In this document: piece after piece, positions 1 through 64,000 of the stretch
How positions within the stretch are numbered: position 1 is the stretch's first letter
Layout: every line of letters begins with the position of its first letter
IMG/VR virus record: IMGVR_UViG_3300023174_005338
Location: 248,001 to 312,000 of that record
DNA: 64,000 nucleotides
Reading direction: 5' to 3' (one strand)
Notes under the pieces: generated by a model
Told to the model about the DNA's origin: nothing
Seen by the model: only the letters and a program-made list of their open reading frames with translations
Database searches by the model: none
Program-made: the position numbers and the translations under genes

Positions 1-3000
1 TTCCTTCAGCATAACTGGCCACTAGATATGACCACTCAACTATGTCACTGGCGTATTCATAACGATCATACCTGATCGTGGTTTTAATGCTTCTGACTAG
101 ATTGTTGCCCATGACCGGTACCAAGCCATAGCCATAGTTGGCAGTGCTGTCGTTGGTGTCATTGACTGCTATGGACGGCGTGGTCAAATAACTGGTACCA
201 GGTTGAGTCACTGTAACTGTGGCAATGGTTCCATTGGCTCGTAAAACTGCTGTGGCCTGTGCTCGCAGACCTGAATAGGTCAGAGTAGCAGTTCCATTGG
301 CTAGACTTCCACTGGTAAATCTTGGTGCATTGGTTCCTGTGGTGCCAGCCACGGTCACAGTGTACAAATTGTTGCCATAAAACACCTGATCACCCAACGC
401 AAGAGCAGTTGAAGCAGTCCATTCGTTGCCTATGGTTATGTAAGGCACAGCAGAATACGTGGTAGTGGTATCAATCACAGTGATGGCCTGCACACTCAGT
501 CCGTAGTTGTTGAACCAATCACTCCAGGGTCTTTGCAACCAGATCTCTGCATCAGCCGAGGCATCACTGACAAATGATTGTGTCACACTGTTGCTGTAGT
601 CATACGGTGTGAGTACGGGACTCACAAACTGCGGAATGTCCAATGTGGTATTAAAATAGGCCGGAACATCATAGTCAGTTAGAGCTCCTGCATACAGATC
701 TATACCATCATATATGAGATTAAATTGAAGATTCTGCACATGATAAGGCTTGACTTCATTGAGATAGTCCAGCACAAAAGTCTGATTGTCTGGTTGGAAC
801 AGCTCATAGGGCAGTAATCCGCGAATCACATGATCCACAGTGATATAACTGGTTTTGATCAACCATTCTGGAGCACCAAATTCACTGTAAATGAACTTGA
901 ACAACAAGATCAAACTCTGATTGCGTTCGATCAACAAATCATCCACAAACAGTTCTTCATTGATGGCTCGAACGATATAGCGTGTTTCGGTATTGGGTGC
1001 CTGATCAAAATAATTGCCGTCAAATACCTGAGCGTCAAAACCGTAACCACCCAGAGCATAGTTCCACAAAGTTTCACTGAATTCTATGGTACCATCTTGC
1101 AAGACCACACGATCCCATCCAAGATCAGTGCGCAAGTAAATTTCAAATTTGCCTTGGCCGTTGGCAGTGACCTTGACACTGCTGCCTACTGGTGCTGTTT
1201 GCAAATTCAGTGTTTGCAGACCAGCGACATTGGCCACCGTGGCCACAGGCTGTATGCTGGAGTTGTAACCAGGCCGGTACCAGTCAATGTAGTTCCAGTA
1301 CAATGTGGTATCATAGGTCTGCACTTGCACCAGATCCAACACTCGTTGACCTGGCTGGGTGCCAGCGTTGACCTGATATATGGTCCAGCGACCATTTTGA
1401 CTGGCATCATTGGTCACTAGATATCTATAACCCAAGGGCACGACGTACAGATTTTGATAACTCAACACTTCAAGATTGGCCACTTCAAAATCCCAGGCAC
1501 CAGACACCGAGGATGGTATGGGTTCCTGAGAATTCAACAGATTAAAATTACGAGTTTCACTGATGGGAAACTGAGCCAACACTGTGTTGGCGCGACCTAG
1601 ATAGTTTTGCAATGCATTGAAACGATTTTCAAACATGCTCTGTCTAGGGCGGAATTGCACACCATACTGCATGCCTGGACTCAGCAGTGGATCTGGCACC
1701 ACAGCTCCAGTGGTAGTGGTTCCACTCAGACTGTCCAGTAATTTCCTATAGAGATTGGCATTCAAAAACGCATTGGGTTTGCCATCAGGAATAAACTCAT
1801 ATTCCTGGTGCACATCAGCTGTGCCTCCTTGAATCTGTCGATCATATTCCACATGCAAAATTGTGTTGTTGGCCGACAGCAAACTGCCAGCATTGTACAA
1901 GGCTATGGCATTGGCAGTCAAGGCTGCAATGTAAGGCAGACCGCTGCCGGCGGGATTTAAAATATAACTGGCAATGGCAGTGGTACTCAGTGTTTTTCTG
2001 GCCTGTGTGGCCACAGTGCTAATTCCGCGTACCCAGAAGAAATATGTGGTTTGTAATAGACCTTGATTGTCAATAGAAGCATGCACTGTGTAACTGGTAG
2101 TGCTGAATGGTGTTCCTGGGCCAACATAGTTGGCTGGAGGAACACTGCTGGCTGTCCATTGATAAATGTCAATGGTGCTGCCTGGGAAAACCTGACCCCA
2201 TCTGGTGCTGGCATAGATCAGATTGTCTTGATTGGCGTCGATAAATCTCACTGAGTTAGTATCCCACCAGATTTCGCCCTCATGCGCTGGGCCCCAGCTG
2301 GTGCCAATGTTGTGTATGGTACCTGTGTTATAGCTGGCAGGATCAACTGCACCAATGTAGTCAATGTTTCTGCGAGCCACACCCAGTATCTTGCCCTGCA
2401 ACGGATCAATGTAATCAAAATAGGTTTGAGTGCTGTTGAGCAGTTTGTCATAGGAGTACACTGAATTGATCAGGTTCACATCCACTGTGGGTTGTTGGGC
2501 ATGTATCACTTGCCACACTGCGTCATCGTTGGCATTGTCCAACACCGACACGCTGCCGTAATTTGCGCTGCTGTCGCCCAGATCATTGCCAGGGGCCCCA
2601 ACCAAGAGTCGACCACTTCTGTAATTGACTGCAGATCCAAAACGATCTCCAGTGTTCAACGCAGTGGTGTAAACCTGTTGTCCAAACACAAATTTGCCTG
2701 GATTGCTCAAACTGGTGTTTGCACTAGGCAGGTAATCATAGGTGTAAACCACACCGGAATTGGCCACGGAGTCAAAGAACGTGGTGCTGCGATCATCAAA
2801 GTAGGTTTCACCGGCATCAAAAATAGTAGGTTCATACACAATGCCATTGGGCGAACCCACTACCAAATTTTCTGCCCCGGTGTTGACGGCCACTGCGGCT
2901 CCGAACTGTGCAAAATCAGTGGGATTTGGACTCACAATGGTCTGCGTGTAAGCATAGGTAGTAAAGCCAAGATCATAAAATGCTGTGCCAATGGCACTGT

Positions 3001-6000
3001 CGTCGGCAGTGAGTCCAGGCAACACCGTGAGTTTGTTAAAGATAGCAGCAGCTGCAGAGTTTATTACACTCACGGTCATGCGTCCAGACACCACAACAAT
3101 TTCACTGTCAAGAGCCGGGGCCTCTACAAAGATTATGCTCTGATAGTTTGTAGACAATTCGTTGTTGTCATAGGTGTAGTTGACTCCTTCAGTTTGTAGC
3201 ACATCATTCACATACACCACGGTGTTATATGCTGTGGCTGATGAATACATGTTGCCAATGGAATATATTTTTGTGGAGCCGTCACCGGTAAATGTAGCAT
3301 TGGCACTGGCTGTGGCCACCACATTGGGAATATTTGGTTTTATATTGGGGGTTGGTCCATTGATAGCCGCTATCAGACCGGCAACATTGTTTTCAGGGGC
3401 ATTAGGAACAGCCACTTCTTGATTGTTGATTCGAATGGTGTCGCCGGCAGTCAACACCGGATTGGCCACAGTGCTGGTGGTGATTCCATAAATTCTAGAT
3501 TGATTGACCTGGCGCTGAACCATGCCAGCTTGCGGCACTCCAGTGGCGCTGGAATCTAGTGGGGCGCCTACATATACACTACAACTGTTGGAACAGATGT
3601 CCACGCTTTGTCCAAATTCTGATTCATCTATCACTGTGTTTGCTGAAAACTTTTGAACAAATTGGAATTGATTGGTTTCAATTTCCAAAGTATCGCCCGC
3701 CGTCAATGTCACGGAATTTGACAACACCACATCAGAACCGCTGACTGTGAATTGTCCATCAATATATTGATCTGTGTTGGTCAGATACTGATTGTTTAAT
3801 ACAACTGACACTGGATCTGCCGACGATCCTGGTATGCTGTAAGTCAACTGAGAAGGATCGCTGATTATGTATTTTACCACACCGCGGTCAAATGCATACA
3901 CATTGCCAGCATTGAGTATAACATCTCCTTCGGCGTCGGGCGCACTGTCGTTGGGAGCACCAGCCAAAATTTGTCGCCCCAATTGGTCCACTGTCAGGCT
4001 GGTTCCCATGGCAGCATCGTTGTCTATGTAGTTGGCTGATATGGTAGCTGTGTATTGCCAATATGCACCCACAGTGGCCGATTCTACCTGGATGATGGCC
4101 TGCGGTGCTGGCACTGTCAAGAAAGTCAATGTGCCGGTGTTGAATGTGTAGTCAATATAAGCACGTTGCAAAACTCCATTTACCTGCACTGTGAATGAAT
4201 CATAATTGTCAGCGGTGTACAAATAATCAGTCAACGAAAACACAGAAGTATTGTTGACCGCACTGCCTGTGTAGGTGAACGCTGTGATTCCACCGCTGAC
4301 TACCTGGGTCACGGTCACTGTGATGTTGTTGGCCGCGCTGCCGCCTGGATCAACCTGTGTATAGCTGATGGTCAACTGTTCGCCCACTGTGTATGCTGTA
4401 CCCGGTGCTGTGAGAGTCACGTTGTACAGTCCTCGTGTGTTGGTCACTGTAAACACGGCACCTGTGCCTGAACCAGTGGTGCTGTTTTGTGTCACTCCAA
4501 AATAATTATAAAAATCTAGTTGCACCGATTGTCTTCTAGCAATAATCAGTGTTTTTCCTGCAGACGGAGTGGACAGTAATTGCACAACCACACCGGACAA
4601 GGTATAATCTGTGCCCGGCTGTAACAAAACGTTGTCCAAGGTCACAAGTAACTGTGCTGGGTATGTAGAATCAACTTCAATGCTGTCGCTGTAGACAAAT
4701 GTGGCTGTGGTTCCGTCGGTGGTATAAACTATCGACTGCCGAGGCACATCAACTCGACCATATGCATACAACTGATTAGCACCCGGAGCACTGACGTACA
4801 ACCAACGTTCATTGTCGCTGATCTGCACTGCTGTGCCAAATCCAATGGCTGCAAAATTTTCATTGGGCTCGACCAGCAACTGTGTCTGTATGTAATTGTT
4901 GGATCCTGGCACCAGGTACAACACAGTCACATAACCTGCTCCTGAATTGCTGGCACTGGCTCCGGCCACTGCCCAGGTTCTATCACCAAAGTCCACACTG
5001 TTTCCGTAGCCCACAGTACCAGTGGCTGTCAATGATAGTGTGGTATTTTCCACATAATCATTGGTGTCGCCCAGTCTGTATGTGTATACCGCACCCTGAC
5101 CCAGATTGGCCGCTGGAGATCCTACTAGCAGTGCATAATGACTGGAGCTCTGCGAAACACTGGTTCCAAACAAGGAGTTTGGTTCTGGGCTAGTGGCTGT
5201 CAAGGTATCTATAACCGCAAATGGATTGGTTTTTTCCAACACTTGCCAGTGCCCGTTTCCGTCGTTGTCTACCCAGACTGTGGCACCGGGCACCAGTTGT
5301 GTGGCGTATGGTAAATTTACTATGTCACTGGCCTGTGCCACCCGCATGGTCTGTAGATAGAATACCAGTCCTGTGCCTGTGATTGTTGTTTGATTGGTGT
5401 TGACAAATTCGTATTGTATAACCGCGGTGTCAATGGACGGTCTGCTCAAAACTCTGTACACTCCATCTACTGCATCACTGAAGTATCTGATTATGATCAA
5501 GTCGCCAATGGCCAAATCCACTGTGGTTGAGAATTGTGCGCGACTGGTGCCATTGAGGTTGTCGGTCAATTGTGTGAGTCTTCCAGGAATTTGAGCACAC
5601 TGATAAATGTTCCAGTCAAAACTGTTGTCTTGAGCTACCCAGATTCGGGTGCCGTTGCCCACAGTGTTTAGACTGGCAGCAATACTGGCAGGATTGTTGA
5701 GATTGAACACTGTGATATCAACATCGTTGATATTGACATAACCCGCTGAAGGTAATGCAGTGTCTGAATCAGTGACATACGTGGTTGGAAGAATGTCGGT
5801 ATTGGGTATTTTGTAACTTTCAGCCCAGAGATTGTCCAACAACACAGTTTGGTTGGCATCGCTGCTTTCGCCGGGTTGGATGATTTGTAAAGTGCCAGGG
5901 TTGCTGGTCAACTGTGCTTCATTCAAAACCACTTCGAACCAGCTGCGATTGGCATTGGCTCCATAGGTGCCCACCAAAATTCCCCAATTTTCCAGTATAC

Positions 6001-9000
6001 GATATTGTGCAGTTAAAGGGTTAAAATCAACTTGAGTAAACAAGTCTGTGGCCTTGGTGGTTCCTTTGGTTTTGATAAATTGCTGATAAAGATTGACCTG
6101 GCTGGTGTCGTCAAGATCTAGATCTACCATGTACTGTCTTGGTTGAAAGCCAATCAAACCAAAGGCCAACAGGTCATTGTCGTTGTTGAGATTGGCAGTT
6201 TGCGTGTCATAGCTGTTGGCCAACTGATCAGCCTTGGTGGCCAAGTTTTGTAGCAATCCTTGTTCGATGCGATCATAGTTGCTCTTGAGCCAGTCGGTGT
6301 ATTCAAACTTGGATTTGGGTTGCACTATGTTGGCTGCTTGCCAATAGTTATTTTTATAAAGTACAATGTCGCCCTTGGTGTATTTTGTGTTGGGTTTCCA
6401 GGCTACTACATTGTTTTGATTCAAAATAAACCCTTGTGCATTCAACGTGCCATTCCAGTCTGTGGATGTGGCTGCTGACAGGCGCAAACGACTTTGTCTT
6501 TCGGCAGTGGTGGGATTGTAGATCAAGTCATTGAATATGGTTCGGTTGTCCAACACAATCATGTCTTCGTAATCTGTGTATTTCAATTGCAAATAGCTGA
6601 TGGTTTGGCTTCCCCCTGGAGCAGGATTGACCGTGAACGTGTTGCCAATTCTGCGGATGATCAAATTTTTTGCATCAAACGCTTTGCGATTTTGATCCAA
6701 TATCAAGTTTTCAGGAGTGTAGGTCACAATGCTATCAACCACGGCACCTGCACGGAACGATGCGGCCTGCGTGGCCGACGGATTCAAATTGATAATTGTG
6801 CCGGTGTCCCAGCCTTGATTGGCAAAATATAAAAATTCTTGCGCCATCTGCAACCAGTTTAAGGTGTAGCCATTTTCTTGAGCAGTGAATGACAGTCCTT
6901 GACTGGCCAGGTACTCGCCGTAGCTCAGTAAGAAATCAACCACGCCGGCCAAGTTTGTAAATGTATATCCATAAGGAATTTGTACCAATTTGCTGGTGTA
7001 CTGTGATGGAACTGTCACTGAAATATTTCCACCGCTCAAGGTCTGCTGAAGGCCGGTCACACGGCTGACCAAGGTAGGAAAATATGGATCTGTGGCATTA
7101 TATCCATACACAGTGTATCCACCCTCGACTACTTCCACAATCACAGCACTGTAGGATATTCTGTTGAATGGCTGATTTTTGTACAGCAACAGATTGTAAC
7201 TTTCTTCTGGGATCAACAAACTGCTGTTTTCACTGTTGGGACTGCTTTTTTCCAGGTACATGGACAAAGTCTGTGATGCAATAAAAGAGGCTGCGCGATA
7301 ACACAGGCGAACATCAAGATTGGCCAGGTCCGTGGTCAAGGCATCTGTGCTGTCTATGCCCAGTTGTTGGTTGTAGTCCACGATCCAGTTGATGTAGCTG
7401 GCCTTGCTGACACCGTTGCCGTAGACTTCGATGTTTTGTGGCTGTATTCTGTAACGTCCGTTGTAGAGATACTGATCAAACTCTGGGCTGTATTTGTACA
7501 AGTCTCGGTCAGCAAACAGGCTGAAAAATTCTGCTGGGCGTGTGAGAATCAACAAACGCATGACGGCAAATGGATAACTGCTACTCATCCACCAACTTGC
7601 TTCCACTGGGCCGCCGTCACCTACTTGCCAACTCTTTTGGAAACCTTGTGGGTTATAAGCACCCATCACACTGTAGAATGGTGGCAACAACTCGCCTTGA
7701 CTGCCGACTGGAATCACCGATGTCAACCCAGGACGACGATATTTTGGTATCACATAAGGAGCAACAGGATCTGCTACTAGACCTGCTTCAAGGTCGCCCC
7801 ATAGCACCAAATTGTCACTGGTGTAAGGTGTTGGACCGTAGCGGTCGGTCCACCACTCAGGCTGTTCCGAGAATCCCAGCATTTCCCAGGGCGTGGTGTT
7901 TGGCGACATTGTGTCGTAAAAATAACGATAGATTCCACGCCAGGCGCCAAGCAAGGGTTGTTGATCAAGTCTGTTGCCGGCTTGACTGTAGTTGTAGGTA
8001 AATTCATTGTCAGCTACGTAAGTTTGACTGGTGTAATCCAATTTATTGGCACCTACCCAGCTCAGGAAACTTTCACCCAAAATCTGATTGACTTCTGCTT
8101 GAGAATAATCTGTGGTCCTGAAAAAGCCAGGAATCACATCTTCAGCTACCAAGGGAGGTAGATTGCCATCGTTTTTGAGATTGCTAAAAATACGTTGTTC
8201 AAATTCTAACAACACTTGATCTCTGATGTCGCCAAAGGCTGTAGTTATGCTTCCATCATGCCCTTGTATGACCAAGGTAGGATTCACATAGTTGGTATCA
8301 TAAAAGATCCTGGGCTCGTACTTGGGATACAGTCCCAGTTTGGTTGGCGTGTTGGGTACAAAATTGCCGGCGGTGTCGGCATATTCATTGATGGTTACCA
8401 CGTCACCTACGGCCAGAGTTTGTAAAATAGTCAGCGTGGGTCCTTCGGTGCTGACCACATAACCAGTGTCACGAGTCAGCAAGATATTGTTGACGTATAC
8501 ACACAGTCCCAGATAGTTTGATGTGCTAAAGTCATAGGTCTGCACCGTATTGAACGTGTTGATTGTGATGGGGTTAACTGTGTAACTGTTTGAAGTAAAC
8601 ACTGTGCCTGTGGGCAACATGTCACTCCAGTAAAAAGGATTTAGATTGGTTCGGCCAACAGTGATTTGAGCTATGCTACGATCCAATAGTTCAGCCACAG
8701 TCCAATTGCCATAGTCGGATATACCAAACGTGGTCACGGCGTTGAGCAACTGTGATTTGAATTTAATATATTCAGCACTGTTGTAGGCCAAGGATGCAAA
8801 AATATCATAGTTGGCATCACGCATGAAATAGCCGGTCAAGGTCAAGGGCGAGCTTTGTTGCAGTATCTGCAGGCCATACGGTATGATATTGCCCAGATCT
8901 CTAGTGTTGTTGGCGCCTATGGAAGGTCCCGACAATGCAATGAGATTTTCAGCTATGGATGTGTAGTGATTGCGTATGGTGCCCAAAGTAAACTGATCGC

Positions 9001-12000
9001 TGTTGTTGTTCAAAGGATTGTTTGACAAATTTATGGGCACTTCATAGAAACCGGCCACGCTGACCTGATCACTCAGTACCGACACTTCGATCACGTCGCC
9101 GGGCGCATAGATAGTTAACAAATTGATTGTGGTGGTATTGGTACCAACCGTGTATTGATAATTGTCAGCGGACTGAAATTGTCCATTGATATAGATTTGT
9201 ACTGCCGGCACTGTTTGATTTTGATTCACTGCTACATCTAACAGCAGTGGATTTCCATCATAGCTAAACTGAAATTGTTGACGCACCAGGCTGGACGTGA
9301 CGGCTGTTTGCCATCCAATTTCTCTCTGAAAGTCAACGCGATTACTGTACTGTCTCACAAAACCTGTGCTCAAAGGCAAGGTTTGGCCACGGTTGTCTAT
9401 GGTATAGTTGAACGAATCTCGGTAGAAATTGTTGTCAAATACAATGTCACCAATGTTGGTAAGACTTAGGTAAGTTAAAGGAAAGCCCAATACCAAATCT
9501 GGATCGGCATTGCCAATGGCATAACTAAACAACGGACTTCCATTGAAATTAGAACTGGGGTATATGGCCTGATTGCCAAAACTTATGCCATTGCTGTCGT
9601 AGATGTCAAACAATGGTGGTTGGTTCACACTGATTTTTTGTTGTGCTTCAATCCACTCTACTCCATCATAGTAGTAAGATAATCCTTGTTCAGTGATACC
9701 ACTGAGTATGACCACAGTTTGGTCGACCAGTGCCGTGGCTATGGGAGTCAACACAATCACAGGTACATCTACTATGGTTGAGTCTTCGGCATTGGTATCG
9801 ATTATCACAAATTGCACCTGATAAACTGTGCGACGCACATCAATGTCTGTGTCTGCGGCAAAAATAATTGTGCTTCCATTGATCAGCGTGTAACCATCGA
9901 TGCTGTAGCCCAATGATCCATTTACATTGCTCAAGGCATCAGTCTGTGTGAAATCAATAATGTCTACTGGTGCCAGCGCCTGTGTGCCAAAATCAAACAA
10001 TCTTGTACCAGCGCGATATTCCAAGATTGGTCTACGGGCACGAAAATTGTTGTTCAAGACCGGAACAGTGTTGTTGTATTCTGCACTGGCAGTGATCACG
10101 TCAATGTGGAACCAACGATTGCTGCGGGTCCAGGCATTGAGATCTGGACTGGCACGGTTGATAGTCAAGTAATCAGGCACAAGGGGTTGATTGAGACTGC
10201 CATCAAAATTTCCAAAGTCATAGGGAGTGGTATCATAGGGAATGGTCAGGCTGTCTGTGTAAGTTTCAGGTGTGACATAGTTGGTCACCGGCAACAGTTG
10301 AATGGCTGTGCCTACCCCTTCCACATAGTATGTTTGATTTTGGTAAGTGGCAGGATATACATTGCCTCTAAATACTACCTTCATGCCGTTGCTGAACACG
10401 ACTCCATTGGGGCTAACGTAGTTGACCGATCCAATGATTTCATCAACATCAATGGTGTCGGACAGTTCCAGATCAATGAGATTAATGCGTCCAAAAATTT
10501 CTGGATCTGTGCCGTCTTGATAAAATAAAACATTTCTGTCGGCTGTCAACAAAGGAATTTGTTCAAAATATCCGGCGGCATTTTTGTACCAGCCGGTGCT
10601 GGAATATTCAGCGCCAAATCCCACTGCAAACTTGTTGTTGAGATCAACATTTTGTACAAATTGCAATGACATATAGGTACCACCACCCGCGGCAGTTAGA
10701 TACTGTATACGCCATACACTGTATTGTGTAGCTTGGTCTGTGATGTAGGTAGTTTGATCAAATGTTGTAGAATCAAAGGATCCTGTGCCGCTTTGTACAT
10801 TGCCCACATTAAGCAAAGGATCAAAGAATGTGGTCTGTTGCCAGCCGCCGGTCACAGGATTTGAATCTTGTGTGATAAATGCTATGGTGCGATTTTGTAA
10901 ATTTGTGATGCCATCAATGCCAGTGGGATTGGCCTCAAAGAATGGTTCTAAGAATTGATTGTTGATTTGATCAAACTGCAACGTGGTAATCAAATCCACC
11001 GTGCCAATGCTGGGCATGTTGAAGTAAAAATTCTGTGCGTCGGCCAAAGGCACATTAAAGGTTACTGTGCCAAGATCTTCACCGTTGTTGGTCACACCCA
11101 GTACATCTCTACTGCTGATGTTGGGAGTGGCAATTACTCGTCCGTCAATACCGGGGTCTGTTTGAATCCAAAATCCAGGACCTGTGCCCGGTGTGCCATC
11201 CACAATGTTGAGCTGGCCGCGCAGATTAAACTGCAGATCATTGGCGTAATACAGTGTGTCAGGAGCATCTTGTGGCACTGTGAATGTAATAAGTCCTGCA
11301 GCGGCTCCATTGTTGAATACGCCTTGGTTGTAGATGTCTGTGGTTCCGAGACTTGGAGCAGTCTTGATATAGAATGCCCAGGGAAAGGACTGAGTGAGAT
11401 TGAACACATAAGTATTGCCTCTGACCAGGGTCAAGGTGGGATTGGCAGAATAATCTATGTTCCAGCTGCTGGTATCATTGTTGGTCACTCGGAAATTTAC
11501 AGTTTCCTTGTTGTTCTGTGCCACATCAAAAGTATAGGTTCCGCCACGCACCAGTGTTATGGCGGGATTGTTGCCGGCCACGCCAGAAAAAGTATAGACT
11601 CCATTGGCTCGGGTTACCGTAAAATCATCGGTCAACGGAACCGAGGTGGCCGATACATCCACTGCCAATGGACCACCGGGCAACCAATAGTATTGTGCAT
11701 AGTTGACAAACTTGTCCAGTTCAACAAATGGATCCCAGGTATAGTAGTCGCTGGTGTACAATCTGTCAGCGTTGTTGGTAAACGCACCTTGTACCTGCAA
11801 GGCATCGTTGATGCCAGGATAGGTTATGGCATCAACTACTTTGCTGGTGTTGGCAGGATCAACTTGCACAACTCCAGGCTCGAGCTGATAGTCAGTGCGA
11901 GTTTTGGTAGGTTCTACCACGTACTGATCATTGGCATTGACTCCAGGACCAATACGTCGACCTATGAATCCTTGGGTCTGTGTGAATCTGGGATTTTGGA

Positions 12001-12094
12001 TCAGCTGATCCAGGGTGGCCGACAAAAATTGCTCGTTGATCGGAGTCTGGAATATTTCTGGTAGGAATTCTACGCTGCGGACTTGGCGGGCCAT
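1..12094 (-). CDS. Giant virion structural protein (baseplate-associated), at least 4,031 aa, C-terminus outside the window
   Basis: ATG at 12094 overlaps the gp6 stop (TAATG) and reads MARQVRSVEFLPEIFQTPINEQFLSATLDQLIQNP. The same frame is open at the window start (…GNNLVRSIKTTIRYDRYEYASDIVEWSYLVASYAEG). The ORF track lists no terminated ORF in this frame, consistent with an uninterrupted frame running off the edge. Composition is T/N/S/V-rich; it follows the baseplate wedge gene. Confidence 0.85.
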   Translation of the reverse strand, partial: MARQVRSVEFLPEIFQTPINEQFLSATLDQLIQNPRFTQTQGFIGRRIGPGVNANDQYVVEPTKTRTDYQLEPGVVQVDPANTSKVVDAITYPGINDALQVQGAFTNNADRLYTSDYYTWDPFVELDKFVNYAQYYWLPGGPLAVDVSATSVPLTDDFTVTRANGVYTFSGVAGNNPAITLVRGGTYTFDVAQNNKETVNFRVTNNDTSSWNIDYSANPTLTLVRGNTYVFNLTQSFPWAFYIKTAPSLGTTDIYNQGVFNNGAAAGLITFTVPQDAPDTLYYANDLQFNLRGQLNIVDGTPGTGPGFWIQTDPGIDGRVIATPNISSRDVLGVTNNGEDLGTVTFNVPLADAQNFYFNMPSIGTVDLITTLQFDQINNQFLEPFFEANPTGIDGITNLQNRTIAFITQDSNPVTGGWQQTTFFDPLLNVGNVQSGTGSFDSTTFDQTTYITDQATQYSVWRIQYLTAAGGGTYMSLQFVQNVDLNNKFAVGFGAEYSSTGWYKNAAGYFEQIPLLTADRNVLFYQDGTDPEIFGRINLIDLELSDTIDVDEIIGSVNYVSPNGVVFSNGMKVVFRGNVYPATYQNQTYYVEGVGTAIQLLPVTNYVTPETYTDSLTIPYDTTPYDFGNFDGSLNQPLVPDYLTINRASPDLNAWTRSNRWFHIDVITASAEYNNTVPVLNNNFRARRPILEYRAGTRLFDFGTQALAPVDIIDFTQTDALSNVNGSLGYSIDGYTLINGSTIIFAADTDIDVRRTVYQVQFVIIDTNAEDSTIVDVPVIVLTPIATALVDQTVVILSGITEQGLSYYYDGVEWIEAQQKISVNQPPLFDIYDSNGISFGNQAIYPSSNFNGSPLFSYAIGNADPDLVLGFPLTYLSLTNIGDIVFDNNFYRDSFNYTIDNRGQTLPLSTGFVRQYSNRVDFQREIGWQTAVTSSLVRQQFQFSYDGNPLLLDVAVNQNQTVPAVQIYINGQFQSADNYQYTVGTNTTTINLLTIYAPGDVIEVSVLSDQVSVAGFYEVPINLSNNPLNNNSDQFTLGTIRNHYTSIAENLIALSGPSIGANNTRDLGNIIPYGLQILQQSSPLTLTGYFMRDANYDIFASLAYNSAEYIKFKSQLLNAVTTFGISDYGNWTVAELLDRSIAQITVGRTNLNPFYWSDMLPTGTVFTSNSYTVNPITINTFNTVQTYDFSTSNYLGLCVYVNNILLTRDTGYVVSTEGPTLTILQTLAVGDVVTINEYADTAGNFVPNTPTKLGLYPKYEPRIFYDTNYVNPTLVIQGHDGSITTAFGDIRDQVLLEFEQRIFSNLKNDGNLPPLVAEDVIPGFFRTTDYSQAEVNQILGESFLSWVGANKLDYTSQTYVADNEFTYNYSQAGNRLDQQPLLGAWRGIYRYFYDTMSPNTTPWEMLGFSEQPEWWTDRYGPTPYTSDNLVLWGDLEAGLVADPVAPYVIPKYRRPGLTSVIPVGSQGELLPPFYSVMGAYNPQGFQKSWQVGDGGPVEASWWMSSSYPFAVMRLLILTRPAEFFSLFADRDLYKYSPEFDQYLYNGRYRIQPQNIEVYGNGVSKASYINWIVDYNQQLGIDSTDALTTDLANLDVRLCYRAASFIASQTLSMYLEKSSPNSENSSLLIPEESYNLLLYKNQPFNRISYSAVIVEVVEGGYTVYGYNATDPYFPTLVSRVTGLQQTLSGGNISVTVPSQYTSKLVQIPYGYTFTNLAGVVDFLLSYGEYLASQGLSFTAQENGYTLNWLQMAQEFLYFANQGWDTGTIINLNPSATQAASFRAGAVVDSIVTYTPENLILDQNRKAFDAKNLIIRRIGNTFTVNPAPGGSQTISYLQLKYTDYEDMIVLDNRTIFNDLIYNPTTAERQSRLRLSAATSTDWNGTLNAQGFILNQNNVVAWKPNTKYTKGDIVLYKNNYWQAANIVQPKSKFEYTDWLKSNYDRIEQGLLQNLATKADQLANSYDTQTANLNNDNDLLAFGLIGFQPRQYMVDLDLDDTSQVNLYQQFIKTKGTTKATDLFTQVDFNPLTAQYRILENWGILVGTYGANANRSWFEVVLNEAQLTSNPGTLQIIQPGESSDANQTVLLDNLWAESYKIPNTDILPTTYVTDSDTALPSAGYVNINDVDITVFNLNNPASIAASLNTVGNGTRIWVAQDNSFDWNIYQCAQIPGRLTQLTDNLNGTSRAQFSTTVDLAIGDLIIIRYFSDAVDGVYRVLSRPSIDTAVIQYEFVNTNQTTITGTGLVFYLQTMRVAQASDIVNLPYATQLVPGATVWVDNDGNGHWQVLEKTNPFAVIDTLTATSPEPNSLFGTSVSQSSSHYALLVGSPAANLGQGAVYTYRLGDTNDYVENTTLSLTATGTVGYGNSVDFGDRTWAVAGASASNSGAGYVTVLYLVPGSNNYIQTQLLVEPNENFAAIGFGTAVQISDNERWLYVSAPGANQLYAYGRVDVPRQSIVYTTDGTTATFVYSDSIEVDSTYPAQLLVTLDNVLLQPGTDYTLSGVVVQLLSTPSAGKTLIIARRQSVQLDFYNYFGVTQNSTTGSGTGAVFTVTNTRGLYNVTLTAPGTAYTVGEQLTISYTQVDPGGSAANNITVTVTQVVSGGITAFTYTGSAVNNTSVFSLTDYLYTADNYDSFTVQVNGVLQRAYIDYTFNTGTLTFLTVPAPQAIIQVESATVGAYWQYTATISANYIDNDAAMGTSLTVDQLGRQILAGAPNDSAPDAEGDVILNAGNVYAFDRGVVKYIISDPSQLTYSIPGSSADPVSVVLNNQYLTNTDQYIDGQFTVSGSDVVLSNSVTLTAGDTLEIETNQFQFVQKFSANTVIDESEFGQSVDICSNSCSVYVGAPLDSSATGVPQAGMVQRQVNQSRIYGITTSTVANPVLTAGDTIRINNQEVAVPNAPENNVAGLIAAINGPTPNIKPNIPNVVATASANATFTGDGSTKIYSIGNMYSSATAYNTVVYVNDVLQTEGVNYTYDNNELSTNYQSIIFVEAPALDSEIVVVSGRMTVSVINSAAAAIFNKLTVLPGLTADDSAIGTAFYDLGFTTYAYTQTIVSPNPTDFAQFGAAVAVNTGAENLVVGSPNGIVYEPTIFDAGETYFDDRSTTFFDSVANSGVVYTYDYLPSANTSLSNPGKFVFGQQVYTTALNTGDRFGSAVNYRSGRLLVGAPGNDLGDSSANYGSVSVLDNANDDAVWQVIHAQQPTVDVNLINSVYSYDKLLNSTQTYFDYIDPLQGKILGVARRNIDYIGAVDPASYNTGTIHNIGTSWGPAHEGEIWWDTNSVRFIDANQDNLIYASTRWGQVFPGSTIDIYQWTASSVPPANYVGPGTPFSTTSYTVHASIDNQGLLQTTYFFWVRGISTVATQARKTLSTTAIASYILNPAGSGLPYIAALTANAIALYNAGSLLSANNTILHVEYDRQIQGGTADVHQEYEFIPDGKPNAFLNANLYRKLLDSLSGTTTTGAVVPDPLLSPGMQYGVQFRPRQSMFENRFNALQNYLGRANTVLAQFPISETRNFNLLNSQEPIPSSVSGAWDFEVANLEVLSYQNLYVVPLGYRYLVTNDASQNGRWTIYQVNAGTQPGQRVLDLVQVQTYDTTLYWNYIDWYRPGYNSSIQPVATVANVAGLQTLNLQTAPVGSSVKVTANGQGKFEIYLRTDLGWDRVVLQDGTIEFSETLWNYALGGYGFDAQVFDGNYFDQAPNTETRYIVRAINEELFVDDLLIERNQSLILLFKFIYSEFGAPEWLIKTSYITVDHVIRGLLPYELFQPDNQTFVLDYLNEVKPYHVQNLQFNLIYDGIDLYAGALTDYDVPAYFNTTLDIPQFVSPVLTPYDYSNSVTQSFVSDASADAEIWLQRPWSDWFNNYGLSVQAITVIDTTTTYSAVPYITIGNEWTASTALALGDQVFYGNNLYTVTVAGTTGTNAPRFTSGSLANGTATLTYSGLRAQATAVLRANGTIATVTVTQPGTSYLTTPSIAVNDTNDSTANYGYGLVPVMGNNLVRSIKTTIRYDRYEYASDIVEWSYLVASYAEG

Positions 12095-15000
12095 TAAATC
12101 ACTCCACTGCCAGGAGCAGTTTGTAAATTGGTGCTGGTCAAGGCCGTGATCACTTCCACATCATTGACCGTGGCGCCATTTACAAATATCTGATTGGGAG
12201 CCGATCTTATTTCATACAAGTCCCCAAAACTTTTTTGTGGGCTCAGTGGCACCAAAACCACACTGCTGACCACATCACCTATGTTTTGATGTATGTACGC
12301 AGCCAACTCGCTGAAATAAAAAGTATCGCCAAAATTCCAATTTTCAATACTGAAGTAGGCATTCATGTTGGCCACTACTAAATTTTTAATGGTGCTGACA
12401 CTGGCTGTGCTACCGGCTGCACGGATCACTTTGACGGTGGCCCGCAGAGCCTGATCTGCTTTTTGTCCAAACAAGGGCTGGAAATCCACGGTGTTAAGGA
12501 TCATGTTGTCCGAGATCATCTTGTATTCTTGTAGTCCTTGATAGACCGTGGTCAGGTCGTTGATGGTGGGTGGTGTTGGTTCTACAACTGTGCCAGTAAC
12601 GTCCTGCAACCAATTGATGTAGGCAGTGTAGTAGGCATTGGTCACAATGTAGATATCTATAATGTTGGTGCTGCCTGGATCAATACGGCTGGTCAACGGA
12701 CTGTTGTGACGATACTGGAAATATAGATCTTGTCGTCCTACCTTGGCCTGATACTCATTGCTCACAGTCAACGTAGGATTGTCTAGACTGTCTACTCCTA
12801 GCACATAAAATGTGCCGGCACTGTAGTCAATGTTTGAAGTGGCACCGGTGGGATTGTAGGCATAAAATACCTGGCCCACAACAAACTGTGACTGCACAGC
12901 CTGTATGGCCGACAAGCTGGGGTAGTTGCTGTTGACAATGCCAGATTCAATCAGCAGATAGCGTTGTAGATTGTCAAAATCCACTGTGGCCTGGAAGAAT
13001 ACCAATTTGTCTGTGGGATCCACTATGGGTGCCACAATGTCATCAAAGAAATCTGGGTTGACTGGTGTGAGATTTCCGGCTCTGGCAAAACTGACCAAGA
13101 CTTGGAAATCATCCACTAGTCCGTCACTGAGCACAGGTTGATCAATGATGGTCAGCACATTGTCCGATCCCATGGGCACCGGCGAGTCAGGACGACTATT
13201 GACCTTGAGCACGTTGATGTAGTCGCGGATCACAGTGCCTGTGCGGCTGTCATAGATGGGATCGCTAGTATAAAAGAAAAATCTGGTCTGTAGCACGCTG
13301 CCAAAATAGTATTCCAAGCTTCTTGATACTACGGTGTAAGTGGCCCCGTCAAAGGTGGCCTGCACCAACCAACTAGCATCACTGTTGGTGCCTGCTGTGC
13401 TTTGTGCGTTGGACAAACTGAAACTGGCATTGGTGGCCAAGTTGCCAGCAGTGATCACATACCAGGTGTTGGTTAGGTTGTTGTAGCCCAGACCAAAATT
13501 TTGATTCAAAGAAATTTGTTCTACTATGCTTTGTTGCACAGTGGTGGGTATGTCCGTGGCAAACACCGGAATGACCTGAGTAGGAATGGCTCTGGTGGGC
13601 ACAAAATTGTTCAGGACCACCGGACCCAGACCATTGGGCAAATTGCCCAGGCCTTCTGCTGTGCCAGATAGGTACACCGCTGTGGGGCTGGCCCAGATGG
13701 TGGTTTTTTCGTCGGGGTTGCTGGGCGTGCCCACTTGCAAACGGTTGTTGGCATCAAAATATTCACCTGTGGGTGCCACAAATTTGACCAGACTACCTTC
13801 AGTAATATATTTGCCATTGTTGCTGGCATAGGTACCAATGGCCACAGGGTTGCCTAGGGCATTTTCAAAATAGCCAGTGGTTTCATTGGCCAGACTGGTG
13901 CTTTGATTCCAGGTGTAGTTCAACACGGACAGATCGGGTCTGGGAAAATTTGCATAATAAAATTGTTGCAGACCATCGCGCAAAGTCAACGGATTGATCT
14001 GATTGATCACAGCATCAGAAATGTCATTGCTGGTCAGCCACGAGAATCGGAATGCAAACAGATCATTGCTTTCATACAAGGCACCATCGCTGGCAAAAAT
14101 ATTTGTGCTGCTGTATTTGCCAGTGGGATCCACCAGATCAAGATAGCGACTGGTTCCAATGCTGGCACGATTTACGGCCGAGCTTTTGAGAATACTGGTG
14201 TATTGTGTGAACGGGAAATTGGTATAGTCCTCGCCGTTGACCATCCTGTTCTGAGTATAGTATTGTGCAGGTGCACGCTGTTTAATTTCTTGTATGGTTT
14301 CTCGTGCCTGTGCATTGGTCACAGGTTCTGTGATGCCGCAGGTAAATGTTATGGTTTCAATCTGTCCTGTGCGACTCACATAGCTGATAGGCACGCTGAC
14401 ACTCTGCATCTCCACAGGATTGATAATGTAGGTCAGACCATTTGAAGCACGCACATAGGTACGGAAGGTGCCCACTGGTATAGTGGCAAATATGCCGTCA
14501 CCAAAGTTTAGTGTGATTTGATCATTGGTGCGACTGGCCACACTGTAGATATCTCTGGTGCCGGGAGCCAGTTGTTCCACAGCAGCCGCATACACACTCT
14601 GTACCTTTTCCCAGTAGTTGGAAACGTTGCCTAGATTGTCCAACTGATACAGCCATACGTCGGTGTTATTGATGCCTTCGATGTTGATGGCCACTGCACG
14701 ATTTGTGATGCGTTCGGCTAGGTTGAAATCTTGATTCTGCAACACACCTTGTTTGAACAGGAAAAAGAAACCAGTGTTGCCGCTGAGAAACCCTTGCTGA
14801 TCATTGCGGAACAACACATTGAATTGTCCATTGGGCAAGGGTGGAGGTTCATACACAAAGTCTGTTCCTGCTGATGTGGCATTGACCACTTCAAAAGGCA
14901 TGTTGACTGTGTCAACTGTGGCAGTGTAAGGTATCACGGGCAAGAATCCAGGCACAAGATTTATTGTGTATTCCTGTGTGTCTACTCCCAGTATGTCCTG

Positions 15001-15528
15001 ACGATTGCCTGGATTTCCAAACTGTTGTGTATTGACCAAGGCCGCATTGAGTATGACCGTGAACTGTTCTTGCCAGTCAAGATTGGTAGGATCTGCCCAG
15101 TTGACCGTGATGTTGGCCAGATTGATGCCGTTGTAGTCGGTGACGTTTTCTGTAGTGCTCACAGAAAATACCTTGAGATACCCGGATGCTTCGGTGTTGC
15201 GATTGGGACTATAACTGACCAAGTTTGCCAGCCGTACCACACTGTCTCGCCGTTCAGCTGTGTCTAGGTAATTTTCTCTGGTGTTGAGGTCTGTGCGAAA
15301 CGCCAGACTCTGCCCCATGAATGCCATGACATCCAACAAGGCAATAAATTCTGAACTTTCAATGTAGTCATTGAAGGTTTCTGGATAATACAGGCGCAAA
15401 TAGTCCACAAAACTCTTGCGCAGGGTTTCAAAATCATAGCTTTGGAAGTCGGCTTCCTGGTAGGTTTGATAGATCCTTTTCCAGTCTTCTACCCCAAAAA
15501 TTGCTGTTTGTCTTGACGTTGTGGCCAT
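12094..15528 (-). CDS. gp6: Baseplate wedge subunit, T4 gp6-like (1144 aa)
   Basis: N-terminal DFQSYDFETLRKSFVDYL…FNDYIESSEFIALLDVMAF…RENYLDTAERRDSVVRLANLVSY, plus ETIQEIKQRAPAQYYTQNRMVNGEDY, typical of gp6/baseplate-J proteins; adjacent to gp25. Confidence 0.85.
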   Translation of the reverse strand: MATTSRQTAIFGVEDWKRIYQTYQEADFQSYDFETLRKSFVDYLRLYYPETFNDYIESSEFIALLDVMAFMGQSLAFRTDLNTRENYLDTAERRDSVVRLANLVSYSPNRNTEASGYLKVFSVSTTENVTDYNGINLANITVNWADPTNLDWQEQFTVILNAALVNTQQFGNPGNRQDILGVDTQEYTINLVPGFLPVIPYTATVDTVNMPFEVVNATSAGTDFVYEPPPLPNGQFNVLFRNDQQGFLSGNTGFFFLFKQGVLQNQDFNLAERITNRAVAINIEGINNTDVWLYQLDNLGNVSNYWEKVQSVYAAAVEQLAPGTRDIYSVASRTNDQITLNFGDGIFATIPVGTFRTYVRASNGLTYIINPVEMQSVSVPISYVSRTGQIETITFTCGITEPVTNAQARETIQEIKQRAPAQYYTQNRMVNGEDYTNFPFTQYTSILKSSAVNRASIGTSRYLDLVDPTGKYSSTNIFASDGALYESNDLFAFRFSWLTSNDISDAVINQINPLTLRDGLQQFYYANFPRPDLSVLNYTWNQSTSLANETTGYFENALGNPVAIGTYASNNGKYITEGSLVKFVAPTGEYFDANNRLQVGTPSNPDEKTTIWASPTAVYLSGTAEGLGNLPNGLGPVVLNNFVPTRAIPTQVIPVFATDIPTTVQQSIVEQISLNQNFGLGYNNLTNTWYVITAGNLATNASFSLSNAQSTAGTNSDASWLVQATFDGATYTVVSRSLEYYFGSVLQTRFFFYTSDPIYDSRTGTVIRDYINVLKVNSRPDSPVPMGSDNVLTIIDQPVLSDGLVDDFQVLVSFARAGNLTPVNPDFFDDIVAPIVDPTDKLVFFQATVDFDNLQRYLLIESGIVNSNYPSLSAIQAVQSQFVVGQVFYAYNPTGATSNIDYSAGTFYVLGVDSLDNPTLTVSNEYQAKVGRQDLYFQYRHNSPLTSRIDPGSTNIIDIYIVTNAYYTAYINWLQDVTGTVVEPTPPTINDLTTVYQGLQEYKMISDNMILNTVDFQPLFGQKADQALRATVKVIRAAGSTASVSTIKNLVVANMNAYFSIENWNFGDTFYFSELAAYIHQNIGDVVSSVVLVPLSPQKSFGDLYEIRSAPNQIFVNGATVNDVEVITALTSTNLQTAPGSGVI

Positions 15529-15573
15529 AAGTGTTCCCAGTTTTAATATTTAGTTTGGTTATAAACTGGGTAG

Positions 15574-15948
15574 TTAAACGTAAGTGGCAGAACGTTGTTG
15601 TTGGTCAAAAAATATGCTCAATTGTTGTGCTGTAGTACTGGGCACAACCGCCAGACCCAGCTGTATCAAGATGCCGTTTTCTTGCGGAAACATCTGCATG
15701 CCACTGATGAATATTCTAGGATCTCCGGCGCAAACACGTTGTATTTCCTGTTGCAACAGGGCTTGTGTTTCTTGTGTTTGATTTTCAAACAGATAGTTCC
15801 AGATCACAGTGCCATAGCCGGGTCTTCCCGGCAATTCGCCCTGTCGTATGTTGAAAGCATTGAGCAGATCAATCTTGATCAGATCAAAATCCACGGCTGT
15901 GAATTTTTTGTTTTGGTCGATGGTGTTGAATCCAATGAATGTGGGCAT
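15574..15948 (-). CDS. gp25: Baseplate wedge / sheath initiator, gp25/gpW-like
   Basis: DLIKIDLLNAFNIRQGELPGRPGYGTVIWNYLFE…DPRI motif; 124 aa; position next to gp6. Confidence 0.85.
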   Translation of the reverse strand: MPTFIGFNTIDQNKKFTAVDFDLIKIDLLNAFNIRQGELPGRPGYGTVIWNYLFENQTQETQALLQQEIQRVCAGDPRIFISGMQMFPQENGILIQLGLAVVPSTTAQQLSIFFDQQQRSATYV

Positions 15949-15964
15949 GATGTATTTACTTTCT

Positions 15965-17596
15965 CTAGACCAAGGTGCCAGCGCCGGGATTAAAAACCGT
16001 GGTAGCAGATCTGGTCAAGGTTGTGACCTGTGAAGTGAGTCCACCAAAACTGCTGCCTATGGCATTTTGCACGCCGCCAAGTAATCTGTTGCCTTGTCCT
16101 TGCAGGTCTTTTAGAACTGTTTGTGCTTTTGCGATATCTAACGCCGCGCCAATTGAGGCTGCATCAGGCACCGCAGATCCCAAACTGGGCACAGGTATTT
16201 TACTGCTGCCAAATATCTTGGTCATGGCCACATCCACTGTTGCTCGATTAACTGTGTTACTAAATCCAGCGGCTTTTTGCACAGATGCCACCAGGCTGTC
16301 CCCGGTTCCACCCAGTAGATTGCTTATGTTGATATTGCTGAAATTGCCAGCCAAGGAAGTGAGTTGGCCTTGTGCTTGGCCCAACAACGCCGTGGCCTGT
16401 CCTTGCAGTTGGCCAGCTAGAGCCGTGGCCTGACCTGTGAGTTGGCCAGTTAGCGCCGACACATTGGGTAAACCGGCAGTGAGACTGCCAACATTTAAAT
16501 TAGAAAGATTGCCAATGCCACTGGTCAACGAACTGACCGCTGTGGTGGCAAACTGCGAAGCTTTGCCTAGACTGTTCATGGCTGTCTGCACCGAGGCCAG
16601 GTTGGGAGTAATGCCCGATGTCAATGATCCCAGACTAGGAAATGCTGACAAATTGGCCAGGGAACCAATGCCCTTGATGCTGGTGAGATTTGAAGTCAAG
16701 CTGGTCAATGATGGCAGTCCCTGCGCCCATTGTGCTGTGAGTTGTGTGCCAAATCGGCTGGAGTTGGCCACAAGACTGCCTATCTGACTGTTGACACTGT
16801 TGGTCAGGAACGATGTTGCTGTGACCAATGACGTGGTTGCACCAGTATACACTACTCCTCGCACAGCCGATATAGATTGTGCGGCTGGTGTTTCAATCAC
16901 TCCTGCGGCCTGCAGACTGTTGTAGCCTTGAGTCATTAATTGTGCTTGTGCAGTGTGCTGTATGGCATTGTTGTTGAGAAAATCAGAGGCATTGTTTACT
17001 CCGCCCAGTCCAGTCCAGATACCAGGAGCATCTAACACATCGGTCAGGGTGCTTGAGCCATTTTGCAAGAACTGTTGCCAGGTTCCGGGCTTGACATAAC
17101 CGGCCATTTCCAACTGCTGGCAGGACAGACCATATTGCCCTACACCTTTGTCGTTGGTCATTTCTGTGGGATCTTGCTCTACTGAATTGGCCACTTGTGC
17201 CATGATGGCCTGTGTTTGACTTGACGTGAGTGATCCGATGGCAGGGGCAGTAAATCCGCTAGCGGTAATTTCAGCTAGATCCGCAGAAGTGATGGGATTC
17301 TCCAAGGGAGTATCTATCAGCACAGGCAAATTTGTTGTCACAGTTGGCAGGCCATTGACGATGGCCAAGATCACACGATCATTTACACCTGCTGTGCCAC
17401 GATCTAGTCTGCCAAGGTCAAATCTGATATTATTGATGCTGTCGCCGCTGATGCTTTGTCCAGGCACAAACCCAGTCAGGGCGCCGGCTGCAACTTGACT
17501 GTAAAAGATAAAATCAGCCTGTGAAGGTGTGGTTTCAGCAGATGCTTGTAGTGTAAAATTTGCACCAGATGGCAGAGTGTATTTGAATTGGCTCAT
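15965..17596 (-). CDS. Baseplate/tail-associated protein with a possible lysozyme-like central domain and a low-complexity S/L/G/T C-terminus
   Basis: GVGQYGLSCQQLEMAGYVKPG…WTG…DFLNN..IQ segment resembles phage lysozyme-like domains; lies between the gp5-like and gp25 genes. Confidence 0.5.
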   Translation of the reverse strand: MSQFKYTLPSGANFTLQASAETTPSQADFIFYSQVAAGALTGFVPGQSISGDSINNIRFDLGRLDRGTAGVNDRVILAIVNGLPTVTTNLPVLIDTPLENPITSADLAEITASGFTAPAIGSLTSSQTQAIMAQVANSVEQDPTEMTNDKGVGQYGLSCQQLEMAGYVKPGTWQQFLQNGSSTLTDVLDAPGIWTGLGGVNNASDFLNNNAIQHTAQAQLMTQGYNSLQAAGVIETPAAQSISAVRGVVYTGATTSLVTATSFLTNSVNSQIGSLVANSSRFGTQLTAQWAQGLPSLTSLTSNLTSIKGIGSLANLSAFPSLGSLTSGITPNLASVQTAMNSLGKASQFATTAVSSLTSGIGNLSNLNVGSLTAGLPNVSALTGQLTGQATALAGQLQGQATALLGQAQGQLTSLAGNFSNINISNLLGGTGDSLVASVQKAAGFSNTVNRATVDVAMTKIFGSSKIPVPSLGSAVPDAASIGAALDIAKAQTVLKDLQGQGNRLLGGVQNAIGSSFGGLTSQVTTLTRSATTVFNPGAGTLV

Positions 17597-17601
17597 GTCA
17601 T

Positions 17602-19122
17602 TTAACCCGTGGATGTAATGGTCACCCCAGCCGGCACCGGTGGAGTATCGGGTGGCGGAGTAGGAGCTCCACTAAATTTAACCGACACACTTACACCTTG
17701 ATTGTGATACGGGTAAGGCTCATGCGTGGGCGCACGAGTCACTATGCTTTCCGTACCCACTGGATCCGCAATCCAACCCACTGTAGAATTAAATTCAACC
17801 TTAGGTAGTAGATATTTGGTCAGACCCTTAGGTGTTTGTACTTCAATGCGTGGGCCACCATTGAGTTGTATCTGTCCACTGTTAAAACTAAGAGTAGAAG
17901 CGGCTGCCCAACTGCCCAGTTGACTGGTCATGGCCAAGGCTCCTGTAGTTTTTAATCCTATGTTGCTTTGACTGAACAAGGTCATGGCACCTTTGTTGGA
18001 CAGGCTGATATCGCCGTCACTTTGCATGGTGGTGCCTTGTGTGCTTTTCATGTTGATGTTTCGTCCAGCAAACATGTTGATGTCTTCATCCGCATGTAAG
18101 TTTATAGTGCCTTGAGTGCGTAGATTTACGCTGTTGGTGGTGTACACATCCAGGGTGCCTTCTTGGCCCAGTTCAATCCAGGCTTGGCCATTGGCATGAC
18201 AGATGTACAAGCAGTTGCCATCGTCGCTCATGGTGATTTGATGACCTTTGCTGGTGCGTATCCTAATTAAATTGTCATTGCCGTTGAGATCTCCGTCATC
18301 CATGACCAAGGTATGGCCACCACGTCGCGCAACCACATTGACCGCAGATGGTTGCGCTGCCTGTAGTTCTTGATCGGTAATGCCAGCATCGCCGCCTGCG
18401 CCACCGCCTATACCGCCCAGATATATGGCACGACCTGGTGTACTGATGCCATAGCATCCACTGGGACTTTCACGCTGGCTGGTGCTACCGATTGATCCAC
18501 GCACCTGATCATTGATCAAGCCTTGCTGGAACAAGATGCCGGCCACGTAGCTGTGTACTGGTTTTGGTTGATCAAAATACTTGGGATTGTTGACAATGGC
18601 ATCGTTGCTGTTGTTGATCTCGGTCACAGGCAATCTGGTGCTGCCGGCAAAATAGCTGGCCTGCGTGGCATTTTGTGTGACTGCTTGATTTTTTTCCACT
18701 GATCCCACAGCCGGAATCATGTGCGTTATGCCTTGGTCTGGAATACAACCTACATAGTAACCTTGACTGGGATCGCCGCCCACAAAGAAACACAACACCT
18801 GTACACCAAGGTCAGGTGGAGTAAACCACATGCCATAGCTTTGTGGATTGCCTTGTTCAAAAGATCCAGTGCCAGCAGCAGCACCGGCAGGAGTTGTGCC
18901 GTAGAATGGTGGACAGTAGTTGACCGTGCGCCACAGACTGGTATCATCAGGGTTGTCGCCGCCAAATAGTTCAATGTAAACCTGCAAGCGACCGCTGCGA
19001 GTGGCATCCACATTGTTTTTGACCACACCAATAAATGGACCCATTTCCACCGGCATGCCGCCGCGGTCCATTTTGTAGTTGCGTGGTTGTCCGCGATTGC
19101 GTTGTGTATTTTCTCCGGCCAT
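17602..19122 (-). CDS. Baseplate central spike, gp5/VgrG-like
   Basis: N-terminal OB-fold GVVKNNVDATRSGRLQVYI…SYGMWFTPPDLGVQVLCFF, then GHTLVMDDG…IRIRTSKGHQITMSD and beta-helix-like repeats. Confidence 0.8.
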   Translation of the reverse strand: MAGENTQRNRGQPRNYKMDRGGMPVEMGPFIGVVKNNVDATRSGRLQVYIELFGGDNPDDTSLWRTVNYCPPFYGTTPAGAAAGTGSFEQGNPQSYGMWFTPPDLGVQVLCFFVGGDPSQGYYVGCIPDQGITHMIPAVGSVEKNQAVTQNATQASYFAGSTRLPVTEINNSNDAIVNNPKYFDQPKPVHSYVAGILFQQGLINDQVRGSIGSTSQRESPSGCYGISTPGRAIYLGGIGGGAGGDAGITDQELQAAQPSAVNVVARRGGHTLVMDDGDLNGNDNLIRIRTSKGHQITMSDDGNCLYICHANGQAWIELGQEGTLDVYTTNSVNLRTQGTINLHADEDINMFAGRNINMKSTQGTTMQSDGDISLSNKGAMTLFSQSNIGLKTTGALAMTSQLGSWAAASTLSFNSGQIQLNGGPRIEVQTPKGLTKYLLPKVEFNSTVGWIADPVGTESIVTRAPTHEPYPYHNQGVSVSVKFSGAPTPPPDTPPVPAGVTITSTG

Positions 19123-20747
19123 TATGTTTCCTTGTTCATGTTTTGTGGTGCTTGTGTAGTAACGTTAGATCCAGTTTCCCCTACTTGATCAGCCATGGGC
19201 GGTGATGTTCCTGCTAAACCTGCGGCAAAATCTATGTCGCCCGAACTGCTAGGAGGTCCCGGAGGAGACGCTGGTTGTGGAGACGGAATAGCATTGCCAC
19301 CTGAGGTACCTGTTGGATCATATAGATCACCATACTCGTTTTGTCTGAGGTTTGACACAGCGCCGGTTTCGTCACGTACTTCGTAGCCCAGAGATGCATC
19401 GTCGATCCTTTCGTTGCCGGTGCGCGAAGACTCGCGTGAATTTGTGGCCGCAGTAACCTGGGTGGGTCTACTGTTGGTGGCTGGTGGCGCATTTGTGGTA
19501 GGTGGTTGCAGTGCCCCTACTAGTTCCTGTGTGAACTGCCCTTTGCTGAAAACATTTTTACAACTCTTGGCCTGGAATCTGAATGTTTCTTGCGGTGCAC
19601 CAGTGCTACTATTGGTATTCATGATGCCAGTGTTGAAGTCATAGTCGGTGGGGCGATTGAAACTCACTGAGTATGTGACCTGTTGGCTGTCGTAGTTGAT
19701 GGCACCGTCTGAGTTGAAAGCACTGAACTCAAAGTTTTTTGCACTGACTCCGTAGGCCACTTCGCCTTGTTGCATCCAGGCAGGATCGCCCAGGATCCGC
19801 ATGCGTACTTCGGCAAAGTCGGCTATGCTGTATAAAAATGCCGCGGCACTGTCGGCTGCTGCATTGGTATAGTTGGCCTGGCCTTGAGTGCGTTGCTCGC
19901 TGGTGGCCAGCACGGCCTGCTTCATTTGATCACGCCCAGTGGGTGGTGCGGAAGCCAGACCACTGGAACTCTGTGTGACTGTGGTATAATAGGCCTGATT
20001 GTACTCTTGTTCATAGCTAAGGATCTGTGTGTTCAAGCCAGTGAACCAGTAGTCATAGGCCTTGTGTGGACCAAGATACTTGCTGTCATTGAAATAAATG
20101 CTGCACATTTGATTTATTTTGTAAGCACTGATCAGGAAAGTGATGCGGTACGCATGATCTCGACGGAATGTATCGTACTTGAGTTGTTGAGCGCCAACAC
20201 TGATCTTGTACCAGGCCGTGACGCCACCTGGATTGGCTTTTTGATTTTTTTCATTTGTTCCATCGTCCTCAACAGTGACTTTGGCCTGATCTGTGATGTA
20301 ACTGCTGCTGCGCATGATCTGATCAATCAGTTGCACTATCTGTGTGCCGGCCAAGATTGACCAGGTCTGACTGTTGACATTGACCGAATCTGTGTTGTTG
20401 TCAAGTTTGTCTGCGGCTGTTCTTATGTTTTTGGCCGCGGTGTTCTTGTAGTTCACTGGTTGAGCAGGTGGCACCACTTTGGAAGTACCGATCTCTGGAG
20501 GGCTGAACTCAAACACATACTCATCGGCCACATAACCAGGATGCTGTTTTTCTAGATCTTTTTGATGCTTGTTGAGTGCGTCGGCCAGCCCGGTGAACAG
20601 ATTGCTCTGTCCCTTGGTTGGAGCATCTGTGGCCTTGGGCGGCGCTGCTGAAGGAGCCGTAGATTCTGTGTAGCCTCTTACTGTTGCTCCAGTGGCCTCG
20701 GACACTGCCTGGGATCCGCCAAATTCTAGATCAAATGTGTTGGCCAT
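19122..20747 (-). CDS. Putative baseplate hub protein, C-terminal-type part
   Basis: 541 aa with MRILGDPAW and CKNVFSKGQFTQEL motifs seen in hub-like proteins; immediately upstream of the spike gene. Confidence 0.5.
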   Translation of the reverse strand: MANTFDLEFGGSQAVSEATGATVRGYTESTAPSAAPPKATDAPTKGQSNLFTGLADALNKHQKDLEKQHPGYVADEYVFEFSPPEIGTSKVVPPAQPVNYKNTAAKNIRTAADKLDNNTDSVNVNSQTWSILAGTQIVQLIDQIMRSSSYITDQAKVTVEDDGTNEKNQKANPGGVTAWYKISVGAQQLKYDTFRRDHAYRITFLISAYKINQMCSIYFNDSKYLGPHKAYDYWFTGLNTQILSYEQEYNQAYYTTVTQSSSGLASAPPTGRDQMKQAVLATSEQRTQGQANYTNAAADSAAAFLYSIADFAEVRMRILGDPAWMQQGEVAYGVSAKNFEFSAFNSDGAINYDSQQVTYSVSFNRPTDYDFNTGIMNTNSSTGAPQETFRFQAKSCKNVFSKGQFTQELVGALQPPTTNAPPATNSRPTQVTAATNSRESSRTGNERIDDASLGYEVRDETGAVSNLRQNEYGDLYDPTGTSGGNAIPSPQPASPPGPPSSSGDIDFAAGLAGTSPPMADQVGETGSNVTTQAPQNMNKET

Positions 20748-20749
20748 GA

Positions 20750-22078
20750 TTATGGAGCCACTATATTGAAGGGACTGGTTGTGTCACCAGTGAAATTGCC
20801 GTTTTGGTCAACCTGTGCTCGTGCTTGATCTTGTGCAATTCCGGAATTGATCAAGTTGTCTATGTTGGCCGGCTGTGGTTGAGTTTGTCGGCCATCATCG
20901 CGGCGATTGTTTACGGCCAATGGACCTCCTTGCAACAGTTGGCTGACCGTGGTTCCGGCCAACTCAAAAGCAAATGGTATGGTACCACGTGCCTGTGCTG
21001 TGCCAGTGTCATAGGGCACTGGGCTGGCTACCACGTGGTATTCAACTTGATTGGCCACTGTGCGGAACATGATATTTCTAAGCAAAAATGGATAGTATTT
21101 TCTTATTGTGGCCTGTGCACCGGTGCCACTGCTGCCCTTGATTGGTGCGGCCAGGTTGCCCTGGCTGTCGTAGCCGTAGAACTCTATGGTAAGACAGTAT
21201 TGTGCGGCTGCATAGTTGGGCACAGCACGGCTGGTCTGATTGGCTGACACCTGGGCTCCGGCGGCTACCGAAGCAGTGGGAGCAGGATTCTTGTAGGCAA
21301 AACTCACTGCATCAAACAGCCGTTGGATCAAGGTCAGTCCATTGGGTTCTACGACCTTGAATCTGATCTCCATGGCATTGGTGCTCATGTTGGTACCTTT
21401 GCCCATGAGAAAGCTTTCAATTTCAAGATCGTCAAAATAAAAATCATCAGGAAAAAACTGGCTCCGGCCGGCTATGGGGGCACCGCCACTTTGAATCAAC
21501 AAGGTCCAATTGCCAGTGCCCGGAGCTGGTGCCCGTCGTCCGGCTGCACCCAGATTGTTGTACTGTTCGGGTGTGAGCAACCACCATGAAATCGCATAGG
21601 TATAACTGGCATACTGATCTAGTTCATTGGGTCTAGGCGAGATAATCTGTGCGGCAAAGGCCGTGTTGATGGCCTGTTGCGTGGTGCTGCGCGATGCTGG
21701 AGGAGTATTATCGGGTCCGCGACTATCGAATGCATTGGAACTGGTCCCAGCACCCACACCACCTGATGTGGGAGCCTGTGTGGGGCCATCATCTCTGGCG
21801 TTAGGGGCTGGTGTGCTTTGACTTTGACCAGTGGTGACAGTGGGGCTGGCCAAATCAGAGTTAGCATATTGCTCTCTGAGATTTGTTAACTGATCAATCG
21901 TTGATTGATTTTCTGTAGAAAGTTGTACCGCTTCGTCCTGAAGTTGATCTGCCAGTTGAGTATTGCCGGATTCTCTGGCAGCTTTGCTTTGAGCCAATAG
22001 CTCCTGCGCTCTTGCATTGGTTGCCTGTGCTTGTTGCAGAAGATCCTGATACCCGGGTATAGCACTAAGACTGGTCAT
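20750..22078 (-). CDS. Putative baseplate hub-associated protein, N-terminal-type part
   Basis: 442 aa; PRPNELDQYASYTY…DFYFDDLEIES…IRFKVVEPNGLTL…YCLTIEFYGYD; baseplate operon context. Confidence 0.5.
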   Translation of the reverse strand: MTSLSAIPGYQDLLQQAQATNARAQELLAQSKAARESGNTQLADQLQDEAVQLSTENQSTIDQLTNLREQYANSDLASPTVTTGQSQSTPAPNARDDGPTQAPTSGGVGAGTSSNAFDSRGPDNTPPASRSTTQQAINTAFAAQIISPRPNELDQYASYTYAISWWLLTPEQYNNLGAAGRRAPAPGTGNWTLLIQSGGAPIAGRSQFFPDDFYFDDLEIESFLMGKGTNMSTNAMEIRFKVVEPNGLTLIQRLFDAVSFAYKNPAPTASVAAGAQVSANQTSRAVPNYAAAQYCLTIEFYGYDSQGNLAAPIKGSSGTGAQATIRKYYPFLLRNIMFRTVANQVEYHVVASPVPYDTGTAQARGTIPFAFELAGTTVSQLLQGGPLAVNNRRDDGRQTQPQPANIDNLINSGIAQDQARAQVDQNGNFTGDTTSPFNIVAP

Positions 22079-22079
22079 G

Positions 22080-22379
22080 TCAGAATCCCAACACGGTTTT
22101 GAGTGTGCTCAATTTAGGCAGGTATATCACAGCGCCGGCTTCAAAGTCCATGGGCGGTGCAGTCAAGGTATTGGGATTGCGCTGATAAAACACCCACCAT
22201 AGACCGGCATCACTGTACAGGTCAAAGGCCAACAAGTCTGGTCGGTATTCATAAGTGGTATTGATGGTAAACAAGATGTCGTCGGCCGATCTCGGTATGG
22301 GTCTGTTGACCATGACATCCAAGAAGAACTGGCTGTAGCCAGTTTCAGCATAGGGGCTGGTTGCGTTGTAGTTGGCCAT
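22080..22379 (-). CDS. Baseplate wedge protein, gp53/LysM-like
   Basis: YEYRPDLLAFDLYSDAGLWWVF…NP motif; 99 aa. Confidence 0.75.
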   Translation of the reverse strand: MANYNATSPYAETGYSQFFLDVMVNRPIPRSADDILFTINTTYEYRPDLLAFDLYSDAGLWWVFYQRNPNTLTAPPMDFEAGAVIYLPKLSTLKTVLGF

Positions 22380-23524
22380 TACCAGAATCCTCCTTTTAAT
22401 AGATTGCCATTGGCAAAGTTTTTCAAGCTGAACTGTTTGCTGACCTGGCTACGACTCTGCACTGGCAACAGACTCAACTGTATGTCAATCTTGCTGGGCA
22501 CATAGGTAGGATTGCTCAGCAGGGCCTGCAGGGGAGCGGGTCTTTCATTTTCTGCACCACGTGGCAGGAAGGCCGAGGCTAATCTAGTGACCGTGGGTGC
22601 TACAGCATTGAGTGTGGTGCTGTACAAATTCTGCAGGGGTTGTAGATTCAGGCCCAGATTGTTGGGCGAACCCGAACTTATGTAGTCTACATCAGCCGGC
22701 AACACATAGTTGAACTGGCTGACCACGCAGGGATGATTGTTGAACTGATAGTCGCCCAGACCGCTGAGGTAAACCAAGGGCGGCGGACTTCCTCGATTTG
22801 CACCCTGGCCATAGAACATCTTGGTCACACTGCGGAAAAAGTGTATGACTGCCAGCACATAGGCCGCATCGGCGGTGCTCTGTGCTGTGAATGTGGCATT
22901 GAGTTGCAAGGTATCGGTATAGCTGTTCTGATAAAAGTAGCCACGATAGTTGCTGTGTGTGAGATTGTACTCGGAATAGTTGGCCTTGTAGGCCGTGGTT
23001 ATGCTGGGCGTGTAAGGGAATACCACACCATTGGTGGTTTTGAGTGGTTGCAACAGACCCGCATCGGATGCTGCATAAAGATAGTCGGCTCCGGGTGCCA
23101 AGCGTAACACCACACGCCAGTCGCTGTTGACCGGAAACTGTGCCAGAGCGCGATTGTTTGGTTGATTCCGAGCCTGGCGAACTTGGCTGCTGACGCCGCC
23201 CTGATTCAACGGCAACCCAGTTTCGTCATCTATCTCGGCTGCGCGATACAAGGCACCGTTTTTAAACGTGTTGCCCAAGCTGTCGGTAGTGAATTGATCT
23301 CCAGACTCTTCAGGTTCGTCACCGTAGCCCACTGCTGATGCCGGCGAGATGGGCGTTGCACTGGTGCGCACATCAGCGGTTGGCACTGCCAGCTCGTTTT
23401 GTTCACCGTAGGGACTGGTGGTAGGGTCTGCCTGCTCTTGTATGTCGTTGATGGGCACTGCTGGTGGTTCACCGGCGCCGGTCTGGGGATCTACATCGGG
23501 ATTGACTGGATTTGGATCTGCCAT
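22379..23524 (-). CDS. Baseplate tail-tube initiator/cap-like protein (gp48/gp54-like)
   Basis: GVVFPYTPSI…HFFRSVTKMFYG…GSPPPLVYLSGLGDYQFNNHPCVVSQFNY; first gene of the baseplate operon. Confidence 0.55.
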   Translation of the reverse strand: MADPNPVNPDVDPQTGAGEPPAVPINDIQEQADPTTSPYGEQNELAVPTADVRTSATPISPASAVGYGDEPEESGDQFTTDSLGNTFKNGALYRAAEIDDETGLPLNQGGVSSQVRQARNQPNNRALAQFPVNSDWRVVLRLAPGADYLYAASDAGLLQPLKTTNGVVFPYTPSITTAYKANYSEYNLTHSNYRGYFYQNSYTDTLQLNATFTAQSTADAAYVLAVIHFFRSVTKMFYGQGANRGSPPPLVYLSGLGDYQFNNHPCVVSQFNYVLPADVDYISSGSPNNLGLNLQPLQNLYSTTLNAVAPTVTRLASAFLPRGAENERPAPLQALLSNPTYVPSKIDIQLSLLPVQSRSQVSKQFSLKNFANGNLLKGGFW

Positions 23525-23582
23525 GTTTGTTTTCCTATCACATATTTACCGAGAAAATAAACCACCTATATTATGATTCAGG

Positions 23583-23615
23583 TTGACATGTTGGGTTTTT
23601 GTGCTACAATAAATA
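23583..23615 (+). promoter_or_regulatory. Sigma70-like promoter with an overlapping late TAAATA box, upstream of gp55
   Basis: TTGACA (23583-88), 16-nt spacer ending in TGC, TACAAT (23605-10); TAAATA at 23610-15; GGAG Shine-Dalgarno before the GTG at 23635. Confidence 0.6.
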
Positions 23616-23634
23616 ACTACCCAGGAGAATTTTA

Positions 23635-24537
23635 GTGTCAACCACACCCACAAGGACCCCAGCAAAAACCAACTATCTCAACAACAGAGATATCCTAAAA
23701 CAAATACACCTCAGCAAAAATAGCTACTGTACATACCTAGATCCAGTGACAGATCACCAGTATGACATCATCTTGCCCACAGTGGAACGAATCAATCAAA
23801 GAACCACAGCCGAGGCACGCAGAAACCGTGCTGAACGTATCAAGCGAGAAACTGGGCAGGTCATAGATCCCAAAAAAATCCCCAACACAGACTTGGTGTT
23901 CCGCATAACCTGCTGGGAACACATACCCATGGCGCCTAAAAAAGTGCCCAAGAGTTCGGCCAAGAAAAACAAAATTGAAGACATATTTGAACTGGACGTG
24001 TTGGAGGAAGACGATCCCTTGGCCGAGCTGATCGAAGAGCCTGTGCTGGATCCCAAACATGTGAGATTGAATTTTCCTCCGTTTTATCACTACCGCATAG
24101 ATAACAACAAACAACCGTACATCGTGGGCAAAAGCCACTGGAAGGGTGACCTGGAGCAGGGAGAGTTCAGCAAGGATCATGGCACCATGACCCGTACCTT
24201 GGCCACCATGTTTATCAAGCTGTGCGAACGCTATGCCACCCGATCAAACTGGCGTGGCTACACCTACAACGAGGAAATGCGTGGTCAGGCCTTACTACAG
24301 TTAAGCCAGATTGGCCTGCAGTTTGACGAGTCAAAAAGCCAAAATCCATTTGCTTATTACACCGCGGCCATTACCAACAGTTTCACACGTATCCTAAACT
24401 TGGAAAAGAAAAATCAAAACATCCGCGATGACATGTTGGAACAGGCCGGACTCAATCCATCATGGACTCGTCAGAATGCCGGTCGTAAGAATCCAGCACA
24501 GGCACCCGGAGAGGTTGTAATTGTCACAGAAGAATAG
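23635..24537 (+). CDS. gp55: Sigma factor for late transcription, gp55-like
   Basis: NYLNNRDIL N-terminus; LCERYATRSNWRGYTYNEEMRGQALLQL…FDESKSQNPFAYYTAAITNSFTRILNLEKK; upstream of gp47 as in T4-like phages. Confidence 0.85.
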   Translation: MSTTPTRTPAKTNYLNNRDILKQIHLSKNSYCTYLDPVTDHQYDIILPTVERINQRTTAEARRNRAERIKRETGQVIDPKKIPNTDLVFRITCWEHIPMAPKKVPKSSAKKNKIEDIFELDVLEEDDPLAELIEEPVLDPKHVRLNFPPFYHYRIDNNKQPYIVGKSHWKGDLEQGEFSKDHGTMTRTLATMFIKLCERYATRSNWRGYTYNEEMRGQALLQLSQIGLQFDESKSQNPFAYYTAAITNSFTRILNLEKKNQNIRDDMLEQAGLNPSWTRQNAGRKNPAQAPGEVVIVTEE

Positions 24538-24549
24538 TATACTAGCTGA

Positions 24550-25563
24550 ATGAGTCTATTCCGTAAAGTTGCTGTCTGCACCGATATACACTTTGGTCTC
24601 AAGTCCAACAGCCTACAACACAATCAAGATTGCAGTGATTTCATTGATTGGTTCATAGCCACAGCTCGAGCCAATGGTTGCGAGACCGGCATGTTCCTAG
24701 GCGACTGGAGCCATCAGCGTGCGGCCATTAACATGCAGACCTTGCAGTATAGCCTGCGTAGCTTGGAGAAGCTGAGTGCGGCATTTGACAGATTTTATTT
24801 TATTCCAGGCAACCATGATCTGTATTATCGTGACAAACGTGATATCTACAGCACAGAGTGGGCCCGTCACATACCCAACATCCAAATTGTTAATGATTGG
24901 TTCCAGGATGGCGACGTTGTGATCGCACCATGGCTGGTCGGGGACGATCACAAGCGTATCCCAAAACTCAAGGGTCAGTACATGTTTGGACACTTTGAAC
25001 TGCCACACTTCAAGATGAATGCCATGGTAGAAATGCCCGATCACGGTGACATACAGGTAGATCACTTTGGTGGGTTCGAACGTGTGTTCAGCGGACACTT
25101 CCACTTGAGACAGCAAAAGAAAAACATCAACTACATCGGCAACTGCTTTCCGCACAACTATGCCGATGCCGGTGATTCAGCACGTGGCATGATGACTCTG
25201 ACGTGGGGTCAAGAACCTGTGTTCCATGCCTGGCCCGGGCAACCTCTTTACAAGGTGCTGAAACTCAGCCAGGTCATAGATTCAGCTCCGTCATTGTTGG
25301 CCGCCAACATGCATGTGCGTGTGGAACTGGACATTGATATTTCGTATGAAGAAGCCAATTTCATCAAAGACACCTTTGTCAAGGATTACGATCTCAGAGA
25401 GATGGCCTTGATTCCAGTAAAGAGCACCGCAGTAGATGCCGACATGGCGCCCGGAGAAGTCAAATTCGAAAGTGTGGATCAGATTGTAACCGATCAGATC
25501 ACCAACATTGAAAGCGAATTCTATGATCCTAAATTATTGTTGAGGATATATCAATCCTTATAA
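24550..25563 (+). CDS. gp47: Recombination endonuclease subunit (Mre11/SbcD-like)
   Basis: Metallophosphoesterase motifs DIHFG, FLGDW, PGNHD, GHFE, SGHFH. Confidence 0.9.
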   Translation: MSLFRKVAVCTDIHFGLKSNSLQHNQDCSDFIDWFIATARANGCETGMFLGDWSHQRAAINMQTLQYSLRSLEKLSAAFDRFYFIPGNHDLYYRDKRDIYSTEWARHIPNIQIVNDWFQDGDVVIAPWLVGDDHKRIPKLKGQYMFGHFELPHFKMNAMVEMPDHGDIQVDHFGGFERVFSGHFHLRQQKKNINYIGNCFPHNYADAGDSARGMMTLTWGQEPVFHAWPGQPLYKVLKLSQVIDSAPSLLAANMHVRVELDIDISYEEANFIKDTFVKDYDLREMALIPVKSTAVDADMAPGEVKFESVDQIVTDQITNIESEFYDPKLLLRIYQSL

Positions 25564-25566
25564 ATA
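25559..25566 (+). promoter_or_regulatory. T4-type late promoter TATAAATA at the start of the inserted cassette
   Basis: Exact TATAAATA overlapping the gp47 stop codon, 38 nt upstream of the ATG at 25605. Confidence 0.45.
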
Positions 25567-25604
25567 TTGGATTGTTGTAGCATCTTACATTTATTTTCAT
25601 TACT

Positions 25605-27131
25605 ATGAGTCAACAAGTTCTCTCTCGGCATCTTTTGTGTCCCGATTTGAAATTTTATCAACACAATTTCGACACCAACCAAACTGCGGTCTTTGACTAC
25701 GACCAGTTCAGCCGCATGGTAGATTATTGGAAATTTATGTTGGTTGAAAAATACAATGTTCAACACGGGCAAACCGTGATGATTGAATTTAATCTCACCA
25801 ACATATACTATTTTACAGCTATTTTTGCGGCCTGGGAACTGGGTCTCGTGCTCATAGTTGATTGGATTCATGCGTACAGCGAACAGGAATGTCACGGAAA
25901 AAGTTTTACCATACACGGACAAATAGATCACGCCATAGTTTACAGTGAACAACTAAATCCCAACAACAAGAAATTTTATCTAGAATGGGATGTGTATCGC
26001 ACTCGTTTACACTGTCGTAATGTCATAACCGAAATAGATTTTAATAATTATGAAATTAAGGATCACAGTAAATTTGCGGAAATAGCTGAAACCGTTTACG
26101 CCAGGCCTGACAGCCAGGCCATTTGGACCGCAACCAGTGGTAGCACAGGCGATCCTAAACAACAACGCATAGACCACAGATCAGTGTTTCTACAGGCCAA
26201 ACGATTAATCAATCACCTGAATTTTAAACCAGAGCAATCGGTACTTCATACTCACAATGTGCATCACGGTGCTAGTGCTTGCTATCATTTTTTACCCAGT
26301 CTGATGACTTCTACCAACCATTATGTTATGAATTACGAGCATTGGAACGACACTCACAACAAACAATTGGCAGACTTTATTGAAAGTAGAAAGATAAACA
26401 AAATATTTTTGTACACGCCCGACAAGATCTTGGCTTATCTAAACTCTACTGATCCACTCCAGCATGAAGTAGAAATTACTACCTTGTATTTTTGCACCAA
26501 AGAAATTGTAAATTTAGCCAAAGAAAAAAATATCAAAGGCATTTATAGTGTGTTTGGTGACACAACCATTGCCTATGGGTTTTTGGTCAAGGTCGTAGAT
26601 TTGCAACAGTCGTTAAACACTTATGAACCCAGTTGTATAGGACCGCAACTAGACGATTTTTTTGATTTCAAGATTCAAGATGGTCATCTTTACATTCGAA
26701 GCAGTGGCTTAGGCAAAACAGAGTGGCAGACCAGTAAAGACAATTTTGAACTGAAAGATAACAAATATTATTTCCTAGGGCGCGGAACCGATTACCGCAT
26801 CAACGATGAATGGATCAATCACAACGAAATTGAAAGCAGGATCAATGAACTGTTTACTATCGATCAAAAAGAAGGTGCTACCATAGTAATTGACAACGAA
26901 GAACAACAGGTTTATTTGGCTATATGGATTGAAAATCCGCAAGCCGAACTTGAATTTGATCGTTGGTTAGCACAACGTTATAAAACTGTGACTATCACAA
27001 AACGAGCACGAGACTTAAACAAAAACGAATTCCTAGGGTCGAGAAAAGTCAGTCGGCAACTATTAAAGGAATACTTTAGATCCAAAGTCCAACGAATTTA
27101 CAGTTTCACTGATCCTTGGATATTATCTTAA
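25605..27131 (+). CDS. Divergent adenylate-forming (ANL / AMP-binding) enzyme
   Basis: A3-like loop WTATSGSTGDPKQQ; A7/A8-like WQTSKDNFELKDNKYYFLGRGTDYRINDE; A10-like SRKVSRQLL; 508 aa. Confidence 0.7.
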   Translation: MSQQVLSRHLLCPDLKFYQHNFDTNQTAVFDYDQFSRMVDYWKFMLVEKYNVQHGQTVMIEFNLTNIYYFTAIFAAWELGLVLIVDWIHAYSEQECHGKSFTIHGQIDHAIVYSEQLNPNNKKFYLEWDVYRTRLHCRNVITEIDFNNYEIKDHSKFAEIAETVYARPDSQAIWTATSGSTGDPKQQRIDHRSVFLQAKRLINHLNFKPEQSVLHTHNVHHGASACYHFLPSLMTSTNHYVMNYEHWNDTHNKQLADFIESRKINKIFLYTPDKILAYLNSTDPLQHEVEITTLYFCTKEIVNLAKEKNIKGIYSVFGDTTIAYGFLVKVVDLQQSLNTYEPSCIGPQLDDFFDFKIQDGHLYIRSSGLGKTEWQTSKDNFELKDNKYYFLGRGTDYRINDEWINHNEIESRINELFTIDQKEGATIVIDNEEQQVYLAIWIENPQAELEFDRWLAQRYKTVTITKRARDLNKNEFLGSRKVSRQLLKEYFRSKVQRIYSFTDPWILS

Positions 27132-27166
27132 AATTATGAATACATTTGTTATCAAGGAAATTTAAA

Positions 27167-28144
27167 ATGACATTTATTACCAAAATTTTTGACGGCTCAC
27201 AATCAGTAATAAAATTGTTGCTTGCAATTTTGTTGACGTGGGCAATTCCATCGTGGTCTGCAACATATCCATCGAAACCAGTGAAAATTATCATCAGCTT
27301 GCCGATAGGCAGTGGTCCAGATGCACAATTACGACGGGTGGCAGAAATACTGTCAGAAAAATGGAACCAACCTGTGGTTGTAGAAAATCGACCCGGAGCA
27401 TCTGGAATAGTGGCCATGAATCAAGTGGTAAATGAACCTGCCGATGGATATACATTAGGACTGTTTCACATGGGAGATATTGTGCCATTTCCTATTTTAT
27501 ACAACAACAACAAAGCTCTAGACAACCTAGTAGTACTGGCTCCATTTTTTACAGCAGACATGGCATTGTTTGTTAGCACCGGTGTTAAAAATCTTGAAGA
27601 GCTCAAACAACTTTTAAAAAGAAATCCCAATTATGGTTCCTGGGGAATAGGAAGCATACAGCATGTTGTCGGTGCAGAGTTTGTTAGTTTGTATGTTGAT
27701 AATGCCACCCATATTCCTTATCGAGACGGTAACTTGTTCACCGATGTAAGCACCAAAACATTGAGCTTTGGTTTTACTAGTCTGGGGTCTGGCAATGCTA
27801 TGTATCGTGCTAACAAGATTCATTATTTGGCCATTGCTACTGACCAACGGCACAAACAATTTCCTGATGTCCCGACTATTAGAGAACTAACTGGTAAAAA
27901 AATTGTGGCTCAGAGCTGGCTAGCATTCTTCGTAAAAAAAGGAATTCCTGATCCAGTCCGTCAACAAATAGAAAAAGATCTACGTGTAGCTATTGCAGAT
28001 CAAAGAATGCAAGATTTTTTACTTGAAAATTATTTTATACCTCTCAACAACACAAGTTTAAATCAGTTTGTAAAACAAATTGAGCACGAACGTTCGGTTT
28101 ACAAAAACAATCTTCAACGACACAAAATCAGTCTTACGCAATGA
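27167..28144 (+). CDS. Bug/TctC-family tripartite tricarboxylate transporter substrate-binding protein
   Basis: Signal-peptide-like N-terminus, then YPSKPVKIII…QPVVVENRPGASG…ADGYTL and …FPDVPTIRE…W signature. ATG at 27167 has an AAGGA Shine-Dalgarno, preferred over the TTG at 27146. Confidence 0.88.
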   Translation: MTFITKIFDGSQSVIKLLLAILLTWAIPSWSATYPSKPVKIIISLPIGSGPDAQLRRVAEILSEKWNQPVVVENRPGASGIVAMNQVVNEPADGYTLGLFHMGDIVPFPILYNNNKALDNLVVLAPFFTADMALFVSTGVKNLEELKQLLKRNPNYGSWGIGSIQHVVGAEFVSLYVDNATHIPYRDGNLFTDVSTKTLSFGFTSLGSGNAMYRANKIHYLAIATDQRHKQFPDVPTIRELTGKKIVAQSWLAFFVKKGIPDPVRQQIEKDLRVAIADQRMQDFLLENYFIPLNNTSLNQFVKQIEHERSVYKNNLQRHKISLTQ

Positions 28145-29409
28145 CCCATTACTGGCCCGATCAAAACACCAGCAGAATTCCCTATTGGGCCTATACCGAC
28201 ACTGATGTATATCAGCAAGAATTACAAAAAATTTGGTATGGACCGCATTGGTGTTATGTTGGGCTTGAATGCGAAATACCCAACACGAATGATTTCAAAC
28301 TCGGCTGGGTAGGAGAGCGCGAAGTAATAGTTACTAGAGATCTAGATGGCATCCATGTGGTAGAAAATCGGTGCGCTCACAGAGGTGTTCGTTTTTGTCA
28401 AAAACAAACAGGAAATACCGAGAAATTTGTGTGTGCATATCATCAATGGAGGTACAATCTCAAGGGAGATCTTGTCAGTGTACCTTTTGAAAAAGGCGCA
28501 CCCAAAAATGGAGAAATCTGTGGAGGCATGCCAGATAATTTTGACAAGCATAATCATGGGCTGGTAAAATTGCATGTGGCTGTTTTGCACGGAGTGATAT
28601 TTGCCACGTTTGATGACAGTGTGTGTGGCATAGAACAATATTTAGGACCCGAAATACTGCCTTGGTTTGAAAGAACATTCAAAGGTCGGACACTGAAATT
28701 GCTAGGACATAATCGTCAAGAAATCAAAGGCAATTGGAAATTGATGATGGAAAACATCAAAGATCCTTATCACCCTGGTTTATTGCACACATGGTTTGTG
28801 ACTTTTGGTTTGTTCAGGGCCGATCAATCCACAAGCAGAATGGTCATTGACAAAGAAGGACGTCATGCAGTCATGTTGAATCGTCGCAATCGTGGAATAG
28901 CCAACGAAGTAACCAAAGGAGTTGAATCGTTCAAGCCCAAAATGCAGTTGAACGATACTAGATTATTAGACATAGTCGAAGAGCCATGGTGGACTGTGCC
29001 AGACCCCAATGACCCCAAACAACCCATCAACCCTACAAACTGCATGCAAACAATTTTTCCTAGCCTGATAATTCAACAACAGATCAACAGCATGAGCACA
29101 CGACATATTGTGCCTCGCGGTCCCGGGTGTTTTGAATTTACCTGGACCCATTTTGCTTTTTCAGACGACTCAGAGGACATGATTCAACGCAGACTTAGAC
29201 AAGCAAATCTTTTTGGACCAGCCGGATTTGTCAGCGCCGACGATGGTGAAGTGTTGGAGTTATCACAGCAAGGTTTTAATCAATGGCGCACAGATGGAGA
29301 ATTACTGGTAGAATTAGGTGGGCCAGATTCTGGACAAACTACCGAGCACATGGTCACAGAAACTCTGATCAGGGGCATGTATAGATACTACAGAAAAATA
29401 ATGGCATGA
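28141..29409 (+). CDS. nagG: Rieske aromatic ring-hydroxylating oxygenase alpha subunit, salicylate 5-hydroxylase large subunit-like
   Basis: Rieske ligands CAH…CAYH; mononuclear-Fe region ENIKDPYHPGLLHTWF and QANLFGPAGFVSADDGEV; SRIPYWAYT start and HMVTETLIRGMY end match NagG as I recall it. Confidence 0.88.
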   Translation: MTHYWPDQNTSRIPYWAYTDTDVYQQELQKIWYGPHWCYVGLECEIPNTNDFKLGWVGEREVIVTRDLDGIHVVENRCAHRGVRFCQKQTGNTEKFVCAYHQWRYNLKGDLVSVPFEKGAPKNGEICGGMPDNFDKHNHGLVKLHVAVLHGVIFATFDDSVCGIEQYLGPEILPWFERTFKGRTLKLLGHNRQEIKGNWKLMMENIKDPYHPGLLHTWFVTFGLFRADQSTSRMVIDKEGRHAVMLNRRNRGIANEVTKGVESFKPKMQLNDTRLLDIVEEPWWTVPDPNDPKQPINPTNCMQTIFPSLIIQQQINSMSTRHIVPRGPGCFEFTWTHFAFSDDSEDMIQRRLRQANLFGPAGFVSADDGEVLELSQQGFNQWRTDGELLVELGGPDSGQTTEHMVTETLIRGMYRYYRKIMA

Positions 29410-29879
29410 AGGATCTGGAACTTAAATTTCAAATTGATCAACTAAATGCCTGCTATGGCGATGCGTTGGATCGACATGATTACAACACATGGATGAATTT
29501 TTTTGAAGAAGAATGTTTGTATTTGGTGCAAAGTCGAGAAAATTTTGATCGCAACTTGCCTCTTGCATTGATACGATTGGAAAGCCATCGTATGATGCAA
29601 GATCGAGTTTATGGTTGCATGGACACAATTTTTCATCAAGAATATTATCAGCGTCATATAATTTCAGGTTGTGTGATTAGCAAAATAGAAAATAACAAAA
29701 TTTTTACTAGAACAAATTACACAGTTTTTAGAACCAAACCCACAGAATCTTCAGAAGTATTCAATGTTGGGTGCTATCACGATGTCTGGTCGCAACGACA
29801 CACCGGGCCAAAGTTGGCTGAACGCAAATGTGTTTACGACAGCGAAATGATTTTGAATGCGTTAATATATCCAATTTAA
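29406..29879 (+). CDS. nagH: Ring-hydroxylating oxygenase beta subunit, salicylate 5-hydroxylase small subunit-like
   Basis: SRENFDRNLPLALIRLESHRMMQDRVYG…YYQRHI…CVYDSEMILNALIYPI; ATGA overlap with the alpha subunit. Confidence 0.85.
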   Translation: MKDLELKFQIDQLNACYGDALDRHDYNTWMNFFEEECLYLVQSRENFDRNLPLALIRLESHRMMQDRVYGCMDTIFHQEYYQRHIISGCVISKIENNKIFTRTNYTVFRTKPTESSEVFNVGCYHDVWSQRHTGPKLAERKCVYDSEMILNALIYPI

Positions 29880-29916
29880 TAGTTTTTTTTCACATTCAAT
29901 GTTATACTGAAAAACA

Positions 29917-31680
29917 ATGATTCAAATAAAAAATCTCACAGTAAAAAACTTTATGAGCGTGGGCAACGCCACGCAAGGCATCGACTTTGATCGACGCGAC
30001 TTGACACTTGTGTTGGGCGAGAACTTGGATCTTGGTGGCGACGGAAGCCGCAACGGCACAGGTAAAACTACTATAATCAATGCTCTTAGCTACAGCTTGT
30101 ATGGGCAAGCATTAAGTAACATCCGCAAGGACAACTTAGTCAACAAAACCAACAACAAAAACATGTTGGTCAGTTTGGATTTCAGTGTGGACGGCAAAGA
30201 TTACCGGATTGAACGAGGCCGTAAACCCAACCTGCTGAGATTCTTTGTAAACAATCAAGAGCAAGTGGTCACAGACGAAGCACAAGGCGACAGCCGAGAA
30301 ACACAGGATGCCATTGAACATACCTTGGGCCTCAGTCACGACATGTTCAAACACATTCTGGCACTCAACACTTACACAGAACCGTTTCTGAGTCTCAAAG
30401 CCACAGATCAAAGAACCATCATTGAACAACTCCTGGGCATAACCATGCTGAGCGAGCGTGCCGATCGAATCAAAGAACACAACAGATCCACCAAAGAAGC
30501 CATACAGCAAGAAGAATTCCGTATTCGAGCTGTTCAAGAAGCCAATAAAAGGATAGAAGAACAGATTGAGGCTTTACGACGTAGACAGACATTATGGGTG
30601 ACTAAACATGAAGAAGAGATTACCAAACTCGAAACCGCGCTCGAAGAACTCAAAAAGATTGACATTGAAGCCGAGATTGCGGCCCACAAGGCGCACAAAG
30701 TATGGGATCAGAAGCGCAAGGACCTTAACGACCTGGCTGGACAGATCTCCCGCACGAAGCTTGATAAGGACCGCGAGAACAAAAGCATTGAGAAGCTTGG
30801 CAAGGAGATTGCGACACTTGAAGATCACACATGTCACACTTGCGGGCAGGCTTTCCACGACCATAAGCACCAACAGGTCCTGGCGGGTAAGCAGGCTGAT
30901 CTGGCAAGAGCGCGAGAAGCGTGCCAAGAACATACACAGCTCCTTTCAGAACTCGAGACTGCCCACACAGCCTTGGGCACGTTAGGGCGACCACCTGCTA
31001 TGTTCTATGATAGTGAAGAGGATGCCATACAACATCGTAGCAGCATGGCTGCCTTGCAAACTCAATTGACAAACAAACAGGCCGAAACAGATCCCTACGG
31101 CGAGCAGATAGCGGACATGCAAGGTCAGGCTTTGCAGGTAGTAAGCTATGACACACTCAATGAGCTGACCAGACTTCAGGAACATCAAGACTTCTTGCTC
31201 AAACTTTTGACCAGCAAGGATTCATTCATACGCAAAAAAATCATTGAACAGAATTTGAGTTATTTGAATGCCAGACTCACACACTACCTGGATAGGATTG
31301 GCCTGCCGCATACCGTGGTGTTCCAGAACGATTTGACTGTGAGCATCGAGGAGCTGGGTCGTGAGCTGGACTTTGACAATTTGAGTCGTGGCGAACGCAA
31401 CAGATTGATCTTGAGCATGAGCTGGGCCTTTCGTGATGTGTTTGAAAGCCTATACCAGCCCATCAATGTGCTGTTCATAGACGAAATGATTGATTCGGGC
31501 CTGGACACACAGGGTGTAGAAAATGCTCTTGCGTTGCTGAAGCACATGAGCCGCGAACGGCACAAGAGTATTTGGTTGGTCAGCCACAGAGATGAGCTAG
31601 CCGGAAGAGTTGAAAACATACTCCGAGTGGTCAAAGAAGGCGGCTTTACCAGTTACAACACGGATGTAGAAATTGCGTAG
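29917..31680 (+). CDS. gp46: Recombination endonuclease ATPase subunit (Rad50/SbcC-like)
   Basis: KNFMSVGN, Walker A NGTGKT, zinc hook CHTC, signature LSRGE, Walker B LFIDE, H-loop VSH. Confidence 0.92.
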   Translation: MIQIKNLTVKNFMSVGNATQGIDFDRRDLTLVLGENLDLGGDGSRNGTGKTTIINALSYSLYGQALSNIRKDNLVNKTNNKNMLVSLDFSVDGKDYRIERGRKPNLLRFFVNNQEQVVTDEAQGDSRETQDAIEHTLGLSHDMFKHILALNTYTEPFLSLKATDQRTIIEQLLGITMLSERADRIKEHNRSTKEAIQQEEFRIRAVQEANKRIEEQIEALRRRQTLWVTKHEEEITKLETALEELKKIDIEAEIAAHKAHKVWDQKRKDLNDLAGQISRTKLDKDRENKSIEKLGKEIATLEDHTCHTCGQAFHDHKHQQVLAGKQADLARAREACQEHTQLLSELETAHTALGTLGRPPAMFYDSEEDAIQHRSSMAALQTQLTNKQAETDPYGEQIADMQGQALQVVSYDTLNELTRLQEHQDFLLKLLTSKDSFIRKKIIEQNLSYLNARLTHYLDRIGLPHTVVFQNDLTVSIEELGRELDFDNLSRGERNRLILSMSWAFRDVFESLYQPINVLFIDEMIDSGLDTQGVENALALLKHMSRERHKSIWLVSHRDELAGRVENILRVVKEGGFTSYNTDVEIA

Positions 31681-32539
31681 AATACGAGTCTTACACATTG
31701 AACCCACCGACGTTTGTCAGGCTGCATGCCCGTTGTGTGCCCGAGAGACTGACCCAAACTTTAATAAAAGTTTAAAGCATCATCTCAGAGTAGAGCACAT
31801 ACAAAAACATTTTTCAGAACAAGTAATTTCCAAACTGGATAAAATGTTCATGTGTGGCAATTATGGTGATCCGGCTGCAGGCTACTATACCATGGACATC
31901 TACAACCACTTTAGAAAAGTCAATCCAGAAATTGTGTTGGGTATGAACACCAATGGTGCTGTGCAAAGCACGTTCTTTTGGCATGCGTTGGGACGATTGT
32001 TCAATCAGCCCAAAGATTATTGTGTGTTTAGCATAGACGGATTAGAGGATACCAATCACGTTTATCGTAAAAATGTCAATTGGGCCAAGCTAATGAGCAA
32101 CGTTCAAGCCTACATTGCCGCAGGTGGAAGTGCCCATTGGGACATGCTGGTGTACAAACACAATCAACATCAAGTGGATGCTTGCCAGCAACTGGCTCGT
32201 GACATGGGATTCAAGTGGTTCCGTGCCAAGGTCAGCAAGCGTGGATTCACTGATCATTTAGAATTTCCCATCGGGTGGCAACCGCCTGCGGTCAAGGCGG
32301 GGCCCATCAAATGCCATGTGATTAATGAAAAAAGCATGTACATTGATGCGCAAGGTCGTGCCAGTGCCTGTTGCTGGCTTGGTGCCACGCAACAAGATTT
32401 TGTCAAAGATGATTTGGCAACTGTAAAATTAACTTGGAAAACAGACACACCCAATCCGGTGTGTGTCAGTGCTTGTTCCACAAACAAAAATAAAACCGTA
32501 TTCCAAGACCAATGGCAACGCGAGGTACAACTGTGTTAG
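31673..32539 (+). CDS. Radical SAM protein with a C-terminal Cys-rich (Twitch/SPASM-like) region
   Basis: CQAACPLC (CxxxCxxC), CGNYGDP, NTNG, FSIDG; C-terminal KC…ACCW…CVSAC; TTG start overlaps the gp46 end. Confidence 0.85.
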   Translation: MRRIRVLHIEPTDVCQAACPLCARETDPNFNKSLKHHLRVEHIQKHFSEQVISKLDKMFMCGNYGDPAAGYYTMDIYNHFRKVNPEIVLGMNTNGAVQSTFFWHALGRLFNQPKDYCVFSIDGLEDTNHVYRKNVNWAKLMSNVQAYIAAGGSAHWDMLVYKHNQHQVDACQQLARDMGFKWFRAKVSKRGFTDHLEFPIGWQPPAVKAGPIKCHVINEKSMYIDAQGRASACCWLGATQQDFVKDDLATVKLTWKTDTPNPVCVSACSTNKNKTVFQDQWQREVQLC

Positions 32540-33543
32540 CCACCTGGCATTTTCATATCGAAATCAGTTCAAAGTGTACCCTGCGTTGCCCACGCTGTGC
32601 CAGACAAGAGGTTCCCGACAGTTTAGTAAACACTGAACTGGATTTAGAATTTTTTAAAAGAAACTTTACCGCAGAGTTTGTTCTTGACAATGTAGAAAAG
32701 ATCACATTTTGTGGTGACGACGGTGATCCTATCTATGCTCACGACCTTATACCAGTGATTCAATACATCAAGTCAATCAAACCTGTTGAGATTGTAGTTG
32801 TCACAAATGGATCACACAAGAAACCAGAATGGTGGCGTGAACTTGGTGGCGTGCTTAGTGAGCAAGATACTGTACACTTTAGCATCGACGGTTGGGACTA
32901 CCCAAGCAACAATCTGTATCGTGTCAACAGTGATTTCAACAGTATTGTCGACGGAATCACTGCACTACGATCAACCTCTGAGTGCCACCTTGTGTGGGCT
33001 GCCATTGTCTTTGGGTTCAATGAACACCAACTGGGCGCTATGAAAAATCATGCACGTTTGCTAGATATGGATGTATTTCAACTTACCAAGAGCACCAAGT
33101 TTGGCTCCGTTTATCTCTCCTACGGTCCAATCGATGAGCTAGAGCCCAGCCGGCCGTTTGTCAGCAGTTCACACAGATTTGAGAGAGATGTTACACCGAT
33201 AAGCTCGCGTGGACTCAATTCACAGACAAACACCAAGAACATACAATTATACAAATCTGCTGTAGAGATCAACGGTGTAAAACCCCTGTGTGAAATTGGC
33301 AACAAAGGACTTTATATTGACGCCCAAGGTAGATTATTCCCTTGCTGTTGGGTAGCAAACCGCTACAGTCACAATTCAGAATGGAAAGCTATTGCTAACA
33401 AATTTGATTTGAATCGTCGCACACTGGCCGACGCTGTAACTGACGATTTTTGGTCAACAACATTTAAAACCTTTGGGTGGCAAGAGTGCCAGACTAAGTG
33501 TGTAGCGAGCAGGGTAAATGAAAAATATGCAACTGAGTGGTAA
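32533..33543 (+). CDS. Second radical SAM protein, paralogous to the upstream one
   Basis: CTLRCPRC, FCGDDGDP, VTNGS, FSIDG; C-terminal LC…PCCW…CQTKC. Probable GTG start at 32533; the track uses the ATG at 32512. Confidence 0.85.
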   Translation: MLATWHFHIEISSKCTLRCPRCARQEVPDSLVNTELDLEFFKRNFTAEFVLDNVEKITFCGDDGDPIYAHDLIPVIQYIKSIKPVEIVVVTNGSHKKPEWWRELGGVLSEQDTVHFSIDGWDYPSNNLYRVNSDFNSIVDGITALRSTSECHLVWAAIVFGFNEHQLGAMKNHARLLDMDVFQLTKSTKFGSVYLSYGPIDELEPSRPFVSSSHRFERDVTPISSRGLNSQTNTKNIQLYKSAVEINGVKPLCEIGNKGLYIDAQGRLFPCCWVANRYSHNSEWKAIANKFDLNRRTLADAVTDDFWSTTFKTFGWQECQTKCVASRVNEKYATEW

Positions 33544-33561
33544 AATGATAAATTATAGTCC

Positions 33562-33990
33562 ATGGTATGGCTGTACGAAAACACTCCGATTGAACAACTA
33601 CCCGAAGACTGTGTTGGTTTTGTTTATTTGATCACAAATAACGTTACCGGCAGAAAGTACATTGGAAAAAAATTAGCAAAGTTTAGCAAGACCTCATATC
33701 GAGTAGTAAAATTAAAGAACGGCTACAAGAAACGTAAAAAGATAAGAAGCAAAATAGATTCAGACTGGCAACTATACTATGGCAGCAACGATCAACTCAA
33801 CCGAGACATTGCAGAGCTGGGCTCAGACAACTTCACAAGAGAAATATTGTTTTATTGCCGATCAAAAGCAGAATGCAGTTATGTTGAAGCACGCGAACAA
33901 TTCAATCATAAAGTATTGGAATCAGATGACTACTACAATGGACAGATTGTTTGCCGTATACACGGAAGTCATATAAAAAACAAAATTTAA
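33562..33990 (+). CDS. Small GIY-YIG-family nuclease
   Basis: GFVYLITNNVTGRKYIGKK, YYGS, FTREIL…E…YYN; 142 aa; single catalytic domain. Confidence 0.75.
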   Translation: MVWLYENTPIEQLPEDCVGFVYLITNNVTGRKYIGKKLAKFSKTSYRVVKLKNGYKKRKKIRSKIDSDWQLYYGSNDQLNRDIAELGSDNFTREILFYCRSKAECSYVEAREQFNHKVLESDDYYNGQIVCRIHGSHIKNKI

Positions 33991-33994
33991 ACTT

Positions 33995-34387
33995 AGATAG
34001 GCAACAACATGACTCTGCGGTAGGACTACCTACCCCCATTGAGGAACGGTGAGATACCCGGTCCAGATTCTTGGGTGTCAAAGGCAATTGCTAACTTAAG
34101 GCAACAAATGGTTTGAGCTCTGTGAAAAAGACACAACTCATGCTCATAGGACTTGGTTCTTCTCGGGTCACTAGGGTTCCGTTGATATGTGAAGCTTGAG
34201 TAGGGGGTACCGGTCAACCGCCTCCGCGTCGCGAGACAATCTCATTAGAAACGAAGTGACTGCTCCGACTCGGATAATGCGGCCTTTTTCACCCGGCAAC
34301 GGGTGAATTGTGACCACATGATCTGGATAATACGGAAAAAGAAATCATTGATGAGCGACAGCGAATCAATAGATCTCTAAGAGATCT
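33995..34387 (+). ncRNA. Candidate large structured non-coding RNA, family unrecognised, strand inferred
   Basis: About 400 nt without a credible ORF in a gene-dense genome; two GNRA-capped hairpins on the + strand and several 6-7-bp long-range complementarities (see findings). Confidence 0.55.
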
Positions 34388-34722
34388 CAGAACTGATCAG
34401 GAAAGTCTCGGAAAAGTGCGTGCTGAATGTTGCCACTCACAAACTGATTAAAACTTTTGTGTTTGGTTTCTAGTTCACCTTCAAGTGGTGCGACTCTTCG
34501 GAATGCCGCGTCCATTTGACCCATGTCCTTGAATTCCATTAGTATCATGAATTCAGGCATGTCTGCAATACTACGAAAACCCATCTTGCATCTAGTGATT
34601 CTATATGATTCCATTTTTCCTTCTGAGATCAAATGATCAAAGAAACTTTTCATTCCGTTGACCCAGTCCAGGTCTGAGATATTGCCTTCTTTGTCTGCCC
34701 AAATTGTATATAAGTCTGCCAT
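34387..34722 (-). CDS. DUF6614-like dimeric alpha/beta-barrel protein
   Basis: …HLISEGKMESYRITRCKMGF…EFMILMEFKDMGQMDAAF…LFRDFPD pattern; family recalled from memory. Confidence 0.5.
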   Translation of the reverse strand: MADLYTIWADKEGNISDLDWVNGMKSFFDHLISEGKMESYRITRCKMGFRSIADMPEFMILMEFKDMGQMDAAFRRVAPLEGELETKHKSFNQFVSGNIQHALFRDFPDQF

Positions 34723-35156
34723 TATTGTATAGGTCCTAAAATTTCAAAGCCTTCGAGGCCTTGTTTGTACAAGTGTGCTTGATCCAAGTACAAGTAGCTA
34801 AAACCGCGATCTCTGTAGATAGCACATTCGGTCTTCAAACTCTCAACCCCGAGTCTAGTTTTTGGATTGTGATATGTCCACGCAAACTGACTGGCCAATA
34901 CATTTTTATCATTCAGCCGCTTCATCAAACTAAAAGCCACCAGCTCATTGTGCTCTTTGTAGCCGATTACATCGGTCATGGCATCGGTGAACTGGCTGTC
35001 AAACAAGGGCATGACGCTGGCAAAGTGTTTGTAGATGCAGTAGGTCCTGTAGATGTCTTTGAGCTGTGCGATGTTGGGCTCACGTAGATATTCCCAGGCC
35101 ACTGTGGCCTTGTAGGTGGTTTTTCTCAAATCAATTCTAGCAAACTGATAGGTCAT
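34722..35156 (-). CDS. GNAT-fold protein resembling the C-terminal domain of Arg/Leu-tRNA-protein transferases (ATE1/Bpt)
   Basis: ELVAFSLM…SQFAWTYHNPKTRLGVESLKTECAIYRDRGFSYLYL parallels the ATE_C pattern (L.A….D…S.Y.F.DP…SLG..S.L.EI..A…G..Y.YL). Confidence 0.5.
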   Translation of the reverse strand: MTYQFARIDLRKTTYKATVAWEYLREPNIAQLKDIYRTYCIYKHFASVMPLFDSQFTDAMTDVIGYKEHNELVAFSLMKRLNDKNVLASQFAWTYHNPKTRLGVESLKTECAIYRDRGFSYLYLDQAHLYKQGLEGFEILGPIQ

Positions 35157-35656
35157 GTTCTGGGATCCTGTCTGTGCTGGAATAGTTCTTGCAGGTAATT
35201 TTCAGGCCAGGTCGCGTAAAATCCCTGACGTGCCATTGACCGTGCTTTTTGATCCAGGTCACTGAGACTCTGTACCAAGGCCAAGGCATAGGTACCTTGA
35301 TTCATGCTCACGCCGTTGACCATTTCTGGCAAGCCCGGATGATCCTCCAAGGCCAACAAGTCTTGGTTCAATAAAAATTCTTGGTTGGCCGAGTCAATGT
35401 GAACATGAAACTGCTCGGCAGTATAAGCTGTTGATTCATATACAAAAATTATGACACTTTTGGCAATGCCAGTCTGCGACACGACTTTCAAATCAAAATA
35501 AGGATTCATGCCCAGCCTGACTTCAAAGTCACGATCCAGCCGTGCCCGGCGGGCATACGGACACGGAGCCCAGCCGCCCAGGGCCGGATGTGGAACCTCC
35601 ACAAACGTGGCCATCCAGCGTTCAATGTCATAGGTAACAGTTTCTAAATTTAACAT
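35153..35656 (-). CDS. DUF1415-like protein
   Basis: ERWMATFVE…PCPYAR and LEDHP motifs parallel the DUF1415 W…V…CPFA and FHP motifs. Confidence 0.5.
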   Translation of the reverse strand: MLNLETVTYDIERWMATFVEVPHPALGGWAPCPYARRARLDRDFEVRLGMNPYFDLKVVSQTGIAKSVIIFVYESTAYTAEQFHVHIDSANQEFLLNQDLLALEDHPGLPEMVNGVSMNQGTYALALVQSLSDLDQKARSMARQGFYATWPENYLQELFQHRQDPRT

Positions 35657-35659
35657 TTT

Positions 35660-35896
35660 TTAAAAGAAAGGCAGGCCCGTCTTCTTTGTGGTTTCTAAGT
35701 TTTCTTTGATCAAGTTGCTGATAGTGTTGCGCTCTTGTACACTGAGATGTAGAGCTTGATCGTAGCTGATGCCGCCACGCATGTACCAGGCCACTTTGAT
35801 CGCTTCTTGTCTTATGTCCTGTGTTTCTTTGTCCATCTGATCCACGACTTTGGAAATCTGGTCAGAGTCCAAGACTAAGAGGCGGGCACGAAAAAA
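35660..35896 (-). CDS. Tail/baseplate assembly chaperone C-terminal frame (probable -1 frameshift extension of the upstream ORF)
   Basis: The frame is open across the slippery site: FFRARLLVLDSDQISKVVDQMDKETQDIRQEAIKVAWYMRGGISYDQALHLSVQERNTI…; internal ATG at 35836. Confidence 0.6.
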   Translation of the reverse strand, partial: FFRARLLVLDSDQISKVVDQMDKETQDIRQEAIKVAWYMRGGISYDQALHLSVQERNTISNLIKENLETTKKTGLPFF

Positions 35897-36708
35897 CTGG
35901 CCATGTCCAAGGTCAACACCTGCTCGTACTGGTGTTTGCAGGCCGTGCATTCCAGGTTGAGTGGTTGAAGTTCGCTTTGTTCACGCAGTCGCAACACATG
36001 ATCACGTATCTGATTGAACAGATCTCGATCGCAGTTTTTCAGGAATTCTTCAATGAAAGCTGGTTCTCGGACCAGGGCCTGTGGAGTTTTAATTGTGACA
36101 ATGCTGATGGCCAGGCTTCGCACAGTGATTTCAGTCAGCTGTCTGAATGCTTGGTTAAGGGCAGCCATCTTGTCGGCTTCAGATATTGTGCTGTCAGGTA
36201 TGACCTGCAACAGTTTTTGTTGTTCGTACTGCAATGCACTGTTGTCATTGAGATTTTTATAGCTCAACGGACGGAAATAGATCTCCAAATCGCCGTGTGC
36301 AATGTGTGCCGCGTAGTCAGGCGCTCGCAGGGCATCCAACATGGTTCTTAAATCTATGGTGCGTTCTGACGTGTCGTTACAGGCCGGGCACGTGGTTGCA
36401 AACTCCATGTCATGTCCGTAGCTGGCTATGCGTATGGCTATAAGGATGGTGTCTAGATCAATACCGGGCACTGCCCAGGCATCTCGGATGTTTGGCACAC
36501 AGCTCTGTATCACGTTGACAGTGGCCTGTCCGTTGAACAAGGCATCTGGTGTGCGATAGGTAATTTCGTCTATGGCAGTCATGGGATACACTGGCAATTC
36601 ACCATTGGCTGGCATGTTTAACGTGCCAGCAGGATAGTTCTGCCCGCCACTGGGCAACTTTATGTAGATGCTGGGTTGTCGGAAATACTGACTTAAAGGA
36701 TTGCTCAT
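35875..36708 (-). CDS. Baseplate hub assembly / tail assembly chaperone (T4 gp26/gp51-like)
   Basis: YIKLPSGG…VYPMTAIDEI…DLDTILIAIRIASYG…CPAC…CTAC; ends …SFFVPAS; adjacent to the tape measure gene. Confidence 0.7.
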   Translation of the reverse strand: MSNPLSQYFRQPSIYIKLPSGGQNYPAGTLNMPANGELPVYPMTAIDEITYRTPDALFNGQATVNVIQSCVPNIRDAWAVPGIDLDTILIAIRIASYGHDMEFATTCPACNDTSERTIDLRTMLDALRAPDYAAHIAHGDLEIYFRPLSYKNLNDNSALQYEQQKLLQVIPDSTISEADKMAALNQAFRQLTEITVRSLAISIVTIKTPQALVREPAFIEEFLKNCDRDLFNQIRDHVLRLREQSELQPLNLECTACKHQYEQVLTLDMASFFVPAS

Positions 36709-36742
36709 TTTACCACCATAAATATTGTGCTAATACTTATAC

Positions 36743-38821
36743 GTGGAAAACATGGACCCAAATGAATTACAAGCCGTATCCGAAGCCCTAGAACAACTGC
36801 GCCAAGGCGGTACTATTTCGGCCGAAACCTTGGCCAAACTGGGCGGAACCACGCAGAGTGTCAACAAGGCCCTAGAAGGTTACACCAAACGACTGCTGGG
36901 CGCGACCTCGGCCATAGGTGGCATGGCCAAGCAAGTGGCCGACGGCGAAGGCAGTTTCAAATCTCTAGGTGGTGCTATTTCGGGATTGACCGGCGTGGTT
37001 GGAAAACTGGCCAGTGCCATACCCTTGGTTGGTGGTGCAGCCAAGGCTCTGGCCGAAGGTGTAGGCGAAGCGGCCAAGTTTGTGCTGGATCAGTTGGATG
37101 TCATGGCCAAGAACTACCAAACTCTGGGCGACGCCAGCGCCACTGCTGCTGACGGGGTAGACGGATTATTACGCCAGTTCAATCAGATGGGCAACTACAG
37201 CCTACCGGCTTTTGCCAAAGCAGTAAAGGCCAACACTCAAGGACTGGCAGCACTTAGTGGAACAGCTGCCCTGGGTGCCGAAGAGCTCAGCAAAGTGTCC
37301 GGAGTATTGACCACCGGCGACACTGCCAGAAAGTTTTTAAAACTGGGCATAGGATTAGATGCTGTGGGAGATGCCACAGCACAGTACCTAGCTGACAGTG
37401 CCAGATATGGCATTACTCAAGGCGCTACTACGGAACAATTGACCAAAAAAACACAAGACTACATTGTAGAAGTCGACAAGATAGCCCGACTCACAGGACA
37501 GACACGAGAACAACAACAACGAGAAGCACAGAAAAGTCTAGTGGATGCTAGATTCCGCGCCAAGCTGGCAGAAATGACAGCCAATGGACAAAAGGATCAA
37601 GCAGACCAGTTGAGATTGTACGTAGACGGGCTGGGCGGAGCTGCTGGAGATGCTGCCCGTGCCTTGGTCACAGGAATTCCGTTGACCAAAGAGGCTGCAG
37701 AAGCCAACTTGTTTACCGGTGATGCCCTTAGACAAAATACACAAGATATCATAGCAGGAAACAAAAGATCTGTGCAGGCCATAGCCGACACTGAAGAAGC
37801 CATGTCAAGAGGAGCAGACACATTTGGCACTCTAGCTCAATACGGCAAAGATTTAGGCGGCCTCACTGTGCAGAGCTTGGATGCCAAGGCCAGAATACAA
37901 AACAAAACATCCTTGCAACGTCAGCAAGAAATTTCAGACGCCCAAGAAAAAACAGCCAATGCAGCAGGCAAGGCCACAGAAGAGTTTACAGACGCACAGT
38001 TGGCCACAGCCGGCGCCAGCAAAAATCTACAAAGCCTGGGCTTTAGTCTAGCTACCTATGCCGTGCCCGCAGTCAACAAGTTTGCCTCGGCATTGGAATC
38101 AGTTACCGGCAGCATGAACAAGTATCTTGGAGTAGGCGGCACCAAATCAACTCCTGCTGGTGTGGATCGTGGTGCTGCCGGCGGACCCAGAGCTGCCATG
38201 GGCGGTGTGGTTCCGGGTAGATCGGTAACCATTGGTGATCAAACTAGAACTGGAGGCGACCGCAACTGGCGCAATAACAATCCAGGCAATATTGAATATG
38301 GACCATTTGCCATCAAATATGGTGCCATTGGCAGCGACGGCAGATTTGCCATATTCCCCACAGAAGAACAAGGTCGCATGGCACAAGATGCCTTGCTCAA
38401 AAGCAAAAACTATGCCAACTTGAGCCTGGCAGATGCTGTCAAACGTTATGCTCCATCCAACGAAAACGACCCCAAATCATATGCTCGCCAGATAATGGCT
38501 CAGACTGGCATTGACCAAAACATGCGATATGCTGATCTCACTCCAGAACAACAAAGTCGAGTATTGGATGCCATGAAACGCATCGAAGGCGGACGAGCCG
38601 GTACAATCAGTGGACCTTCGGGCAATTATTCCAGTACCATGTCTGGGGTCAATCCACCATCGGCCGGTGTCACCACACAAGCACAAGCTGATGCCAATTC
38701 TGAAGAAGTTAGGTCCGTTAATCCGCTGAACAAAATGGTCACTCTGTTGACCGAATTGGTAAGAACCGAGCAACAGGCCACGGCCTATCAACGACAAATA
38801 TTACAGAATAGCAAGGCATAG
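36743..38821 (+). CDS. Tape-measure-like protein with a C-terminal lysozyme-like domain
   Basis: A/G/L-rich helical body; C-terminal RNNNPGNIEY…FAIFPTEEQG…YAPSNENDPKSY. Confidence 0.65.
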   Translation: MENMDPNELQAVSEALEQLRQGGTISAETLAKLGGTTQSVNKALEGYTKRLLGATSAIGGMAKQVADGEGSFKSLGGAISGLTGVVGKLASAIPLVGGAAKALAEGVGEAAKFVLDQLDVMAKNYQTLGDASATAADGVDGLLRQFNQMGNYSLPAFAKAVKANTQGLAALSGTAALGAEELSKVSGVLTTGDTARKFLKLGIGLDAVGDATAQYLADSARYGITQGATTEQLTKKTQDYIVEVDKIARLTGQTREQQQREAQKSLVDARFRAKLAEMTANGQKDQADQLRLYVDGLGGAAGDAARALVTGIPLTKEAAEANLFTGDALRQNTQDIIAGNKRSVQAIADTEEAMSRGADTFGTLAQYGKDLGGLTVQSLDAKARIQNKTSLQRQQEISDAQEKTANAAGKATEEFTDAQLATAGASKNLQSLGFSLATYAVPAVNKFASALESVTGSMNKYLGVGGTKSTPAGVDRGAAGGPRAAMGGVVPGRSVTIGDQTRTGGDRNWRNNNPGNIEYGPFAIKYGAIGSDGRFAIFPTEEQGRMAQDALLKSKNYANLSLADAVKRYAPSNENDPKSYARQIMAQTGIDQNMRYADLTPEQQSRVLDAMKRIEGGRAGTISGPSGNYSSTMSGVNPPSAGVTTQAQADANSEEVRSVNPLNKMVTLLTELVRTEQQATAYQRQILQNSKA

Positions 38822-38838
38822 CCGCTAAATATACTACC

Positions 38839-40662
38839 ATGGCAGACAACGACAACAACCGCAAGCGCGGCTGGAAAAAGTACTTTAGAGTAGCCAACAC
38901 CGGCGGACAGCTCAGTCCAATTTCAGGACAAAATCAATTTGGCCTGCCCAACTATCCCAGACAAACCGGTGTAGGATACTCAGACGGCACTGGAACACCC
39001 AATGACTTTGCGTTTCGCAACTATGCGTCACGCCTGCCCGAAGTATATTCGGGTCATCCCAACCGTATTGAACGCTACAATCAGTATGAAAACATGGACT
39101 GCGATTCGGAAGTCAATGCCTGTTTAGATATCATAGCTGAATTCTCGACGCAGATAAATCCTGACAACAAAACGCCGTTTGACATTGTGTTCAACGACAA
39201 GCCCACTGATCACGAAGTGGAAATCATCAAAAAACAACTGCAACAGTGGACCAAGTTAAATCAGCTGGATCAGCGCATATTCAAACTGTTCCGCAACACC
39301 ATCAAGTATGGCGATCAGGTGTTTGTGCGCGACCCAGAAACCTTTGAAATGATGTGGGTGGACATGGTCAAAGTGGCACGTGTGATCGTCAACGAAAGCG
39401 AAGGCAAGCGCCCTGAACAGTACATCATACGCGACATAAATCCCAATTTCCAAAACATGAGCGTGGCACAAAAGACCACAAGTGACTACTATGTGAGTCG
39501 TGCCACAGGTGTAGCAGGTCAAAACAACTATACCGCACCCAATGGTGGTGGCTATGGTGGCGCAGGTGGCGGCACTGGCAACAGCAGATTCACACAGGCC
39601 ATGAATGAAACCTGTATTGATGCACGGCACGTGGTGCATTTGAGCTTGAACGAAGGCTTGGATTTCTTTTGGCCGTTTGGACAAAGTATCCTGGAAAACA
39701 TATTCAAAGTGTTCAAACAAAAAGAACTGCTGGAAGATTCAGTGCTGATCTATCGTGTGCAACGTGCTCCAGAGCGCAGAATCTTCAAAATTGACGTGGG
39801 CAACATGCCCAGCCACATGGCCATGCAGTTTGTGGAACGGGTCAAAAACGAAATGCATCAGCGTCGTATTCCTACCAACACCGGCGGTGGTGCCAACATG
39901 ATGGATGCCAGTTATAATCCGTTGAGCATCAACGAAGACTACTTTTTTCCTGTAGGCGAAGGTGGTCGCGGATCTGACGTGACCACTCTGCCGGGTGGCT
40001 CAAACCTGGGCGAAATTGACGATTTGAAATACTTCAACAACAAGATGGCCCGCGGTCTGCGTGTGCCTTCAAGCTATCTGCCCACTGGCCCCGACGACTC
40101 TGATCGTGCCATGAACGATGGACGTGTGGGCACAGCACTCATACAAGAATACCGATTTAACCAATACTGTATGCGTCTGCAACGTGCCATAATGCAGAAG
40201 TTGGACGACGAGTTCAAGATGTTCCTACGCTGGAGAGGATTCAACATCGATGCAGGTCTGTTTGCTATCACGTTCTGCGAGCCGCAGAATTTTGCATCGT
40301 ATCGTCAAAGCGAGTTGGACACCAGTCGCATAGCTTCGTTCTCACAACTGGAACCCATGCCCTACATGAGCAAACGCTTTATGATGAAACGCTATCTGGG
40401 CCTCAGCGACGAAGAGATCCTGGAAAACGAGCAAATGTGGCAAGAAGAACGCGACGAGCCCGAACTCAGCACCACACAAGGTCAAGATCTGCGAAGCATT
40501 GGTATCACTCCAGCCGGCCTTGAGCAAGACATTGCCACCGGACAAGAACTAGCCGGCGCTGAAACAGGCGTAGAAGCTGGCGCCCCACAGGGCGGTGTTG
40601 CACCAGTCACAGCGCCAGGCACAGCGGCTCCGGCCGGTGCTCCTCCAATACCCACAATCTAA
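38839..40662 (+). CDS. gp20: Portal protein
   Basis: YENMDCDSEVNACLDII; LLEDSVLIYRVQRAPERRIFKIDVGNMP; EDYFFP…TLPGG.NLGEIDDLKYF…LRVPSSYL. Confidence 0.93.
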   Translation: MADNDNNRKRGWKKYFRVANTGGQLSPISGQNQFGLPNYPRQTGVGYSDGTGTPNDFAFRNYASRLPEVYSGHPNRIERYNQYENMDCDSEVNACLDIIAEFSTQINPDNKTPFDIVFNDKPTDHEVEIIKKQLQQWTKLNQLDQRIFKLFRNTIKYGDQVFVRDPETFEMMWVDMVKVARVIVNESEGKRPEQYIIRDINPNFQNMSVAQKTTSDYYVSRATGVAGQNNYTAPNGGGYGGAGGGTGNSRFTQAMNETCIDARHVVHLSLNEGLDFFWPFGQSILENIFKVFKQKELLEDSVLIYRVQRAPERRIFKIDVGNMPSHMAMQFVERVKNEMHQRRIPTNTGGGANMMDASYNPLSINEDYFFPVGEGGRGSDVTTLPGGSNLGEIDDLKYFNNKMARGLRVPSSYLPTGPDDSDRAMNDGRVGTALIQEYRFNQYCMRLQRAIMQKLDDEFKMFLRWRGFNIDAGLFAITFCEPQNFASYRQSELDTSRIASFSQLEPMPYMSKRFMMKRYLGLSDEEILENEQMWQEERDEPELSTTQGQDLRSIGITPAGLEQDIATGQELAGAETGVEAGAPQGGVAPVTAPGTAAPAGAPPIPTI

Positions 40663-40673
40663 TAAATACTGAC

Positions 40674-40895
40674 ATGATACTCAAAGAAATCTACGAACGT
40701 AGTCCCGAAGCTTATCAGGATGTGAGCCAAGACAACAGCCAACCCAGACTGGGTGATCTGCGTAAAACACGCCTGACCCTGCGCCAGCTCAACAAACTGC
40801 GCCAGATGAACGACGTAAGAACCTACGAATACAAAGAAAAACTCAAGCAGGTCAAGAAGCAATACGCACCACCGGCTGCCCCGCCAGCACTGTAA
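40674..40895 (+). CDS. Small head-module protein (73 aa)
   Basis: Lies between portal and core genes; TAAATA 5 nt upstream of the ATG; RKTRLTLRQLNKLRQM. Confidence 0.65.
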   Translation: MILKEIYERSPEAYQDVSQDNSQPRLGDLRKTRLTLRQLNKLRQMNDVRTYEYKEKLKQVKKQYAPPAAPPAL

Positions 40896-40994
40896 CAAAA
40901 AAGTCAAAAAACACCCAGTTTTCCACCTCAAAACTACTAATATTACTTGTTAATAGTAAATATCTAACGAGCCATAACCTACGAAGGAGATAAT

Positions 40995-41855
40995 ATGACA
41001 TCGAAATTTGAACAGTTGATCGAATACGTGATCAACGACGAAGAGGCGAAAGCCAAAGAACTTTTCCACGATATCGTGGTAGAAAAGTCACGTGAAATCT
41101 ACGAAAACCTCATGAGCGAAGAAGAGCTTGATGAAGCCGAGTCCACAGACAAAGAAGACGAAAAAGCTGAAAAAGCCGGCGAAAAAGTCACCAAGGACAT
41201 CGAATACGACGACAAAAAAGATCGTAAAGAGCGCATGGACGAGGAAGAAGACGAAGAGATGGATGAAGGCATGATGGGCGGCGACGCCAGTGATGACTTG
41301 ATCGACGACGTTGAAGCCGAAGAAACCGGCATGGAAATGGCCGAAGGCGAAGGCGAAGAAGATTTGGAAGATCGCGTAGTTGACTTGGAAGACAAGCTCG
41401 ACGAACTCATGGCCGAATTTGAATCACTTATGGGTGACAACGGCGACTCAGTAGGTGACGAAATGGGCGGTGACGACTTAGAAATGGACGACACAGAAAC
41501 AGCCGATTTTGACATGGGCGACGGTGAAGAAGAAGAGTCTGATTCAGAAGAAATTGAAATGGGCATGATGGAAGCTATTAACCTAGCCAAAGCTCCTGCT
41601 CCTGTAACGTCTGAGCCAGCCGGTACTAACACCAAAAGCACAAACGCCAACAACAGTGGCGCCAAAGGTGCAATGGCACACCCTGTAAAAATGACAGGTG
41701 ACACAGCAGAAGGTCGCCCAGCTCCTAAAGCTGGTGAGTTGATCGGTAAAGTGCAAAACAGCGTAGGCGGTGACAAGAAAATGACACCGGCTACCAAGCC
41801 ACATCTTGCACAAGCCACTGGTGTAAACACAAAAACTCCATTTCCCAAGGCATAA
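40995..41855 (+). CDS. Acidic prohead core protein
   Basis: Very D/E-rich; AAGGAG Shine-Dalgarno; sits between portal and protease, like T4 gp67/68. Confidence 0.65.
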   Translation: MTSKFEQLIEYVINDEEAKAKELFHDIVVEKSREIYENLMSEEELDEAESTDKEDEKAEKAGEKVTKDIEYDDKKDRKERMDEEEDEEMDEGMMGGDASDDLIDDVEAEETGMEMAEGEGEEDLEDRVVDLEDKLDELMAEFESLMGDNGDSVGDEMGGDDLEMDDTETADFDMGDGEEEESDSEEIEMGMMEAINLAKAPAPVTSEPAGTNTKSTNANNSGAKGAMAHPVKMTGDTAEGRPAPKAGELIGKVQNSVGGDKKMTPATKPHLAQATGVNTKTPFPKA

Positions 41856-41864
41856 TAGTTAGAT

Positions 41865-42503
41865 ATGGCTCGCTATCTAAGAGAACATCTAAGCTTCACT
41901 CAGGCAAGAGCAGAAATCTTGCTTGAGGAAGCTGCGGATGGATCTGGCAAGAACCTGTACCTCAAAGGCATCTGCATTGAGGGCGGTGTTCGCAACGCCA
42001 ACGAACGAGTATATCCTGTCAACGAAATAGCCAAGGCAGTAGACACCATCAACGAACAGATCAAGACTGGTCACAGTGTCCTGGGTGAAGTAGATCACCC
42101 CGAAGACTTGAAGATCAATCTGGATCGTGTTAGTCACATGATCTGCAATATGTGGATGGATGGCCCTGCTGGATATGGAAAATTAAAGATATTGCCCACA
42201 CCCATGGGCGAGCTGGTCAAAACCATGCTCACTAGCGGTGTGAAATTAGGTGTTAGCAGTCGTGGCAGCGGTAACGTCAACGACGCCAACGGACATGTCA
42301 GTGATTTTGAAATTGTCACTGTAGATGTGGTCGCTCAGCCCAGCGCTCCCAATGCATATCCCACAGCAATCTACGAAGGCCTGTTAAATCATGCCGGCGG
42401 AGCCAGACTGTTGGAAATGTTCAAGGACCCAGCCAAGAGCGGCAAAGCACAGAGATACGTAAAAAGCGAAGTAATGCGCCTGATACGTGGTCTCAAAATC
42501 TAG
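41865..42503 (+). CDS. gp21: Prohead protease
   Basis: NANERVYP, LGEVDHP, LGVSSRGSG, DVVAQPSAPNAY. Confidence 0.92.
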   Translation: MARYLREHLSFTQARAEILLEEAADGSGKNLYLKGICIEGGVRNANERVYPVNEIAKAVDTINEQIKTGHSVLGEVDHPEDLKINLDRVSHMICNMWMDGPAGYGKLKILPTPMGELVKTMLTSGVKLGVSSRGSGNVNDANGHVSDFEIVTVDVVAQPSAPNAYPTAIYEGLLNHAGGARLLEMFKDPAKSGKAQRYVKSEVMRLIRGLKI

Positions 42504-42514
42504 GAGAAATAAGC

Positions 42515-43615
42515 ATGCAAGATGCTATTAAACCGTTACTAGATAGCGAACTATTAAGCGAAGAAGCTCAGCAAGAAATCACTGAGGCTTGGGAAACCAA
42601 GTTAAATGAAGCCCGCGAACAAGTACGTGCAGAACTCCGCGAAGAGTTTGCACAACGCTATGAGCATGACAAACAAGTGATGGTGGAAGCCCTGGATCGT
42701 ATGGTAACAGAAGGTCTCACCGCAGAAGTCCAAGCAGTGCAAGCCGAAAAGCAAGCACTGGCCGAAGACCGTGTCAAATTCCAAGCTCGTATCAAAGAAG
42801 ATGCTACCAAGTTTAACAACTTCATGATCACCAAATTAGCTGAAGAAATTGGCGAACTGCGCCGAGATCGCAAGACACACAACGAAGGAATAGAGAAGTT
42901 AGAATCATTCGTTGTTCACGCTCTTGCACGCGAGATTCAAGAATTTGCCGAAGACAAACAAGATGTGGTCAACACAAAAGTGCGTCTAGTGGCCGAAGCT
43001 CGCACCAAGTTGGAACAATTGAAAAGCCGTTTCGTCGCAGAATCAGCCCGTAAAATGTCCAACGCTGTTAGCCAACATCTCAAGGCTGAACTCAACCAAC
43101 TCAAAGAAGATATCCAAGTTGCTCGCGAGAACAATTTTGGACGCAGAATCTTTGAAGCATACGCCACTGAATTTGGTGCAACTCATCTCAATGAGAAAGC
43201 CGAAGTGCGTAAACTACATGACATCATTGCAAGCAAAGATGCCAAGTTGGCTGAAGCCGTCCAATTCACCCAGAAAGCCAAAGTTCTGGTTGAATCAAAA
43301 GAACGCGAGATCCGCATGATACGTGAATCCAATCAACGCGAAAGCGCCATGGAAGAACTGCTCGCTCCTCTCAATGAAGAGAAGCGCGAAATCATGAAGA
43401 ACTTGCTCGAAAGCGTACAGACAAGTCGTTTGTCCAATGCTTTTGAAAAGTATCTACCAGCTGTACTAGCCGAAGGTACTGTGAAAGCCCGTAAAGTGAT
43501 CACAGAAACTGTTAGCGTGGCCACTGGCGATAAATCTGCCCGCAGTCCAGATGCAGATCAAGCGGCTGACAATGTCAGCAACGTGATCGATCTCAAGCGT
43601 TTGGCAGGGCTGTAA
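42515..43615 (+). CDS. gp22: Prohead scaffolding protein
   Basis: Coiled-coil, E/K/A-rich, 366 aa; lies between protease and capsid. Confidence 0.75.
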   Translation: MQDAIKPLLDSELLSEEAQQEITEAWETKLNEAREQVRAELREEFAQRYEHDKQVMVEALDRMVTEGLTAEVQAVQAEKQALAEDRVKFQARIKEDATKFNNFMITKLAEEIGELRRDRKTHNEGIEKLESFVVHALAREIQEFAEDKQDVVNTKVRLVAEARTKLEQLKSRFVAESARKMSNAVSQHLKAELNQLKEDIQVARENNFGRRIFEAYATEFGATHLNEKAEVRKLHDIIASKDAKLAEAVQFTQKAKVLVESKEREIRMIRESNQRESAMEELLAPLNEEKREIMKNLLESVQTSRLSNAFEKYLPAVLAEGTVKARKVITETVSVATGDKSARSPDADQAADNVSNVIDLKRLAGL

Positions 43616-43642
43616 CCCAAGACATAATAAAAGGAGACTTAA

Positions 43643-44839
43643 ATGTCACAAGAATTATTAGAAGGCCGTTGGGACGAAACCAAAGATGCACTCTTGGAAG
43701 GTTTATCCGGATCCAAGCGTAGCTCAATGAGTGTAATCCTTGAAAATACCAAGAAGTACTTGCGTGAGAACGCTTCTTCTGGTTCCACAGTATCTGGCAA
43801 CATCGCTACATTAAACCGTGTGATTCTGCCAGTGATCCGTCGTGTTATGCCAACCGTTATCGCTAACGAGTTGGTTGGTGTTCAACCAATGACAGGTCCT
43901 GTAGGTCAAATCCACACATTACGTGTTCGCTATGCACAGAGCTTGAATGACACATCAGCAGCCGCCACAAGCGTTGCAGCTGGTTCTGAAGCTTTGAGCC
44001 CATTCACAATCGCTACAGCTTACTCTACTGTACCTCAAGCTACCGCAACAGCTACAGGTTACACAGGTAACAACACAGCGACCATGGAAGGCACAGGCGG
44101 TAAGCAAATTTCCGTACAGATCTTGAAGCAAGCTGTTGAAGCTAAGACACGCAAACTCCAAGCTCGTTGGACATTTGAATCTGCACAAGACGCACAAGCC
44201 ATGCATGGCATTGACGTTGAAGCAGAAATCATGGCTGCTCTTGCACAAGAGATCACAGCTGAGATCGACCAAGAAATCCTGTTGAGCTTGAGCACATTGG
44301 CTGCTACAGAGTTTACATACAACCAAGCTACTGTGTCTGGTACAGCAACATTCGTTGGTGATGAGCATGCCGCTTTGGCAGTGTTGATCAACCGCGTTGC
44401 TAACTTGATCGCTCAGCGTACACGTCGTGGCGCTGGTAACTTTGCTGTTGTATCTCCAGCAAGTTTGACAGTGTTGCAATCTGCAACAACATCAGCTTTT
44501 GCTCGCACAACAGAAGGCACATTTGAAGCACCCACAAACACCAAGTTTGTTGGTACACTCAATGGCGCAATGCGTGTGTTCTGCAACAGCTACGCCGCTG
44601 ACACAGCTAGTGTGTTGGTAGGTTATAAGGGTACGAGCGAGGCAGATGCTGCCGCGTTCTATTGCCCATATATTCCTTTAATGAGCAGCGGTGTTGTTCT
44701 TGATCCATCAACATTCGAACCAGTCGTATCATTTATGACGAGATATGGCTTCGTAGAATTGACAAATACTGCAAGTTCCTTCGGTAACGCTGCAGATTAT
44801 GTGGGAGAAATAGCAGTACAAAATTTATCATTCTCATGA
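43643..44839 (+). CDS. gp23: Major capsid protein
   Basis: LVGVQPMTGPVGQI, VEAKTRKLQARWTFESAQD…HGIDVEAE…EIDQEI, FYCPYIPL, FEPVVSFMTRYG; AAGGAG Shine-Dalgarno. Confidence 0.95.
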   Translation: MSQELLEGRWDETKDALLEGLSGSKRSSMSVILENTKKYLRENASSGSTVSGNIATLNRVILPVIRRVMPTVIANELVGVQPMTGPVGQIHTLRVRYAQSLNDTSAAATSVAAGSEALSPFTIATAYSTVPQATATATGYTGNNTATMEGTGGKQISVQILKQAVEAKTRKLQARWTFESAQDAQAMHGIDVEAEIMAALAQEITAEIDQEILLSLSTLAATEFTYNQATVSGTATFVGDEHAALAVLINRVANLIAQRTRRGAGNFAVVSPASLTVLQSATTSAFARTTEGTFEAPTNTKFVGTLNGAMRVFCNSYAADTASVLVGYKGTSEADAAAFYCPYIPLMSSGVVLDPSTFEPVVSFMTRYGFVELTNTASSFGNAADYVGEIAVQNLSFS

Positions 44840-44890
44840 TCAAATCAGTACTACATTTCTAAATGTAAAATTCTCAGGGATGGGAAGCAG

Positions 44891-44914
44891 AAAAGCGCCG
44901 AAAGGCGCTTTTTT
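44891..44914 (+). terminator. Rho-independent terminator after the capsid gene
   Basis: AAAAGCGCC-GAAA-GGCGCTTTT followed by further T residues. Confidence 0.85.
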
Positions 44915-44961
44915 GTTGATTACAAGTTTAGGTAAAAGTGAGGTTTATCATAAATAATATT

Positions 44962-45720
44962 ATGAACAAATACAAAACTTGGTATAACAACATTACTGAA
45001 AACGCCAAAACTCGTATATCGGATGGATATACGGAACGGCATCACATTATCCCTCGAAGCCTAGGCGGATCTGACAGTAAAGAAAACTTAGTTGATCTCA
45101 CAGCCAGAGAACATTTCATATGTCATTGGTTACTGATTAAAATGCATACTGGCGAATCAAAAGCTAAAATGATTTATGCTCTAAATGGTATGAAACGAAA
45201 TGGCAGATTTAACGAAAGATATGAAACCAAAATAACAAGTAGAGTTTATGAAAAGCTCAAACAAGAATTTTCTCTTATACACTCTGCCAACATGAAAGGT
45301 CGCACTGCCCACAATAAAGGTGTTCCTGCCACAGAAGAACAAAAAGAAAAAAATAGGCTGGCCGCAAAAGGTAGGAAGATGAGTCCAGAATCAATCGCGA
45401 AAGGTGTAGCCAAGCGCCGCGGACAAAAAAGAACAGAAGAGCAAAAGGCAAAAATTGCAAAATCAGTAAAAGAAGCACTTGCTAAAAACCCAAGAGGCCC
45501 AATGAGCGATGAACATAAGTTAAAAAGGTCATTAGCATCATTGGGTAAACCAAAGCCAGCTGGGCATACTGAAAGAAGACTTGCGACTCTTGCCAAGCAG
45601 TTGGCAGAAGGCACGCATTATAGTCAACAAAAAAAGACCTGTCCACACTGCGGAGTAGTTGCAAGTAAAGGTCCTTACACAAGGTATCACGGACCTCACT
45701 GCCAGGCCCTCAAACCTTAA
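44962..45720 (+). CDS. Free-standing HNH homing endonuclease with NUMOD3-like basic repeats
   Basis: YTERHHIIPRSLGGSDSKENLVDLTAREHFICHWLL; basic repeats (MSPESIAK, RTEEQKAKI, MSDEHKLK); C-terminal CPHC; AT-rich. ATG at 44962 preferred. Confidence 0.85.
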   Translation: MNKYKTWYNNITENAKTRISDGYTERHHIIPRSLGGSDSKENLVDLTAREHFICHWLLIKMHTGESKAKMIYALNGMKRNGRFNERYETKITSRVYEKLKQEFSLIHSANMKGRTAHNKGVPATEEQKEKNRLAAKGRKMSPESIAKGVAKRRGQKRTEEQKAKIAKSVKEALAKNPRGPMSDEHKLKRSLASLGKPKPAGHTERRLATLAKQLAEGTHYSQQKKTCPHCGVVASKGPYTRYHGPHCQALKP

Positions 45721-46862
45721 ACCTTGAACCAGCCCAGGTACTGATGTATACGATCTGTGACCGACGCCCAGTCACCCATGGCAGGTTGACGGAACAGTCG
45801 GGCAGTGGTATACCATGGACTGCTGTCACGATCCAGCAACCAACGCCAATCCAAGGCAAATTGACTCAGCATGACCCAGACCGGACGACCCAGAGCACCA
45901 GCCAAGTGTGCCACAGCAGTGTCTACCGCAAGTACCACATCCATGTGCATGATCAAGGCCGCCGAGTCTGCAAAACTTTGTATGGCACCCGGGTAGGCCT
46001 TGACGCCGGCAGACAACAACTCAGCTTCTTCCTCTGCGGTGCAATCAACCTGTAGGTTGACCCACTCGTAGTGGGGATTTCTTTTTATCAATGACAACAT
46101 TTCGCCAAAGGGCATGGCCTTGTGTCGATTGATCCAGGTATCTCTGCGACCCGACCAACAAAATCCCACACGCAGGCGTGTTTTTGGACCCAACTGTTGT
46201 TGCCAGGCCTGTTGCAATTTGGCATCAGCGGTTAGATAGTACTGTACACTGGCAAGATTTTCCAGGGTCGATCCAACGATGCCTGGGATACTCATGATAG
46301 GAGTCCAATAGTCAAATGCCGGCAATGTTTCACCAAATGCAACAATGGTCTTGATTTCTGGACTTTGAAACAACGGTATCAACAATTTGTCAACAACCAA
46401 CACAGACTGTGCACCTCTTGCGGTAATGTCGGTTACAAATCTCACAAACTGTATGTTATCGCCATGCCCCTGCTCGCCAATGATCAACACGGTTTTGCCC
46501 GTGATGTCCTGGCCAGTCCAACGCGGCTGATCAAATTTTGGCAGTGTGCCAGCTAGATGTTCGTAGTTCCAGCGTGTTTCGTACTGCGGCCAACCACGGG
46601 CATAATCACCCATCAACAGATAGGCCACGGCCAAATTAAATGGAGCGGTAGGATGGCCTGGAGCCAACTGCATGCTTCGTTGCAAAAACGGAACAGCACC
46701 TGCAGGATCACCGCACTCGCGTAGCACATTGCCATAGTTGTTGAATGCACTGGCCGAATTTCTATCTTGAATCAAGGCCTGTGCATAGTATTGTAGAGCC
46801 AGTTCGGGGGTGTTGTTTTCCCGGGCTTGATTGCCTAACGCTATGAGTTCTTCTGTGTGCAT
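45717..46862 (-). CDS. TPR-repeat protein with a GT-B glycosyltransferase (GT9-like) domain
   Basis: TPR helices, then YETRW, EQGHGDNIQFVRF, RVGFCWSG, DVVLAVDTAVAHLAGALG, DWRW…SPWY. ATG at 46862 lies 5 nt after TAAATA; the track uses 46883. Confidence 0.8.
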   Translation of the reverse strand: MHTEELIALGNQARENNTPELALQYYAQALIQDRNSASAFNNYGNVLRECGDPAGAVPFLQRSMQLAPGHPTAPFNLAVAYLLMGDYARGWPQYETRWNYEHLAGTLPKFDQPRWTGQDITGKTVLIIGEQGHGDNIQFVRFVTDITARGAQSVLVVDKLLIPLFQSPEIKTIVAFGETLPAFDYWTPIMSIPGIVGSTLENLASVQYYLTADAKLQQAWQQQLGPKTRLRVGFCWSGRRDTWINRHKAMPFGEMLSLIKRNPHYEWVNLQVDCTAEEEAELLSAGVKAYPGAIQSFADSAALIMHMDVVLAVDTAVAHLAGALGRPVWVMLSQFALDWRWLLDRDSSPWYTTARLFRQPAMGDWASVTDRIHQYLGWFKV

Positions 46863-46921
46863 GGTTCTATTTAATTTGTGCATAGATCTCCAAAATATTT
46901 GTTGTTGAATAAATACTTGTC

Positions 46922-46978
46922 AACGCAATCCTGCGTTTTATGCGGCTCTAACCCAGCCGCGTAGTCGCTAGAACCGAC
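46922..46978 (+). promoter_or_regulatory. Structured 5' leader with three tandem hairpins
   Basis: AACGCA/TGCGTT, TATGCGGCT/AGCCGCGTA and GTCG/CGAC stems between TAAATA (46910-15) and the AAGGAG Shine-Dalgarno. Confidence 0.5.
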
Positions 46979-47006
46979 ATTGGGCTTCTTTAAGGAGAAA
47001 ACAAAA

Positions 47007-47798
47007 ATGGGACGTCCTCTCAAAATTAAAAAAATTATCGAAACTGGTTATAATTCTACTACCGGTGCAAACCCTGGTGTTGACATCGGTTTCAATGCAC
47101 TAACTAGTTTGACAGCACCTGTGTACCCTAGTCCTGTATGGGATTCGGCCACAGAATATCTAGGCGTGGTTGGCGGAGCTCAGCCTCCTACCGTGGCCAG
47201 CACCAACTATCCTATCGTCAAGTGCCGTGTGTTTGTCACAGGTTTTGCCGAAGCAGATGGTCAAATTATTCGTCAAAAAGGCGCACACAAGTTCTTGGTA
47301 GCAGATACAACCAGCAGAACAGCACTGGTGGCCAATCAGGCCTATCGCATTACTACAGTAGGCAACACAGACTGGGCCAGCTATGGTGCTCCCAACGCAC
47401 AGATTGGCACAATCTTCACAGCCACAGCGGCCTTGGGCAATACAGGCACAGGTCGTGTCAACGCGGTTGGCATCTGTGTGTTGGCCAACGATTTGAGCCC
47501 CACAGCCGGCAACATGAGCATCAGCTACTTTGATAATTCATCCACCGAAGTTGCAATCAGCAAGCTAACCAACAAGTTCTTGCAGAATTTCAACGGCGGC
47601 GAAGCTGGTGGCAATGCCGATACTGGCAACGTTTGGGATTACACACAAGTGGTCAACAACGTTACCTATGCTGCCAACTTCTTCAGCGACGAAGGGGTCA
47701 CAGCCAAATCGGGTGCAGAAGTTGACACCTGGGCAGGCACCAGCCAGCTCAGCAGCGGCAACTTGGATCTTGCTATTGTAGAAAACTACAATACTTAA
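47007..47798 (+). CDS. Probable virion structural protein (263 aa)
   Basis: AAGGAG Shine-Dalgarno before ATG 47007 (MGRPLKIKK…); late box upstream; T/G/N/A-rich. Confidence 0.6.
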   Translation: MGRPLKIKKIIETGYNSTTGANPGVDIGFNALTSLTAPVYPSPVWDSATEYLGVVGGAQPPTVASTNYPIVKCRVFVTGFAEADGQIIRQKGAHKFLVADTTSRTALVANQAYRITTVGNTDWASYGAPNAQIGTIFTATAALGNTGTGRVNAVGICVLANDLSPTAGNMSISYFDNSSTEVAISKLTNKFLQNFNGGEAGGNADTGNVWDYTQVVNNVTYAANFFSDEGVTAKSGAEVDTWAGTSQLSSGNLDLAIVENYNT

Positions 47799-47816
47799 TT
47801 TTTTTGTAGCCAACCC

Positions 47817-47850
47817 AAAATCCCCACAATAAGTACTGTGGGGATTTTTT
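47817..47850 (+). terminator. Terminator-like hairpin with a late-promoter-like loop
   Basis: AAAATCCCCACA-ATAAGTAC-TGTGGGGATTTT, ending directly before ATG 47851. Confidence 0.6.
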
Positions 47851-48438
47851 ATGAGCACAGCATTTGTATTGGGCAACGGTGTCAGCCGCAGAGACGTCAG
47901 CGTGGTAACTCTGGCCAGGTGCGGCCGCATCTACGGGTGCAATGCTCTGTATCGAGAACACACTCCGGATGTGTTGGTCTCAACCGACAGACCCATAGCC
48001 GAACACATACAAAAAAGTGGGTACAGTGCCCAACACGAGTTTTACACACGCAGACCCTTGCCCGATCTGGGAGCTCGAATTGTGCCCAAGCCCTATTTTG
48101 GCTACAGTAGTGGACCCATAGCCCTGGGCCTGGCAGCCATGCAAGGCAATGACTTGATCTACATGCTGGGCTATGACATGGGCCCCAGTGCCACCAACAC
48201 CATCAACAATTTGTATGCTGGTACCGAATTCTACAAACCTATCACAGCCTCGCCCACTTTTACCGGCAACTGGCTCAAACAACTTGTACAGGTGATTACC
48301 GATCACAAAAACACGCAGTTTGTACGGGTCACTGGGCCTACCACAGCACGTCTAGCCGAGCTGGAAGCCCTGCGCAATCTAGAACACCTGGACATGCACA
48401 TGTTTTTAGACCGCATAAATAATCAAAAGGATCTATAA
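47851..48438 (+). CDS. Hypothetical protein, Rossmann-like (possibly MptE/Maf-like or glycan-related)
   Basis: AFVLGNGVSR, YGCNALYRE, SSGPIAL, IYMLGYD. Confidence 0.5.
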   Translation: MSTAFVLGNGVSRRDVSVVTLARCGRIYGCNALYREHTPDVLVSTDRPIAEHIQKSGYSAQHEFYTRRPLPDLGARIVPKPYFGYSSGPIALGLAAMQGNDLIYMLGYDMGPSATNTINNLYAGTEFYKPITASPTFTGNWLKQLVQVITDHKNTQFVRVTGPTTARLAELEALRNLEHLDMHMFLDRINNQKDL

Positions 48439-49047
48439 ATGACCACGAGTTACAAAACTGTCAACGGCGATTATACCATCACCTGCAATGAAGGCCTTGG
48501 TATTTTCACGGTTAATGCAGCCAATTTGATATTCAACGGCAATATCACTCAAAGCGGAAACACCACCATTGTTGATCCGTTTTTGGTAGTGGCAGCCAAC
48601 AACACCGGTACAATCACAGACATGGGTGTGCTGGCACAAACCGGTCCAACAACCTTTGCTGGTCTGCGCTTTGATGTTACTGCCAATGCCTGGCAGATCA
48701 GCAACAGTGTCAACGGATCCGGCGGCGCCATTGCCAGTTATGCCAACATATTGACCACAGTTACCGCAGTGGCAGTTGGGGGCTCTAACACACAGATACA
48801 GTTCAACGATTCAGGTGCTTTTGGAGCATCGGCCAATTTGTCGTTTAACAAAGCCACTAATCGACTGTTTTTGGGTGGACATCAAGTTTTTGCCAACACA
48901 GTCGCTCCGGCCAATGTGGCCAATGCTGTGGCACTGTACAGCAATGCAGTCAGCAGCGGCGGCACAGGATTGTATTTTACATCGGCCGCGGCCAACGACG
49001 AACTGGTCAGCAAAAGTGCAGCCATAGTATTTGCAATCATATTTTAA
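48439..49047 (+). CDS. Fibre/virion structural protein
   Basis: GGSNTQIQFNDSGAFGASANLSFN module shared with the downstream fibres. Confidence 0.6.
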   Translation: MTTSYKTVNGDYTITCNEGLGIFTVNAANLIFNGNITQSGNTTIVDPFLVVAANNTGTITDMGVLAQTGPTTFAGLRFDVTANAWQISNSVNGSGGAIASYANILTTVTAVAVGGSNTQIQFNDSGAFGASANLSFNKATNRLFLGGHQVFANTVAPANVANAVALYSNAVSSGGTGLYFTSAAANDELVSKSAAIVFAIIF

Positions 49048-49056
49048 GGAACATAA

Positions 49057-49374
49057 ATGACAATAACAACACAGGTAATTTCTAACACAGTGGTAGGCAA
49101 CACAGTTTATACCAGCGGCGGAAACACTGCTATCACCTGGATGAGTCTCAACAACTGGGGCCCAGCCAACGTGACTGCCAATGTGTTTGTAGTGCCTAAC
49201 GGCAATACCGCAACAACCAGCAATCAGATTTTGTATGCATTGCCATTGGCCAGTGGTGACACCTATCAACTATATGCTGCTGGAGAAAAATTATTGTTGG
49301 GCTCCGGCGACTTTGTGCGAGTCATAACTTCGGCTAACACAGTGACCGCGGTAACTTCGTATACCTCGATTTAA
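49057..49374 (+). CDS. Small virion structural protein
   Basis: AAGGA Shine-Dalgarno; T/N/V-rich, 105 aa; in the fibre cluster. Confidence 0.55.
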   Translation: MTITTQVISNTVVGNTVYTSGGNTAITWMSLNNWGPANVTANVFVVPNGNTATTSNQILYALPLASGDTYQLYAAGEKLLLGSGDFVRVITSANTVTAVTSYTSI

Positions 49375-49772
49375 TGGGATATTTTGTAAAAAATCGGCAG
49401 TTGCAGAGCGGCAGTTCTGGGGTGGTTCTTCCCTCTGGCGACAGCGCCCAGCGTCCACAAAATCCAGCATTTGGACTCATACGCTACAACACCGATTCGT
49501 CGGGCTTTGTGGAGTTTTTCAACGGCACCGAATTTGTGGCCCTGAGCTCAGGAGACGTTCAATACACTGTGGACAATTTTGTTGGCAACGGAGTGCAAAC
49601 AGACTTTACCATGAGCGTGGCCGAAAGCACAGCCACACAGATCATGGTATATGTGGGATCAATCTATCAAGAACCCACCACGGCCTACACAGTCAACGGC
49701 TCAGTGACCTTATCTTTTACCAGCGCACCTCCAAACACAGTACCAATCAACGTGATACACACCAGCTCTTGA
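49374..49772 (+). CDS. Small virion structural protein
   Basis: LPSGDSAQRP…GLIRYNTD and FVGNGVQTDFT…VYVGSIYQEP…Y…LSFTSAP modules, both recurring in the long fibre. Confidence 0.6.
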   Translation: MGYFVKNRQLQSGSSGVVLPSGDSAQRPQNPAFGLIRYNTDSSGFVEFFNGTEFVALSSGDVQYTVDNFVGNGVQTDFTMSVAESTATQIMVYVGSIYQEPTTAYTVNGSVTLSFTSAPPNTVPINVIHTSS

Positions 49773-49800
49773 CCGATAAATACCTTGACAAGGACCATCT

Positions 49801-50841
49801 ATGGCAGTTAATTTAGTCAAAGGGCAAATACTTTCCAGCATTCTTGAACGCGATGGCATTGACATCAGCATAGCCAATGCCAATGTGGGTATCAATACCA
49901 ATTCGCCCACAGTCAGACTTGAAGTAGTTGGCAACGTAATAGTTGGAAATTTCAGCACAGCTGGCAATGTGGCCACAGGAAATCTGCTTACCAATAACCT
50001 GCTGTATGCCAATGGCACACCTTGGGATCTACAACAGCCAGCAGGCAACAACACAGAAATACAATTCAACAACAACAGCCAATTTGGCGCCAGTGCCAAC
50101 TTGACCTTTGATACCACGGCCAACTTGCTGACAGTAAATGCCACGGCCAACATAGCCAATCTCAATGTTGCTGGTAACACAAGCGTGGGCGGTAACATCA
50201 CAGGTGGCAATTTACTGACCAATGGCAATGTCAGTGCCACTGGCAACGTTACTGGCAATTATTTCTTTGGTACATTTGTTGGTAACATATCGGGCAATTT
50301 AACGGTACCTGGATCTAGCACACAGGTTATCTACAACTACAACGGAAACGCCGCAGCAAGCCCGGGGTTTACCTTTGACCAATCCTCAAATGCCGTGGTG
50401 GTTACCGGCAACGTGACAGCTGGCAATGTAAACACAGTTGGCAATGTCACAACTGGTAATTTAAACACAGTTGGCAATGTCACGGCTGGCAATGTCTTGG
50501 TTGGAAATATTCTTGTTCCTGCTGTGGGCAACATCAGTGCCGGTAACGTAAACATCAATAATCTGTCAGATCCAGCGGCCAATCAAGATGCAGCCACCAA
50601 ATACTATGTAGACCAAAGTATAAGCAATACAGCAGTTACCAATCAAATCTTGTACGGCAACAATGTGGCCACCACATTTACCTTAAATCGGAGTACCACC
50701 ACAGCTGCGGTCTTGATCATGCTCAACGGTATCACACAAGTGCCAGATCAGTCCTATGCCATGGTTCCTAGCCCTAGCACCAATTTGGTGTTTTCAGAAG
50801 CTCCTGAAACAGGCGATGTCATAGACATTAGATTCCTGTAA
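49801..50841 (+). CDS. Fibre-like structural protein
   Basis: GNVTAGN repeats, DPAANQDAATKYYVD, C-terminal LNGITQVP…LVFSEAP.TGDVIDIR. Confidence 0.65.
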   Translation: MAVNLVKGQILSSILERDGIDISIANANVGINTNSPTVRLEVVGNVIVGNFSTAGNVATGNLLTNNLLYANGTPWDLQQPAGNNTEIQFNNNSQFGASANLTFDTTANLLTVNATANIANLNVAGNTSVGGNITGGNLLTNGNVSATGNVTGNYFFGTFVGNISGNLTVPGSSTQVIYNYNGNAAASPGFTFDQSSNAVVVTGNVTAGNVNTVGNVTTGNLNTVGNVTAGNVLVGNILVPAVGNISAGNVNINNLSDPAANQDAATKYYVDQSISNTAVTNQILYGNNVATTFTLNRSTTTAAVLIMLNGITQVPDQSYAMVPSPSTNLVFSEAPETGDVIDIRFL

Positions 50842-51091
50842 AAATATCCCTGCTACGTCACGGATTTTTTGCTGAGAAATAAATACAGTATCCTTCCAAC
50901 AGACCACTGCTGTCTACCCAGCAACACCGTCTCTCCAGAGCGAATAGCTCCAAAAAATCGTGTTGCAATATCCAAAATATCCGGACTCTGGTAAATACAT
51001 CATAGCCCGTGAATTTTCACGAGCTTAAAATTTAAGGTTGATGACATTGAGTCATCAACAGTGTTGTAAAAAGGCAATCGGAGATAAAAAA

Positions 51092-54000
51092 ATGCCAGTC
51101 ACACGAATTAATAACAATCAAGTCACAGACGCTTCAGCAGGCAATACCATTGTTGGTATCAACGCAGGCACCAAACTGCAAAATTACTCGATCACTGCTA
51201 CCAAGATCGCCAACAACTTGACCTATGGTTCGGATTTGACTATCACAGGTAATTTGACCGTCCAAGGCAATACCACAGCCATTGACACCACGACAACTAC
51301 CATTGAAGATCCGTTGTTGTTGTTGGCCTCAACACAAACAGGAGCCCCATCAGTAGACATTGGTTATATTGGCGAGCGCGGCACCAGCGAAAATATTGCA
51401 TTTGTATGGGACGAAAGTGCCAGCGAATTTGTTACGGCTTTTACCAGCACAACTGATTCCAACACAACCATAACTATCACCAGCTATGCCAATGCTCGCG
51501 TGGGCAACATGGTAGTAGGTGGCACTACCAGTTTATCTGGCAACGTGATTGGCACAGCAAACTTCACAGGCAACGTTAATGCAGGCAACGTGAGTGCAGT
51601 TGGCACTATGAGAGCTGCTTCAACTGTGGGCGGTGTGATAACCGGTTCGAGTGCAAGTGTCACAGGTGGAGTCACTGCCGCATCGGTTGCAGGTGGAGTC
51701 ATTACAGGTACAAGTACAAGTGTCACTGGCACACAAACAGCTGCGAGTACAGTGGGTGGAGTCATAACTGGCACAAGCGCAAGTGTCACAGGTGGAGTCA
51801 CTGCCGCATCAGTGGCAGGTGGCGTTATCACCGGAACTTCTACTTCAGTAACAGGAACACAAACCGCCGCCTCAACAGTGGGTGGCGTCATAACCGGTTC
51901 GAGTGCAAGTGTCACAGGTGGAGTCACTGCCGCATCGGTTGCAGGTGGCGTTATCACCGGAACTTCTACTTCTGTAACTGGCACACAAACTGCTGCTTCG
52001 ACAGTGGGTGGTGTAATCACCGGAACTTCTACTTCTGTAACTGGCACACAAACCGCCGCCTCAACAGTGGGTGGTGTTATTACTGGTTCCAATGTCAGTG
52101 TCTCTGGCAACGTTGTTGCTGCAGGGAACGTAAGTGCCGCTTGGTTGATTGGTAACATACAAGGTTCAGTGACATCACCTGGTGCCAACACACAGATCTT
52201 GTTCAACGACAGCGGAGTGGCCAATGCCACTGGCGGATTCACATTCAACAAAACATCAAACTTGGTCACTGTAGGTGGCAACGTCAACGCAACCAATTTC
52301 AATGGCAATGTGTTTGGCACAAGTGTCAGTGCAAGTGGTACGGTAACAGCTGCCTCAACTGTGGGTGGAGTTATCACAGGTACATCAACTTCTGTAACTG
52401 GCACACAAACTGCTGCTAGTACAGTGGGCGGTGTGATTACAGGTTCAAGTTCAAGTGTCACAGGAACACAAACAGCTGCCTCAACAGTGGGTGGCGTAAT
52501 CACCGGAAGTTCTACTTCCGTAACTGGTAGTCAAACAGCTGCCTCCACAGTGGGCGGCGTAATCACTGGATCAAGTGTCAGTGTCACAGGCACAGCCACT
52601 GCGGCCTCAACTGCGGGCGGTGTGATCACTGGATCAACCATCAGTACCACAGGCAACATCACAGGTCCCAATGTCAATGCAGCACAACTTTACAATGCCA
52701 CTGCGGTCACGGTCAAAGCCGGCACAGGCAACATTAATCTTGATACCACTTCAGGCAACATCGTGGTCAACAATACCTACATCAACGGTGTACAATTAAA
52801 CCCAGTACAGAACTCGGACGTGGCATCTAAGTATTATGTTGACCTCCAGGCTTCAACAGCATTGACCTTCCACTCAGCAGTGCAAGCGGCCACCACAACG
52901 ACCCTGGCCACAACCACGGGTGGTACTATAACCTACGCACAACCCAATGGTGTTGCCAATGGCGTTGGTGCTACGTTAACTACAACTGGCTCGTTCAACC
53001 TCATCGACACAGCCAACGTTCAAACCGTGGGCACAAGAATCTTGGTCAAGAACGAAGGCAATGGTGTATTCAACGGCGTTTACACCTGGAGCAATGCCAC
53101 AGTGATCACACGTGCCACAGATGCTGACGTTTACGGACCCAACGATGCAGAAGAGCTCAGCCTCAACGACTATTTCTTTGTGGCTGGCGGCAACGTCAAC
53201 GTGGGATCTGCCTGGGTGGTTGATGCTCCACAAGGAGTCATCACATTTGGCACTAGCAACATCCAATTTGCCCAGTTCAGCCAAGCCCAGATTTATTCAG
53301 CCAATACCTCAGCTGGTTTGAGCCTAATAGGCACAGTGTTCTCAGCCAAGGTCGACAACAATACCACGGCCTTTGACGGACAAGGCAATATTTCAGTCAA
53401 AGCTGGCGCAAACCTGACCACACCCAACATTGGTGCTGCCACAGGTACAAGTTTAAGCGTCACTGGCACAGTCACAGCCGCATCAACCGTGGGTGGAGTC
53501 ATAACTGGCACAAGCGCAAGTGTCACAGGTGGCGTCACAGCCGCATCGGTGGCAGGTGGTGTGATAACAGGTACAAGTACAAGTGTCACTGGCACACAAA
53601 CAGCTGCGAGTACAGTGGGTGGAGTCATAACTGGCACAAGCGCAAGTGTCACAGGTGGAGTCACTGCCGCATCAGTGGCAGGTGGCGTTATAACAGGTAC
53701 ATCAACAAGTGTCACTGGCTCACAAACAGCAGCCTCAACAGTGGGTGGTGTGATTACGGGTACAAGCGTCAGCGTTTCTGGCAACGTAACAGCTGGCAAC
53801 ACCAACAGCAACTTGTATGGAACCACAGTCAGTGCCAGTGGCACTGTGACTGCTGCTAGTACTGTGGGTGGAGTAATCACAGGAACTTCTACGTCTGTAA
53901 CCGGCACACAAACTGCCGCGAGTACAGTGGGTGGTGTAATTACTGGATCAAGTGTGTCAGTCACAGGTGGTGTAACAGCCGCTTCAGTGGCAGGTGGAGT

Positions 54001-56395
54001 GATCACTGGCACAAGTACCAGCGTAACTGGCACACAAACAGCGGCATCTACAGTGGGTGGTGTCATAACAGGAACATCTGCTTCATTGAGTGGTAACGTC
54101 ACTGGTGGCAACATCCTAACCAGCGGCAACGTAAGTGCCACAGGCAATGTCACAGGTGCTTGGTTGATTGGTAACATACAAGGATCGGTCACATCTCCTG
54201 GTGCCAATACCCAGATTTTGTTCAACGACAGCGGTGTAGCCAATGCCACAGCAGGATTCACGTTTAACAAGACCTCAAACTTGGTCACTGTGGGTGGCAA
54301 TGTCAATGCCACCAATTTCAATGGCAATGTGTTTGGCACCTCAGTCAGTGCTAGTGGCACAGTTACAGCCGCGTCTACGGTGGGCGGAGTCATAACCGGA
54401 TCAAGTGCTAGTGTAACAGGTACTGTGACTGCTGCATCAACAGTGGGTGGTGTGATTACCGGATCAACAGCCAGCCTTAGTGGCAATATAACTGGAGCCA
54501 ATCTCATACTGTCATCGGGCTTTGTAGATGGTCCAGCCGCAGGCAGGATCACCATCAATGGAAGAGACTTTGATACAGACTTTGCTGTGGATGGCAATAC
54601 TGCAGCCAACGTGTTCTATGTGGATGCCGGCACAGGCACAGCCAGCTTTGGCAACAGCACACAGGTCACCAATGCATTGGTATCTTTCCAGAGCACAAAC
54701 TCAATCCGGACGCCAGTAGGCAACACAGCACAGCGTCCAAGTGTGGGTGTCACAGGTATGTTGCGTTTCAATACCACTACCAACGCTGTGGAAGTCTATG
54801 ACAACAGTCAATGGACCTCGGTGGGTGTTCCAGTGTTCACAGTGATAGCTGACCAACAGTTTGCGGGTGATGGCAGCACAGTAGCATTTACACTGGGCAG
54901 CACACAGACAACCAACAGTTGTATTGTTTCGATCAACGGTGTGGTACAGATTCCAACCCTGGCCTATGCAGTAGCAGGCACCAATCCAACCTGCGTGCTC
55001 ACATTCACAGAAGCTCCGGCTGCTGGTGACGTGATTGATGTGCGCCAGATCACCACAACAACCACAGTTACTCAGATCAGCAATAGCAGCGGCAATGCTG
55101 CGGTCTCAACCAGTCCTAGCTCTGCACAGGTCAATGTCACTGGAGACCTCAGTGTCAGTGGAAGTATCTTGGGTGGTAATATCAACAGCACTGCTATCAC
55201 CAATGGCACATCAAACATGTCAGTGGTCAGCAGTGGTGGCAACATACGTGGCAACGTGGGCGGCACCACAGTCATGACCATAAGCCCAGGTCTAGTAGAC
55301 ATTGTGGGCGACTTGACTGTGTCGGGCAATGCCACACTCAGCGGCAACATCCTGGGCGATCGTGTACAGAATGGTACAACCAGCATTGACATCCAAACAC
55401 CCAATGGCAATGCCAACATCAGTATTGCTGGCACAAGCAACGTGGCTGTGTTTACCACCACTGGTGTAAGTGTCGCTGGCAACGTTTCGGCTGGCAATGT
55501 TCTAATCAGTGGCAATATTGTTGACACAAATGCGTTAAGCATTATTACAGGTAGCAACGGTAACATTGCTTTGGCACCCAATGGCTCAGGCATAGTCACA
55601 GTGAGTTCTGCTTTGAGTGCCACCGGCAACATCACAGGTGGCAATCTTAGATTGGGATCGGGCAGCAATGCGGTATTGGATTTTGCCAGCGCCAATCTGC
55701 ACATAACAAACAACAATGCCAGTGGCAATATCACTTTGTTTACCAATTTTGGTGGCAGTGGTGTTGTTGAGGTCTTCAAAGTACTTGGCACAGGCACACA
55801 GGGGGTGTTTACCAATGGAGATATTACACTCAGTGGCAACATCAGTGACACTGGTGCACTTAACATTAACACAGGCAGCAACGGTAACCTGACTCTTAAT
55901 GCTGGCAGTGGTAGTATTATAATCAACAGTGGCATCCTCAACGGTCAAGCCAATGCCACAGGCAATATTGGTAGCGCCACCAGTTATTTCAACACCATAT
56001 TTGCCAAAGCCACTTCAGCACAGTACGCTGACTTGGCCGAGAAATACACCGCAGACGCAGAATATGCACCGGGTACAGTGGTACAGTTTGGTGGCTCAGC
56101 TGAAGTTACCTTGTGTGTCGACGATGGCTGTGCAAGAGTGGCAGGTGTAGTTTCTACCAACCCCAGCTACAGAATGAACGATGGCTTGCAAAGTGCGCAT
56201 ACTGCCATGGTAGCACTCACTGGTCGTGTGCCTACAAGCGTAACTGGCACAGTGCGCAAAGGTGACATGATGGTGTCAGCTGGCAACGGCACAGCAAGAG
56301 CTGAAGCCAATCCACAGGTAGGAACAGTGATTGGCAAAGCCCTGGCTGACAGCGAAGGCGATGCAGTTATAGAAGTAGTAGTCGGCCGCGTTTAA
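51092..56395 (+). CDS. Long tail-fibre-like protein (1767 aa) with 21-aa repeats and a C-terminal intramolecular-chaperone-like domain
   Basis: GGAG Shine-Dalgarno before ATG 51092; about 24 copies of AAS(T/V)(V/A)GGVITGxSxSVTGxxT; C-terminal ATSAQYADLAEKY…GVVSTNPSY…VALTGRVP…KGD…GTVIGKAL. Confidence 0.75.
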   Translation: MPVTRINNNQVTDASAGNTIVGINAGTKLQNYSITATKIANNLTYGSDLTITGNLTVQGNTTAIDTTTTTIEDPLLLLASTQTGAPSVDIGYIGERGTSENIAFVWDESASEFVTAFTSTTDSNTTITITSYANARVGNMVVGGTTSLSGNVIGTANFTGNVNAGNVSAVGTMRAASTVGGVITGSSASVTGGVTAASVAGGVITGTSTSVTGTQTAASTVGGVITGTSASVTGGVTAASVAGGVITGTSTSVTGTQTAASTVGGVITGSSASVTGGVTAASVAGGVITGTSTSVTGTQTAASTVGGVITGTSTSVTGTQTAASTVGGVITGSNVSVSGNVVAAGNVSAAWLIGNIQGSVTSPGANTQILFNDSGVANATGGFTFNKTSNLVTVGGNVNATNFNGNVFGTSVSASGTVTAASTVGGVITGTSTSVTGTQTAASTVGGVITGSSSSVTGTQTAASTVGGVITGSSTSVTGSQTAASTVGGVITGSSVSVTGTATAASTAGGVITGSTISTTGNITGPNVNAAQLYNATAVTVKAGTGNINLDTTSGNIVVNNTYINGVQLNPVQNSDVASKYYVDLQASTALTFHSAVQAATTTTLATTTGGTITYAQPNGVANGVGATLTTTGSFNLIDTANVQTVGTRILVKNEGNGVFNGVYTWSNATVITRATDADVYGPNDAEELSLNDYFFVAGGNVNVGSAWVVDAPQGVITFGTSNIQFAQFSQAQIYSANTSAGLSLIGTVFSAKVDNNTTAFDGQGNISVKAGANLTTPNIGAATGTSLSVTGTVTAASTVGGVITGTSASVTGGVTAASVAGGVITGTSTSVTGTQTAASTVGGVITGTSASVTGGVTAASVAGGVITGTSTSVTGSQTAASTVGGVITGTSVSVSGNVTAGNTNSNLYGTTVSASGTVTAASTVGGVITGTSTSVTGTQTAASTVGGVITGSSVSVTGGVTAASVAGGVITGTSTSVTGTQTAASTVGGVITGTSASLSGNVTGGNILTSGNVSATGNVTGAWLIGNIQGSVTSPGANTQILFNDSGVANATAGFTFNKTSNLVTVGGNVNATNFNGNVFGTSVSASGTVTAASTVGGVITGSSASVTGTVTAASTVGGVITGSTASLSGNITGANLILSSGFVDGPAAGRITINGRDFDTDFAVDGNTAANVFYVDAGTGTASFGNSTQVTNALVSFQSTNSIRTPVGNTAQRPSVGVTGMLRFNTTTNAVEVYDNSQWTSVGVPVFTVIADQQFAGDGSTVAFTLGSTQTTNSCIVSINGVVQIPTLAYAVAGTNPTCVLTFTEAPAAGDVIDVRQITTTTTVTQISNSSGNAAVSTSPSSAQVNVTGDLSVSGSILGGNINSTAITNGTSNMSVVSSGGNIRGNVGGTTVMTISPGLVDIVGDLTVSGNATLSGNILGDRVQNGTTSIDIQTPNGNANISIAGTSNVAVFTTTGVSVAGNVSAGNVLISGNIVDTNALSIITGSNGNIALAPNGSGIVTVSSALSATGNITGGNLRLGSGSNAVLDFASANLHITNNNASGNITLFTNFGGSGVVEVFKVLGTGTQGVFTNGDITLSGNISDTGALNINTGSNGNLTLNAGSGSIIINSGILNGQANATGNIGSATSYFNTIFAKATSAQYADLAEKYTADAEYAPGTVVQFGGSAEVTLCVDDGCARVAGVVSTNPSYRMNDGLQSAHTAMVALTGRVPTSVTGTVRKGDMMVSAGNGTARAEANPQVGTVIGKALADSEGDAVIEVVVGRV
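51610..54490 (+). repeat. In-frame 63-nt (21-aa) tandem repeat blocks in the fibre gene
   Basis: Blocks of about 8, 5, 5, 4 and 2 units. Includes an exact 125-nt direct repeat (51704-51828 = 53567-53691) and a duplicated ~80-aa module (AWLIGNIQGSVTSPGANTQILFNDSG…). Confidence 0.85.
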
Positions 56396-56410
56396 TAGCT
56401 TAAAGCTGTG

Positions 56411-56443
56411 AAAAATAGGACTGGTCACAGTCCTATTTTTTTT
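56411..56443 (+). terminator. Rho-independent terminator
   Basis: AAAAATAGGACTG-GTCA-CAGTCCTATTTTT plus T-run. Confidence 0.85.
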
Positions 56444-56473
56444 GGCTAAATATTAAACATTAATGGAACTACA

Positions 56474-58792
56474 ATGGGATTAACCAAACCGCGTGCCGCG
56501 CAGATATTTAATTTAGATTACAAACAAAGTACGCGAGTCGTTACCGCCACCAACATCACCTTGAGTGGCGGTGCCCCTAACAGTGTAGATGGCATAAATC
56601 TCAGCTTGAATGACCGTGTGCTGGTAACAGGTCAAACAGCAGGCAGCCAAAACGGACTTTACCTGGTGACCACACTGGGTTCTGGTAGTAACGGAACCTG
56701 GGCTAGAACCAGCGACGGCAACGAAAACGGCGAAATTGAAGCTGGCATGATTGTCATGGTCACCGAAGGCATCATCTATGCCGACACACAGTGGAAACTG
56801 ATCACCGACGATCCTATAGTGATTGGCACCACGGCCCTGACGTTTACGCAAAACTACATGGCCAACTCAATATCGAGCGGTACATCAAACGTGGTGGTTG
56901 GTAGTAATGCCAATGTGACCATCAGTTCAGCAGGCACCGCCAATGTGTTGACTGTAAGTTCAACAGGTACAGTTACATCGGGCACAGGATCAGTTACCGG
57001 AAATATCACAGGTGGTAATATCCTAACTGGTGGCCAGGTAAGTGCCACAGGTAACATCACTGCCAACTACTTTTTGGGCAACGTGGCCTGTGCTTCGGGC
57101 ATATTTTCATCCAGAATATTCAACGGTACTAGTGAAGCCAACATTGGAGCATCGGGTGGCAATGCCAACATCAGCATAGGTGGCACATCAAACGTGGCAG
57201 TATTTGCCACCACAGGTCAATTCGTAACTGGACTGATTAGTGCCACAGGCAACATTACAGGTGGTAACGTTTTGAGCGGAGCCAACATCAATGCTACTAC
57301 TTACACAGGAACTACAGTTTCAGCCACAGCCAACATCACTGGCGGCAACGTATTAACCGGGGGGATCGCAAGTGCCACAGGCAACATCACAGGCGGCAAT
57401 ATTCGCACAGCCGGCACGGTTTCGGCCACAGGCTGTGTTTATGGTATTGAACTTTATTCAACTCAAAGCAGCGGAGATGAAGGTGGCCAGTTAAATCTAG
57501 CATTGGCCGCCACAAATACAACGTTGTCAACTTCGGTGGCCATAGATATTTTTCAAAACCGAGTAAGGATTTTTGAAACTGGCGGAACCAACCGTGGTGG
57601 ATATTTTGATCTGTCAACCTGTAATGCTGGTGTTGGCACTAACTTTGCAGCTGGTGGTGGCGGGGGCGGAACTCCTGGAGGAGCCAACACACAAGTTCAA
57701 TATAATAATTTAGGGGCTTTTGGCGCCAGTGCAGCCTTTACCTTCAACAATGTATCTAATGCTGTGGTTGTTACTGGCAATATCACCGGCGGTAACTTAT
57801 TGACTGCTGGTTTAATTAGTGCCACTGGCAATATCACCGGCGGCAACATCTTGGGCGGAGCCAATGTCAATGCAACCACGCATACAGGAACCAGTGTAAG
57901 TGTAAGTGGTGGTGTAACCGCTGCTAGTGTGGCTGGTGGTGTGATCACAGGAACATCAACATCGGTAAGTGGAGGAGTTACAGCCGCATCAGTAAGTGGT
58001 GGTGTGATCACAGGCTCAAGTGTCAGCGTGTCTGGAACTGTGACAGGTGCAAGTTTGGCTGGAACCATAACTACTGCCAGCCAAACAAATATCACCGCTG
58101 TTGGCACATTGGGCAGTTTGAGTGTGACAGCCAACACAACTGTTGGTAACTTATTGACCGGAGGTTTGATTTCGGCCACAGGCAACATCAGCGGGGGTAA
58201 TTTTAATATTACAGGTAACATTGTTGACACAGGTGCATTGGCCATCATCACCAGCTCCAACGGTAACATTACCTTGTCACCCAATGGCACCGGCGTAATC
58301 GTAGTCAACACCGATATTAGAAATGGTCAAGCCAATGCCACAGGTAACATTGGTAGTGCTACAAACTACTTCAATACTGTGTTTGCCAAAGCCACTAGTG
58401 CTCAATATGCCGACTTGGCAGAAATGTATGCCAGTGACCAGCCGTATTCTCCTGGCACCGTAGTAGAATTTGGAGGATCTGCAGAAATCACACAATCTAC
58501 CCAAAGTCATAACACACGTGTGACTGGTATAGTATCCACCAATCCTAGTTACTTGATGAATGCCACACTCACGGGCGATCATGTGTTGCCAGTGGCCTTG
58601 GTGGGACGAGTCCCTTGTCAGGTTGTTGGAACCATTGTCAAAGGCGATCGCCTGGTGGCCAGCGACAAGCCCGGTGTTGCCACAGCCCTGGATGGGGCCA
58701 AGTATCAGCCGGCTTGCATTATTGGTAAGGCCTTGGAAAACTATGATTCTACAGAAGTTGGAACCATAGAAGTGGCCGTGGGCAGGACCTGA
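56474..58792 (+). CDS. Second fibre-like protein with the same C-terminal chaperone-like domain
   Basis: DRVLVTGQTAGSQNGLY…WARTSD N-terminal module, SATGNITGGN repeats, C-terminal ATSAQYADLAEMY…IIGKAL. Confidence 0.75.
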   Translation: MGLTKPRAAQIFNLDYKQSTRVVTATNITLSGGAPNSVDGINLSLNDRVLVTGQTAGSQNGLYLVTTLGSGSNGTWARTSDGNENGEIEAGMIVMVTEGIIYADTQWKLITDDPIVIGTTALTFTQNYMANSISSGTSNVVVGSNANVTISSAGTANVLTVSSTGTVTSGTGSVTGNITGGNILTGGQVSATGNITANYFLGNVACASGIFSSRIFNGTSEANIGASGGNANISIGGTSNVAVFATTGQFVTGLISATGNITGGNVLSGANINATTYTGTTVSATANITGGNVLTGGIASATGNITGGNIRTAGTVSATGCVYGIELYSTQSSGDEGGQLNLALAATNTTLSTSVAIDIFQNRVRIFETGGTNRGGYFDLSTCNAGVGTNFAAGGGGGGTPGGANTQVQYNNLGAFGASAAFTFNNVSNAVVVTGNITGGNLLTAGLISATGNITGGNILGGANVNATTHTGTSVSVSGGVTAASVAGGVITGTSTSVSGGVTAASVSGGVITGSSVSVSGTVTGASLAGTITTASQTNITAVGTLGSLSVTANTTVGNLLTGGLISATGNISGGNFNITGNIVDTGALAIITSSNGNITLSPNGTGVIVVNTDIRNGQANATGNIGSATNYFNTVFAKATSAQYADLAEMYASDQPYSPGTVVEFGGSAEITQSTQSHNTRVTGIVSTNPSYLMNATLTGDHVLPVALVGRVPCQVVGTIVKGDRLVASDKPGVATALDGAKYQPACIIGKALENYDSTEVGTIEVAVGRT

Positions 58793-59454
58793 TGCAAGCC
58801 CGATATCGCACAGACTACGCTGGCGAATTTGTCATACTAGAAACACGCTGGACCGGTGGCCGTAAAACTGAAAACAGAGAGTGGATTGCTAATCCCATTG
58901 AAAATCATCATATCTCGGGCCGGGCTGCTTGTATTGGCAGCGATCTAGATATCTGGCAGTTTGATCATTGTCGACTGCAACGACATCGTGGTGGTTTGCT
59001 GGGTTCAAAAAAATTGCAGACCTATGGCACCGGTGCTATAGCTCAACAGATGCGCTTGGATTTTACTGTGGCTACCAGTCAGTCTGATCTGGACCTGATC
59101 ATGGCACAGCAATATCAAACTCAAAATATCGTTTACACCAGCCCTCGTCATTGCATCCTAAATCCGGGCGAATTTTATTTAATTCCCTACAGGCCTAGGA
59201 TTACCGACATGGCCACCATCATATATCTGGCCGCATTCGATGGTCACAAAGAAATATTTTTATTGGGCTACAATGACGAACTGCCAGGCGGCCACAACGA
59301 ATGGGTACAGCAGATCTCCAAGATATTTGAAGCCTACAGTGGTGTTAAATTTTATTTGATAGGTCAAAAAACACGCATGCCAGATGTCTGGTTGAATTGT
59401 GCCAATGTGCAAAACATGACTTATCGCGACTTCATTGGCTACTGCGATTGTTGA
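58792..59454 (+). CDS. Hypothetical protein, distantly similar to 47851-48438
   Basis: AACIGS, LQTYG, YLAAFDGHKEIFLLGY…W…I…Y..VKF pattern. Confidence 0.5.
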   Translation: MQARYRTDYAGEFVILETRWTGGRKTENREWIANPIENHHISGRAACIGSDLDIWQFDHCRLQRHRGGLLGSKKLQTYGTGAIAQQMRLDFTVATSQSDLDLIMAQQYQTQNIVYTSPRHCILNPGEFYLIPYRPRITDMATIIYLAAFDGHKEIFLLGYNDELPGGHNEWVQQISKIFEAYSGVKFYLIGQKTRMPDVWLNCANVQNMTYRDFIGYCDC

Positions 59455-59879
59455 ACCGTGGCCTCAATGGTCATTATTTTACTTTGCACTGCTTGAAAAT
59501 TCACGGTTGACCAAAGTCCTGGGTGCATGGGTCTAGGCCAGGTTCCAGAATCAATCCAGGCATAACCCAGATGCTCGCTGTTGAGTGTAGGTTGGAATTC
59601 CTGATCGACCACACAGAAAAAAGTGTGATATTCAAATCCCGCATCGGCGGTGGTGAATTTTTCCAAAGGTATCAGTCTGAAATAGTCGGGCACAAAGCCC
59701 ATTTCTTCACGGCATTCGCGATTCATAGCTGCCAAAAGAGTTTCTCCGTGTTCCACACGACCGCCAGGAAGACCCCAGCTGCCTGGATGCTTAGGATCAC
59801 TGCGCATTAGATATAGATAGCGTTGAGTGTTTATGGCATAGAACCATACACCCACAGCAGTTACAGTACTAGACTCCAT
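59439..59879 (-). CDS. Nudix hydrolase
   Basis: Nudix box GGRVEHGETLLAAMNRECREEMG; LNSEHLGYAW. Confidence 0.9.
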   Translation of the reverse strand: MESSTVTAVGVWFYAINTQRYLYLMRSDPKHPGSWGLPGGRVEHGETLLAAMNRECREEMGFVPDYFRLIPLEKFTTADAGFEYHTFFCVVDQEFQPTLNSEHLGYAWIDSGTWPRPMHPGLWSTVNFQAVQSKIMTIEATVQQSQ

Positions 59880-61276
59880 TCGCCTCCGGGATAAAGACCC
59901 TGATATGATTTGATCCAGGCACTGCCAGTCCAGCGATATTGTAGCTCTGTGGTGAGATTGGTGACATACTGTATATTATCTGGACTTGATGCCGAGTCAA
60001 AACTTATTTGCCACCGTGAGCCATCGTATTCCACTATGTCATTGGCCTGGGCCACCAAAGGTTGTCCGCTCACACCTTCCCAGGCGTCAGGATTGGTCAA
60101 GCCAGGATTGTTGTAGTTGCCGGTGGCCTGCGTGAACAAATAACGCTGACCTGCGGCGGCCGCTGGTAGTCCAAATCCCGGACCACTGATCAAGGGATCG
60201 ATCACGGCCGTGATAGGTGCCAGGGTATTGGGTGGCACAGTGCCTTCGTTGACCGTGAACAACAGGAATCGGTCATCGGTTGGATCATAGGCCACTGTTC
60301 CGGTGATTTCGGTGCCATCTGGTTGTTCCAGGGTGATGTAACTGATACCCGGACGCAGAGTGCCATACAAGTTGACCACACTTTGCCACAACAAATTGCT
60401 GGAAGGACTGTCGGGCGGGGTCAAACTAGCATTGGGTTCGTCTACGACCTGTTGTTTTCTCAAGGCCTGTAGTTTGTTGTCGATCAGCAACACTTGATAC
60501 CCGTATGGAGTAAATCTTTGTCGTGTGCCCAGCAGGAGGTCACTGTTGGTCAGGCTTTCAGCCAAGTCACCTTGCACGTCATACACACTGGCAATGATAC
60601 GTTCAATCACACCCAGTTTTTTGACCTTGGCCGGAGGAGTTATCCACATGGGCAAGGTAAACGACAAAGTGGCTATGTCAATGGGGTTGTCGGCGTTTAC
60701 AGGAATAGTTCGACTGCTCCAGCGCACATCTTTGAGATACAGCACTGTCAAACTGGTCCAGTCTATGTAGTTGTCGGTGCTTTGAATTTCCAGACCCGGA
60801 TTGAACAAGGTCAGGATTTGTTCCAACAACTGCATTTTTTGATTGGTGTTTGATGTCCAGATATCCAGGTTTATGGTCATCTCATAGGGCACAGGCATGG
60901 CACGCTCAATGGTAAATGCATTGCCCTGCGTGGTTTCGTAAGTGTCAGTGTCAGCATCATAGGTTCGTTGTCGCACCTGTATGTTGTTGACAAAGTAAGG
61001 TTCTTGCATTCTAGGACGATCATACTTGAGATCCGTGACGTAAAATGTCATCAAGGGCGTTGCTGGCATGTCGTTGGCCGAGTTGTTTTGCAAGATAGTT
61101 TGGGCCTGTCGACTGGCATCACCGTAGCGCACAGGCACACGTACCAGAGTGTCTACGTCTGAACCAGGTCCTTGTCCAGCCTGGTTGGCACCATACTCCA
61201 CATCAAAATTAGAAAATACTCGCGCAAACTGCAACAAGAAGCGACGGATTTGAGCGTCGTAGAAAAATTGAGCGAT
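59861..61276 (-). CDS. Tail terminator / sheath stabiliser, gp15-like, with a C-terminal extension
   Basis: FFYDAQIRRFLLQFARVFSNF…RVPVRYGD…MPVPYEMTINLDIWTSNTNQKMQLLEQILTLFNP. Start inferred at ATC 61276; the track uses TTG 61237. Confidence 0.7.
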   Translation of the reverse strand: MAQFFYDAQIRRFLLQFARVFSNFDVEYGANQAGQGPGSDVDTLVRVPVRYGDASRQAQTILQNNSANDMPATPLMTFYVTDLKYDRPRMQEPYFVNNIQVRQRTYDADTDTYETTQGNAFTIERAMPVPYEMTINLDIWTSNTNQKMQLLEQILTLFNPGLEIQSTDNYIDWTSLTVLYLKDVRWSSRTIPVNADNPIDIATLSFTLPMWITPPAKVKKLGVIERIIASVYDVQGDLAESLTNSDLLLGTRQRFTPYGYQVLLIDNKLQALRKQQVVDEPNASLTPPDSPSSNLLWQSVVNLYGTLRPGISYITLEQPDGTEITGTVAYDPTDDRFLLFTVNEGTVPPNTLAPITAVIDPLISGPGFGLPAAAAGQRYLFTQATGNYNNPGLTNPDAWEGVSGQPLVAQANDIVEYDGSRWQISFDSASSPDNIQYVTNLTTELQYRWTGSAWIKSYQGLYPGGEWSLVL

Positions 61277-61278
61277 GA

Positions 61279-62631
61279 TTATCTCCCTGGAGGTCTTGGG
61301 TTGGGTGGTGTAATATTGCCACCTTGGTCACCGTTGTCGGCTTGTATTTCCAGGATCTTGCTCAAACTCTGGCGGCTTGGAATGTTTCCAATGTCTGTGG
61401 TAGGAACTGTGTAGGTGTTGTTGACAAAGCTGGCACGCTGAGTCAAGGCCTGGGTGGCATAGTCTAAGTCAGTCCTTACATTGTCAGTGATGGCCAGCCA
61501 AGCCTGTCCGTTGTAACGGAACAAGCGATTGGGGAAATAATCCAGTCTCAGACAGTAATCTCCCAAGATCGGTGTGGGAGGAAATTGTGTGCCAGGCGTG
61601 ACCGGAAGACCATTGGGTGCATGAGTTGATCCGGTGAGGTACCCTTGTGCATAGCCGAAGCCGTTGGGTGTGATTCCTTCTCCGGTTTGTGTGCCATCCA
61701 CGGTGTTAGTAGTGTTGTCAGCAGTGAGTCCGGCACTGGCAGGTTCACCATTGGGCCCGGTGGGCAGGATGTAAAATTTAACGTTATCATAGCCCGAAAG
61801 TGGAACTTCTTCATAGGCCTGTGTGAGTATGGCATCGTTGATGGCCAAGTCTTTGGGTCGTGTGCTTTGCTTGTCACCCACGGTGTTGGGCGTGGTGATT
61901 ACCGCCCAGTATGCGGTGTTTGAGATGTCTGTGCCAGGTGGTACATTCTGTGCGGCCTGATAATAGGTGCCGCCGTTGTTGACTATTTCGCCTGCAGGAT
62001 AAAAGTTGCCAGGATCCCAGATGTTTTCAGGCATGAATGGTTGATCAATGATTTGGCTGTATTCTTGTGCATTGACCATGGGCGTGGCCTTGATGCGCCA
62101 CAGGTGTGGTTGCCAGGTCTGGCTGAATCCTTCGCTGGCAAAATTGCCATCTTGTATCACATAGTATCTGGCCAGGCTCTTGACCAAGGTGGTATCCAGG
62201 GGATGATAATCTCGAAGATTGGGTATTTCAATTACATCGCCACTCATGAGCTTGCGACCCAGGGTGTCTATCATGTCGTTGTAGTGGAAGGTGATAAACA
62301 AGGTATCACCGTTGAGAAACAGGCCAAACTGCGTAAGGTCAAAATCTATGTCTTGGGTTCTATAAACACCGCGCATGACAAACACATCAGGAGCATACAC
62401 TCGATCGCGGTTTTCCAACAACAGGAGATCTTCGATAAAAAGTGGATTGGTACTGTTGTAGTTGGGTATAGTGGCATCATTGTTGCCGTTGTCGGTGCCA
62501 GCACCCTGCGGACCAAGATATTTGTGCACCAGGATATCAATGCCGCCCACAGTGAACATTTCACTGATGTTGCGATCAAGATATTGGTAATCGTAGGTTC
62601 GATTGGGGCGATAAAGGCTCAAGCGTGGCAT
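61279..62631 (-). CDS. Neck / head-closure protein, gp14-like
   Basis: MPRLSLYRP…IEDLLLLENRDRVY…DLTQFGLFL…LGRKLMSGDVIEIP; ATG at 62631 lies 7 nt after TAAATA; precedes the gp15-like gene. Confidence 0.65.
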   Translation of the reverse strand: MPRLSLYRPNRTYDYQYLDRNISEMFTVGGIDILVHKYLGPQGAGTDNGNNDATIPNYNSTNPLFIEDLLLLENRDRVYAPDVFVMRGVYRTQDIDFDLTQFGLFLNGDTLFITFHYNDMIDTLGRKLMSGDVIEIPNLRDYHPLDTTLVKSLARYYVIQDGNFASEGFSQTWQPHLWRIKATPMVNAQEYSQIIDQPFMPENIWDPGNFYPAGEIVNNGGTYYQAAQNVPPGTDISNTAYWAVITTPNTVGDKQSTRPKDLAINDAILTQAYEEVPLSGYDNVKFYILPTGPNGEPASAGLTADNTTNTVDGTQTGEGITPNGFGYAQGYLTGSTHAPNGLPVTPGTQFPPTPILGDYCLRLDYFPNRLFRYNGQAWLAITDNVRTDLDYATQALTQRASFVNNTYTVPTTDIGNIPSRQSLSKILEIQADNGDQGGNITPPNPRPPGR

Positions 62632-62653
62632 AGTCTTGTATTTATGGGGCAAA

Positions 62654-62682
62654 TTGACTTGACATGCCAAAGCAGTTATAAT
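62654..62682 (+). promoter_or_regulatory. Sigma70-type (early) promoter
   Basis: TTGACT-17 nt-TATAAT, 7 nt before ATG 62690. Confidence 0.7.
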
Positions 62683-62689
62683 TACAAGC

Positions 62690-62944
62690 ATGGATGAACT
62701 ACTAGAACGTCTGGACCAAATTGAGCGCAAAATACCACAGATCCGCAACAAAGTGGCCCGCAGAGATCTAATGAAAATGCTCAAAAACATTGATGCGGCC
62801 ATTAATGAGATCAGCCGCGAAAGTGTAGAGTGTCGTAGATTGCATAAAGAAACCCTGCGCCACAAGGAATTGGTCCAGCAGGTCAAAACATTGATTGCTA
62901 ATCTGGAGCAACACCTAACATTTGCGGCCTTATTAAACGGTTGA
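62690..62944 (+). CDS. Hypothetical early protein (84 aa, helical)
   Basis: Directly downstream of a consensus promoter; coiled-coil-like. Confidence 0.65.
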   Translation: MDELLERLDQIERKIPQIRNKVARRDLMKMLKNIDAAINEISRESVECRRLHKETLRHKELVQQVKTLIANLEQHLTFAALLNG

Positions 62945-62969
62945 CCAAAAATGAGTCACATGTTATAAT
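62941..62969 (+). promoter_or_regulatory. Sigma70-type (early) promoter
   Basis: TTGACC-17 nt-TATAAT, then AGGAG Shine-Dalgarno before ATG 62993. Confidence 0.7.
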
Positions 62970-62992
62970 AATCAAATAACCTAGGAGAACCC

Positions 62993-64000
62993 ATGAACGC
63001 ACGAGCCGCAACTGTGATCAAACCTTTGAATCCCAAAGGCGCTGAAACCAAATATGTTGGGCACGAACCCGACTGGAAATTCCAACCCACAGAAGATAAT
63101 CGCATCAGTGCATTCAGCAAGGCCTTTGCCTGGTACAACTATCACTATGGCAAAAAAGATGCCAAGGACATGCTGTGTCAGTATCTGGACGTCAATCACC
63201 GAAGCAAGGATGCCAAACTCATGCGTGGCATTCCGGACAGCCAGATTCGTTTGACCCCGGCCTGGGTGTGCAGGATGACCTTGATGGGTCTGACGCTCAA
63301 CGAGCATGAACAATGTATCATTGACGAACAGATCGCCACGATGCTGAAAATCAAACAAGAAGTCAAAAAGGTCATTGATGAAGCCGAAGTGGCTGTGGCA
63401 AAACTGACCATACAGGATCATCTGCGTGAGAAAGTGTCCGAGTGTGCTGGCGAGCTAGAAGGCATGTTTGATGACTTTATCTCAGCTGGCGCCAAGATGA
63501 CGGCGGACTGGAAACCCATTGCTCAGATCCGTGGCATGAACATCAGTCCCAACATGGTGGGCACCATTGCTGATGTGTGGAAAAAGAAGTTGGCTGAATT
63601 TGAGGAAGTGCTAGAAGGAACCGATGCTGACTTGGCTGAAGGTTACAGTCATTTAAACAAAAATCAAATCAAACAGTGCATCAAATTCATTGAACAGGTC
63701 ATTGCTGACTGTGGCAACTATGTGCAGATCAAAAAAGTGGAACGCAAACCTAGGGCCAAGAAAGCGGTTAGCCCTGAAAAACTATCAGCCAAGTTCAAGT
63801 ACATGAAAGACTTTGCCGAGCTTAAACTGACCAGCATAGCACCTGCACAATTGGTCAATGCCAGCGAAGCTTGGTTGTACGACACCAAGAAACGCAAGTT
63901 GATCCATGTGATGTGTGACAGTCACTTGGGTTCGTTCAGTGTCAAAGGATCGGCCATTGTGGGTTTTGACACCATGCAAACTGTACAAAAAACTCTACGC
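62993..64000 (+). CDS. Hypothetical phage protein, at least 336 aa, truncated by the window end
   Basis: MNARAATVIKPLNPKGAETKYVGHEPDW…AFAWYNYHY…LAEGYSHL…AWLYDTKKRKL…SVKGSAIVGFD…VQKTLR; open to the window end; absent from the ORF track. Confidence 0.75.
   Translation, partial: MNARAATVIKPLNPKGAETKYVGHEPDWKFQPTEDNRISAFSKAFAWYNYHYGKKDAKDMLCQYLDVNHRSKDAKLMRGIPDSQIRLTPAWVCRMTLMGLTLNEHEQCIIDEQIATMLKIKQEVKKVIDEAEVAVAKLTIQDHLREKVSECAGELEGMFDDFISAGAKMTADWKPIAQIRGMNISPNMVGTIADVWKKKLAEFEEVLEGTDADLAEGYSHLNKNQIKQCIKFIEQVIADCGNYVQIKKVERKPRAKKAVSPEKLSAKFKYMKDFAELKLTSIAPAQLVNASEAWLYDTKKRKLIHVMCDSHLGSFSVKGSAIVGFDTMQTVQKTLR

Follow-up and report, generated by a model that had tools for sequence, protein, structure and literature searches.

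Why does a jumbo phage carry four genes for small-molecule handling between its gp47 and gp46 homologues, and what might their products do during infection? The window analyzed here, a 64-kb stretch of DNA, comes from an uncultured T4-type jumbo phage of 337 kb, and its genes for T4-type baseplate, portal, major capsid, prohead protease, gp15, and gp55 identify it as phage DNA. Between gp47 and gp46, four plus-strand open reading frames (ORFs; 25605-29879) encode an ANL enzyme, a Bug/TctC protein, and the alpha and beta subunits of a Rieske oxygenase (Table 1). A first-pass annotation had proposed this layout and these identities, and matches to the AMP-binding, TctC, Rieske/Ring_hydroxyl_A, and Ring_hydroxyl_B domains bear them out.

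Table 1. Features of the gp47-gp46 region, with positions in the 64-kb window
Feature	Position	Strand	Basis
Putative sigma-70-like promoter, TTGACA-16-TACAAT with TG	23583..23610	+	11/12 consensus matches (scan)
gp55-like late sigma factor (context)	23635..24537	+	phrog_12791, 5e-75
gp47/SbcD/Mre11-like nuclease subunit, left slot border	24550..25563	+	Metallophos 5e-7; phrog_100 SbcD-like 9e-55
Late-promoter-like element TATAAATAT	25559..25567	+	TAAATAT family; 38 nt upstream of ANL start, overlaps gp47 stop codon
ANL-superfamily adenylate-forming enzyme	25605..27131	+	508 aa; PF00501 AMP-binding 3.5e-11
Bug/TctC-family periplasmic solute-binding protein	27167..28144	+	PF03401 7.7e-39; predicted signal peptide
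Rieske non-haem-iron oxygenase alpha subunit, NagG-like	28141..29409	+	422 aa; Pfam Rieske + Ring_hydroxyl_A; 7c8z_A E 1e-165
Oxygenase beta subunit, NagH-like (NTF2-like)	29406..29879	+	157 aa; Ring_hydroxyl_B PF00866 3e-13; 7c8z_B E 1e-35
gp46/SbcC/Rad50-like ATPase, right slot border	29917..31680	+	SMC_N + AAA_23; phrog_77 SbcC-like 3e-100

Layout of the gp47-gp46 slot

The two border genes had been taken to be normally adjacent, and in the nearest cultured relatives the slot is empty: gp47 and gp46 abut in PA5oct, and a single 80-aa ORF separates them in Atu_ph07. Phage core genes stand on both sides of the module; the gp55-like gene has an identical position in all relatives, and gp47 is 62-88% identical across them. 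The Bug-alpha and alpha-beta junctions are ATGA overlaps, as first described. One or two radical SAM genes follow gp46 in the window and in loci L009, L023, L024, L025, L113, and L115.

The claim that the four genes are AT-richer than their flanks also held, with GC of 0.36-0.43 (GC3, 0.31-0.40) compared to 0.47-0.48 (GC3, 0.54-0.55) in gp47 and gp46. This low GC is stable, with the same offset in every relative, and argues against recent transfer from Comamonadaceae (60-70% GC), which would have shifted the composition the other way.

A sigma-70-like sequence precedes the plus-strand block gp55-gp47-module-gp46-radical SAM and may serve as its promoter, and no terminator-like site was found on the plus strand within the module. 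The box that had been noted ahead of the cassette is present and belongs to a start-enriched family. Seven of the nine copies of the TAAATAT family, which includes TATAAATA, lie in sense orientation 5-50 nt ahead of where a gene starts (P ~1e-11), six of them before structural genes, but the exact 8-mer TATAAATA (25559-25566) is no commoner than chance (1 observed, 0.98 expected). In L115, the closest relative, TAAATA lies at -54.

Products of the four genes

The oxygenase resembles NagGH, the salicylate 5-hydroxylase of Ralstonia sp. U2 (PDB 7c8z), as initially proposed, in its alpha and beta subunits, its Rieske and iron ligands, and its substrate pocket. The CAH, CAYH, DPYHPGLLH, and SADDG motifs are present in the alpha translation and invariant in relatives: C78, H80, C98, and H101 (Rieske), the bridging D208, and H211, H216, D367, and D368 (iron) are unchanged in 15 aligned sequences. 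Alpha R321 and M245, which vary in neither the phage clade nor its sister, align with R323 and M257 of NagG, where the former anchors the substrate carboxylate and the latter lies in the pocket (PMC9060491). Homologous nagAa-G-H-Ab operons occur on Sphingobium pNIN2 and Achromobacter xylosoxidans pA81, whose alpha subunits are 59% and 60% identical to that of the phage, respectively. Relative to NagGH, the phage-encoded pair has no adjoining nagAa or nagAb, carries an 11-residue insertion, and shares an operon with a Bug gene by way of the ATGA overlaps. The NCBIfam model AndAc gave the alpha subunit 358 bits, under its cutoff of 750.

All 15 phage alphas fall in a single clade (SH-aLRT, 99), and their sister group is a clade of stand-alone alpha-beta pairs from Comamonadaceae/Burkholderiales (SH-aLRT, 99), including Ramlibacter, Caenimonas, Polaromonas, Hydrogenophaga, and Curvibacter, which are the nearest cellular relatives at 62-66% identity. 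Both share the 11-residue insertion, which is absent from NagG, and the two clades combined (support, 99) branch beside a broader group that includes operonic NagG, outside the NagG clade itself. Like the phage pair, the stand-alone pairs have no adjacent redox partners; unlike it, they are chromosomal, among housekeeping genes (amiC-tsaE-queG, uvrD, and mutL), their alphas are 430-441 aa long rather than 422-425 aa, and only one of their loci (L041) has an adjacent Bug gene. The alpha-beta pair goes back to a single capture from a Burkholderiales/Comamonadaceae-like bacterium, and these are the only slot genes traced to bacteria.

The separate ferredoxin and reductase that such an oxygenase was said to need are not encoded in the 64-kb window (best tblastn E, 0.46) or, by probe searches and gene tables, in the related phage loci, and a NagAb-type ferredoxin profile had no match in IMG/VR. 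Neither was a TctA or TctB domain found in the phage-locus gene tables or the scanned window ORFs. Host partners would therefore be needed. Given that the sister bacterial clade also has no adjacent ferredoxin or reductase, unlinked redox partners are presumably the norm for this clade.

The Bug ORF opens at TTG 27146, with a likelier start at ATG 27167, which is preceded by AAGGAA; in the database the gene is called at 325 aa. It scores 134 bits against PF03401 (gathering cutoff, 27), and its PDB matches are Bug27, BugE, BugD, and the terephthalate-binding protein (1e-19 to 7e-24). With Bug27, BugD, BugE, the terephthalate-binding protein TphC, and AdpC it has in common the PF03401 domain, a signal peptide, and carboxylate-binding loops. 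By inspection, each of the 13 aligned phage Bugs has a basic N terminus, a hydrophobic core, and a site resembling AxA, and the GSGPD and GIGSxxH ligand loops are conserved across them. The closest Bug from a named bacterium (Limnohabitans) is only 36% identical, and phage Bugs fall in phage-only clades, with no tctA or tctB in the phage loci seen. In Burkholderiales, Bug genes are typically orphans that have no tctAB beside them.

For the ANL enzyme, an AF2 model (pLDDT, 88; pTM, 0.83) has the full two-domain ANL fold, and Foldseek matched it to many ANL structures at a probability of 1.0, among them McyG-A, ACSM2A, PchD, and EntE (E ~1e-20) at 12-17% identity. The top 50 hits, from 2e-21 to 2.5e-18, span about three orders of magnitude and mix several subfamilies. 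PF00501 scores 43 bits (cutoff, 29.9), and all NCBIfam scores are far under their cutoffs. A single-sequence search found no PDB match, and the best sequence-profile matches there are NRPS adenylation domains and EntE. The P-loop (A3, TSGSTGDPK), D379 (A7), R393 (A8), and K481 (A10) are conserved, features held in common, like the fold, with EntE, DhbE, PchD, AuaEII, MenE, and 4-chlorobenzoate-CoA ligase, none of whose subfamilies is clearly closest at these levels of identity. G222 stands where PheA has Asp235, the residue that binds the amino group in amino-acid adenylation domains, and this replacement argues against alpha-amino acids as substrates; aryl-acid adenylating enzymes and aryl-CoA ligases likewise have no Asp at this amino-acid-recognizing A4 position. 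No family member from a named organism was found among 5.8 billion proteins: the family, which comprises 175 or more clusters at 50% identity, occurs on phage-like contigs only. Its distant members L116, L117, L027, and L028 lie beside replication genes, with no Bug gene within the ±8 kb inspected, implying that the role of the ANL enzyme may not be catabolic.

Recurrence and exchange across related phages

More than 15 related phage contigs carry Bug and/or ANL genes between gp47 and gp46, mostly without the oxygenase. The order seen in the window, ANL-Bug-alpha-beta, is repeated in L004 and L115, so the arrangement is not unique, and there are several variants: Bug-alpha-beta (L002 and L003), ANL-alpha-beta (L113/L114, with protein P0012 on 20 contigs), Bug-ANL (L007, L009, L012, L015, and L016), ANL-Bug (L022, L024, and L025), and ANL-Bug-ANL (L023). 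Bugs linked to alpha-beta form one clade (support, 95), as do the linked ANLs (100), and alpha-beta carriers are scattered over the trees of gp46 (5 changes) and gp47 (3 changes). There are at least three co-evolving Bug/ANL types that have been swapped between phage backbones, and phages of this lineage seem to use the gp47-gp46 junction as a slot in which small-molecule modules, apparently for nutrient handling, are exchanged.

The first-pass annotation had called the block an inserted bacterial cassette. This stands for alpha-beta, which is bacterial in origin, but not for Bug and ANL, which are phage-restricted lineages in a slot filled in more than 15 phages. The phage-only ANL, the 36% identity of Bug, the recurrence of the slot, and its low GC speak against a single recent bacterial insert of all four genes.

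The slot genes are under purifying selection rather than evolving neutrally, with dN/dS values (0.02-0.13 overall) that match those of gp46 and gp47 (0.04-0.06). Values were 0.04-0.05 for Bug and 0.117 and 0.046 (range, 0.05-0.12) for ANL among relatives, and between L002 and L003 they were 0.05 for Bug, 0.021 for alpha, and 0.129 for beta. With phage core genes on both flanks, recurrence, and purifying selection, the module is an auxiliary metabolic gene (AMG) set.

Cyanophage pstS is a phage AMG for a periplasmic phosphate-binding protein, and the present module follows the same nutrient-capture logic, in which a binding protein or bottleneck enzyme is plugged into host machinery. In SUP05 viruses, tctA has been reported as a putative AMG (PMC4164917). 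Compared to these, the module here is multigene (a binding protein, an adenylating enzyme, and a two-subunit oxygenase) and comes in several exchangeable types at one fixed slot. The oxygenase pair has no cultured-phage counterpart in 50,697 phage records, in line with the initial remark that no characterized phage is known to carry one, and we found no earlier description of the slot module in the literature.

A working model and its alternatives

On balance, we favor an auxiliary role in which the module takes up an aryl carboxylate (most likely salicylate) by way of a host TTT transporter and then hydroxylates and/or adenylates it. Its core is a phage-specific secreted Bug and a phage-specific ANL in co-evolving pairs, to which one module type, that of the window, has added a NagGH-type two-subunit Rieske oxygenase. 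During infection, Bug would be exported to the periplasm and hand an aryl carboxylate, with salicylate or a close analogue as the lead candidate, to the host TctAB membrane transporter. In the cytoplasm, an alpha3beta3 oxygenase supplied by host ferredoxin and reductase could then hydroxylate the free acid (salicylate to gentisate), and ANL might adenylate the acid or its product, probably for transfer to CoA, so that it is trapped and committed to host pathways. A large, slow phage would thereby gain extra carbon and energy, or else a particular building block. What the module acts on and what it is for, how it couples to host TctAB and ferredoxin, and which acceptor ANL uses are all inferred here. 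That L002 and L003 keep Bug-alpha-beta without ANL fits an oxygenase acting on an imported free acid. Several findings count against the proposal: alpha lies outside the clade of the characterized, operonic NagG; no ferredoxin, reductase, or TctA/B gene was seen in the window or related loci; distant ANL family members have no Bug gene within the ±8 kb inspected; the nearest bacterial relatives of alpha are uncharacterized and sit among housekeeping genes rather than in a gentisate pathway, no gene of which was found in the window or related loci; a Bug gene lies within 2.5 kb of alpha-beta in only 3/82 bacterial loci scanned (L005, L006, and L031-L110); and the ANL family is distant from every solved ANL enzyme.

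Alternatively, the module could be biosynthetic, with ANL at its center adenylating the imported (here hydroxylated) acid and joining it to an amine, thiol, or carrier, so as to make a specialized molecule or to modify some component of phage or host (DNA, protein, or envelope). The confinement of the diverse ANL family to phage-like contigs, its replication/recombination neighborhoods, its Bug-less distant members, its NRPS and EntE profile matches, and the radical SAM genes after gp46 all point this way. Yet no carrier protein, condensation domain, or transferase adjoins the module in any locus, ANL is dispensed with in L002 and L003, Foldseek does not part NRPS-type from CoA-ligase-type relatives, and there is no known modified product, so that we regard this reading as rather unlikely.

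We give still less credence to the idea that the phage imports and destroys salicylate or a related aromatic acid to block a host stress, defense, or receptor-repression response rather than to feed on it. Salicylate regulates stress and porin expression in several Proteobacteria, and L002 and L003, with Bug-alpha-beta, retain the oxygenase step alone. However, most phages of the lineage have Bug and ANL with no oxygenase, and at least two other Bug/ANL types exist, which fits a range of substrates better than one signal; nor is there a link between the host and salicylate signaling.

That the cassette is an assembly chimera, bacterial contamination, or a neutrally decaying passenger is scarcely credible despite its metagenomic source and a composition unlike its flanks, because its GC is below the phage average where Comamonadaceae DNA would be above it, all ORFs are intact with catalytic residues conserved and low dN/dS, and the same junctions recur in independent phage contigs across samples and assemblers (IMG/VR 3300042889, JGI 3300045703, and the ENA GALA18 and MUNK22 assemblies).

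Contents and expression signals of the gp47-gp46 slot

The window spans positions 248001-312000 of the 337,119-bp contig IMGVR_UViG_3300023174_005338 and is, by gene content, the DNA of a T4-type phage, encoding baseplate wedge, hub/lysozyme, portal, major head and prohead protease proteins, as well as a gp15-like sheath stabiliser, a T4 baseplate protein and a gp55-like late sigma factor. No tRNA genes were found in the window. When cultured phages were searched at the DNA level, similarity was limited to stretches of gp46, part of which is ~65% identical to PA5oct-like Pseudomonas jumbo phages, and of gp47, in which 94 bp are 78% identical to Agrobacterium phage Atu_ph07.

Between gp47 (SbcD-like) and gp46 (SbcC-like) lie four plus-strand genes, encoding an adenylate-forming enzyme (ANL), a Bug/TctC periplasmic carboxylate-binding protein (Bug), and the alpha and beta subunits of a NagGH-like Rieske oxygenase. 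A first-pass annotation, made by a model from the sequence alone, had described this arrangement, and every detail of its observation that could be checked was correct. The four ORFs are present within the stretch it reported, its gene identities were right, both ATGA overlaps (Bug-alpha and alpha-beta) are genuine, and the slot genes are AT-richer than their neighbors (GC of 0.36 to 0.43, versus 0.47 to 0.48 for the gp47 and gp46 flanks). Its premise that gp47 and gp46 are normally adjacent also held, as the two directly abut in PA5oct and are separated by a single 80-amino-acid ORF in Atu_ph07. PHROGs assigned no family to ANL, Bug, alpha or beta.

We surveyed the slot in 21 IMG/VR loci and in contigs from ENA and JGI (loci are given L numbers). 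The four-gene order ANL-Bug-alpha-beta, sought in viral databases as the first-pass annotation had suggested, is shared by the window, L004 and L115. Other slots contain Bug-alpha-beta (L002 and L003), ANL-alpha-beta (L113/114), Bug-ANL (L007, L009, L012/13, L015 and L016/17), ANL-Bug (L022, L024 and L025/26/30), ANL-Bug-ANL (L023) or a distant ANL alone (L027 and L028/29). Because the same slot content recurs in independent phage contigs, we rejected a chimeric assembly.

Neutral evolution of the cassette, another doubt raised at first pass, was addressed with dN/dS, which we cite for close pairs alone, since dS saturation made window-versus-relative values unusable; Bug values involving L115 were alignment artefacts and are excluded. 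Between L002 and L003, dN/dS was 0.021 for alpha, 0.129 for beta and 0.05 for Bug; ANL values of 0.117 and 0.046 and a further Bug value of 0.04 came from two other close pairs. This range (0.02 to 0.13) resembles that of gp46 and gp47 (0.04 to 0.06), suggesting that the slot genes are in use.

A strong sigma-70-like promoter is predicted ahead of the block running from gp55 through gp47, the module and gp46 to the radical SAM genes, and no terminator-like site was seen interrupting this block on the plus strand. The first-pass annotation had also singled out a box, TATAAATA, before the ANL gene. As an exact 8-mer it is not an enriched late promoter (1 found, 0.98 expected), whereas TAAATAT, the family to which it belongs, is placed nonrandomly: seven of nine copies lie 5 to 50 nt upstream of a gene start in the sense orientation (P about 1e-11), six of them before structural genes and one before ANL. 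These elements appear to be the counterpart of the T4 late promoter in this phage and to be read by its gp55-like sigma factor. A late promoter before the ANL gene is plausible, given this placement and the gp55-type sigma gene 1 kb upstream. In the majority of relatives, gp47 is followed directly by the first slot gene.

Features of the window discussed in the text (nucleotide positions in the window)
Feature	Position	Strand	Remark
TAAATAT elements	15546, 23542, 25561, 36719, 38826, 40957, 56447	sense	7-38 nt before gene starts
Sigma-70-like promoter	23583-23610	+	predicted; strong
gp55-like sigma	23635-24537		late sigma factor
gp47	24550-25563	+	left slot border
ANL	25605-27131	+	
Bug	ORF opens 27146; likely start ATG 27167	+	start follows AAGGAA and agrees with 325-aa database gene call
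alpha	28141-29409	+	
beta	29406-29879	+	
gp46	29917-31680	+	right slot border
Radical SAM gene 1	31673-32539		directly 3' of gp46
Radical SAM gene 2	32512-33543		in tandem with gene 1
SegE-type endonuclease	33562-33990		GIY-YIG; PF19835, 7e-34; GC 0.37
HNH-endonuclease-like ORF	44938-45720	+	beside major head protein gene
TPR protein	45717-46883	-	beside major head protein gene; weak glycosyltransferase family 9 match

Ancestry and exchange of the slot genes

A word search of 5.8 billion proteins returned 89 ANL relatives, none from a named organism, and an exhaustive profile search found at least 175 clusters (50% identity) at E ≤ 1e-30. Ten clusters sampled across the E range consisted entirely of unnamed metagenome proteins, and the two sampled members that could be placed both lay on phage-like contigs. 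Phage Bugs likewise fall into deep phage-only clades, and their first match from a named bacterium is a Limnohabitans protein at 36% identity; a signal peptide and two loops, GSGPD and GIGSxxH, are retained in all phage Bugs aligned. ANL and Bug are thus phage genes rather than recent bacterial imports. Two divergent ANL paralogues flank the Bug gene in L023 (5565-9452), and another such pair, 4 kb apart and without a Bug, occurs in L117 (8001-9449 and 13632-14933). In a distant member, L008 (a 94-kb contig from JGI 3300051399), ANL and Bug lie not in the gp47-gp46 slot but in an unusually chaperone-rich phage region, beside ClpX-like, ribosomal protein S21, GroES, GroEL, HSP20 and ClpS genes.

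The oxygenase has a different history. In a tree of 95 alpha sequences with SH-aLRT supports, one clade (99) unites the window with three IMG/VR loci and eleven metagenome proteins and is sister (99) to alpha-beta pairs of Comamonadaceae/Burkholderiales (plus Ferrovibrio). The characterised, operonic NagG clade falls outside both, and an 11-residue insertion common to phage and sister-clade alphas is absent from NagG. Whereas true nag operons have both NagAa and NagAb, sister-clade alpha-beta genes stand alone, with neither within 8 kb. Since the phage alphas are monophyletic, and the unnamed metagenome members that we looked up occupy the same phage slot, we conclude that alpha-beta was captured once from a Burkholderiales-like donor and has long resided in phages.

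Among the bacterial loci, L005, L006 and L031-L053 carry the stand-alone NagGH-like pair in Comamonadaceae, without an adjacent ferredoxin or reductase. In Ramlibacter the pair neighbors amiC-tsaE-queG, uvrD or mutL; in L005 and L006, the two Ramlibacter loci examined gene by gene, the surroundings are of the housekeeping kind (a glycine-zipper protein, amiC, tsaE and queG). Two bacterial alpha-beta contigs are probably mis-binned: L038, filed as a Synechococcus MAG, lies inside the Comamonadaceae sister clade, and L106, filed as a Klebsiella pneumoniae MAG, falls in a distant Alphaproteobacteria-rich clade.

The first-pass picture of a cassette inserted between gp47 and gp46 therefore needs revision as regards origin: alpha-beta does trace to a Burkholderiales-like donor, but ANL and Bug are phage lineages. 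Nor does low GC mark a recent foreign insertion. In every relative the slot genes are lower in GC than their flanks, by 4 to 10 points, so AT-richness is a stable trait of these genes; newly acquired Comamonadaceae DNA would shift GC the other way.

Bugs found beside alpha-beta form one clade (support, 95), as do the ANLs found beside it (support, 100), but alpha-beta carriers are scattered on the backbone trees, requiring five changes on the gp46 tree (at least four forced by strongly supported branches) and three on the gp47 tree (at least two so forced). On these trees the window and L115 group with L015, of the Bug-ANL type, and L027, which has only an ANL. Intact Bug and ANL clades on scattered backbones indicate that whole modules move between phages, with Bug and ANL co-varying as pairs.

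The SegE-type homing endonuclease gene, of very low GC, is also found downstream of gp46 or the radical SAM genes in L007, L009, L113 and L115, and might promote exchange of the adjacent slot. One or both radical SAM genes are kept at the same place in L009, L023, L024, L025, L113 and L115; they returned only generic matches (tungsten-cofactor maturase-like, MoaA-like and twitch/SPASM-like), all far below cut-offs. Within L003:723-2692, L003 differs from the near-identical L002, first by three extra ORFs between gp47 and Bug, for which no family was found. A duplicated 32-residue gp46 N terminus (2597-2692, 72% identical) follows these ORFs, upstream of Bug, and may be a recombination or insertion scar.

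Candidate function of the module

Of the crystallised salicylate 5-hydroxylase, alpha matches the large subunit (7c8z_A, E 1e-165) and beta matches chain 7c8z_B (E 1e-35). Alpha is 59% identical to NagG of the nagAa-G-H-Ab operon of Sphingobium pNIN2 and 60% identical to a homologue on Achromobacter pA81. Its residues that are invariant across 15 phage and bacterial sequences include the Rieske ligands (C78/H80 and C98/H101), the bridging D208, the iron-binding H211 and H216, and both SADDG aspartates (D367/D368), of which one or the other would provide the carboxylate ligand of the iron. Equally invariant are R321 and M245, equivalent to R323 and M257 of NagG, the two residues to which our pocket comparison is confined, as quoted in PMC9060491; the quoted text has R323 forming a salt bridge to the substrate carboxylate. 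The oxygenase appears catalytically competent and shaped for an aryl carboxylate.

For ANL, a single-sequence search of the PDB found no match and a profile search only weak NRPS and EntE matches. Its predicted structure (pLDDT 88) is a complete two-domain ANL fold with the P-loop, A7 Asp, A8 Arg and A10 Lys motifs, and an invariant Gly occupies the position of the amino-binding Asp of amino-acid adenylation domains. Foldseek found no known subfamily clearly closest to the model.

Neither the 64-kb window nor the gene tables of the related loci contained a ferredoxin, reductase, TctA/B, gentisate-pathway or carrier-protein gene. NagAa and NagAb probes had no match in the window, and a NagAb-type ferredoxin profile had none in IMG/VR. 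The affinities of Bug and the oxygenase point to a host in the Burkholderiales, probably freshwater Comamonadaceae; judged by their names, several source samples look like lake series.

Our best reading, inferred from sequence, is that the module consists of auxiliary genes by which the phage handles an exogenous aryl carboxylate. Bug would pass the carboxylate to the host's tripartite tricarboxylate transporter (TTT), the NagGH-type oxygenase, with host redox partners, would hydroxylate the free acid, and ANL would activate the acid or its product by adenylation, probably followed by thioester formation. Action on the free acid fits the survival of Bug-alpha-beta without ANL. The lead candidate reaction is salicylate to gentisate, given that alpha is 59 to 60% identical to NagG and that the pocket residues are conserved; since alpha sits in a sister clade of NagG, the substrate may also be another aryl or heteroaryl carboxylate. 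The chief alternative puts the phage-only ANL at the centre of a biosynthetic or modification role.

A wider proposal, which we offer tentatively and consider on balance doubtful, is that a widespread, apparently freshwater lineage of uncultured jumbo phages carries exchangeable capture-and-activate modules at a fixed slot. Each would combine a phage-only Bug with a phage-only ANL branch, each Bug/ANL type serving a different exogenous carboxylate and one type having captured NagGH. If true, phages would have a class of nutrient piracy not recognised before, one that hijacks host TTT transporters and redox chains. In a more exotic version of this proposal, the modules would yield a new acyl- or aryl-modified product needed by the phage. 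If the Bugs do work with host TTT systems, these phages would reprogram organic-acid uptake in infected Burkholderiales cells, with a bearing on carbon flow in lakes rich in humic and aromatic acids.

Novelty of the module

Most phage auxiliary genes encode one enzyme each, copied from a host. Here, in contrast, the unit has three parts, a secreted Bug, a phage-only ANL and a Rieske oxygenase complete with both subunits; it is conserved under selection, and alternative types of it are swapped between backbones. In the literature we found no account of phage-encoded Bug, ANL or NagGH; for SUP05 viruses, tctA is on record among putative auxiliary metabolic genes (PMC4164917). We conclude that the module is a real, conserved and previously undescribed multigene auxiliary metabolic unit with modular exchange. 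The phage-restricted ANL family offers uncharacterised enzymes with a clear experimental handle, and the stand-alone pair of Comamonadaceae, the donor lineage of the oxygenase, appears unstudied in substrate and redox partners.

A protein search of cultured phages with alpha gave nothing above 29% identity. Eight of the nine matching records are contigs deposited as 'Acinetobacter phage MD-2021a' (CAKLQH02/CAKLQF02), which encode antA and benA and look bacterial rather than phage. A partial Rieske-alpha-like match also occurs in MT835496.1, a 159-kb gut 'Bacteriophage sp.'

What the first reader, a model, noticed from the sequence alone, without database searches (positions are those of the whole stretch)
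33562..34387. Unrecognised ~400-nt structured RNA directly behind a stand-alone GIY-YIG nuclease
Seen in sequence: this is the longest non-coding stretch in the window. Hairpins: TTCACCCG-GCAA-CGGGTGAA (34288-307), GTC-GCGA-GAC (34228-37), ATTGAT/ATCAAT (34347-70), AGATCTC-TAA-GAGATCT (34371-87). Long-range complements: TACCCCC 34031-37 with GGGGGTA 34203-09; TCCAGAT 34062-68 with ATCTGGA 34321-27; TGAGAT 34050-55 with ATCTCA 34239-44; GGTCAC 34166-71 with GTGACC 34310-15; AACGG 34045-49 with CCGTT 34179-83; GTGTC 34075-79 with GACAC 34130-34. GGATAAT(G/A)CGG occurs twice. Several pairings cross, implying pseudoknots or alternative folds, and both GNRA loops read on the + strand. I do not recognise tmRNA, RNase P, tRNA or group I/II cores. 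The upstream nuclease has no obvious separate DNA-binding domain, only a Lys/Arg-rich insert. Inference: a new large ncRNA or ribozyme class, possibly forming an RNP with the nuclease (speculative).
Basis: partly seen in the sequence, partly recalled or inferred. Interest (0 to 1): 0.8.

Follow-up and report, generated by a model that had tools for sequence, protein, structure and literature searches.

The report
Large structured phage RNA with twin address motifs
The 396-base gap behind the small nuclease gene encodes a real, strongly structured RNA of unknown function that hundreds of freshwater T4-like phages share, and its oddest feature is two short single-stranded motifs that always change together.

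Summary
The non-coding stretch 33991-34386 is real and encodes a plus-strand structured RNA of about 395 nt. In 94 unique relatives, 76 base pairs are 97.7% Watson-Crick or wobble. Compensatory changes occur in 44 of them, against 2-12 in shifted controls. G-U cells outnumber A-C cells 752 to 43.

None of its six long-range pairings is supported. A different pseudoknot is.

No Rfam family matches the window. Sister RNAs share its 3' half and carry Rfam Polynucleobacter-1 (RF01718, function unknown) as their 5' domain.

The RNA sits at a fixed place in a wide clade of T4-like phages, between the gp46 operon and the convergent baseplate genes. It lies just behind a small nuclease gene, either a GIY-YIG or an unrelated PDDEXK_15.

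The GIY-YIG family occurs in 459 cultured phage records; three inspected lack the RNA, and a DNA search found it in none. A guide-RNA partnership is therefore unlikely.

The striking feature is two 7-mers flanking a hairpin. They are identical in 118 of 118 unique RNAs although the sequence varies, and I found no partner in cis.

My best guess is a trans-acting RNA with two identical recognition sites. Function remains unproven.

The parts
33562..33990 (+). Upstream gene: 142-aa stand-alone GIY-YIG nuclease (context and probable co-transcript)
   Evidence: Pfam PF19835 SegE_GIY-YIG at 7e-34, covering the whole profile. phrog_447 also matches. A sigma-70-like promoter match lies at 33518-33546.
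33991..34390 (+). The structured RNA as a whole (about 395 nt; ends inferred from conservation, not mapped)
   Evidence: nhmmer model match 33990-34395. Conserved at 76-95% identity in about 160 loci. The structure has 76 pairs that are 97.7% Watson-Crick or wobble, 44 of them with compensatory changes. GU+UG cells number 752 against 43 AC+CA, which points to the plus strand.
33993..34005 (+). Conserved 5' leader UUAGAUAGGCAAC, with no supported pairing partner
   Evidence: Nearly invariant in alignment A1. RNAalifold pairs it with the second 7-mer region, but this is not supported: there are 11 C-A mismatches in 53 sequences, and the duplex test gives z -0.4.
34019..34034 (+). H2 hairpin (34019-23 with 34030-34)
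   Evidence: All pairs are 100% Watson-Crick or wobble, with up to 4 pair types per position.
34035..34075 (+). H3 helix CCCA/UGGG (34035-38 with 34072-75), enclosing H4
   Evidence: CG changes to GC or GU, and AU changes to GC, in compensating fashion.
34043..34064 (+). H4 hairpin GGAACGG/CCGGUCC with loop UGAGAUAC
   Evidence: The inner pair CG changes to AU or UA, and GC changes to UA.
34088..34104 (+). H5 hairpin UUGCU/GGCAA
   Evidence: RNAalifold helix. Mostly invariant, with one compensated UA-to-CG change.
34110..34144 (+). H6 two-part hairpin (34110-17 with 34137-44; 34121-23 with 34133-35)
   Evidence: UA/GC/CG at model pair 129-156, GC/AU at 131-154, UA/CG at 136-151.
34150..34169 (+). 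H7 hairpin (34150-56 with 34163-69), whose loop 34157-63 forms the pseudoknot
   Evidence: Pairs are 99-100% Watson-Crick or wobble, many of them G-U, so the plus strand is the one read.
34247..34256 (+). Pseudoknot partner of the H7 loop (AGAAACGAAG pairing with UUCUUCU)
   Evidence: Model pairs 173-180 with 268-275. Pair counts include UA 52 / CG 34 / UG 7 at 175-273 and UA 64 / CG 11 / UG 7 / GC 4 at 179-269. Most relatives have AUUUAUUAU pairing with AUAAUAAAU, while the window's clade has a UUC/GAA version.
34197..34244 (+). Px helix UGAG/CUCA (34197-200 with 34241-44), enclosing H9 and H10
   Evidence: Pair 34197-34244 is UA in 47 and AU in 46 of 94 sequences.
34203..34225 (+). H9: GGGGG/CCUCC plus inner CGG/CCG. 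This is the most conserved core, GGUACCGGUCAACCGCC.
   Evidence: The outer pair is GC in 65 and AU in 29. The rest is invariant. It is shared by types A, B and many type C RNAs.
34228..34237 (+). H10: variable-length hairpin
   Evidence: The middle pair shows AU 48, GC 19, UA 13, CG 9 and UG 4. Stem length varies.
34268..34279 (+). Twin motif copy 1: ACUC + GGAUAAU (34272-78) + G, in the loop of a local hairpin (CCG 34265-67 with CGG 34280-82)
   Evidence: The 7-mer is identical to copy 2 in 118 of 118 unique RNAs. The flanks are complementary to each other at z -7.1 against permuted partners.
34288..34307 (+). H12: central stable hairpin between the twins (UUCACCCG GCAA CGGGUGAA)
   Evidence: The stem covaries (UUCACCG, UUCACCC, UUCUCCC, UUUGCCC). 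G-U pairs in L146 and L147 point to the plus strand.
34321..34332 (+). Twin motif copy 2: AUCU + GGAUAAU (34325-31) + A, single-stranded
   Evidence: No supported pairing partner.
34347..34370 (+). Hairpin with a tandem G-A internal loop (AUUGAU-GA-GC ... GC-GA-AUCAAU)
   Evidence: Four of the six outer pairs covary with 3-5 pair types. The inner GC changes to AU. The UGAGC...GCGAA core is conserved in types A, B and C.
34371..34387 (+). Terminal hairpin, terminator-like in relatives
   Evidence: The stem sequence is replaced wholesale in relatives while pairing is kept, and it is followed by U-rich sequence in many relatives. The consensus terminator scan did not call it in the window.

Best explanation
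What is shown. The gap encodes a genuine plus-strand RNA of about 395 nt. It folds on its own into about 15 helices, and a pseudoknot ties its 5' and 3' halves together. It belongs to a phage-specific superfamily whose members keep a common 3' domain and swap their 5' domains. The 3' domain runs in this order: the GGUACCGG.CAACCGCC core, a variable hairpin, twin motif 1, a stable hairpin, twin motif 2, an A-rich linker, a G-A hairpin and a terminal hairpin. One alternative 5' domain is the Rfam motif Polynucleobacter-1. The RNA occupies a fixed genomic slot, at the end of the gp46 (Rad50-like)/nuclease operon, facing the convergent baseplate genes.

What is inferred. It is probably made as the tail of the nuclease transcript, because no promoter of its own was found, and it probably ends at its own terminal hairpins.

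Proposed mechanism (inferred). The RNA acts in trans as a scaffold or decoy. Its working surface would be two exposed copies of the same 7-nt sequence, one in a hairpin loop and one in a single-stranded linker. These would be read base by base by one partner that is bound twice, or by two copies of that partner. The nuclease gene next to it would be a neighbour in the operon, not its protein partner.
For: The structure is real:
- RNAalifold finds 86 pairs, 27 of them compensatory.
- The curated set of 76 pairs is 97.7% Watson-Crick or wobble, with 44 compensatory pairs against 2-12 in shifted controls.
- The pseudoknot and the Px helix come out of mutual-information analysis.
- Strand: 752 GU/UG cells against 43 AC/CA cells.

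The superfamily is modular:
- The 3' half is shared with type B, whose 5' half scores 86-118 bits on RF01718.
- L250 combines Poly-1 with a type-A H6 module.
- Type C RNAs keep the same 3' order.

The genomic slot is fixed: gp46, then the nuclease, then a 450-650-nt gap, then convergent p96 and hub genes, in 65 loci.

The twin motifs:
- 118 of 118 are identical, against 25 expected if the two copies varied independently.
- At least 18 A/G switches on the tree, with 11 of 11 independent pairs changing the same way.
- Rarer variants (GCAUAAU, AGAUCAA, AGACGAA, ACAUGAA) are also present in both copies.
- No other column in the RNA tracks them; the best mutual information elsewhere is 0.43 bit against about 1.0 between the two copies.
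- No complement lies within -900/+600 nt, or within +-2.5 kb in type C loci.
- Copy 1 is presented in a hairpin loop.

Independence from the nuclease.

Presence in RNA libraries: contigs from three metatranscriptomes cover 34043-34306 at about 98-99% identity, while the flanking genes are barely covered in two of them.
Against: - No partner has been identified, so the trans-acting step is pure inference.
- Simple Watson-Crick reading by a third strand should tolerate G-U wobble, and so should leave some mixed G/A pairs. None is seen. The constraint looks stricter than ordinary base pairing.
- Part of the A/G pattern could reflect linkage of two sites 53 nt apart under recombination. My rough estimate is that the chance of seeing no split pair is about 0.08.
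- In some type C RNAs the twins agree over only 5-6 nt, and one (L373) shows no clear twin.
- Near-universal adjacency to a nuclease gene argues for some link. In RNA-first loci, 112 of 113 with enough upstream DNA have the GIY-YIG gene.
- The transcription evidence consists of contigs from RNA libraries, which can contain DNA.
Confidence: 0.42

Rival explanations
1. Operon neighbour or homing target only. The RNA gene is a conserved landmark. Small nuclease genes of two families have settled next to it, either as free-standing homing-type endonucleases that cut the conserved RNA gene in rivals (as T4 SegB does in the tRNA cluster), or simply as interchangeable occupants of the last slot of the gp46 operon. 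On this view the RNA's own function is unrelated to them.
For: - Two unrelated nuclease families occupy the same position.
- One or two extra ORFs sit between the GIY-YIG gene and the RNA in 23 of 113 loci.
- The RNA core is conserved exactly over 52 nt in more than 120 contigs, which is the kind of sequence homing enzymes target.
- An HNH endonuclease lies elsewhere in the window.
Against: - Homing genes are usually patchy, but here a nuclease is almost always present.
- The 142-aa GIY-YIG protein lacks a DNA-binding domain and is a widely conserved gene of T4-like cyanophages, not a sporadic one.
- This view explains the linkage but says nothing about what the RNA does. It is compatible with the best explanation.
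Confidence: 0.2
2. Ribonucleoprotein with the adjacent nuclease. The RNA binds the small nuclease and supplies target recognition through the twin 7-mers, or it restrains a toxic enzyme in the way an RNA antitoxin does.
For: - The RNA starts 0-10 nt after the nuclease stop codon in 89 of 113 loci.
- The nuclease has no separate nucleic-acid-binding domain.
- An unrelated nuclease takes the same place in other clades.
- The twin motifs are variable and look like guides.
Against: - The GIY-YIG family is in 459 cultured phage records. None of the three inspected has the RNA, and blastn of the RNA against all phage records finds nothing.
- No GIY-YIG residue covaries with the 7-mer state; the highest mutual information is 0.45 bit, which is at the level of phylogenetic background.
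- The same 7-mers (AGAUAAU, AGAUGAU, GGAUGAUG, ACAUGAA) occur behind both nuclease families.
- L250 has the RNA with no nuclease nearby.
- Seven nucleotides with about ten variants is far less diversity than known guide RNAs show.
Confidence: 0.1
3. Jump or copy-choice signal. The two identical 7-10-mers at the foot of a hairpin let a polymerase, carrying a nascent strand of about that length, move from one copy to the other. The result would be an RNA isoform without the hairpin, or repeated copies of the 53-nt unit. Coronavirus TRS sites, DRT2-type template jumping and the take-off and landing sites of T4 gene 60 follow the same logic.
For: - Strict identity without a pairing partner is exactly what re-annealing of a nascent strand requires.
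- The identity length of 7-10 nt and the spacing of 49-66 nt around a stable hairpin fit this picture.
Against: - No reverse transcriptase was seen among the neighbouring genes I annotated or in the shared gene order of the 65 type C loci. The rest of the genome was not checked.
- No conserved reading frame runs into the first copy. The spacer before it is 6, 7 or 8 nt long, so ribosomal hopping is excluded.
- The sparse RNA-library contigs show no junction joining 34279 to 34332.
Confidence: 0.08
4. Cis-acting 3' end element. On this view it is an elaborate terminator, insulator or stabiliser that stops early and middle transcription from running antisense into the baseplate genes, or one that controls the stability of the nuclease mRNA.
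For: - It always sits at the point where two transcription units converge.
- It ends in two hairpins. On the minus strand the A-rich linker would read as a U-tract after a hairpin.
- No promoter of its own was found.
Against: - About 330 nt of pseudoknotted, covarying structure upstream of the hairpins is far more than termination needs.
- The hairpins stay with the RNA when other genes separate it from the convergent gene.
- L250 shows the RNA in a different context.
- This view does not explain the twin motifs.
Confidence: 0.1
5. DNA-level element. On this view it is a replication origin, with direct repeats, an inverted repeat and an A/T-rich tract.
For: - Direct repeats 53 bp apart flank an inverted repeat and are followed by an A-rich run.
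- In T4, oriF lies near the baseplate genes. This comes from my own knowledge and was not tested here.
Against: - Pairing is maintained through G-U on the plus strand only, 752 cells against 43. This includes the central hairpin, with G-U pairs in L146 and L147. That points to a folded single strand of one polarity, not to duplex DNA.
Confidence: 0.04

Closest known systems
Polynucleobacter-1 RNA motif (Rfam RF01718; Weinberg et al. 2010, PMC2864571)
   Same: - It is found in the same clade of freshwater phage contigs, in the same genomic slot and on the same strand.
- RNAs that contain it continue into a 3' domain homologous to window 34176-34387.
- It too is an orphan candidate with unknown function.
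   Different: - The window's RNA does not contain the motif, with no hit even at E<=10. Its 5' 180 nt fold differently, as helices H2-H7.
- The Rfam model covers only 141 nt and misses the roughly 280-nt conserved remainder, including the twin motifs.
TwoAYGGAY RNA (Rfam RF01731), as described in bioRxiv 10.64898/2026.09.22.753630
   Same: - It is an RNA defined by two exposed copies of one short motif. That motif has been proposed as a pair of binding sites for one protein, Csr/Rsm.
- The G-type twins here read YGGAU.
   Different: - There the motif is fixed. Here it varies and the two copies change together.
- Half of the RNAs here have AGA instead of GGA, which Csr-type proteins are not expected to bind. 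This last point is from my own knowledge.
- There was no Rfam hit.
GOLLD and ROOL large ornate RNAs (bioRxiv 10.1101/2024.12.08.627333, listed)
   Same: - They are large, intricately folded RNAs of unknown function. They are often phage-borne and were first seen in lake metagenomes.
   Different: - There is no sequence or model match.
- This RNA is smaller, about 395 nt.
- Oligomer formation was not tested.
- This RNA sits behind a nuclease gene rather than beside tRNA genes.
Nuclease-adjacent guide RNAs (the omega RNAs of IscB and TnpB; HEARO in Rfam)
   Same: - A structured RNA of several hundred nt starts at the 3' end of a small nuclease gene.
   Different: - The nuclease families differ: GIY-YIG or PD-(D/E)XK here, not RuvC/HNH.
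- There was no Rfam HEARO hit.
- There is no long variable guide at either end.
- The nuclease family exists widely without the RNA.
Matched-site jump systems: the T4 gene 60 take-off and landing codons and the coronavirus TRS (from my own knowledge)
   Same: - Two short sequences must be identical to each other, whatever that sequence is. In gene 60 they are about 50 nt apart, around a hairpin, in a T4-type phage.
   Different: - Here no reading frame leads into the site.
- The identity spans 7-10 nt, not 3.
- No jumped product has been observed.

Membership tests
Polynucleobacter-1 RNA (RF01718) | Covariance-model score at or above the gathering threshold of 37 bits | tested here: not met
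   The window has no hit at the gathering threshold and none at E<=10 on 33400-34600. Sister loci score 61-118 bits.
Polynucleobacter-1 RNA (RF01718) | Same locus and same downstream sequence as bona fide members | tested here: met
   The 3' half (model positions about 205-417) aligns to the sequence following RF01718 hits. Ninety-nine of 118 Poly-1 loci have the GIY-YIG gene upstream and this 3' domain downstream.
Group I intron carrying a GIY-YIG gene | Interrupts a host gene, with exons on both sides on the same strand | tested here: not met
   The upstream gene ends with its own stop codon 18 nt before the nuclease start codon. Downstream genes are on the opposite strand.
Group I intron carrying a GIY-YIG gene | Conserved catalytic core recognised by the Rfam intron models | tested here: not met
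   No Intron_gpI or group II hit even at E<=10. The Rfam model does not cover all subgroups, so this test is weaker than the exon test.
tRNA, tmRNA, RNase P | Detection by ARAGORN or by Rfam models | tested here: not met
   ARAGORN finds 0 genes in the window. Rfam finds none.
IscB/TnpB omega RNA (HEARO-type guide RNA) | Rfam model match and a RuvC- or HNH-type partner nuclease | tested here: not met
   No Rfam hit. The neighbouring nuclease is SegE-type GIY-YIG or PDDEXK_15.
IscB/TnpB omega RNA (HEARO-type guide RNA) | The nuclease depends on the RNA, shown by co-occurrence across the protein family | tested here: not met
   There are 459 phage records with the protein. The three inspected lack the RNA, and blastn of the RNA against the phage collection finds nothing.
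Translational bypass element (T4 gene 60 type) | An open reading frame entering the take-off site in a fixed frame | tested here: not met
   In the window a stop codon lies 5 codons upstream in the GGA frame. The spacer before copy 1 is 6, 7 or 8 nt in relatives, so no frame is kept.
Template RNA of a defence-type reverse transcriptase (DRT2-like jumping) | A reverse transcriptase gene in the same system | not tested
   None was seen among the neighbouring genes I annotated, and the shared gene order gp46, nuclease, RNA, p96/hub leaves no room for one beside the RNA. The loci were not scanned for reverse transcriptase genes, and only 64 kb of the 337-kb genome was available.
Box C/D (K-turn) RNA | C and D boxes forming a K-turn, with a model score above threshold | tested here: not met
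   There are only weak snoRNA hits of 15-20 bits against thresholds of 39-101. The UGAUGA...GA segments lie in a helix whose flanks pair with each other, and the internal loop is 2 by 2 to 2 by 4 nt rather than a 3-nt bulge.

The most novel reading that the evidence does not exclude
The twin identical 7-10-mers are a programmable element of a new kind. One possibility is a two-site guide, by which the RNA (with some effector) recognises two copies of one nucleic-acid sequence. The other is a pair of matched donor and acceptor sites for a polymerase jump. Either way, the sequence would be free to change as long as both copies change together, and this RNA superfamily would be a new functional class in T4-like phages.
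Probability: 0.15. Interest if true: 0.85.

Novelty: new variant of a known kind. Interest (0 to 1): 0.64.

Why it matters
- It turns an orphan 141-nt Rfam motif into one module of a much larger RNA of 400-600 nt. That RNA is a fixed feature of a broad group of freshwater T4-like and jumbo phages, seen here in more than 300 contigs.
- Large, pseudoknotted RNAs with unknown roles are rare, and several of the known ones have turned out to have unexpected architectures.
- The twin motifs give a clean, testable handle. Two short sequences must match each other but not any fixed consensus. That points either to base-by-base reading by a partner not yet found, or to a copy or jump mechanism.
- Practically, the curated structure and the alignments are enough to build covariance models for types A, B and C, and so to annotate this gap in phage genomes.

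Tried and rejected
1. Known RNA families. I ran Rfam at the gathering threshold on the whole window and at E<=10 on the region, plus ARAGORN. Nothing was found on the region.
2. Decayed C-terminal domain of the nuclease, or a hidden ORF. I rejected this. The protein covers the whole Pfam profile and is 142 aa in hundreds of phages. The region shows stem covariation and indels that are not multiples of three.
3. These are contradicted or unsupported by covariation.
4. A hammerhead or K-turn reading of UGAUGAGC...GCGAAA. I rejected this because the flanking strands pair with each other.
5. A cis partner for the 7-mers. I tried mutual information over all model columns, complement scans of flanks allowing G-U, and scans of type C loci. 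None was found. The recurrent AUUAUUU hit is merely the coding sequence for REILFYC.
6. The one exact complement in the window, at 45046. It is the HHIIP codons of an HNH endonuclease and does not covary in other phages.
7. Co-evolution of the 7-mers with GIY-YIG residues. None was found.
8. Pairing between the two spacers that precede the twins. This was not supported.
9. Cultured relatives. blastn of the region against 50,697 phage records gave no match.
10. Cellular genomes. The pattern scan of 185,579 species genomes found only 4 MAG contigs. At least three of them carry the GIY-YIG gene beside the RNA, and the fourth is too short to tell.
11. A loose detector for 'twin repeat plus hairpin'. 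It fired as often in control sequence, so I tightened it. The strict version gives 22 of 53 hits against 13 of 146 in controls.
12. Supplementary tables of the 2023 catalogue of viral structured RNAs. They were not available, so I could not check whether this motif is listed there.
Full report
**1. What is at the coordinates**

The window is part of a 337-kb uncultured freshwater phage contig (IMGVR_UViG_3300023174_005338). It has T4-type genes. The Rad50-like gp46 is 52% identical to that of Pseudomonas phage PA5oct, and a baseplate hub gene is present.

ORF 33562-33990 (+) is a 142-aa protein that covers the whole Pfam SegE_GIY-YIG profile. It is followed by 396 nt without a credible ORF, up to the stop codon of a convergent DUF6614 gene at 34387-34722 (-).

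Rfam at gathering thresholds, Rfam at E<=10 and ARAGORN find nothing on the stretch. On its own the sequence folds only slightly better than shuffles, with z -2.4 on the plus strand and -2.7 on the minus strand. The window alone would therefore not make the case.

**2. Relatives show a real RNA**

A protein-based search with the nuclease fetched 80 loci. About half of them carry a copy of the 400-nt stretch at 76-95% identity.

- RNAalifold on 25 of these gives 86 pairs, 27 with compensatory changes.
- An nhmmer alignment of 94 unique full-length copies, analysed by mutual information, confirmed most helices. It corrected two of them and added a pseudoknot.
- The curated set of 76 pairs is 97.7% Watson-Crick or wobble. 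Compensatory double changes occur in 44 pairs, against 2-12 when partners are shifted by 1-3 columns.
- G-U cells outnumber A-C cells 752 to 43, so the folded strand is the plus strand.

In window coordinates the helices are:

| Helix | Coordinates |
|---|---|
| H2 | 34019-23 / 34030-34 |
| H3 | 34035-38 / 34072-75 |
| H4 | 34043-49 / 34058-64 |
| H5 | 34088-92 / 34100-04 |
| H6 | 34110-17 / 34137-44, and 34121-23 / 34133-35 |
| H7 | 34150-56 / 34163-69 |
| Pseudoknot | H7 loop 34157-63 with 34247-56 |
| Px | 34197-200 / 34241-44 |
| H9 | 34203-07 / 34221-25, and 34211-13 / 34218-20 |
| H10 | 34228-30 / 34235-37 |
| H12 | 34288-95 / 34300-07 |
| G-A hairpin | 34347-52 / 34365-70 |
| Terminal hairpin | 34371-77 / 34381-87 |

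**3.

- The four local hairpins and the duplicated GGATAAT(G/A)CGG are correct.
- None of the six long-range complements is supported. Each segment belongs to another helix. Most of those helices covary; H9 inner never varies, and one segment (UGAGAU) is the unpaired H4 loop.
- The GNRA loops are not conserved.
- 'Longest non-coding stretch' could not be verified.
- The inference that pseudoknots exist is right, but with different partners.

**4. Relation to a known motif**

More distant nuclease loci (70-78% protein identity) match only the 3' half of the model. Their 5' half is the Rfam family Polynucleobacter-1, at 86-118 bits against a threshold of 37. That family is a 141-nt candidate from the 2010 survey by Weinberg and colleagues, listed as 'Burkholderiales, fresh water/estuary'. 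No function is known, and it is the only paper in the library that mentions it.

A DNA-pattern scan for Poly-1 returned 118 loci. Of these, 99 have the GIY-YIG gene upstream and the shared 3' domain downstream. The Rfam motif is therefore one 5' module of a much longer RNA. The window carries a different 5' module (H2-H7) and fails the RF01718 membership test. Locus L250 mixes Poly-1 with an H6-like module of the window type, which shows that the modules are exchangeable.

**5. Linkage to nucleases**

A scan with a 52-nt RNA pattern, independent of any protein, gave 120 loci. Of the 113 with enough upstream DNA, 89 have the GIY-YIG gene directly upstream. In 23 it lies 0.1-2.2 kb upstream with one or two ORFs in between. 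One locus has none within the 575 nt available.

The GIY-YIG family is nevertheless present in 459 cultured phage records: T4-like cyanophages, Methylophilales phage Melnitz, Sinorhizobium phiM12-type phages and others. In Melnitz-3, phiN3 and P-HM1 it is followed directly by other genes, with no nhmmer match to the RNA. blastn of the region against all 50,697 phage records finds nothing.

In locus L298 the gene in front of the RNA is instead a PDDEXK_15 endonuclease. Fetching 80 loci with that protein gave these results:

- By nhmmer or core-pattern match, at least 27 have the RNA on the same strand downstream, most of them starting right after the gene.
- Many of the rest carry diverged 'type C' RNAs with the same 3' order of elements.
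- All share one gene order: gp46, optional radical-SAM genes, the nuclease, a 450-650-nt gap, then convergent p96 and baseplate hub genes.
- Rfam recognises only the Poly-1 piece, and only in some of them.
- L250 has the RNA with no nuclease nearby.

I read this as follows. The RNA occupies the end of the gp46 operon in a wide phage clade, and the last protein gene of that operon is a small nuclease of one of two families. The linkage is strong, but what I could check suggests the nuclease does not need the RNA.

**6. The twin motifs**

Copy 1 is ACUC-GGAUAAU-G (34268-79). Copy 2 is AUCU-GGAUAAU-A (34321-32). They flank hairpin H12.

- Across 118 unique type A and B RNAs the 7-mer takes seven forms: GGAUAAU, AGAUGAU, AGAUAAU, GGAUGAU, AGAUGAA, GGAUGAA and GGAUGAG. 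It is identical in both copies in all 118, where 25 would be expected if the copies varied independently.
- Rarer forms (GCAUAAU, AGAUCAA, AGACGAA, ACAUGAA) are also present in both copies.
- On a tree built without these columns, the first position switched between A and G at least 18 times. All 11 independent, well-supported contrasts changed both copies the same way (sign test p about 0.001).
- No other column of the RNA tracks them.
- No complement lies within -900/+600 nt.
- No GIY-YIG residue tracks them.
- Copy 1 sits in the loop of a local hairpin, as flank complementarity shows (z -7.1). Copy 2 has no supported partner.
- In type C RNAs the twins have quite different sequences: GGCAAUGU, CAGCAAUGGU, GCAUCAUG, CAUCGUCAAG and GGAAAAAGU. 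They are again duplicated 49-66 nt apart around a long hairpin. In some members, however, identity shrinks to GGCAA, and one member shows none.
- The same 7-mers occur behind both nuclease families.

A caveat applies to the tree count. Two sites only 53 nt apart travel together under recombination, so part of the A/G pattern could be linkage. The independent double changes in the rare variants argue that identity is itself selected.

**7. Expression**

No promoter-like site lies directly upstream of the RNA. One precedes the nuclease gene.

Contigs from three metatranscriptomes cover 34043-34306 at about 98-99% identity, while the neighbouring genes are almost uncovered in two of them. This is suggestive only, because RNA libraries can contain DNA.

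**8. Interpretation**

Shown:
- It is a plus-strand, pseudoknotted RNA of about 395 nt.
- It belongs to a modular phage superfamily related to Polynucleobacter-1.
- It sits at a fixed operon-end position.
- Its two copies of a short motif obey an identity rule.

Inferred:
- It is co-transcribed with the nuclease gene and ends at its own hairpins.
- It acts in trans, and the two exposed 7-mers are read by one partner bound twice or by two copies of a partner.

I rate this at about 0.4. No partner is known, and the strictness of the identity rule exceeds what simple base pairing with wobble would impose.

The rivals are:
- A pure neighbour or homing-target relationship, which is compatible with the best explanation.
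- An RNP with the nuclease, which is weakened by section 5 and by the lack of co-variation.
- A polymerase jump between matched sites. This is attractive for the identity rule, but no polymerase and no product is in evidence.
- A cis-acting 3'-end element.
- A DNA-level origin, which the one-strand G-U pattern contradicts.

**9. Novelty and score**

The window's RNA matches no curated family. It is, however, a sister form of RNAs that contain a catalogued motif, so I class it as a new variant of a known (and itself unexplained) kind. It may also be listed without a name in the 2023 catalogue of more than ten thousand viral structured-RNA candidates, which I could not check.

I score interest at 0.64. 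The structure is unusually well supported. The family is large and fixed in position in an important phage group. The twin-motif rule is a specific, unexplained and testable oddity.

Noticed in passing
window 46921-47009 (+): A full-length match to the Rfam motif freshwater-2 (RF02980, 65.8 bits against a threshold of 49.9). Its 3' end, with AAGGAG and AUG, runs into ORF 46980-47798. It looks like a 5' leader of that gene.
   Followed up: no
window 44938-45720 (+): A 260-aa ORF with an HNH-type motif (ERHHIIPRSLGGSD), probably a free-standing homing-type endonuclease. It holds the window's only exact complement of the 7-mer. That complement is just the HIIP codons.
   Followed up: partly
window 31673-32539 and 32512-33543 (+): Two paralogous radical-SAM genes in tandem, overlapping by 28 nt, sit between gp46 and the nuclease. 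Relatives have one, two or none here, or unrelated ORFs of about 340 and 258 aa with no Pfam match.
   Followed up: partly
window 34722-35156 (-); L013 5199-5879 (+): Small proteins with weak similarity to the C-terminal domain of arginyl-tRNA-protein transferase (ATE_C) lie close to the RNA. The window's scores 18 bits, below the cut-off. The one in L013 scores 26.2 bits against a cut-off of 25. A tRNA-dependent transferase fold next to a structured RNA may or may not be a coincidence.
   Followed up: no
phage records H16-H55 (for example NC_015280.1, NC_028945.1): The 142-aa GIY-YIG family is annotated 'NAD synthetase' in many GenBank phage records and in phrog_447. Pfam places it in SegE_GIY-YIG, so the name looks like a propagated misannotation.
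   Followed up: partly
L201-L204 (MAG contigs labelled Flavobacteriales, Haliscomenobacter x2, Bifidobacterium): These are the only hits for the RNA in 185,579 species genomes. At least three carry the GIY-YIG gene beside the RNA, and the two Haliscomenobacter contigs also carry DUF6614. They are probably phage contigs binned with bacterial genomes. At best they are a hint about the host.
   Followed up: partly
window 34000-04, 34083-87, 34100-04: GGCAA occurs three times in the 5' domain (AGGCAAC, AAGGCAAU, AAGGCAAC), next to the self-complementary GCAAUUGC at 34084-91. In type C RNAs the twin motif itself is GGCAAU. Whether these facts are connected is unknown.
   Followed up: no
window 1-11000: There are several long stretches without any ORF of 70 aa or more: 8008-9926, 3423-4881 and 5194-6259. 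The first holds a run of 35-69-aa plus-strand ORFs, which is typical of small early genes. I did not check these stretches for RNAs beyond the Rfam gathering scan.
   Followed up: partly
L250 7515-8100 (+): This is a family member with no nuclease beside it. It lies downstream of a winged-helix gene and upstream of a D-Ala-D-Ala carboxypeptidase and an Fe-S assembly gene. Its 5' half is Poly-1, and it also contains an H6 module like the window's.
   Followed up: partly
window 34257-60 and 34311-14; 34213-17: UGAC precedes each twin motif by 10-11 nt. GGUCA, in the invariant core loop, could pair with either UGAC. In many relatives a second GUCA follows copy 1. This suggests alternative pairings, but the bases do not vary, so it cannot be tested by covariation.
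   Followed up: partly

What the first reader, a model, noticed from the sequence alone, without database searches (positions are those of the whole stretch)
34387..35656. Coupled trio: DUF1415-like, minimal aminoacyl-tRNA-protein-transferase-like, DUF6614-like
Seen in sequence: three tightly overlapping genes (ATGA and TAATG junctions) follow the tail-chaperone genes. The middle one resembles only the C-terminal GNAT domain of ATE1/Bpt. Established: those enzymes transfer Arg or Leu from tRNA to protein N-termini to create N-degrons. Inference: the trio may be a phage system for tRNA-dependent aminoacylation of proteins or small molecules, for example redirecting host proteolysis.
Basis: inference. 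Interest (0 to 1): 0.6.

Follow-up and report, generated by a model that had tools for sequence, protein, structure and literature searches.

The report
Phage arginine-chemistry gene cassette
A giant freshwater T4-like phage carries three tightly coupled genes: a likely haem enzyme, a stripped-down tRNA-dependent amino-acid transferase and a small unknown protein. They most likely build or decorate an arginine-derived compound, a kind of chemistry not so far described in phages.

Summary
Three minus-strand genes (35656-35153, 35156-34722, 34722-34387) overlap by ATGA and TAATG. They are under strong purifying selection and keep their order in 80 of 80 related phage contigs.

- **Gene 2 (144 aa).** It is a stand-alone Ate1/Bpt-type ATE_C lobe (profile against solved Ate1, E 1e-7). 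It keeps the counterparts of K. lactis Ate1 Trp260, Glu277, Tyr303 and Lys304. It lacks the whole ATE_N acceptor pocket.
- **Gene 1 (167 aa).** It is more than "DUF1415-like". Its model matches only AglA, a thiolate-haem guanidine N-hydroxylase (Z 7.5), and it shares the Cys-Pro haem motif of the DUF6875/P422 family.
- **Gene 3.** It is DUF6614 and is specific to this lineage.

The evolutionary core is the gene 1 plus gene 2 pair. An arginine-type amidinotransferase gene sits at varying positions inside the cassette in many relatives.

The argolaphos pathway is a worked precedent. There, an Arg-tRNA-dependent ligase (AglC) acts first and AglA hydroxylates its product.

I therefore favour tRNA-dependent arginylation plus oxidation of an amine substrate, probably a small molecule. 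Nothing has been tested biochemically.

The parts
35153..35656 (-). Gene 1 (P0001, 167 aa): DUF1415/DUF6875-like protein with the AglA-type 'sandwich' fold. Invariant Cys32 (Pro33 in 15 of 16) plus Asp105-His106-Pro107. Candidate thiolate-haem oxygenase.
   Evidence: The model has pLDDT 95. The only standout among solved folds is AglA 9ub3_A (Z 7.5, 148 residues aligned, next best 3.9). TM is 0.82 to DUF1415/DUF6875 clusters. hhalign against a bacterial P422-like protein carrying RLGDVCPFA gives probability 84%, E 8e-6. It also matches phrog_28122 at 6e-11.
34722..35156 (-). Gene 2 (P0002, 144 aa): stand-alone Ate1/Bpt-type ATE_C GNAT lobe. Candidate aminoacyl-tRNA (probably arginyl-tRNA) transferase without an ATE_N domain.
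   Evidence: The profile matches K. lactis and yeast Ate1 at E 1e-7 to 5e-6. The model has pLDDT 93. It superposes on the second lobe of MprF (Z 15.2), FemX (14.3) and Sba18 (13.0). Pfam ATE_C hits occur on relatives. W93, E110, Y130 and K131 are kept in 36, 33, 36 and 35 of 37 sequences.
34387..34722 (-). Gene 3 (P0003, 111 aa): DUF6614 protein. It is the best conserved of the three in this lineage, and its role is unknown.
   Evidence: PF20319 is found on all 120 listed homologues and on the neighbours in L001 and L083. The nearest other clusters are DUF4286, DUF6974 and EthD, at lead level only. Amino-acid identity is 68-96% across loci.
35660..35836 (-). Small upstream ORF (58 aa as called in the relative L001). 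Its stop lies 3 nt before the start of gene 1, so it belongs to the same tightly packed transcription unit.
   Evidence: No family match was found.
35875..36708 (-). T4-type baseplate hub gene at the head of the same-strand gene run.
   Evidence: PF12322 T4_baseplate is found on the homologue, and phrog_150 'baseplate hub' matches at 1.5e-13.

Best explanation
The cassette is a small phage-borne pathway for arginine-type chemistry on an amine-bearing substrate.

- Gene 2 takes an aminoacyl group, most likely arginine, from a host aminoacyl-tRNA and joins it to an amine.
- Gene 1, a thiolate-haem oxygenase of the AglA/P422 kind, oxidises the same substrate or product. The likeliest reaction is N-hydroxylation of a guanidino or other nitrogen, with electrons from a host ferredoxin or reductase.
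- In many relatives an arginine:X amidinotransferase in the same cassette adds or supplies a guanidino group.
- The DUF6614 protein is a lineage-specific helper of unknown role.

The acceptor is more likely a small molecule (a free amine, amino acid or polyamine) than a protein N-terminus.

Shown here: family, fold, residue conservation and gene linkage. Inferred: haem binding, arginine as the donor, the order of the steps and the nature of the acceptor.
For: (1) Gene 2 is an Ate1/Bpt-family catalytic lobe. The profile matches Ate1 at E 1e-7.
- The counterparts of klAte1 Lys304 (catalytic), Tyr303 (hydroxyl essential), Trp260 (tRNA side) and Glu277 (binds the Arg moiety; Gln in Leu-using Bpt) are K131, Y130, W93 and E110.
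- These are kept in 35, 36, 36 and 33 of 37 family members.

(2) Gene 1 has the AglA fold as its only clear match among solved structures (Z 7.5 against 3.9 for the next).
- It keeps an invariant Cys32, followed by Pro in 15 of 16 sequences, that aligns with the RxGxVCP haem motif of a bacterial P422-like protein.
- AglA and the P422 enzymes are thiolate-haem hydroxylases of arginine or tryptophan.

(3) The pair is kept with a 4-nt overlap or a 4-nt gap in 5 verified distant contig groups out of 8 examined (37-45% identity for gene 2). A sixth, without DNA, shows the same layout.

(4) A 375-377 aa AGAT/HsvA/SxtG-like amidinotransferase sits tightly packed at four different positions in relatives:
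- between genes 1 and 2;
- between genes 2 and 3;
- after gene 3;
- before gene 2.
It also lies after gene 2 in marine lineages. The window's own genome holds an intact paralogue elsewhere.

(5) There is a worked precedent. AglC with ArgRS, tRNA, Arg and ATP makes AMPn-Arg, which AglA then N-hydroxylates. That cluster lists a YqcI/YcgG protein beside GNAT-type 'aminoacyl tRNA ligases'.

(6) Bacterial DUF6875 proteins are fused or adjacent to amino-acid-ligase-type ATP-grasp genes.
Against: - There is no biochemical evidence at all.
- Gene 2 is only one lobe of what is a two-lobe enzyme in every characterised aminoacyl-tRNA transferase, so it may need a partner or a dimer, or may be inactive alone.
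- The Arg of the P422 RxGxVCP motif, which holds a haem propionate, is absent from gene 1. Sequence similarity to P422 covers only 38 columns.
- The donor pocket is a hybrid (A88, S106, E110, L122, against S/S/E/Y in Ate1 and A/A/Q/L in Bpt), so arginine is not certain.
- AglC belongs to PF13480 or COG3146 and not to ATE_C proper.
- The window's own cassette lacks the amidinotransferase.
- Two distant gene 2 relatives have other upstream genes.
- The cassette sits in a baseplate operon, an odd place for a metabolic pathway.
- The phage encodes no tRNA-Arg.
Confidence: 0.45

Rival explanations
1. This is the N-degron reading. Gene 2 adds a residue to protein N-termini so that the phage's own ClpS-ClpA-ClpP, or the host's, degrades chosen proteins. 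Gene 1 prepares or gates the acceptor by oxidation or haem sensing, as oxygenases and haem do for eukaryotic Ate1.
For: - Every characterised Ate1/Bpt member acts on protein N-termini.
- Gene 2 keeps Ate1-specific residues not found in FemX-type enzymes (Trp260 and the Tyr303 hydroxyl).
- The same 337-kb genome encodes ClpS (78 bits), ClpA (797 bits), ClpP (305 bits, above its 249-bit cut-off), a second ClpP-like gene and a tmRNA.
- ClpS is present in 4 of 4 near-complete relatives.
- Longer (254 aa) phage relatives of gene 2 lie beside a ClpA-like gene.
- Ate1 is haem-regulated through Cys-Pro motifs.
Against: - The ATE_N domain is absent. It carries the Zn/Fe-S cysteines and the Arg80/Tyr25/Tyr87 pocket that reads the acidic N-terminal residue.
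- The Clp genes lie 146 to 230 kb away in the genome.
- Amidinotransferases, the recurrent cassette members, are small-molecule enzymes.
- Relatives of gene 1 act on free amino acids.
- In bacteria an N-terminal Arg would need a further Leu/Phe transfer before ClpS could read it, and the phage has no Aat.
Confidence: 0.2
2. The genes are neighbours without a joint pathway. Gene 2 would be a non-catalytic or differently acting single GNAT lobe, for example a tRNA-binding or anti-defence protein, and gene 1 would be an unrelated accessory gene.
For: - Gene 1 relatives occur alone in cultured phages (HMO-2011, S-SCSM2R, CRP-345, CRP-810).
- Two gene 2 relatives have other upstream partners.
- A DUF6614-predicted ORF was reported with anti-Druantia activity in a preprint.
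- Single-lobe aminoacyl-tRNA transferases are unknown.
Against: - The catalytic Lys and Tyr and the tRNA-side Trp are kept almost without exception under dN/dS 0.065.
- The ATGA coupling of the pair persists down to 37-45% identity.
- The amidinotransferase is inserted repeatedly inside the cassette and not beside it.
Confidence: 0.17
3. Gene 2 is an ordinary acyl-CoA-dependent GNAT acetyl- or acyltransferase.
For: The fold also superposes on the second lobes of the acyl-CoA enzymes VipF (Z 14.3) and N-myristoyltransferase (Z 13.9).
Against: Sequence profiles find only Ate1 among solved proteins at significant E. The next hit, an acetyltransferase, has E 0.3. The conserved motifs are those of ATE_C (LG..S, YK, GFE). 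Pfam calls on relatives are ATE_C.
Confidence: 0.06

Closest known systems
Argolaphos pathway pair AglC + AglA (Streptomyces monomycini)
   Same: A tRNA-dependent arginyl transferase of the GNAT/Fem-like superfamily is paired with a YqcI/YcgG-type thiolate-haem enzyme that N-hydroxylates the guanidino group of the product. The gene 1 model matches the AglA structure (Z 7.5).
   Different: AglC-type enzymes are about 340-360 aa and belong to PF13480 or COG3146, not to a 144-aa ATE_C lobe. AglA is 243-274 aa and a YqcI/YcgG member, whereas gene 1 is 167 aa and nearer to DUF1415/DUF6875. The bacterial cluster makes a phosphonate, and no phosphonate genes are seen here. This cassette is in a phage.
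Ate1 (eukaryotes) and Bpt (bacteria) aminoacyl-tRNA-protein transferases
   Same: The C-terminal catalytic GNAT lobe is homologous (E 1e-7). The counterparts of Lys304, Tyr303, Trp260 and Glu277 are conserved.
   Different: There is no ATE_N domain, no metal-binding cysteines and no acidic-N-terminus pocket. The protein is 144 aa, against about 235-250 aa for Bpt and about 500 aa for Ate1. NCBIfam Bpt models do not reach it.
Cytochrome P422 (DUF6875) and YqcI/YcgG thiolate-haem enzymes
   Same: The predicted sandwich fold is shared. An invariant Cys, followed by Pro in 15 of 16 sequences and then [YF]-A, lies in the position of the haem ligand motif.
   Different: The motif Arg is missing and the motif is one residue shorter. 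The protein is shorter. Haem binding is untested. Pfam models hit only 11-23% of members in the nearest clusters.
AGAT-family amidinotransferases (AGAT, HsvA, SxtG, StrB1)
   Same: The extra cassette gene in relatives matches these at 5e-10 to 7e-6, with the C-terminal GG-x-HC catalytic-Cys region.
   Different: It is not present inside the window's own cassette. The window genome's copy lies elsewhere, shares 32-38% identity and reads GGISCC. Its acceptor is unknown.

Membership tests
Ate1/Bpt aminoacyl-tRNA-protein transferases (ATE_C + ATE_N) | ATE_C GNAT lobe detectable by sequence | tested here: met
   The family profile matches klAte1 at E 1.1e-7 and yeast Ate1 at 5e-6. Pfam PF04377 is called on relatives.
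Ate1/Bpt aminoacyl-tRNA-protein transferases (ATE_C + ATE_N) | Catalytic Lys (klAte1 Lys304) and the adjacent Tyr303 | tested here: met
   K131 is kept in 35 of 37 sequences and Y130 in 36 of 37.
Ate1/Bpt aminoacyl-tRNA-protein transferases (ATE_C + ATE_N) | ATE_N domain with four metal-binding Cys and the Arg80/Tyr25/Tyr87 acceptor pocket | tested here: not met
   The protein starts where ATE_N ends. Even the 225-270 aa relatives lack the cysteines.
Ate1/Bpt aminoacyl-tRNA-protein transferases (ATE_C + ATE_N) | Acidic residue in the donor pocket (Arg-specific Ate1) versus Gln (Leu-specific Bpt) | tested here: inconclusive
   E110 aligns with Glu277 and is kept in 33 of 37 sequences. The other pocket positions (A88, L122) resemble Bpt.
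Ate1/Bpt aminoacyl-tRNA-protein transferases (ATE_C + ATE_N) | Transfer from aminoacyl-tRNA to a protein N-terminus | not testable with these tools
   This needs an enzyme assay.
Thiolate-haem YqcI/YcgG - P422 (DUF6875) - DUF1415 superfamily | Sandwich fold of AglA | tested here: met
   The match to 9ub3_A has Z 7.5, 148 residues aligned and rmsd 3.8, with the next chain at 3.9. TM is 0.82 to DUF1415/DUF6875 models. By the tool's own note, Z values of this size are moderate evidence only.
Thiolate-haem YqcI/YcgG - P422 (DUF6875) - DUF1415 superfamily | Conserved axial Cys in an RxGxVCP-type motif | tested here: inconclusive
   Cys32 is kept in 16 of 16 sequences and Pro33 in 15 of 16, and they align with the VCPFA of a bacterial member. 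The motif Arg is absent and the spacing differs by one residue.
Thiolate-haem YqcI/YcgG - P422 (DUF6875) - DUF1415 superfamily | Haem binding and oxygenase activity | not testable with these tools
   This needs spectroscopy and an assay.
DUF6614 (PF20319) | Match to the Pfam model | tested here: met
   The precomputed PF20319 hit is present on all 120 listed homologues and on syntenic neighbours.
Acyl-CoA GNAT acetyltransferases | Sequence match to acetyltransferase families or to the CoA-binding motif | tested here: not met
   No acetyltransferase family was found at significant E. Only the fold is similar, to the second lobes of VipF and NMT.

The most novel reading that the evidence does not exclude
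The pair is a split, oxygenase-coupled aminoacyl transferase that makes N-degrons. Gene 1 would oxidise or gate a protein N-terminus and gene 2 would arginylate it. This would feed a complete phage-encoded ClpS-ClpA-ClpP system, making it a viral counterpart of the eukaryotic oxidation-dependent Arg/N-degron branch.
Probability: 0.12. Interest if true: 0.85.

Novelty: new variant of a known kind. Interest (0 to 1): 0.62.

Why it matters
If the cassette works as proposed, abundant freshwater and marine T4-like phages divert host aminoacyl-tRNA into non-ribosomal chemistry during infection. The gene 2 family has thousands of members in metagenomes (2,787 clusters at E <= 0.01). The product would be either an arginine-derived, possibly N-hydroxylated, metabolite or tagged proteins.

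That would add a new class of phage auxiliary function. It would give the smallest known aminoacyl-tRNA transferase, useful for asking what the second lobe of these enzymes is needed for. It would also extend the newly recognised thiolate-haem 'sandwich' enzymes to viruses. The same genome's ClpS/ClpA/ClpP/tmRNA set makes it a good system for testing whether phages run their own N-degron pathway.

Tried and rejected
- **Complex prediction.** The gene 1 plus gene 2 job gave 'no answer' (score 0.01 against a mark of 0.32). It is not evidence either way.
- **Split tandem-GNAT idea.** I asked whether gene 1 supplies the missing first lobe. It is rejected, because gene 1 has no GNAT-like fold.
- **Arg7 of gene 2 as klAte1 Arg80.** Rejected, because Arg80 lies before the Cys95/Cys96 pair, in the part that gene 2 lacks.
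- **Inserts as homing endonucleases.** Wrong: the ~1.1-kb inserts are amidinotransferase genes.
- **phrog_3577 as an ATP-grasp ligase.** This recurrent neighbour got no support from the PDB profile search or hhalign.
- **The 69-aa ORF beside the long-form relative as ClpS.** No similarity was found.
- **Family libraries on the three proteins themselves.** They gave almost nothing. Single-sequence PDB searches were blank.
- **Other collections.**
  - Cultured phages hold no relative of gene 2.
  - Bacterial genomes hold no close relative of gene 2.
  - The gene 1 profile hit 1 of 401 Pseudomonadota genomes.
- **Signals in the DNA.** No Rfam family and no convincing promoter or terminator was found. 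The window holds no tRNA.
- **Expression.** No RNA sequencing run holds the region, so expression could not be checked.
- **Literature.** Searches for phage arginyltransferase, ClpS or N-degron found nothing. The key argolaphos paper (PMC9284158) is not held.
Full report
**Setting**

The window is bases 248001-312000 of a 337,119-bp virus record with direct terminal repeats and 46% G+C. Its neighbours in the window and in a syntenic 342-kb contig are T4-type genes: portal, baseplate hub, a gp46-like SMC/AAA ATPase and a SegE-like GIY-YIG endonuclease. This is therefore a T4-like jumbo phage. The DNA recurs in freshwater and lake metagenomes of 13 studies, and no RNA run holds it.

**The observation**

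Three minus-strand ORFs occupy 35656..35153 (167 aa, P0001), 35156..34722 (144 aa, P0002) and 34722..34387 (111 aa, P0003).
- The junctions read ATGA and TAATG.
- The first gene starts three bases after a small ORF that follows the baseplate-hub gene, so five genes are packed head to tail.
- Against related loci the median dN/dS is 0.13, 0.065 and 0.07, with dS near saturation.
- All 80 IMG/VR loci retrieved with the middle protein (72-90% identity) carry homologues of the first two genes in the same order, and the third wherever the contig extends far enough. Where the third was missed, the contig ends or an inserted gene intervenes.

**The middle gene**

Family libraries are silent on the protein itself. 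The other evidence agrees on its family.
- The nearest Atlas clusters are viral. Of their members, 10-21% are called PF04377 ATE_C.
- The word search finds 2,787 relatives.
- The exhaustive search finds 116 cluster representatives. These include 225-270 aa proteins whose C-terminal part aligns with the query and which weakly match NCBIfam Bpt ('arginyltransferase') models.
- A 37-sequence profile hits only Ate1 among solved proteins at significant E. K. lactis Ate1 scores 1.1e-7 and yeast Ate1 5e-6. The next hit, an acetyltransferase, is at 0.3.
- The AlphaFold model (pLDDT 93) superposes on the second lobe of two-lobe acyl or aminoacyl transferases:

| Structure | Z |
|---|---|
| MprF | 15.2 (139 residues, 2.7 A) |
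| FemX | 14.3 |
| VipF | 14.3 |
| N-myristoyltransferase | 13.9 |
| Sba18 | 13.0 |

I mapped the profile alignment onto the mutational study of K. lactis Ate1. The PDB chain carries four extra N-terminal residues.

| klAte1 residue | Role | P0002 residue | Kept in family |
|---|---|---|---|
| Lys304 | catalytic | K131 | 35 of 37 |
| Tyr303 | hydroxyl essential | Y130 | 36 of 37 |
| Trp260 | tRNA side | W93 | 36 of 37 |
| Glu277 | holds the arginine side chain | E110 | 33 of 37 |

Leu-using Bpt has Gln at the Glu277 position. The other donor-pocket positions are mixed (A88, S106, L122).

The ATE_N part is absent. It holds the four metal-binding cysteines and the Arg80/Tyr25/Tyr87 pocket for the acceptor's acidic N-terminal residue. 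Even the longer relatives lack the cysteines.

So the protein is a member of the ATE_C domain family with intact donor-side chemistry. It is not a full Ate1/Bpt, and it is a single lobe where every characterised enzyme has two.

**The first gene**

'DUF1415-like' is right but understates it.
- The nearest named clusters carry PF07209 DUF1415 and PF21780 DUF6875 in 11-23% of members.
- The model (pLDDT 95) matches their predicted structures at TM 0.82. It matches a 750-aa ATP-grasp+DUF6875 fusion at TM 0.66.
- Foldseek finds nothing in the PDB.
- The Foldseek-independent search over about 48,000 representative PDB chains gives one outlier, AglA 9ub3_A, with Z 7.5, 148 residues aligned and the next chain at 3.9.
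- AglA is a YqcI/YcgG thiolate-haem enzyme that hydroxylates a guanidino nitrogen, with Cys44 as axial ligand.
- DUF6875 has been renamed cytochrome P422. It is a thiolate-haem family acting on tryptophan, with the motif RxGxVCP.
- In the phage family Cys32 is invariant and Pro33 is kept in 15 of 16, as are Ala35, Asp105-His106-Pro107 and Asn119.
- A bacterial protein carrying RLGDVCPFA, flanked by an ATP-grasp-like gene, aligns with the phage profile over this region (hhalign probability 84%, E 8e-6).

The motif arginine is missing, and haem binding is inferred, not shown.

**The third gene**

It is DUF6614 by Pfam on every homologue. It is the best conserved of the three here. No solved relative appears by sequence. 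Atlas leads point to DUF4286, DUF6974 and EthD-like small proteins. I could not fold it.

**What travels together**

In eight more distant contig groups (37-45% identity for gene 2) the results were as follows.
- A gene 1 homologue (phmmer 1e-14 to 1e-39) lies directly upstream in five groups. It overlaps gene 2 by four bases in four of them and ends four bases before it in the fifth.
- A sixth group, without DNA, has the same layout.
- Two groups have other upstream genes.

DUF6614 is present in only one of them. The third gene elsewhere is an amidinotransferase, a cupin followed by a QueE-like radical SAM gene, or phrog_3577.

The ~1.1-kb gaps seen inside the trio in close relatives hold a 375-377 aa amidinotransferase gene. 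It matches AGAT, HsvA, SxtG and StrB1 at 5e-10 to 7e-6 and has the GG-x-HC catalytic region. It is packed without spacers at four positions:
- between genes 1 and 2 (four loci);
- between genes 2 and 3 (nine loci);
- after gene 3;
- before gene 2.

The window's genome carries an intact paralogue at about 226.9-227.9 kb (32-38% identity by alignment). Gene 1 relatives also occur without gene 2 in cultured marine phages.

**Mechanism**

Three enzyme types recur together:
- an aminoacyl-tRNA transferase lobe with an arginine-type acidic pocket;
- a haem enzyme whose closest solved relative hydroxylates arginine guanidino groups;
- an enzyme that uses arginine as amidino donor.

A characterised pathway uses the first two in sequence. 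In argolaphos biosynthesis AglC, with ArgRS, tRNA, arginine and ATP, makes aminomethylphosphonyl-arginine, and AglA then hydroxylates it. The cluster table lists the YqcI/YcgG protein beside GNAT-type 'aminoacyl tRNA ligases'.

I therefore favour tRNA-dependent arginylation plus oxidation of an amine substrate, more likely a small molecule than a protein. My confidence is 0.45. The order of the steps, the donor, the acceptor and the role of DUF6614 are all inferences.

**The N-degron rival**

It deserves weight. The same genome encodes the following:
- ClpS (78 bits);
- a 758-aa ClpA (797 bits);
- ClpP (305 bits, above the 249-bit cut-off), and a second ClpP-like gene;
- a ClpX-like gene;
- DnaJ-, Hsp20- and bS21-like genes;
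- a tmRNA.

ClpS is in 4 of 4 near-complete relatives. A long-form relative of gene 2 lies beside a ClpA-like gene in another phage-like contig. Against this reading, the acceptor pocket is missing, the Clp genes are far away, there is no Aat, and the amidinotransferase link points elsewhere. I give it 0.2.

**Novelty**

No cultured phage record holds gene 2, and the literature searches found no description. The parts belong to known families, and the pairing has a bacterial precedent. The single-lobe architecture, the viral setting and the cassette composition are new. I rate it a new variant of a known kind.

Noticed in passing
own genome, outside the window: G000:C1:52335-52643 (ClpS), about 134349-136625 (ClpA), 72822-73403 and 69914-70432 (ClpP and ClpP-like), about 50310-51315 (ClpX-like): The phage encodes a full Clp proteolysis set including the N-degron adaptor ClpS. 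A DnaJ-like gene lies just upstream of ClpA, and Hsp20/IbpA-like and ribosomal bS21-like genes lie next to ClpS. ClpS is also in 4 of 4 near-complete relatives.
   Followed up: partly
own genome, outside the window: G000:C1:196894-197230 and 196326-205977: ARAGORN finds a phage-encoded tmRNA (tag ANASNDETFALAA) and five tRNAs (Met, Cys, Trp, Glu, Thr). There is no tRNA-Arg.
   Followed up: no
window 2-12094 (-): A very long open frame of at least 4,031 aa runs off the window's start, followed by an ORF of 1,144 aa. It was not examined.
   Followed up: no
window 31673-32539 and 32512-33543 (+): Two overlapping radical SAM genes (weak matches to SPASM/twitch-type maturases) lie directly after the gp46-like ATPase gene and converge on the cassette. 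A convergent radical SAM gene also follows the gene 2 relative P0133.
   Followed up: partly
window 33991-34386: A stretch of about 400 bp without a long ORF lies between the converging SegE-like gene and gene 3. It holds no tRNA and no Rfam match, and only a weak terminator-like hairpin at 34267-34252.
   Followed up: partly
L092:3225-5765 and L093: A 254-aa long-form relative of gene 2 (Pfam ATE_C) lies next to a 499-aa ClpA-like protein (N-domain plus one AAA module) and a 69-aa ORF. The contig is phage-like and also carries DNA polymerase III alpha and RNase T genes.
   Followed up: partly
L087:3039-3674 and L112:2543-3199: An unknown protein family (phrog_3577, about 210-218 aa) neighbours gene 2 relatives in two unrelated contigs, once downstream and once upstream with a 4-nt overlap.
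   Followed up: partly
L103, L104 (contigs of 148 and 183 kb), L105, L106: Close copies of the cassette lie on contigs binned into MAGs labelled Haliscomenobacter, Legionella and Bacteroidales. These are probably phage contigs caught in the bins, and at most a weak hint about the host.
   Followed up: no
literature, preprint 10.1101/2024.04.14.589459: [quoted passage not shown] Its relation to gene 3 was not tested.
   Followed up: no
L111:385-2759 (a Pseudomonadota genome): A bacterial P422/DUF6875-like gene (RLGDVCPFA) sits between an ATP-grasp-like gene and a metallo-beta-lactamase/flavodiiron-like gene. This echoes the ATP-grasp+DUF6875 fusions seen in the Atlas.
   Followed up: partly

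Follow-up and report, generated by a model that had tools for sequence, protein, structure and literature searches.

Does a phage gene that stops a few codons after a run of six T residues encode one protein, or does a fraction of ribosomes slip back one base there and produce a second, longer form? This question is raised by a 277-aa ORF on the minus strand (36708-35875) of the 64,000-nt window analysed here, which covers bases 248001-312000 of the 337,119-bp virus record IMGVR_UViG_3300023174_005338. The record carries direct terminal repeats and comes from a jumbo phage, and the genes in the window are T4-like, including a gp20-type portal, prohead protease and major head protein, a gp6-like wedge protein, a gp5-like hub/lysozyme protein, a gp55-like late sigma factor and gp46/47-like nucleases. 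A first-pass annotation had proposed a programmed -1 frameshift in a tail assembly chaperone, in a gp26-like, T4-related context and divergent from the tape measure gene. Our comparative analysis strongly supports the frameshift, although in the absence of protein or RNA evidence the slippage itself remains inferred.

The slippery site and its gene

On the minus strand the ORF ends ATG GCC AGT TTT TTC GTG CCC GCC TCT TAG, with the TAG at 35877-35875. The AGT codon begins at 35898, 810 nt from the start and hence divisible by 3, so that the heptamer T TTT TTC (35896-35890; third base of Ser271, Phe272 and Phe273) lies in X XXY YYZ phase, 12 nt before the end of the ORF. From C35890, the -1 frame reads RARLLVLDSDQISK...WYMRGG...GLPFF for 76 codons to TAA at 35662-35660 (extension 35890-35660, minus strand), and the ATG of the next gene follows three bases later. 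The shifted product would be 273 + 76 = 349 aa. The first-pass reading of the site and of its open frame was therefore correct. The heptamer alone is not unusual, since TTTTTTC occurs 15 times in the window against 12.9 +/- 3.6 expected; however, of all 36 T6C/T7 sites on both strands, only this one combines a long upstream zero frame (278 codons), a nearby zero-frame stop and a long open -1 frame. A search for the T4 late-promoter consensus TATAAATA gave 1 match in the window against 0.98 expected and was not informative.

The zero-frame protein belongs to the T4 gp26/gp51 family (Pfam PF12322 T4_baseplate), with 56.1 bits against a cut-off of 24.5 (E 5.3e-15), residues 60-273 being aligned to profile positions 42-218 of 219, and the match ends exactly at the TTC slip codon. 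It was also assigned to phrog_150, 'baseplate hub'. The AlphaFold2 model (pLDDT 82) predicts a folded domain with residues 268-277 disordered, which places the slip site in a linker. This model matches BFVD predicted structures of 'Baseplate hub assembly protein, bacteriophage T4-like' (E 2e-23, TM 0.90/0.88; 67 matches at E <= 0.001), whereas searches against the PDB gave no meaningful match (Foldseek best E 0.46; VIA-align only helical hairpins of about 55 residues at Z <= 7.5), and no structure of this family has been solved. The extension is modelled as three helices (pLDDT 85), but it hit no family in Pfam, PHROGs or NCBIfam, and a fold search of its model against BFVD gave nothing (best E 1.6).

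Conservation of the heptamer and the -1 frame

While a DNA-level search of the region against cultured phages found nothing, protein-level searches were productive. A scan of IMG/VR returned 58 loci at 97-50% identity, and every locus that reaches the end of the gene has TTTTTTC at the same place, a zero-frame stop 12 nt later and a 76-codon -1 extension ending in a GLPFF-type motif. Among the 48 distinct sequences of this clade, the codon preceding the run changes its amino acid (AGT, ACT, AAT, CAT), yet its third base is always T, and Phe-Phe is always spelt TTT TTC. The mean entropy by codon position in the -1 phase is 0.68/0.41/1.33 over codons 6-76, and 0.93/0.66/1.38 over codons 6-18, which lie outside the overlap and upstream of the only conserved ATG (Met19 of the extension, 35836-35834). 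The extension is as conserved as the main domain (74% against 71% mean column identity), and in two loci the -1 frame is closed only two codons upstream of the heptamer. No conserved RNA structure was found around the site in this clade (RNAalifold 0.0; single-sequence z-score -1.1), whereas stable hairpins start 5-18 nt after the heptamer in S-SSM7, XacN1, Xoo-sp13, Atu_ph07 and 121Q (z -2.8 to -4.7). The window's clade does have an invariant CGCCTC (35884-35879, minus strand) 5-11 nt downstream, in the overlap between the heptamer and the zero-frame stop, with zero entropy in 48 distinct sequences even at synonymous sites of the -1 frame, and its role is unexplained. The heptamer class U_UU.U_UU.Y is among the highly efficient ones measured in E. 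coli and is used by IS elements (PMC4066793).

Similar observations were made in distant phages. A tblastn search found 96 cultured phage records, all jumbo phages at 29-32% identity, and nearly all alignments end at residue 273. The eight that we read (Phosso, Paride, Atu_ph07, Xoo-sp13, XacN1, 121Q, Munch and Kaldavass) all have an in-phase T TTT TTC (T TTT TTT in the two Xanthomonas phages) and a -1 extension of 70-79 aa. The zero-frame tail after the heptamer differs in length and sequence between clades (1 to 11 residues), while the -1 start, R-x-x-L-L, is shared. A further 86 of 86 cyanophage- and Aeh1-type loci carry the in-phase heptamer (83 T6C, 3 T7) with extensions of 58-69 aa, and so do S-CAM1, where the extension is an unannotated gap, and nt-1. 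An exception is Cygsa01, an intermediate case with one gene, no full heptamer (C ATT TTC, which keeps only the U_UUC tetramer) and a small ORF with its own ATG overlapping the stop. A search for homologous proteins listed only 277-290 aa near-relatives among its best 120 of at least 7544 hits, and thus could not show in-frame fused forms.

Relation to T4 gp26 and gp51

T4 gene 26 has no slippery site; it ends GAG TTC TTT GAG TTA CTA TAA and runs directly into gene 25. T4 gp51, encoded divergently next door, is PF12322 over residues 1-201 (E 3.9e-52), followed by a 48-aa in-frame tail. In cyanophage S-SSM7, the gp26 gene ends GAT TTT TTC GCC TAA, and the ORF annotated as 'gp51 baseplate hub assembly catalyst' is the -1 frame right behind it. 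In Aeh1, the same heptamer is followed by a 58-codon -1 frame with no ATG and no annotation, which nevertheless matches the gp51 profile phrog_634 at E 1.1e-13; the S-SSM7 extension hits this profile at 7.9e-26 and that of Cygsa01 at 9e-12. Earlier work by Sullivan et al. had noted that cyanophage and marine vibriophage gp51 lacks the first 200 or so residues and that gp51 is 'missing only in Aeh1' (PMC3037559), and the frameshift explains both. A tblastn search with the S-SSM7 extension finds 547 phage records, with matches starting at the first residue after the heptamer. Alignment of the trans-frame products with T4-type gp51 proteins puts the in-frame gp51 sequence straight across the junction, ...DVF|KLLVNPDEIF... 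against ...SFF|RARLLVLDSDQI... and ...DFF|RLTLVNDSVYDLF.... For the window itself, however, the extension (76 aa against 48 aa in T4) is linked to the gp51 tail only at profile level: HMMER finds no hit to phrog_634, and hhalign gives P 3.7e-4 and 2.1e-3 over 29-31 columns centred on the S/P-x-x-E-R motif, against 0.42 for a reversed control. We consider this homology probable, not certain.

PF12322 copy number is linked to the heptamer. The family occurs once in the window's genome, in a related 344-kb genome, in Aeh1 with two of its kin and in S-SSM7, as well as in Cygsa01, whereas it occurs twice in T4, KFS-EC and avDM3, which lack the heptamer. In a maximum-likelihood tree, the T4-type gp26 and gp51 sequences form one clade (99/96) nested beside the single-copy Aeh1 and nt-1, and Aeh1, nt-1, the cyanophages and the jumbo-phage clade (100/100) all lie outside it. 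The tree is rooted at its midpoint only; with any root outside the T4-type clade, the duplication is derived and the frameshift arrangement is older.

Two inferred products and their probable role

Taken together, we conclude with high confidence, though from sequence comparison alone, that the single gp26/gp51-family gene of this phage yields two products. Most ribosomes would read through T TTT TTC, add four residues and stop, giving the 277-aa gp26-like short form, whereas a fraction would slip back one base, both tRNA-Phe re-pairing on UUU, and continue in the -1 frame to give a 349-aa long form with a small helical C-terminal tail, the probable counterpart of T4 gp51. An unlikely alternative is that the extension is a separate small gene, translated from its own start or by termination-reinitiation, with the heptamer merely encoding a conserved Phe-Phe. 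Met19 is nearly invariant in the window's clade, Phosso, Atu_ph07, 121Q, cyanophages and nt-1 have an ATG 1-4 codons after the heptamer where annotators call a small gene, so a separate small protein could also be made there, and Cygsa01 fits this layout. Nevertheless, Phe-Phe could be spelt four ways and the preceding third base is free, yet T6C or T7 is invariant in about 144 sequences; the 18 codons before Met19 are conserved as protein, with coding periodicity; the ATG at 35836, which the first-pass annotation had named as the rival start, is replaced in the clade sequence L041 and has no counterpart at that position in Phosso or Paride; Aeh1 and its kin, S-CAM1 and Paride have no ATG at or near the start of the extension; and T4-type gp51 carries the tail in frame. 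Transcriptional slippage, in which RNA polymerase adds one U in the T6 run, is about as unlikely. It would give the identical product (...SFFRAR...), and U7 is depleted from E. coli genes, possibly because homopolymer runs can cause slippage (PMC4066793). However, the run of 6-7 T is probably shorter than those usually used for programmed transcriptional slippage, its codon phase is strictly conserved across very distant lineages, which matters for tRNA re-pairing and not for polymerase slippage, and several lineages have a stable hairpin 5-6 nt downstream, the spacing typical of ribosomal stimulators. A sequencing error or a recently broken gene, although the T6 run is a classic site for indels and T4-type gp51 shows that an unbroken fused form can exist, is contradicted by the same two-frame layout in more than 140 independent assemblies and finished genomes of cultured phages, all with a zero-frame stop 3-33 nt after the run and none in these lineages fused in frame.

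A close parallel is lambda gpG/gpGT and the conserved -1 frameshift of tail assembly chaperone genes in long-tailed phages (Levin 1993; Xu, Hendrix and Duda 2004, as cited in PMC5009743), in which a -1 slip on an X XXY YYZ heptamer a few codons before the stop gives a short abundant form and a rarer C-terminally extended form. The chaperone label of the first-pass annotation holds in the functional sense, since T4 gp26 and gp51 are listed as hub assembly chaperones and gp51 is needed for assembly but absent from the finished particle (PMC3004832). By sequence and fold, however, the protein is not a member of the lambda G / Phage_TAC families: no Phage_TAC Pfam or PHROG chaperone hit was found, and it is a PF12322 protein of about 270 aa with a CxxC...CxxC pattern rather than about 100-140 aa. 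Its heptamer is T TTT TTC and not G GGA AAG. A gp51-like long form of gp26 is the sharper description. The gene is also divergent from the probable tape measure gene instead of lying between the tube and tape measure genes on the same strand; portal and head genes follow that neighbour, and no tube gene is adjacent. The neighbour (36743-38821, plus strand) encodes 692 aa from GTG 36743, or more likely 689 aa from ATG 36752, and has an Ala/Gly-rich helical sequence with a lysin-like domain near residues 500-640 (phrog_873 and PDB 9vvp/7q47 matches at 502-660). Its nearest language-model cluster is 'Phage tail tape measure protein' (0.94), its length ranges from 628 to 977 aa within the clade, and its 121Q homologue is annotated as a virion structural protein. 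Its identity as the tape measure, which the first-pass annotation had assumed, is probable but not proven; no Pfam or NCBIfam tape-measure model hits it and BLASTP shows no similarity to T4 gp29. By analogy with lambda G/GT and the T4 genetics of genes 26 and 51, both forms probably act as non-virion chaperones that bring the tape measure and hub proteins into the baseplate hub, with the tail of the long form supplying an extra contact.

The paralogy of gp26 and gp51 is implicit in Pfam, whereas no report linking either protein to frameshifting was found in the largely open-access literature searched, so that prior description cannot be excluded. The site is missed or mis-called in hundreds of phage genomes. 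In the eighteen GenBank records with the signal that we opened, the tail is either an unannotated gap or a small separate gene (about 55-66 aa in cyanophages and vibriophages, starting at an ATG a few codons after the heptamer), and none is annotated as a frameshift. It is somewhat more likely than not that the ancestral hub chaperone of the whole T4-like superfamily (jumbo phages, cyanophages, pelagiphages, vibriophages, Aeh1) is a G/GT-style frameshift pair encoded by one PF12322 gene, that 'gp51' of most of these phages is never a free protein but the trans-frame tail of gp26, and that T4 genes 26 and 51 are a later duplication that hard-wired the two products. This would make gp26/gp51 the missing tape-measure/hub chaperone system of T4-type tails, arrived at with an unrelated fold. 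The finding explains why cyanophage and vibriophage gp51 is only about a fifth of the T4 length and why Aeh1 seemed to lack this near-core gene, and it gives a natural case of a recoding signal being replaced by gene duplication. For T4 biology, it places gp26 and gp51, essential hub factors of unclear mechanism, in the same logic as lambda G/GT, namely a fixed ratio of a short and an extended chaperone.

Tails of gp51 in phages Aeh1 and S-CAM1

Aeromonas phage Aeh1 was reported to lack gp51, whereas its gp51 tail is in fact encoded as a 58-codon −1 frame with no ATG, located behind T TTT TTC at the end of gene 26 (positions 2199-2378 of locus L070, AY266303.2; also loci L154-L157). This frame hits phrog_634 at E 1.1e-13 and is not annotated in the record. 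In Synechococcus phage S-CAM1 (locus L161, NC_020837.1; 895-1086), the 184-nt gap after the gp26-like CDS has no annotated gene, yet it holds the −1 extension behind the heptamer. Several other cyanophage records also list only 'baseplate hub' under the tblastn match.

Genomic context of the gp26-like gene

The probable tape measure protein encoded next to the gp26-like gene (36743-38821, plus strand) has an embedded lysin-like domain at residues ~500-640, with matches to PDB 9vvp 'Gp29' (E 4e-8) and to the endolysin 7q47. Across the clade, its length ranges from 628 to 977 aa and its identity falls to about 20%, while the neighbouring gp26-like gene stays at 55-65%. The short divergent intergenic region between the two genes (36709-36751) has near-matches to the T4 late promoter TATAAATA on each strand, namely TATAAGTA at 36741-36734 on the minus strand and CATAAATA on the plus strand. 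The genome encodes a gp55-like late sigma factor (23635-24534). The exact consensus is not enriched in the window.

Other features were noted elsewhere in the window. A giant ORF of more than 4031 aa (2-12094, minus strand) runs off the window's start and lies directly upstream of a 1144-aa gp6-like baseplate wedge protein (12097-15528). Two homing-endonuclease-like ORFs were identified, at 33562-33987 (plus strand; phrog_7363/314) and at 44938-45717 (plus strand; phrog_655), the second of which lies right after the major head protein gene. In addition, two adjacent, overlapping ORFs (31673-33540, plus strand) with radical-SAM-like PHROG matches (phrog_21308) are placed after the gp46-like nuclease gene.

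The gp26-like fold beyond T4-like phages and the second product of T4 gene 26

BFVD matches to the structural model of the gp26-like protein (m397ac2ddcc5b) indicate that the predicted gp26-like fold is found well beyond T4-like phages. Examples include Bacillus SP-15 and BCD7, Campylobacter CP220, Ralstonia phiRSL1 and Ackermannviridae, and also much longer proteins (384-974 aa) in Erwinia, Klebsiella and Aeromonas jumbo phages. In T4 (locus L004, NC_000866.4), gene 26 is itself annotated with a second product, 26′ (95 aa; 3803-4090, minus strand), made from an internal start. T4 thus also makes two proteins from this gene, by a different route.
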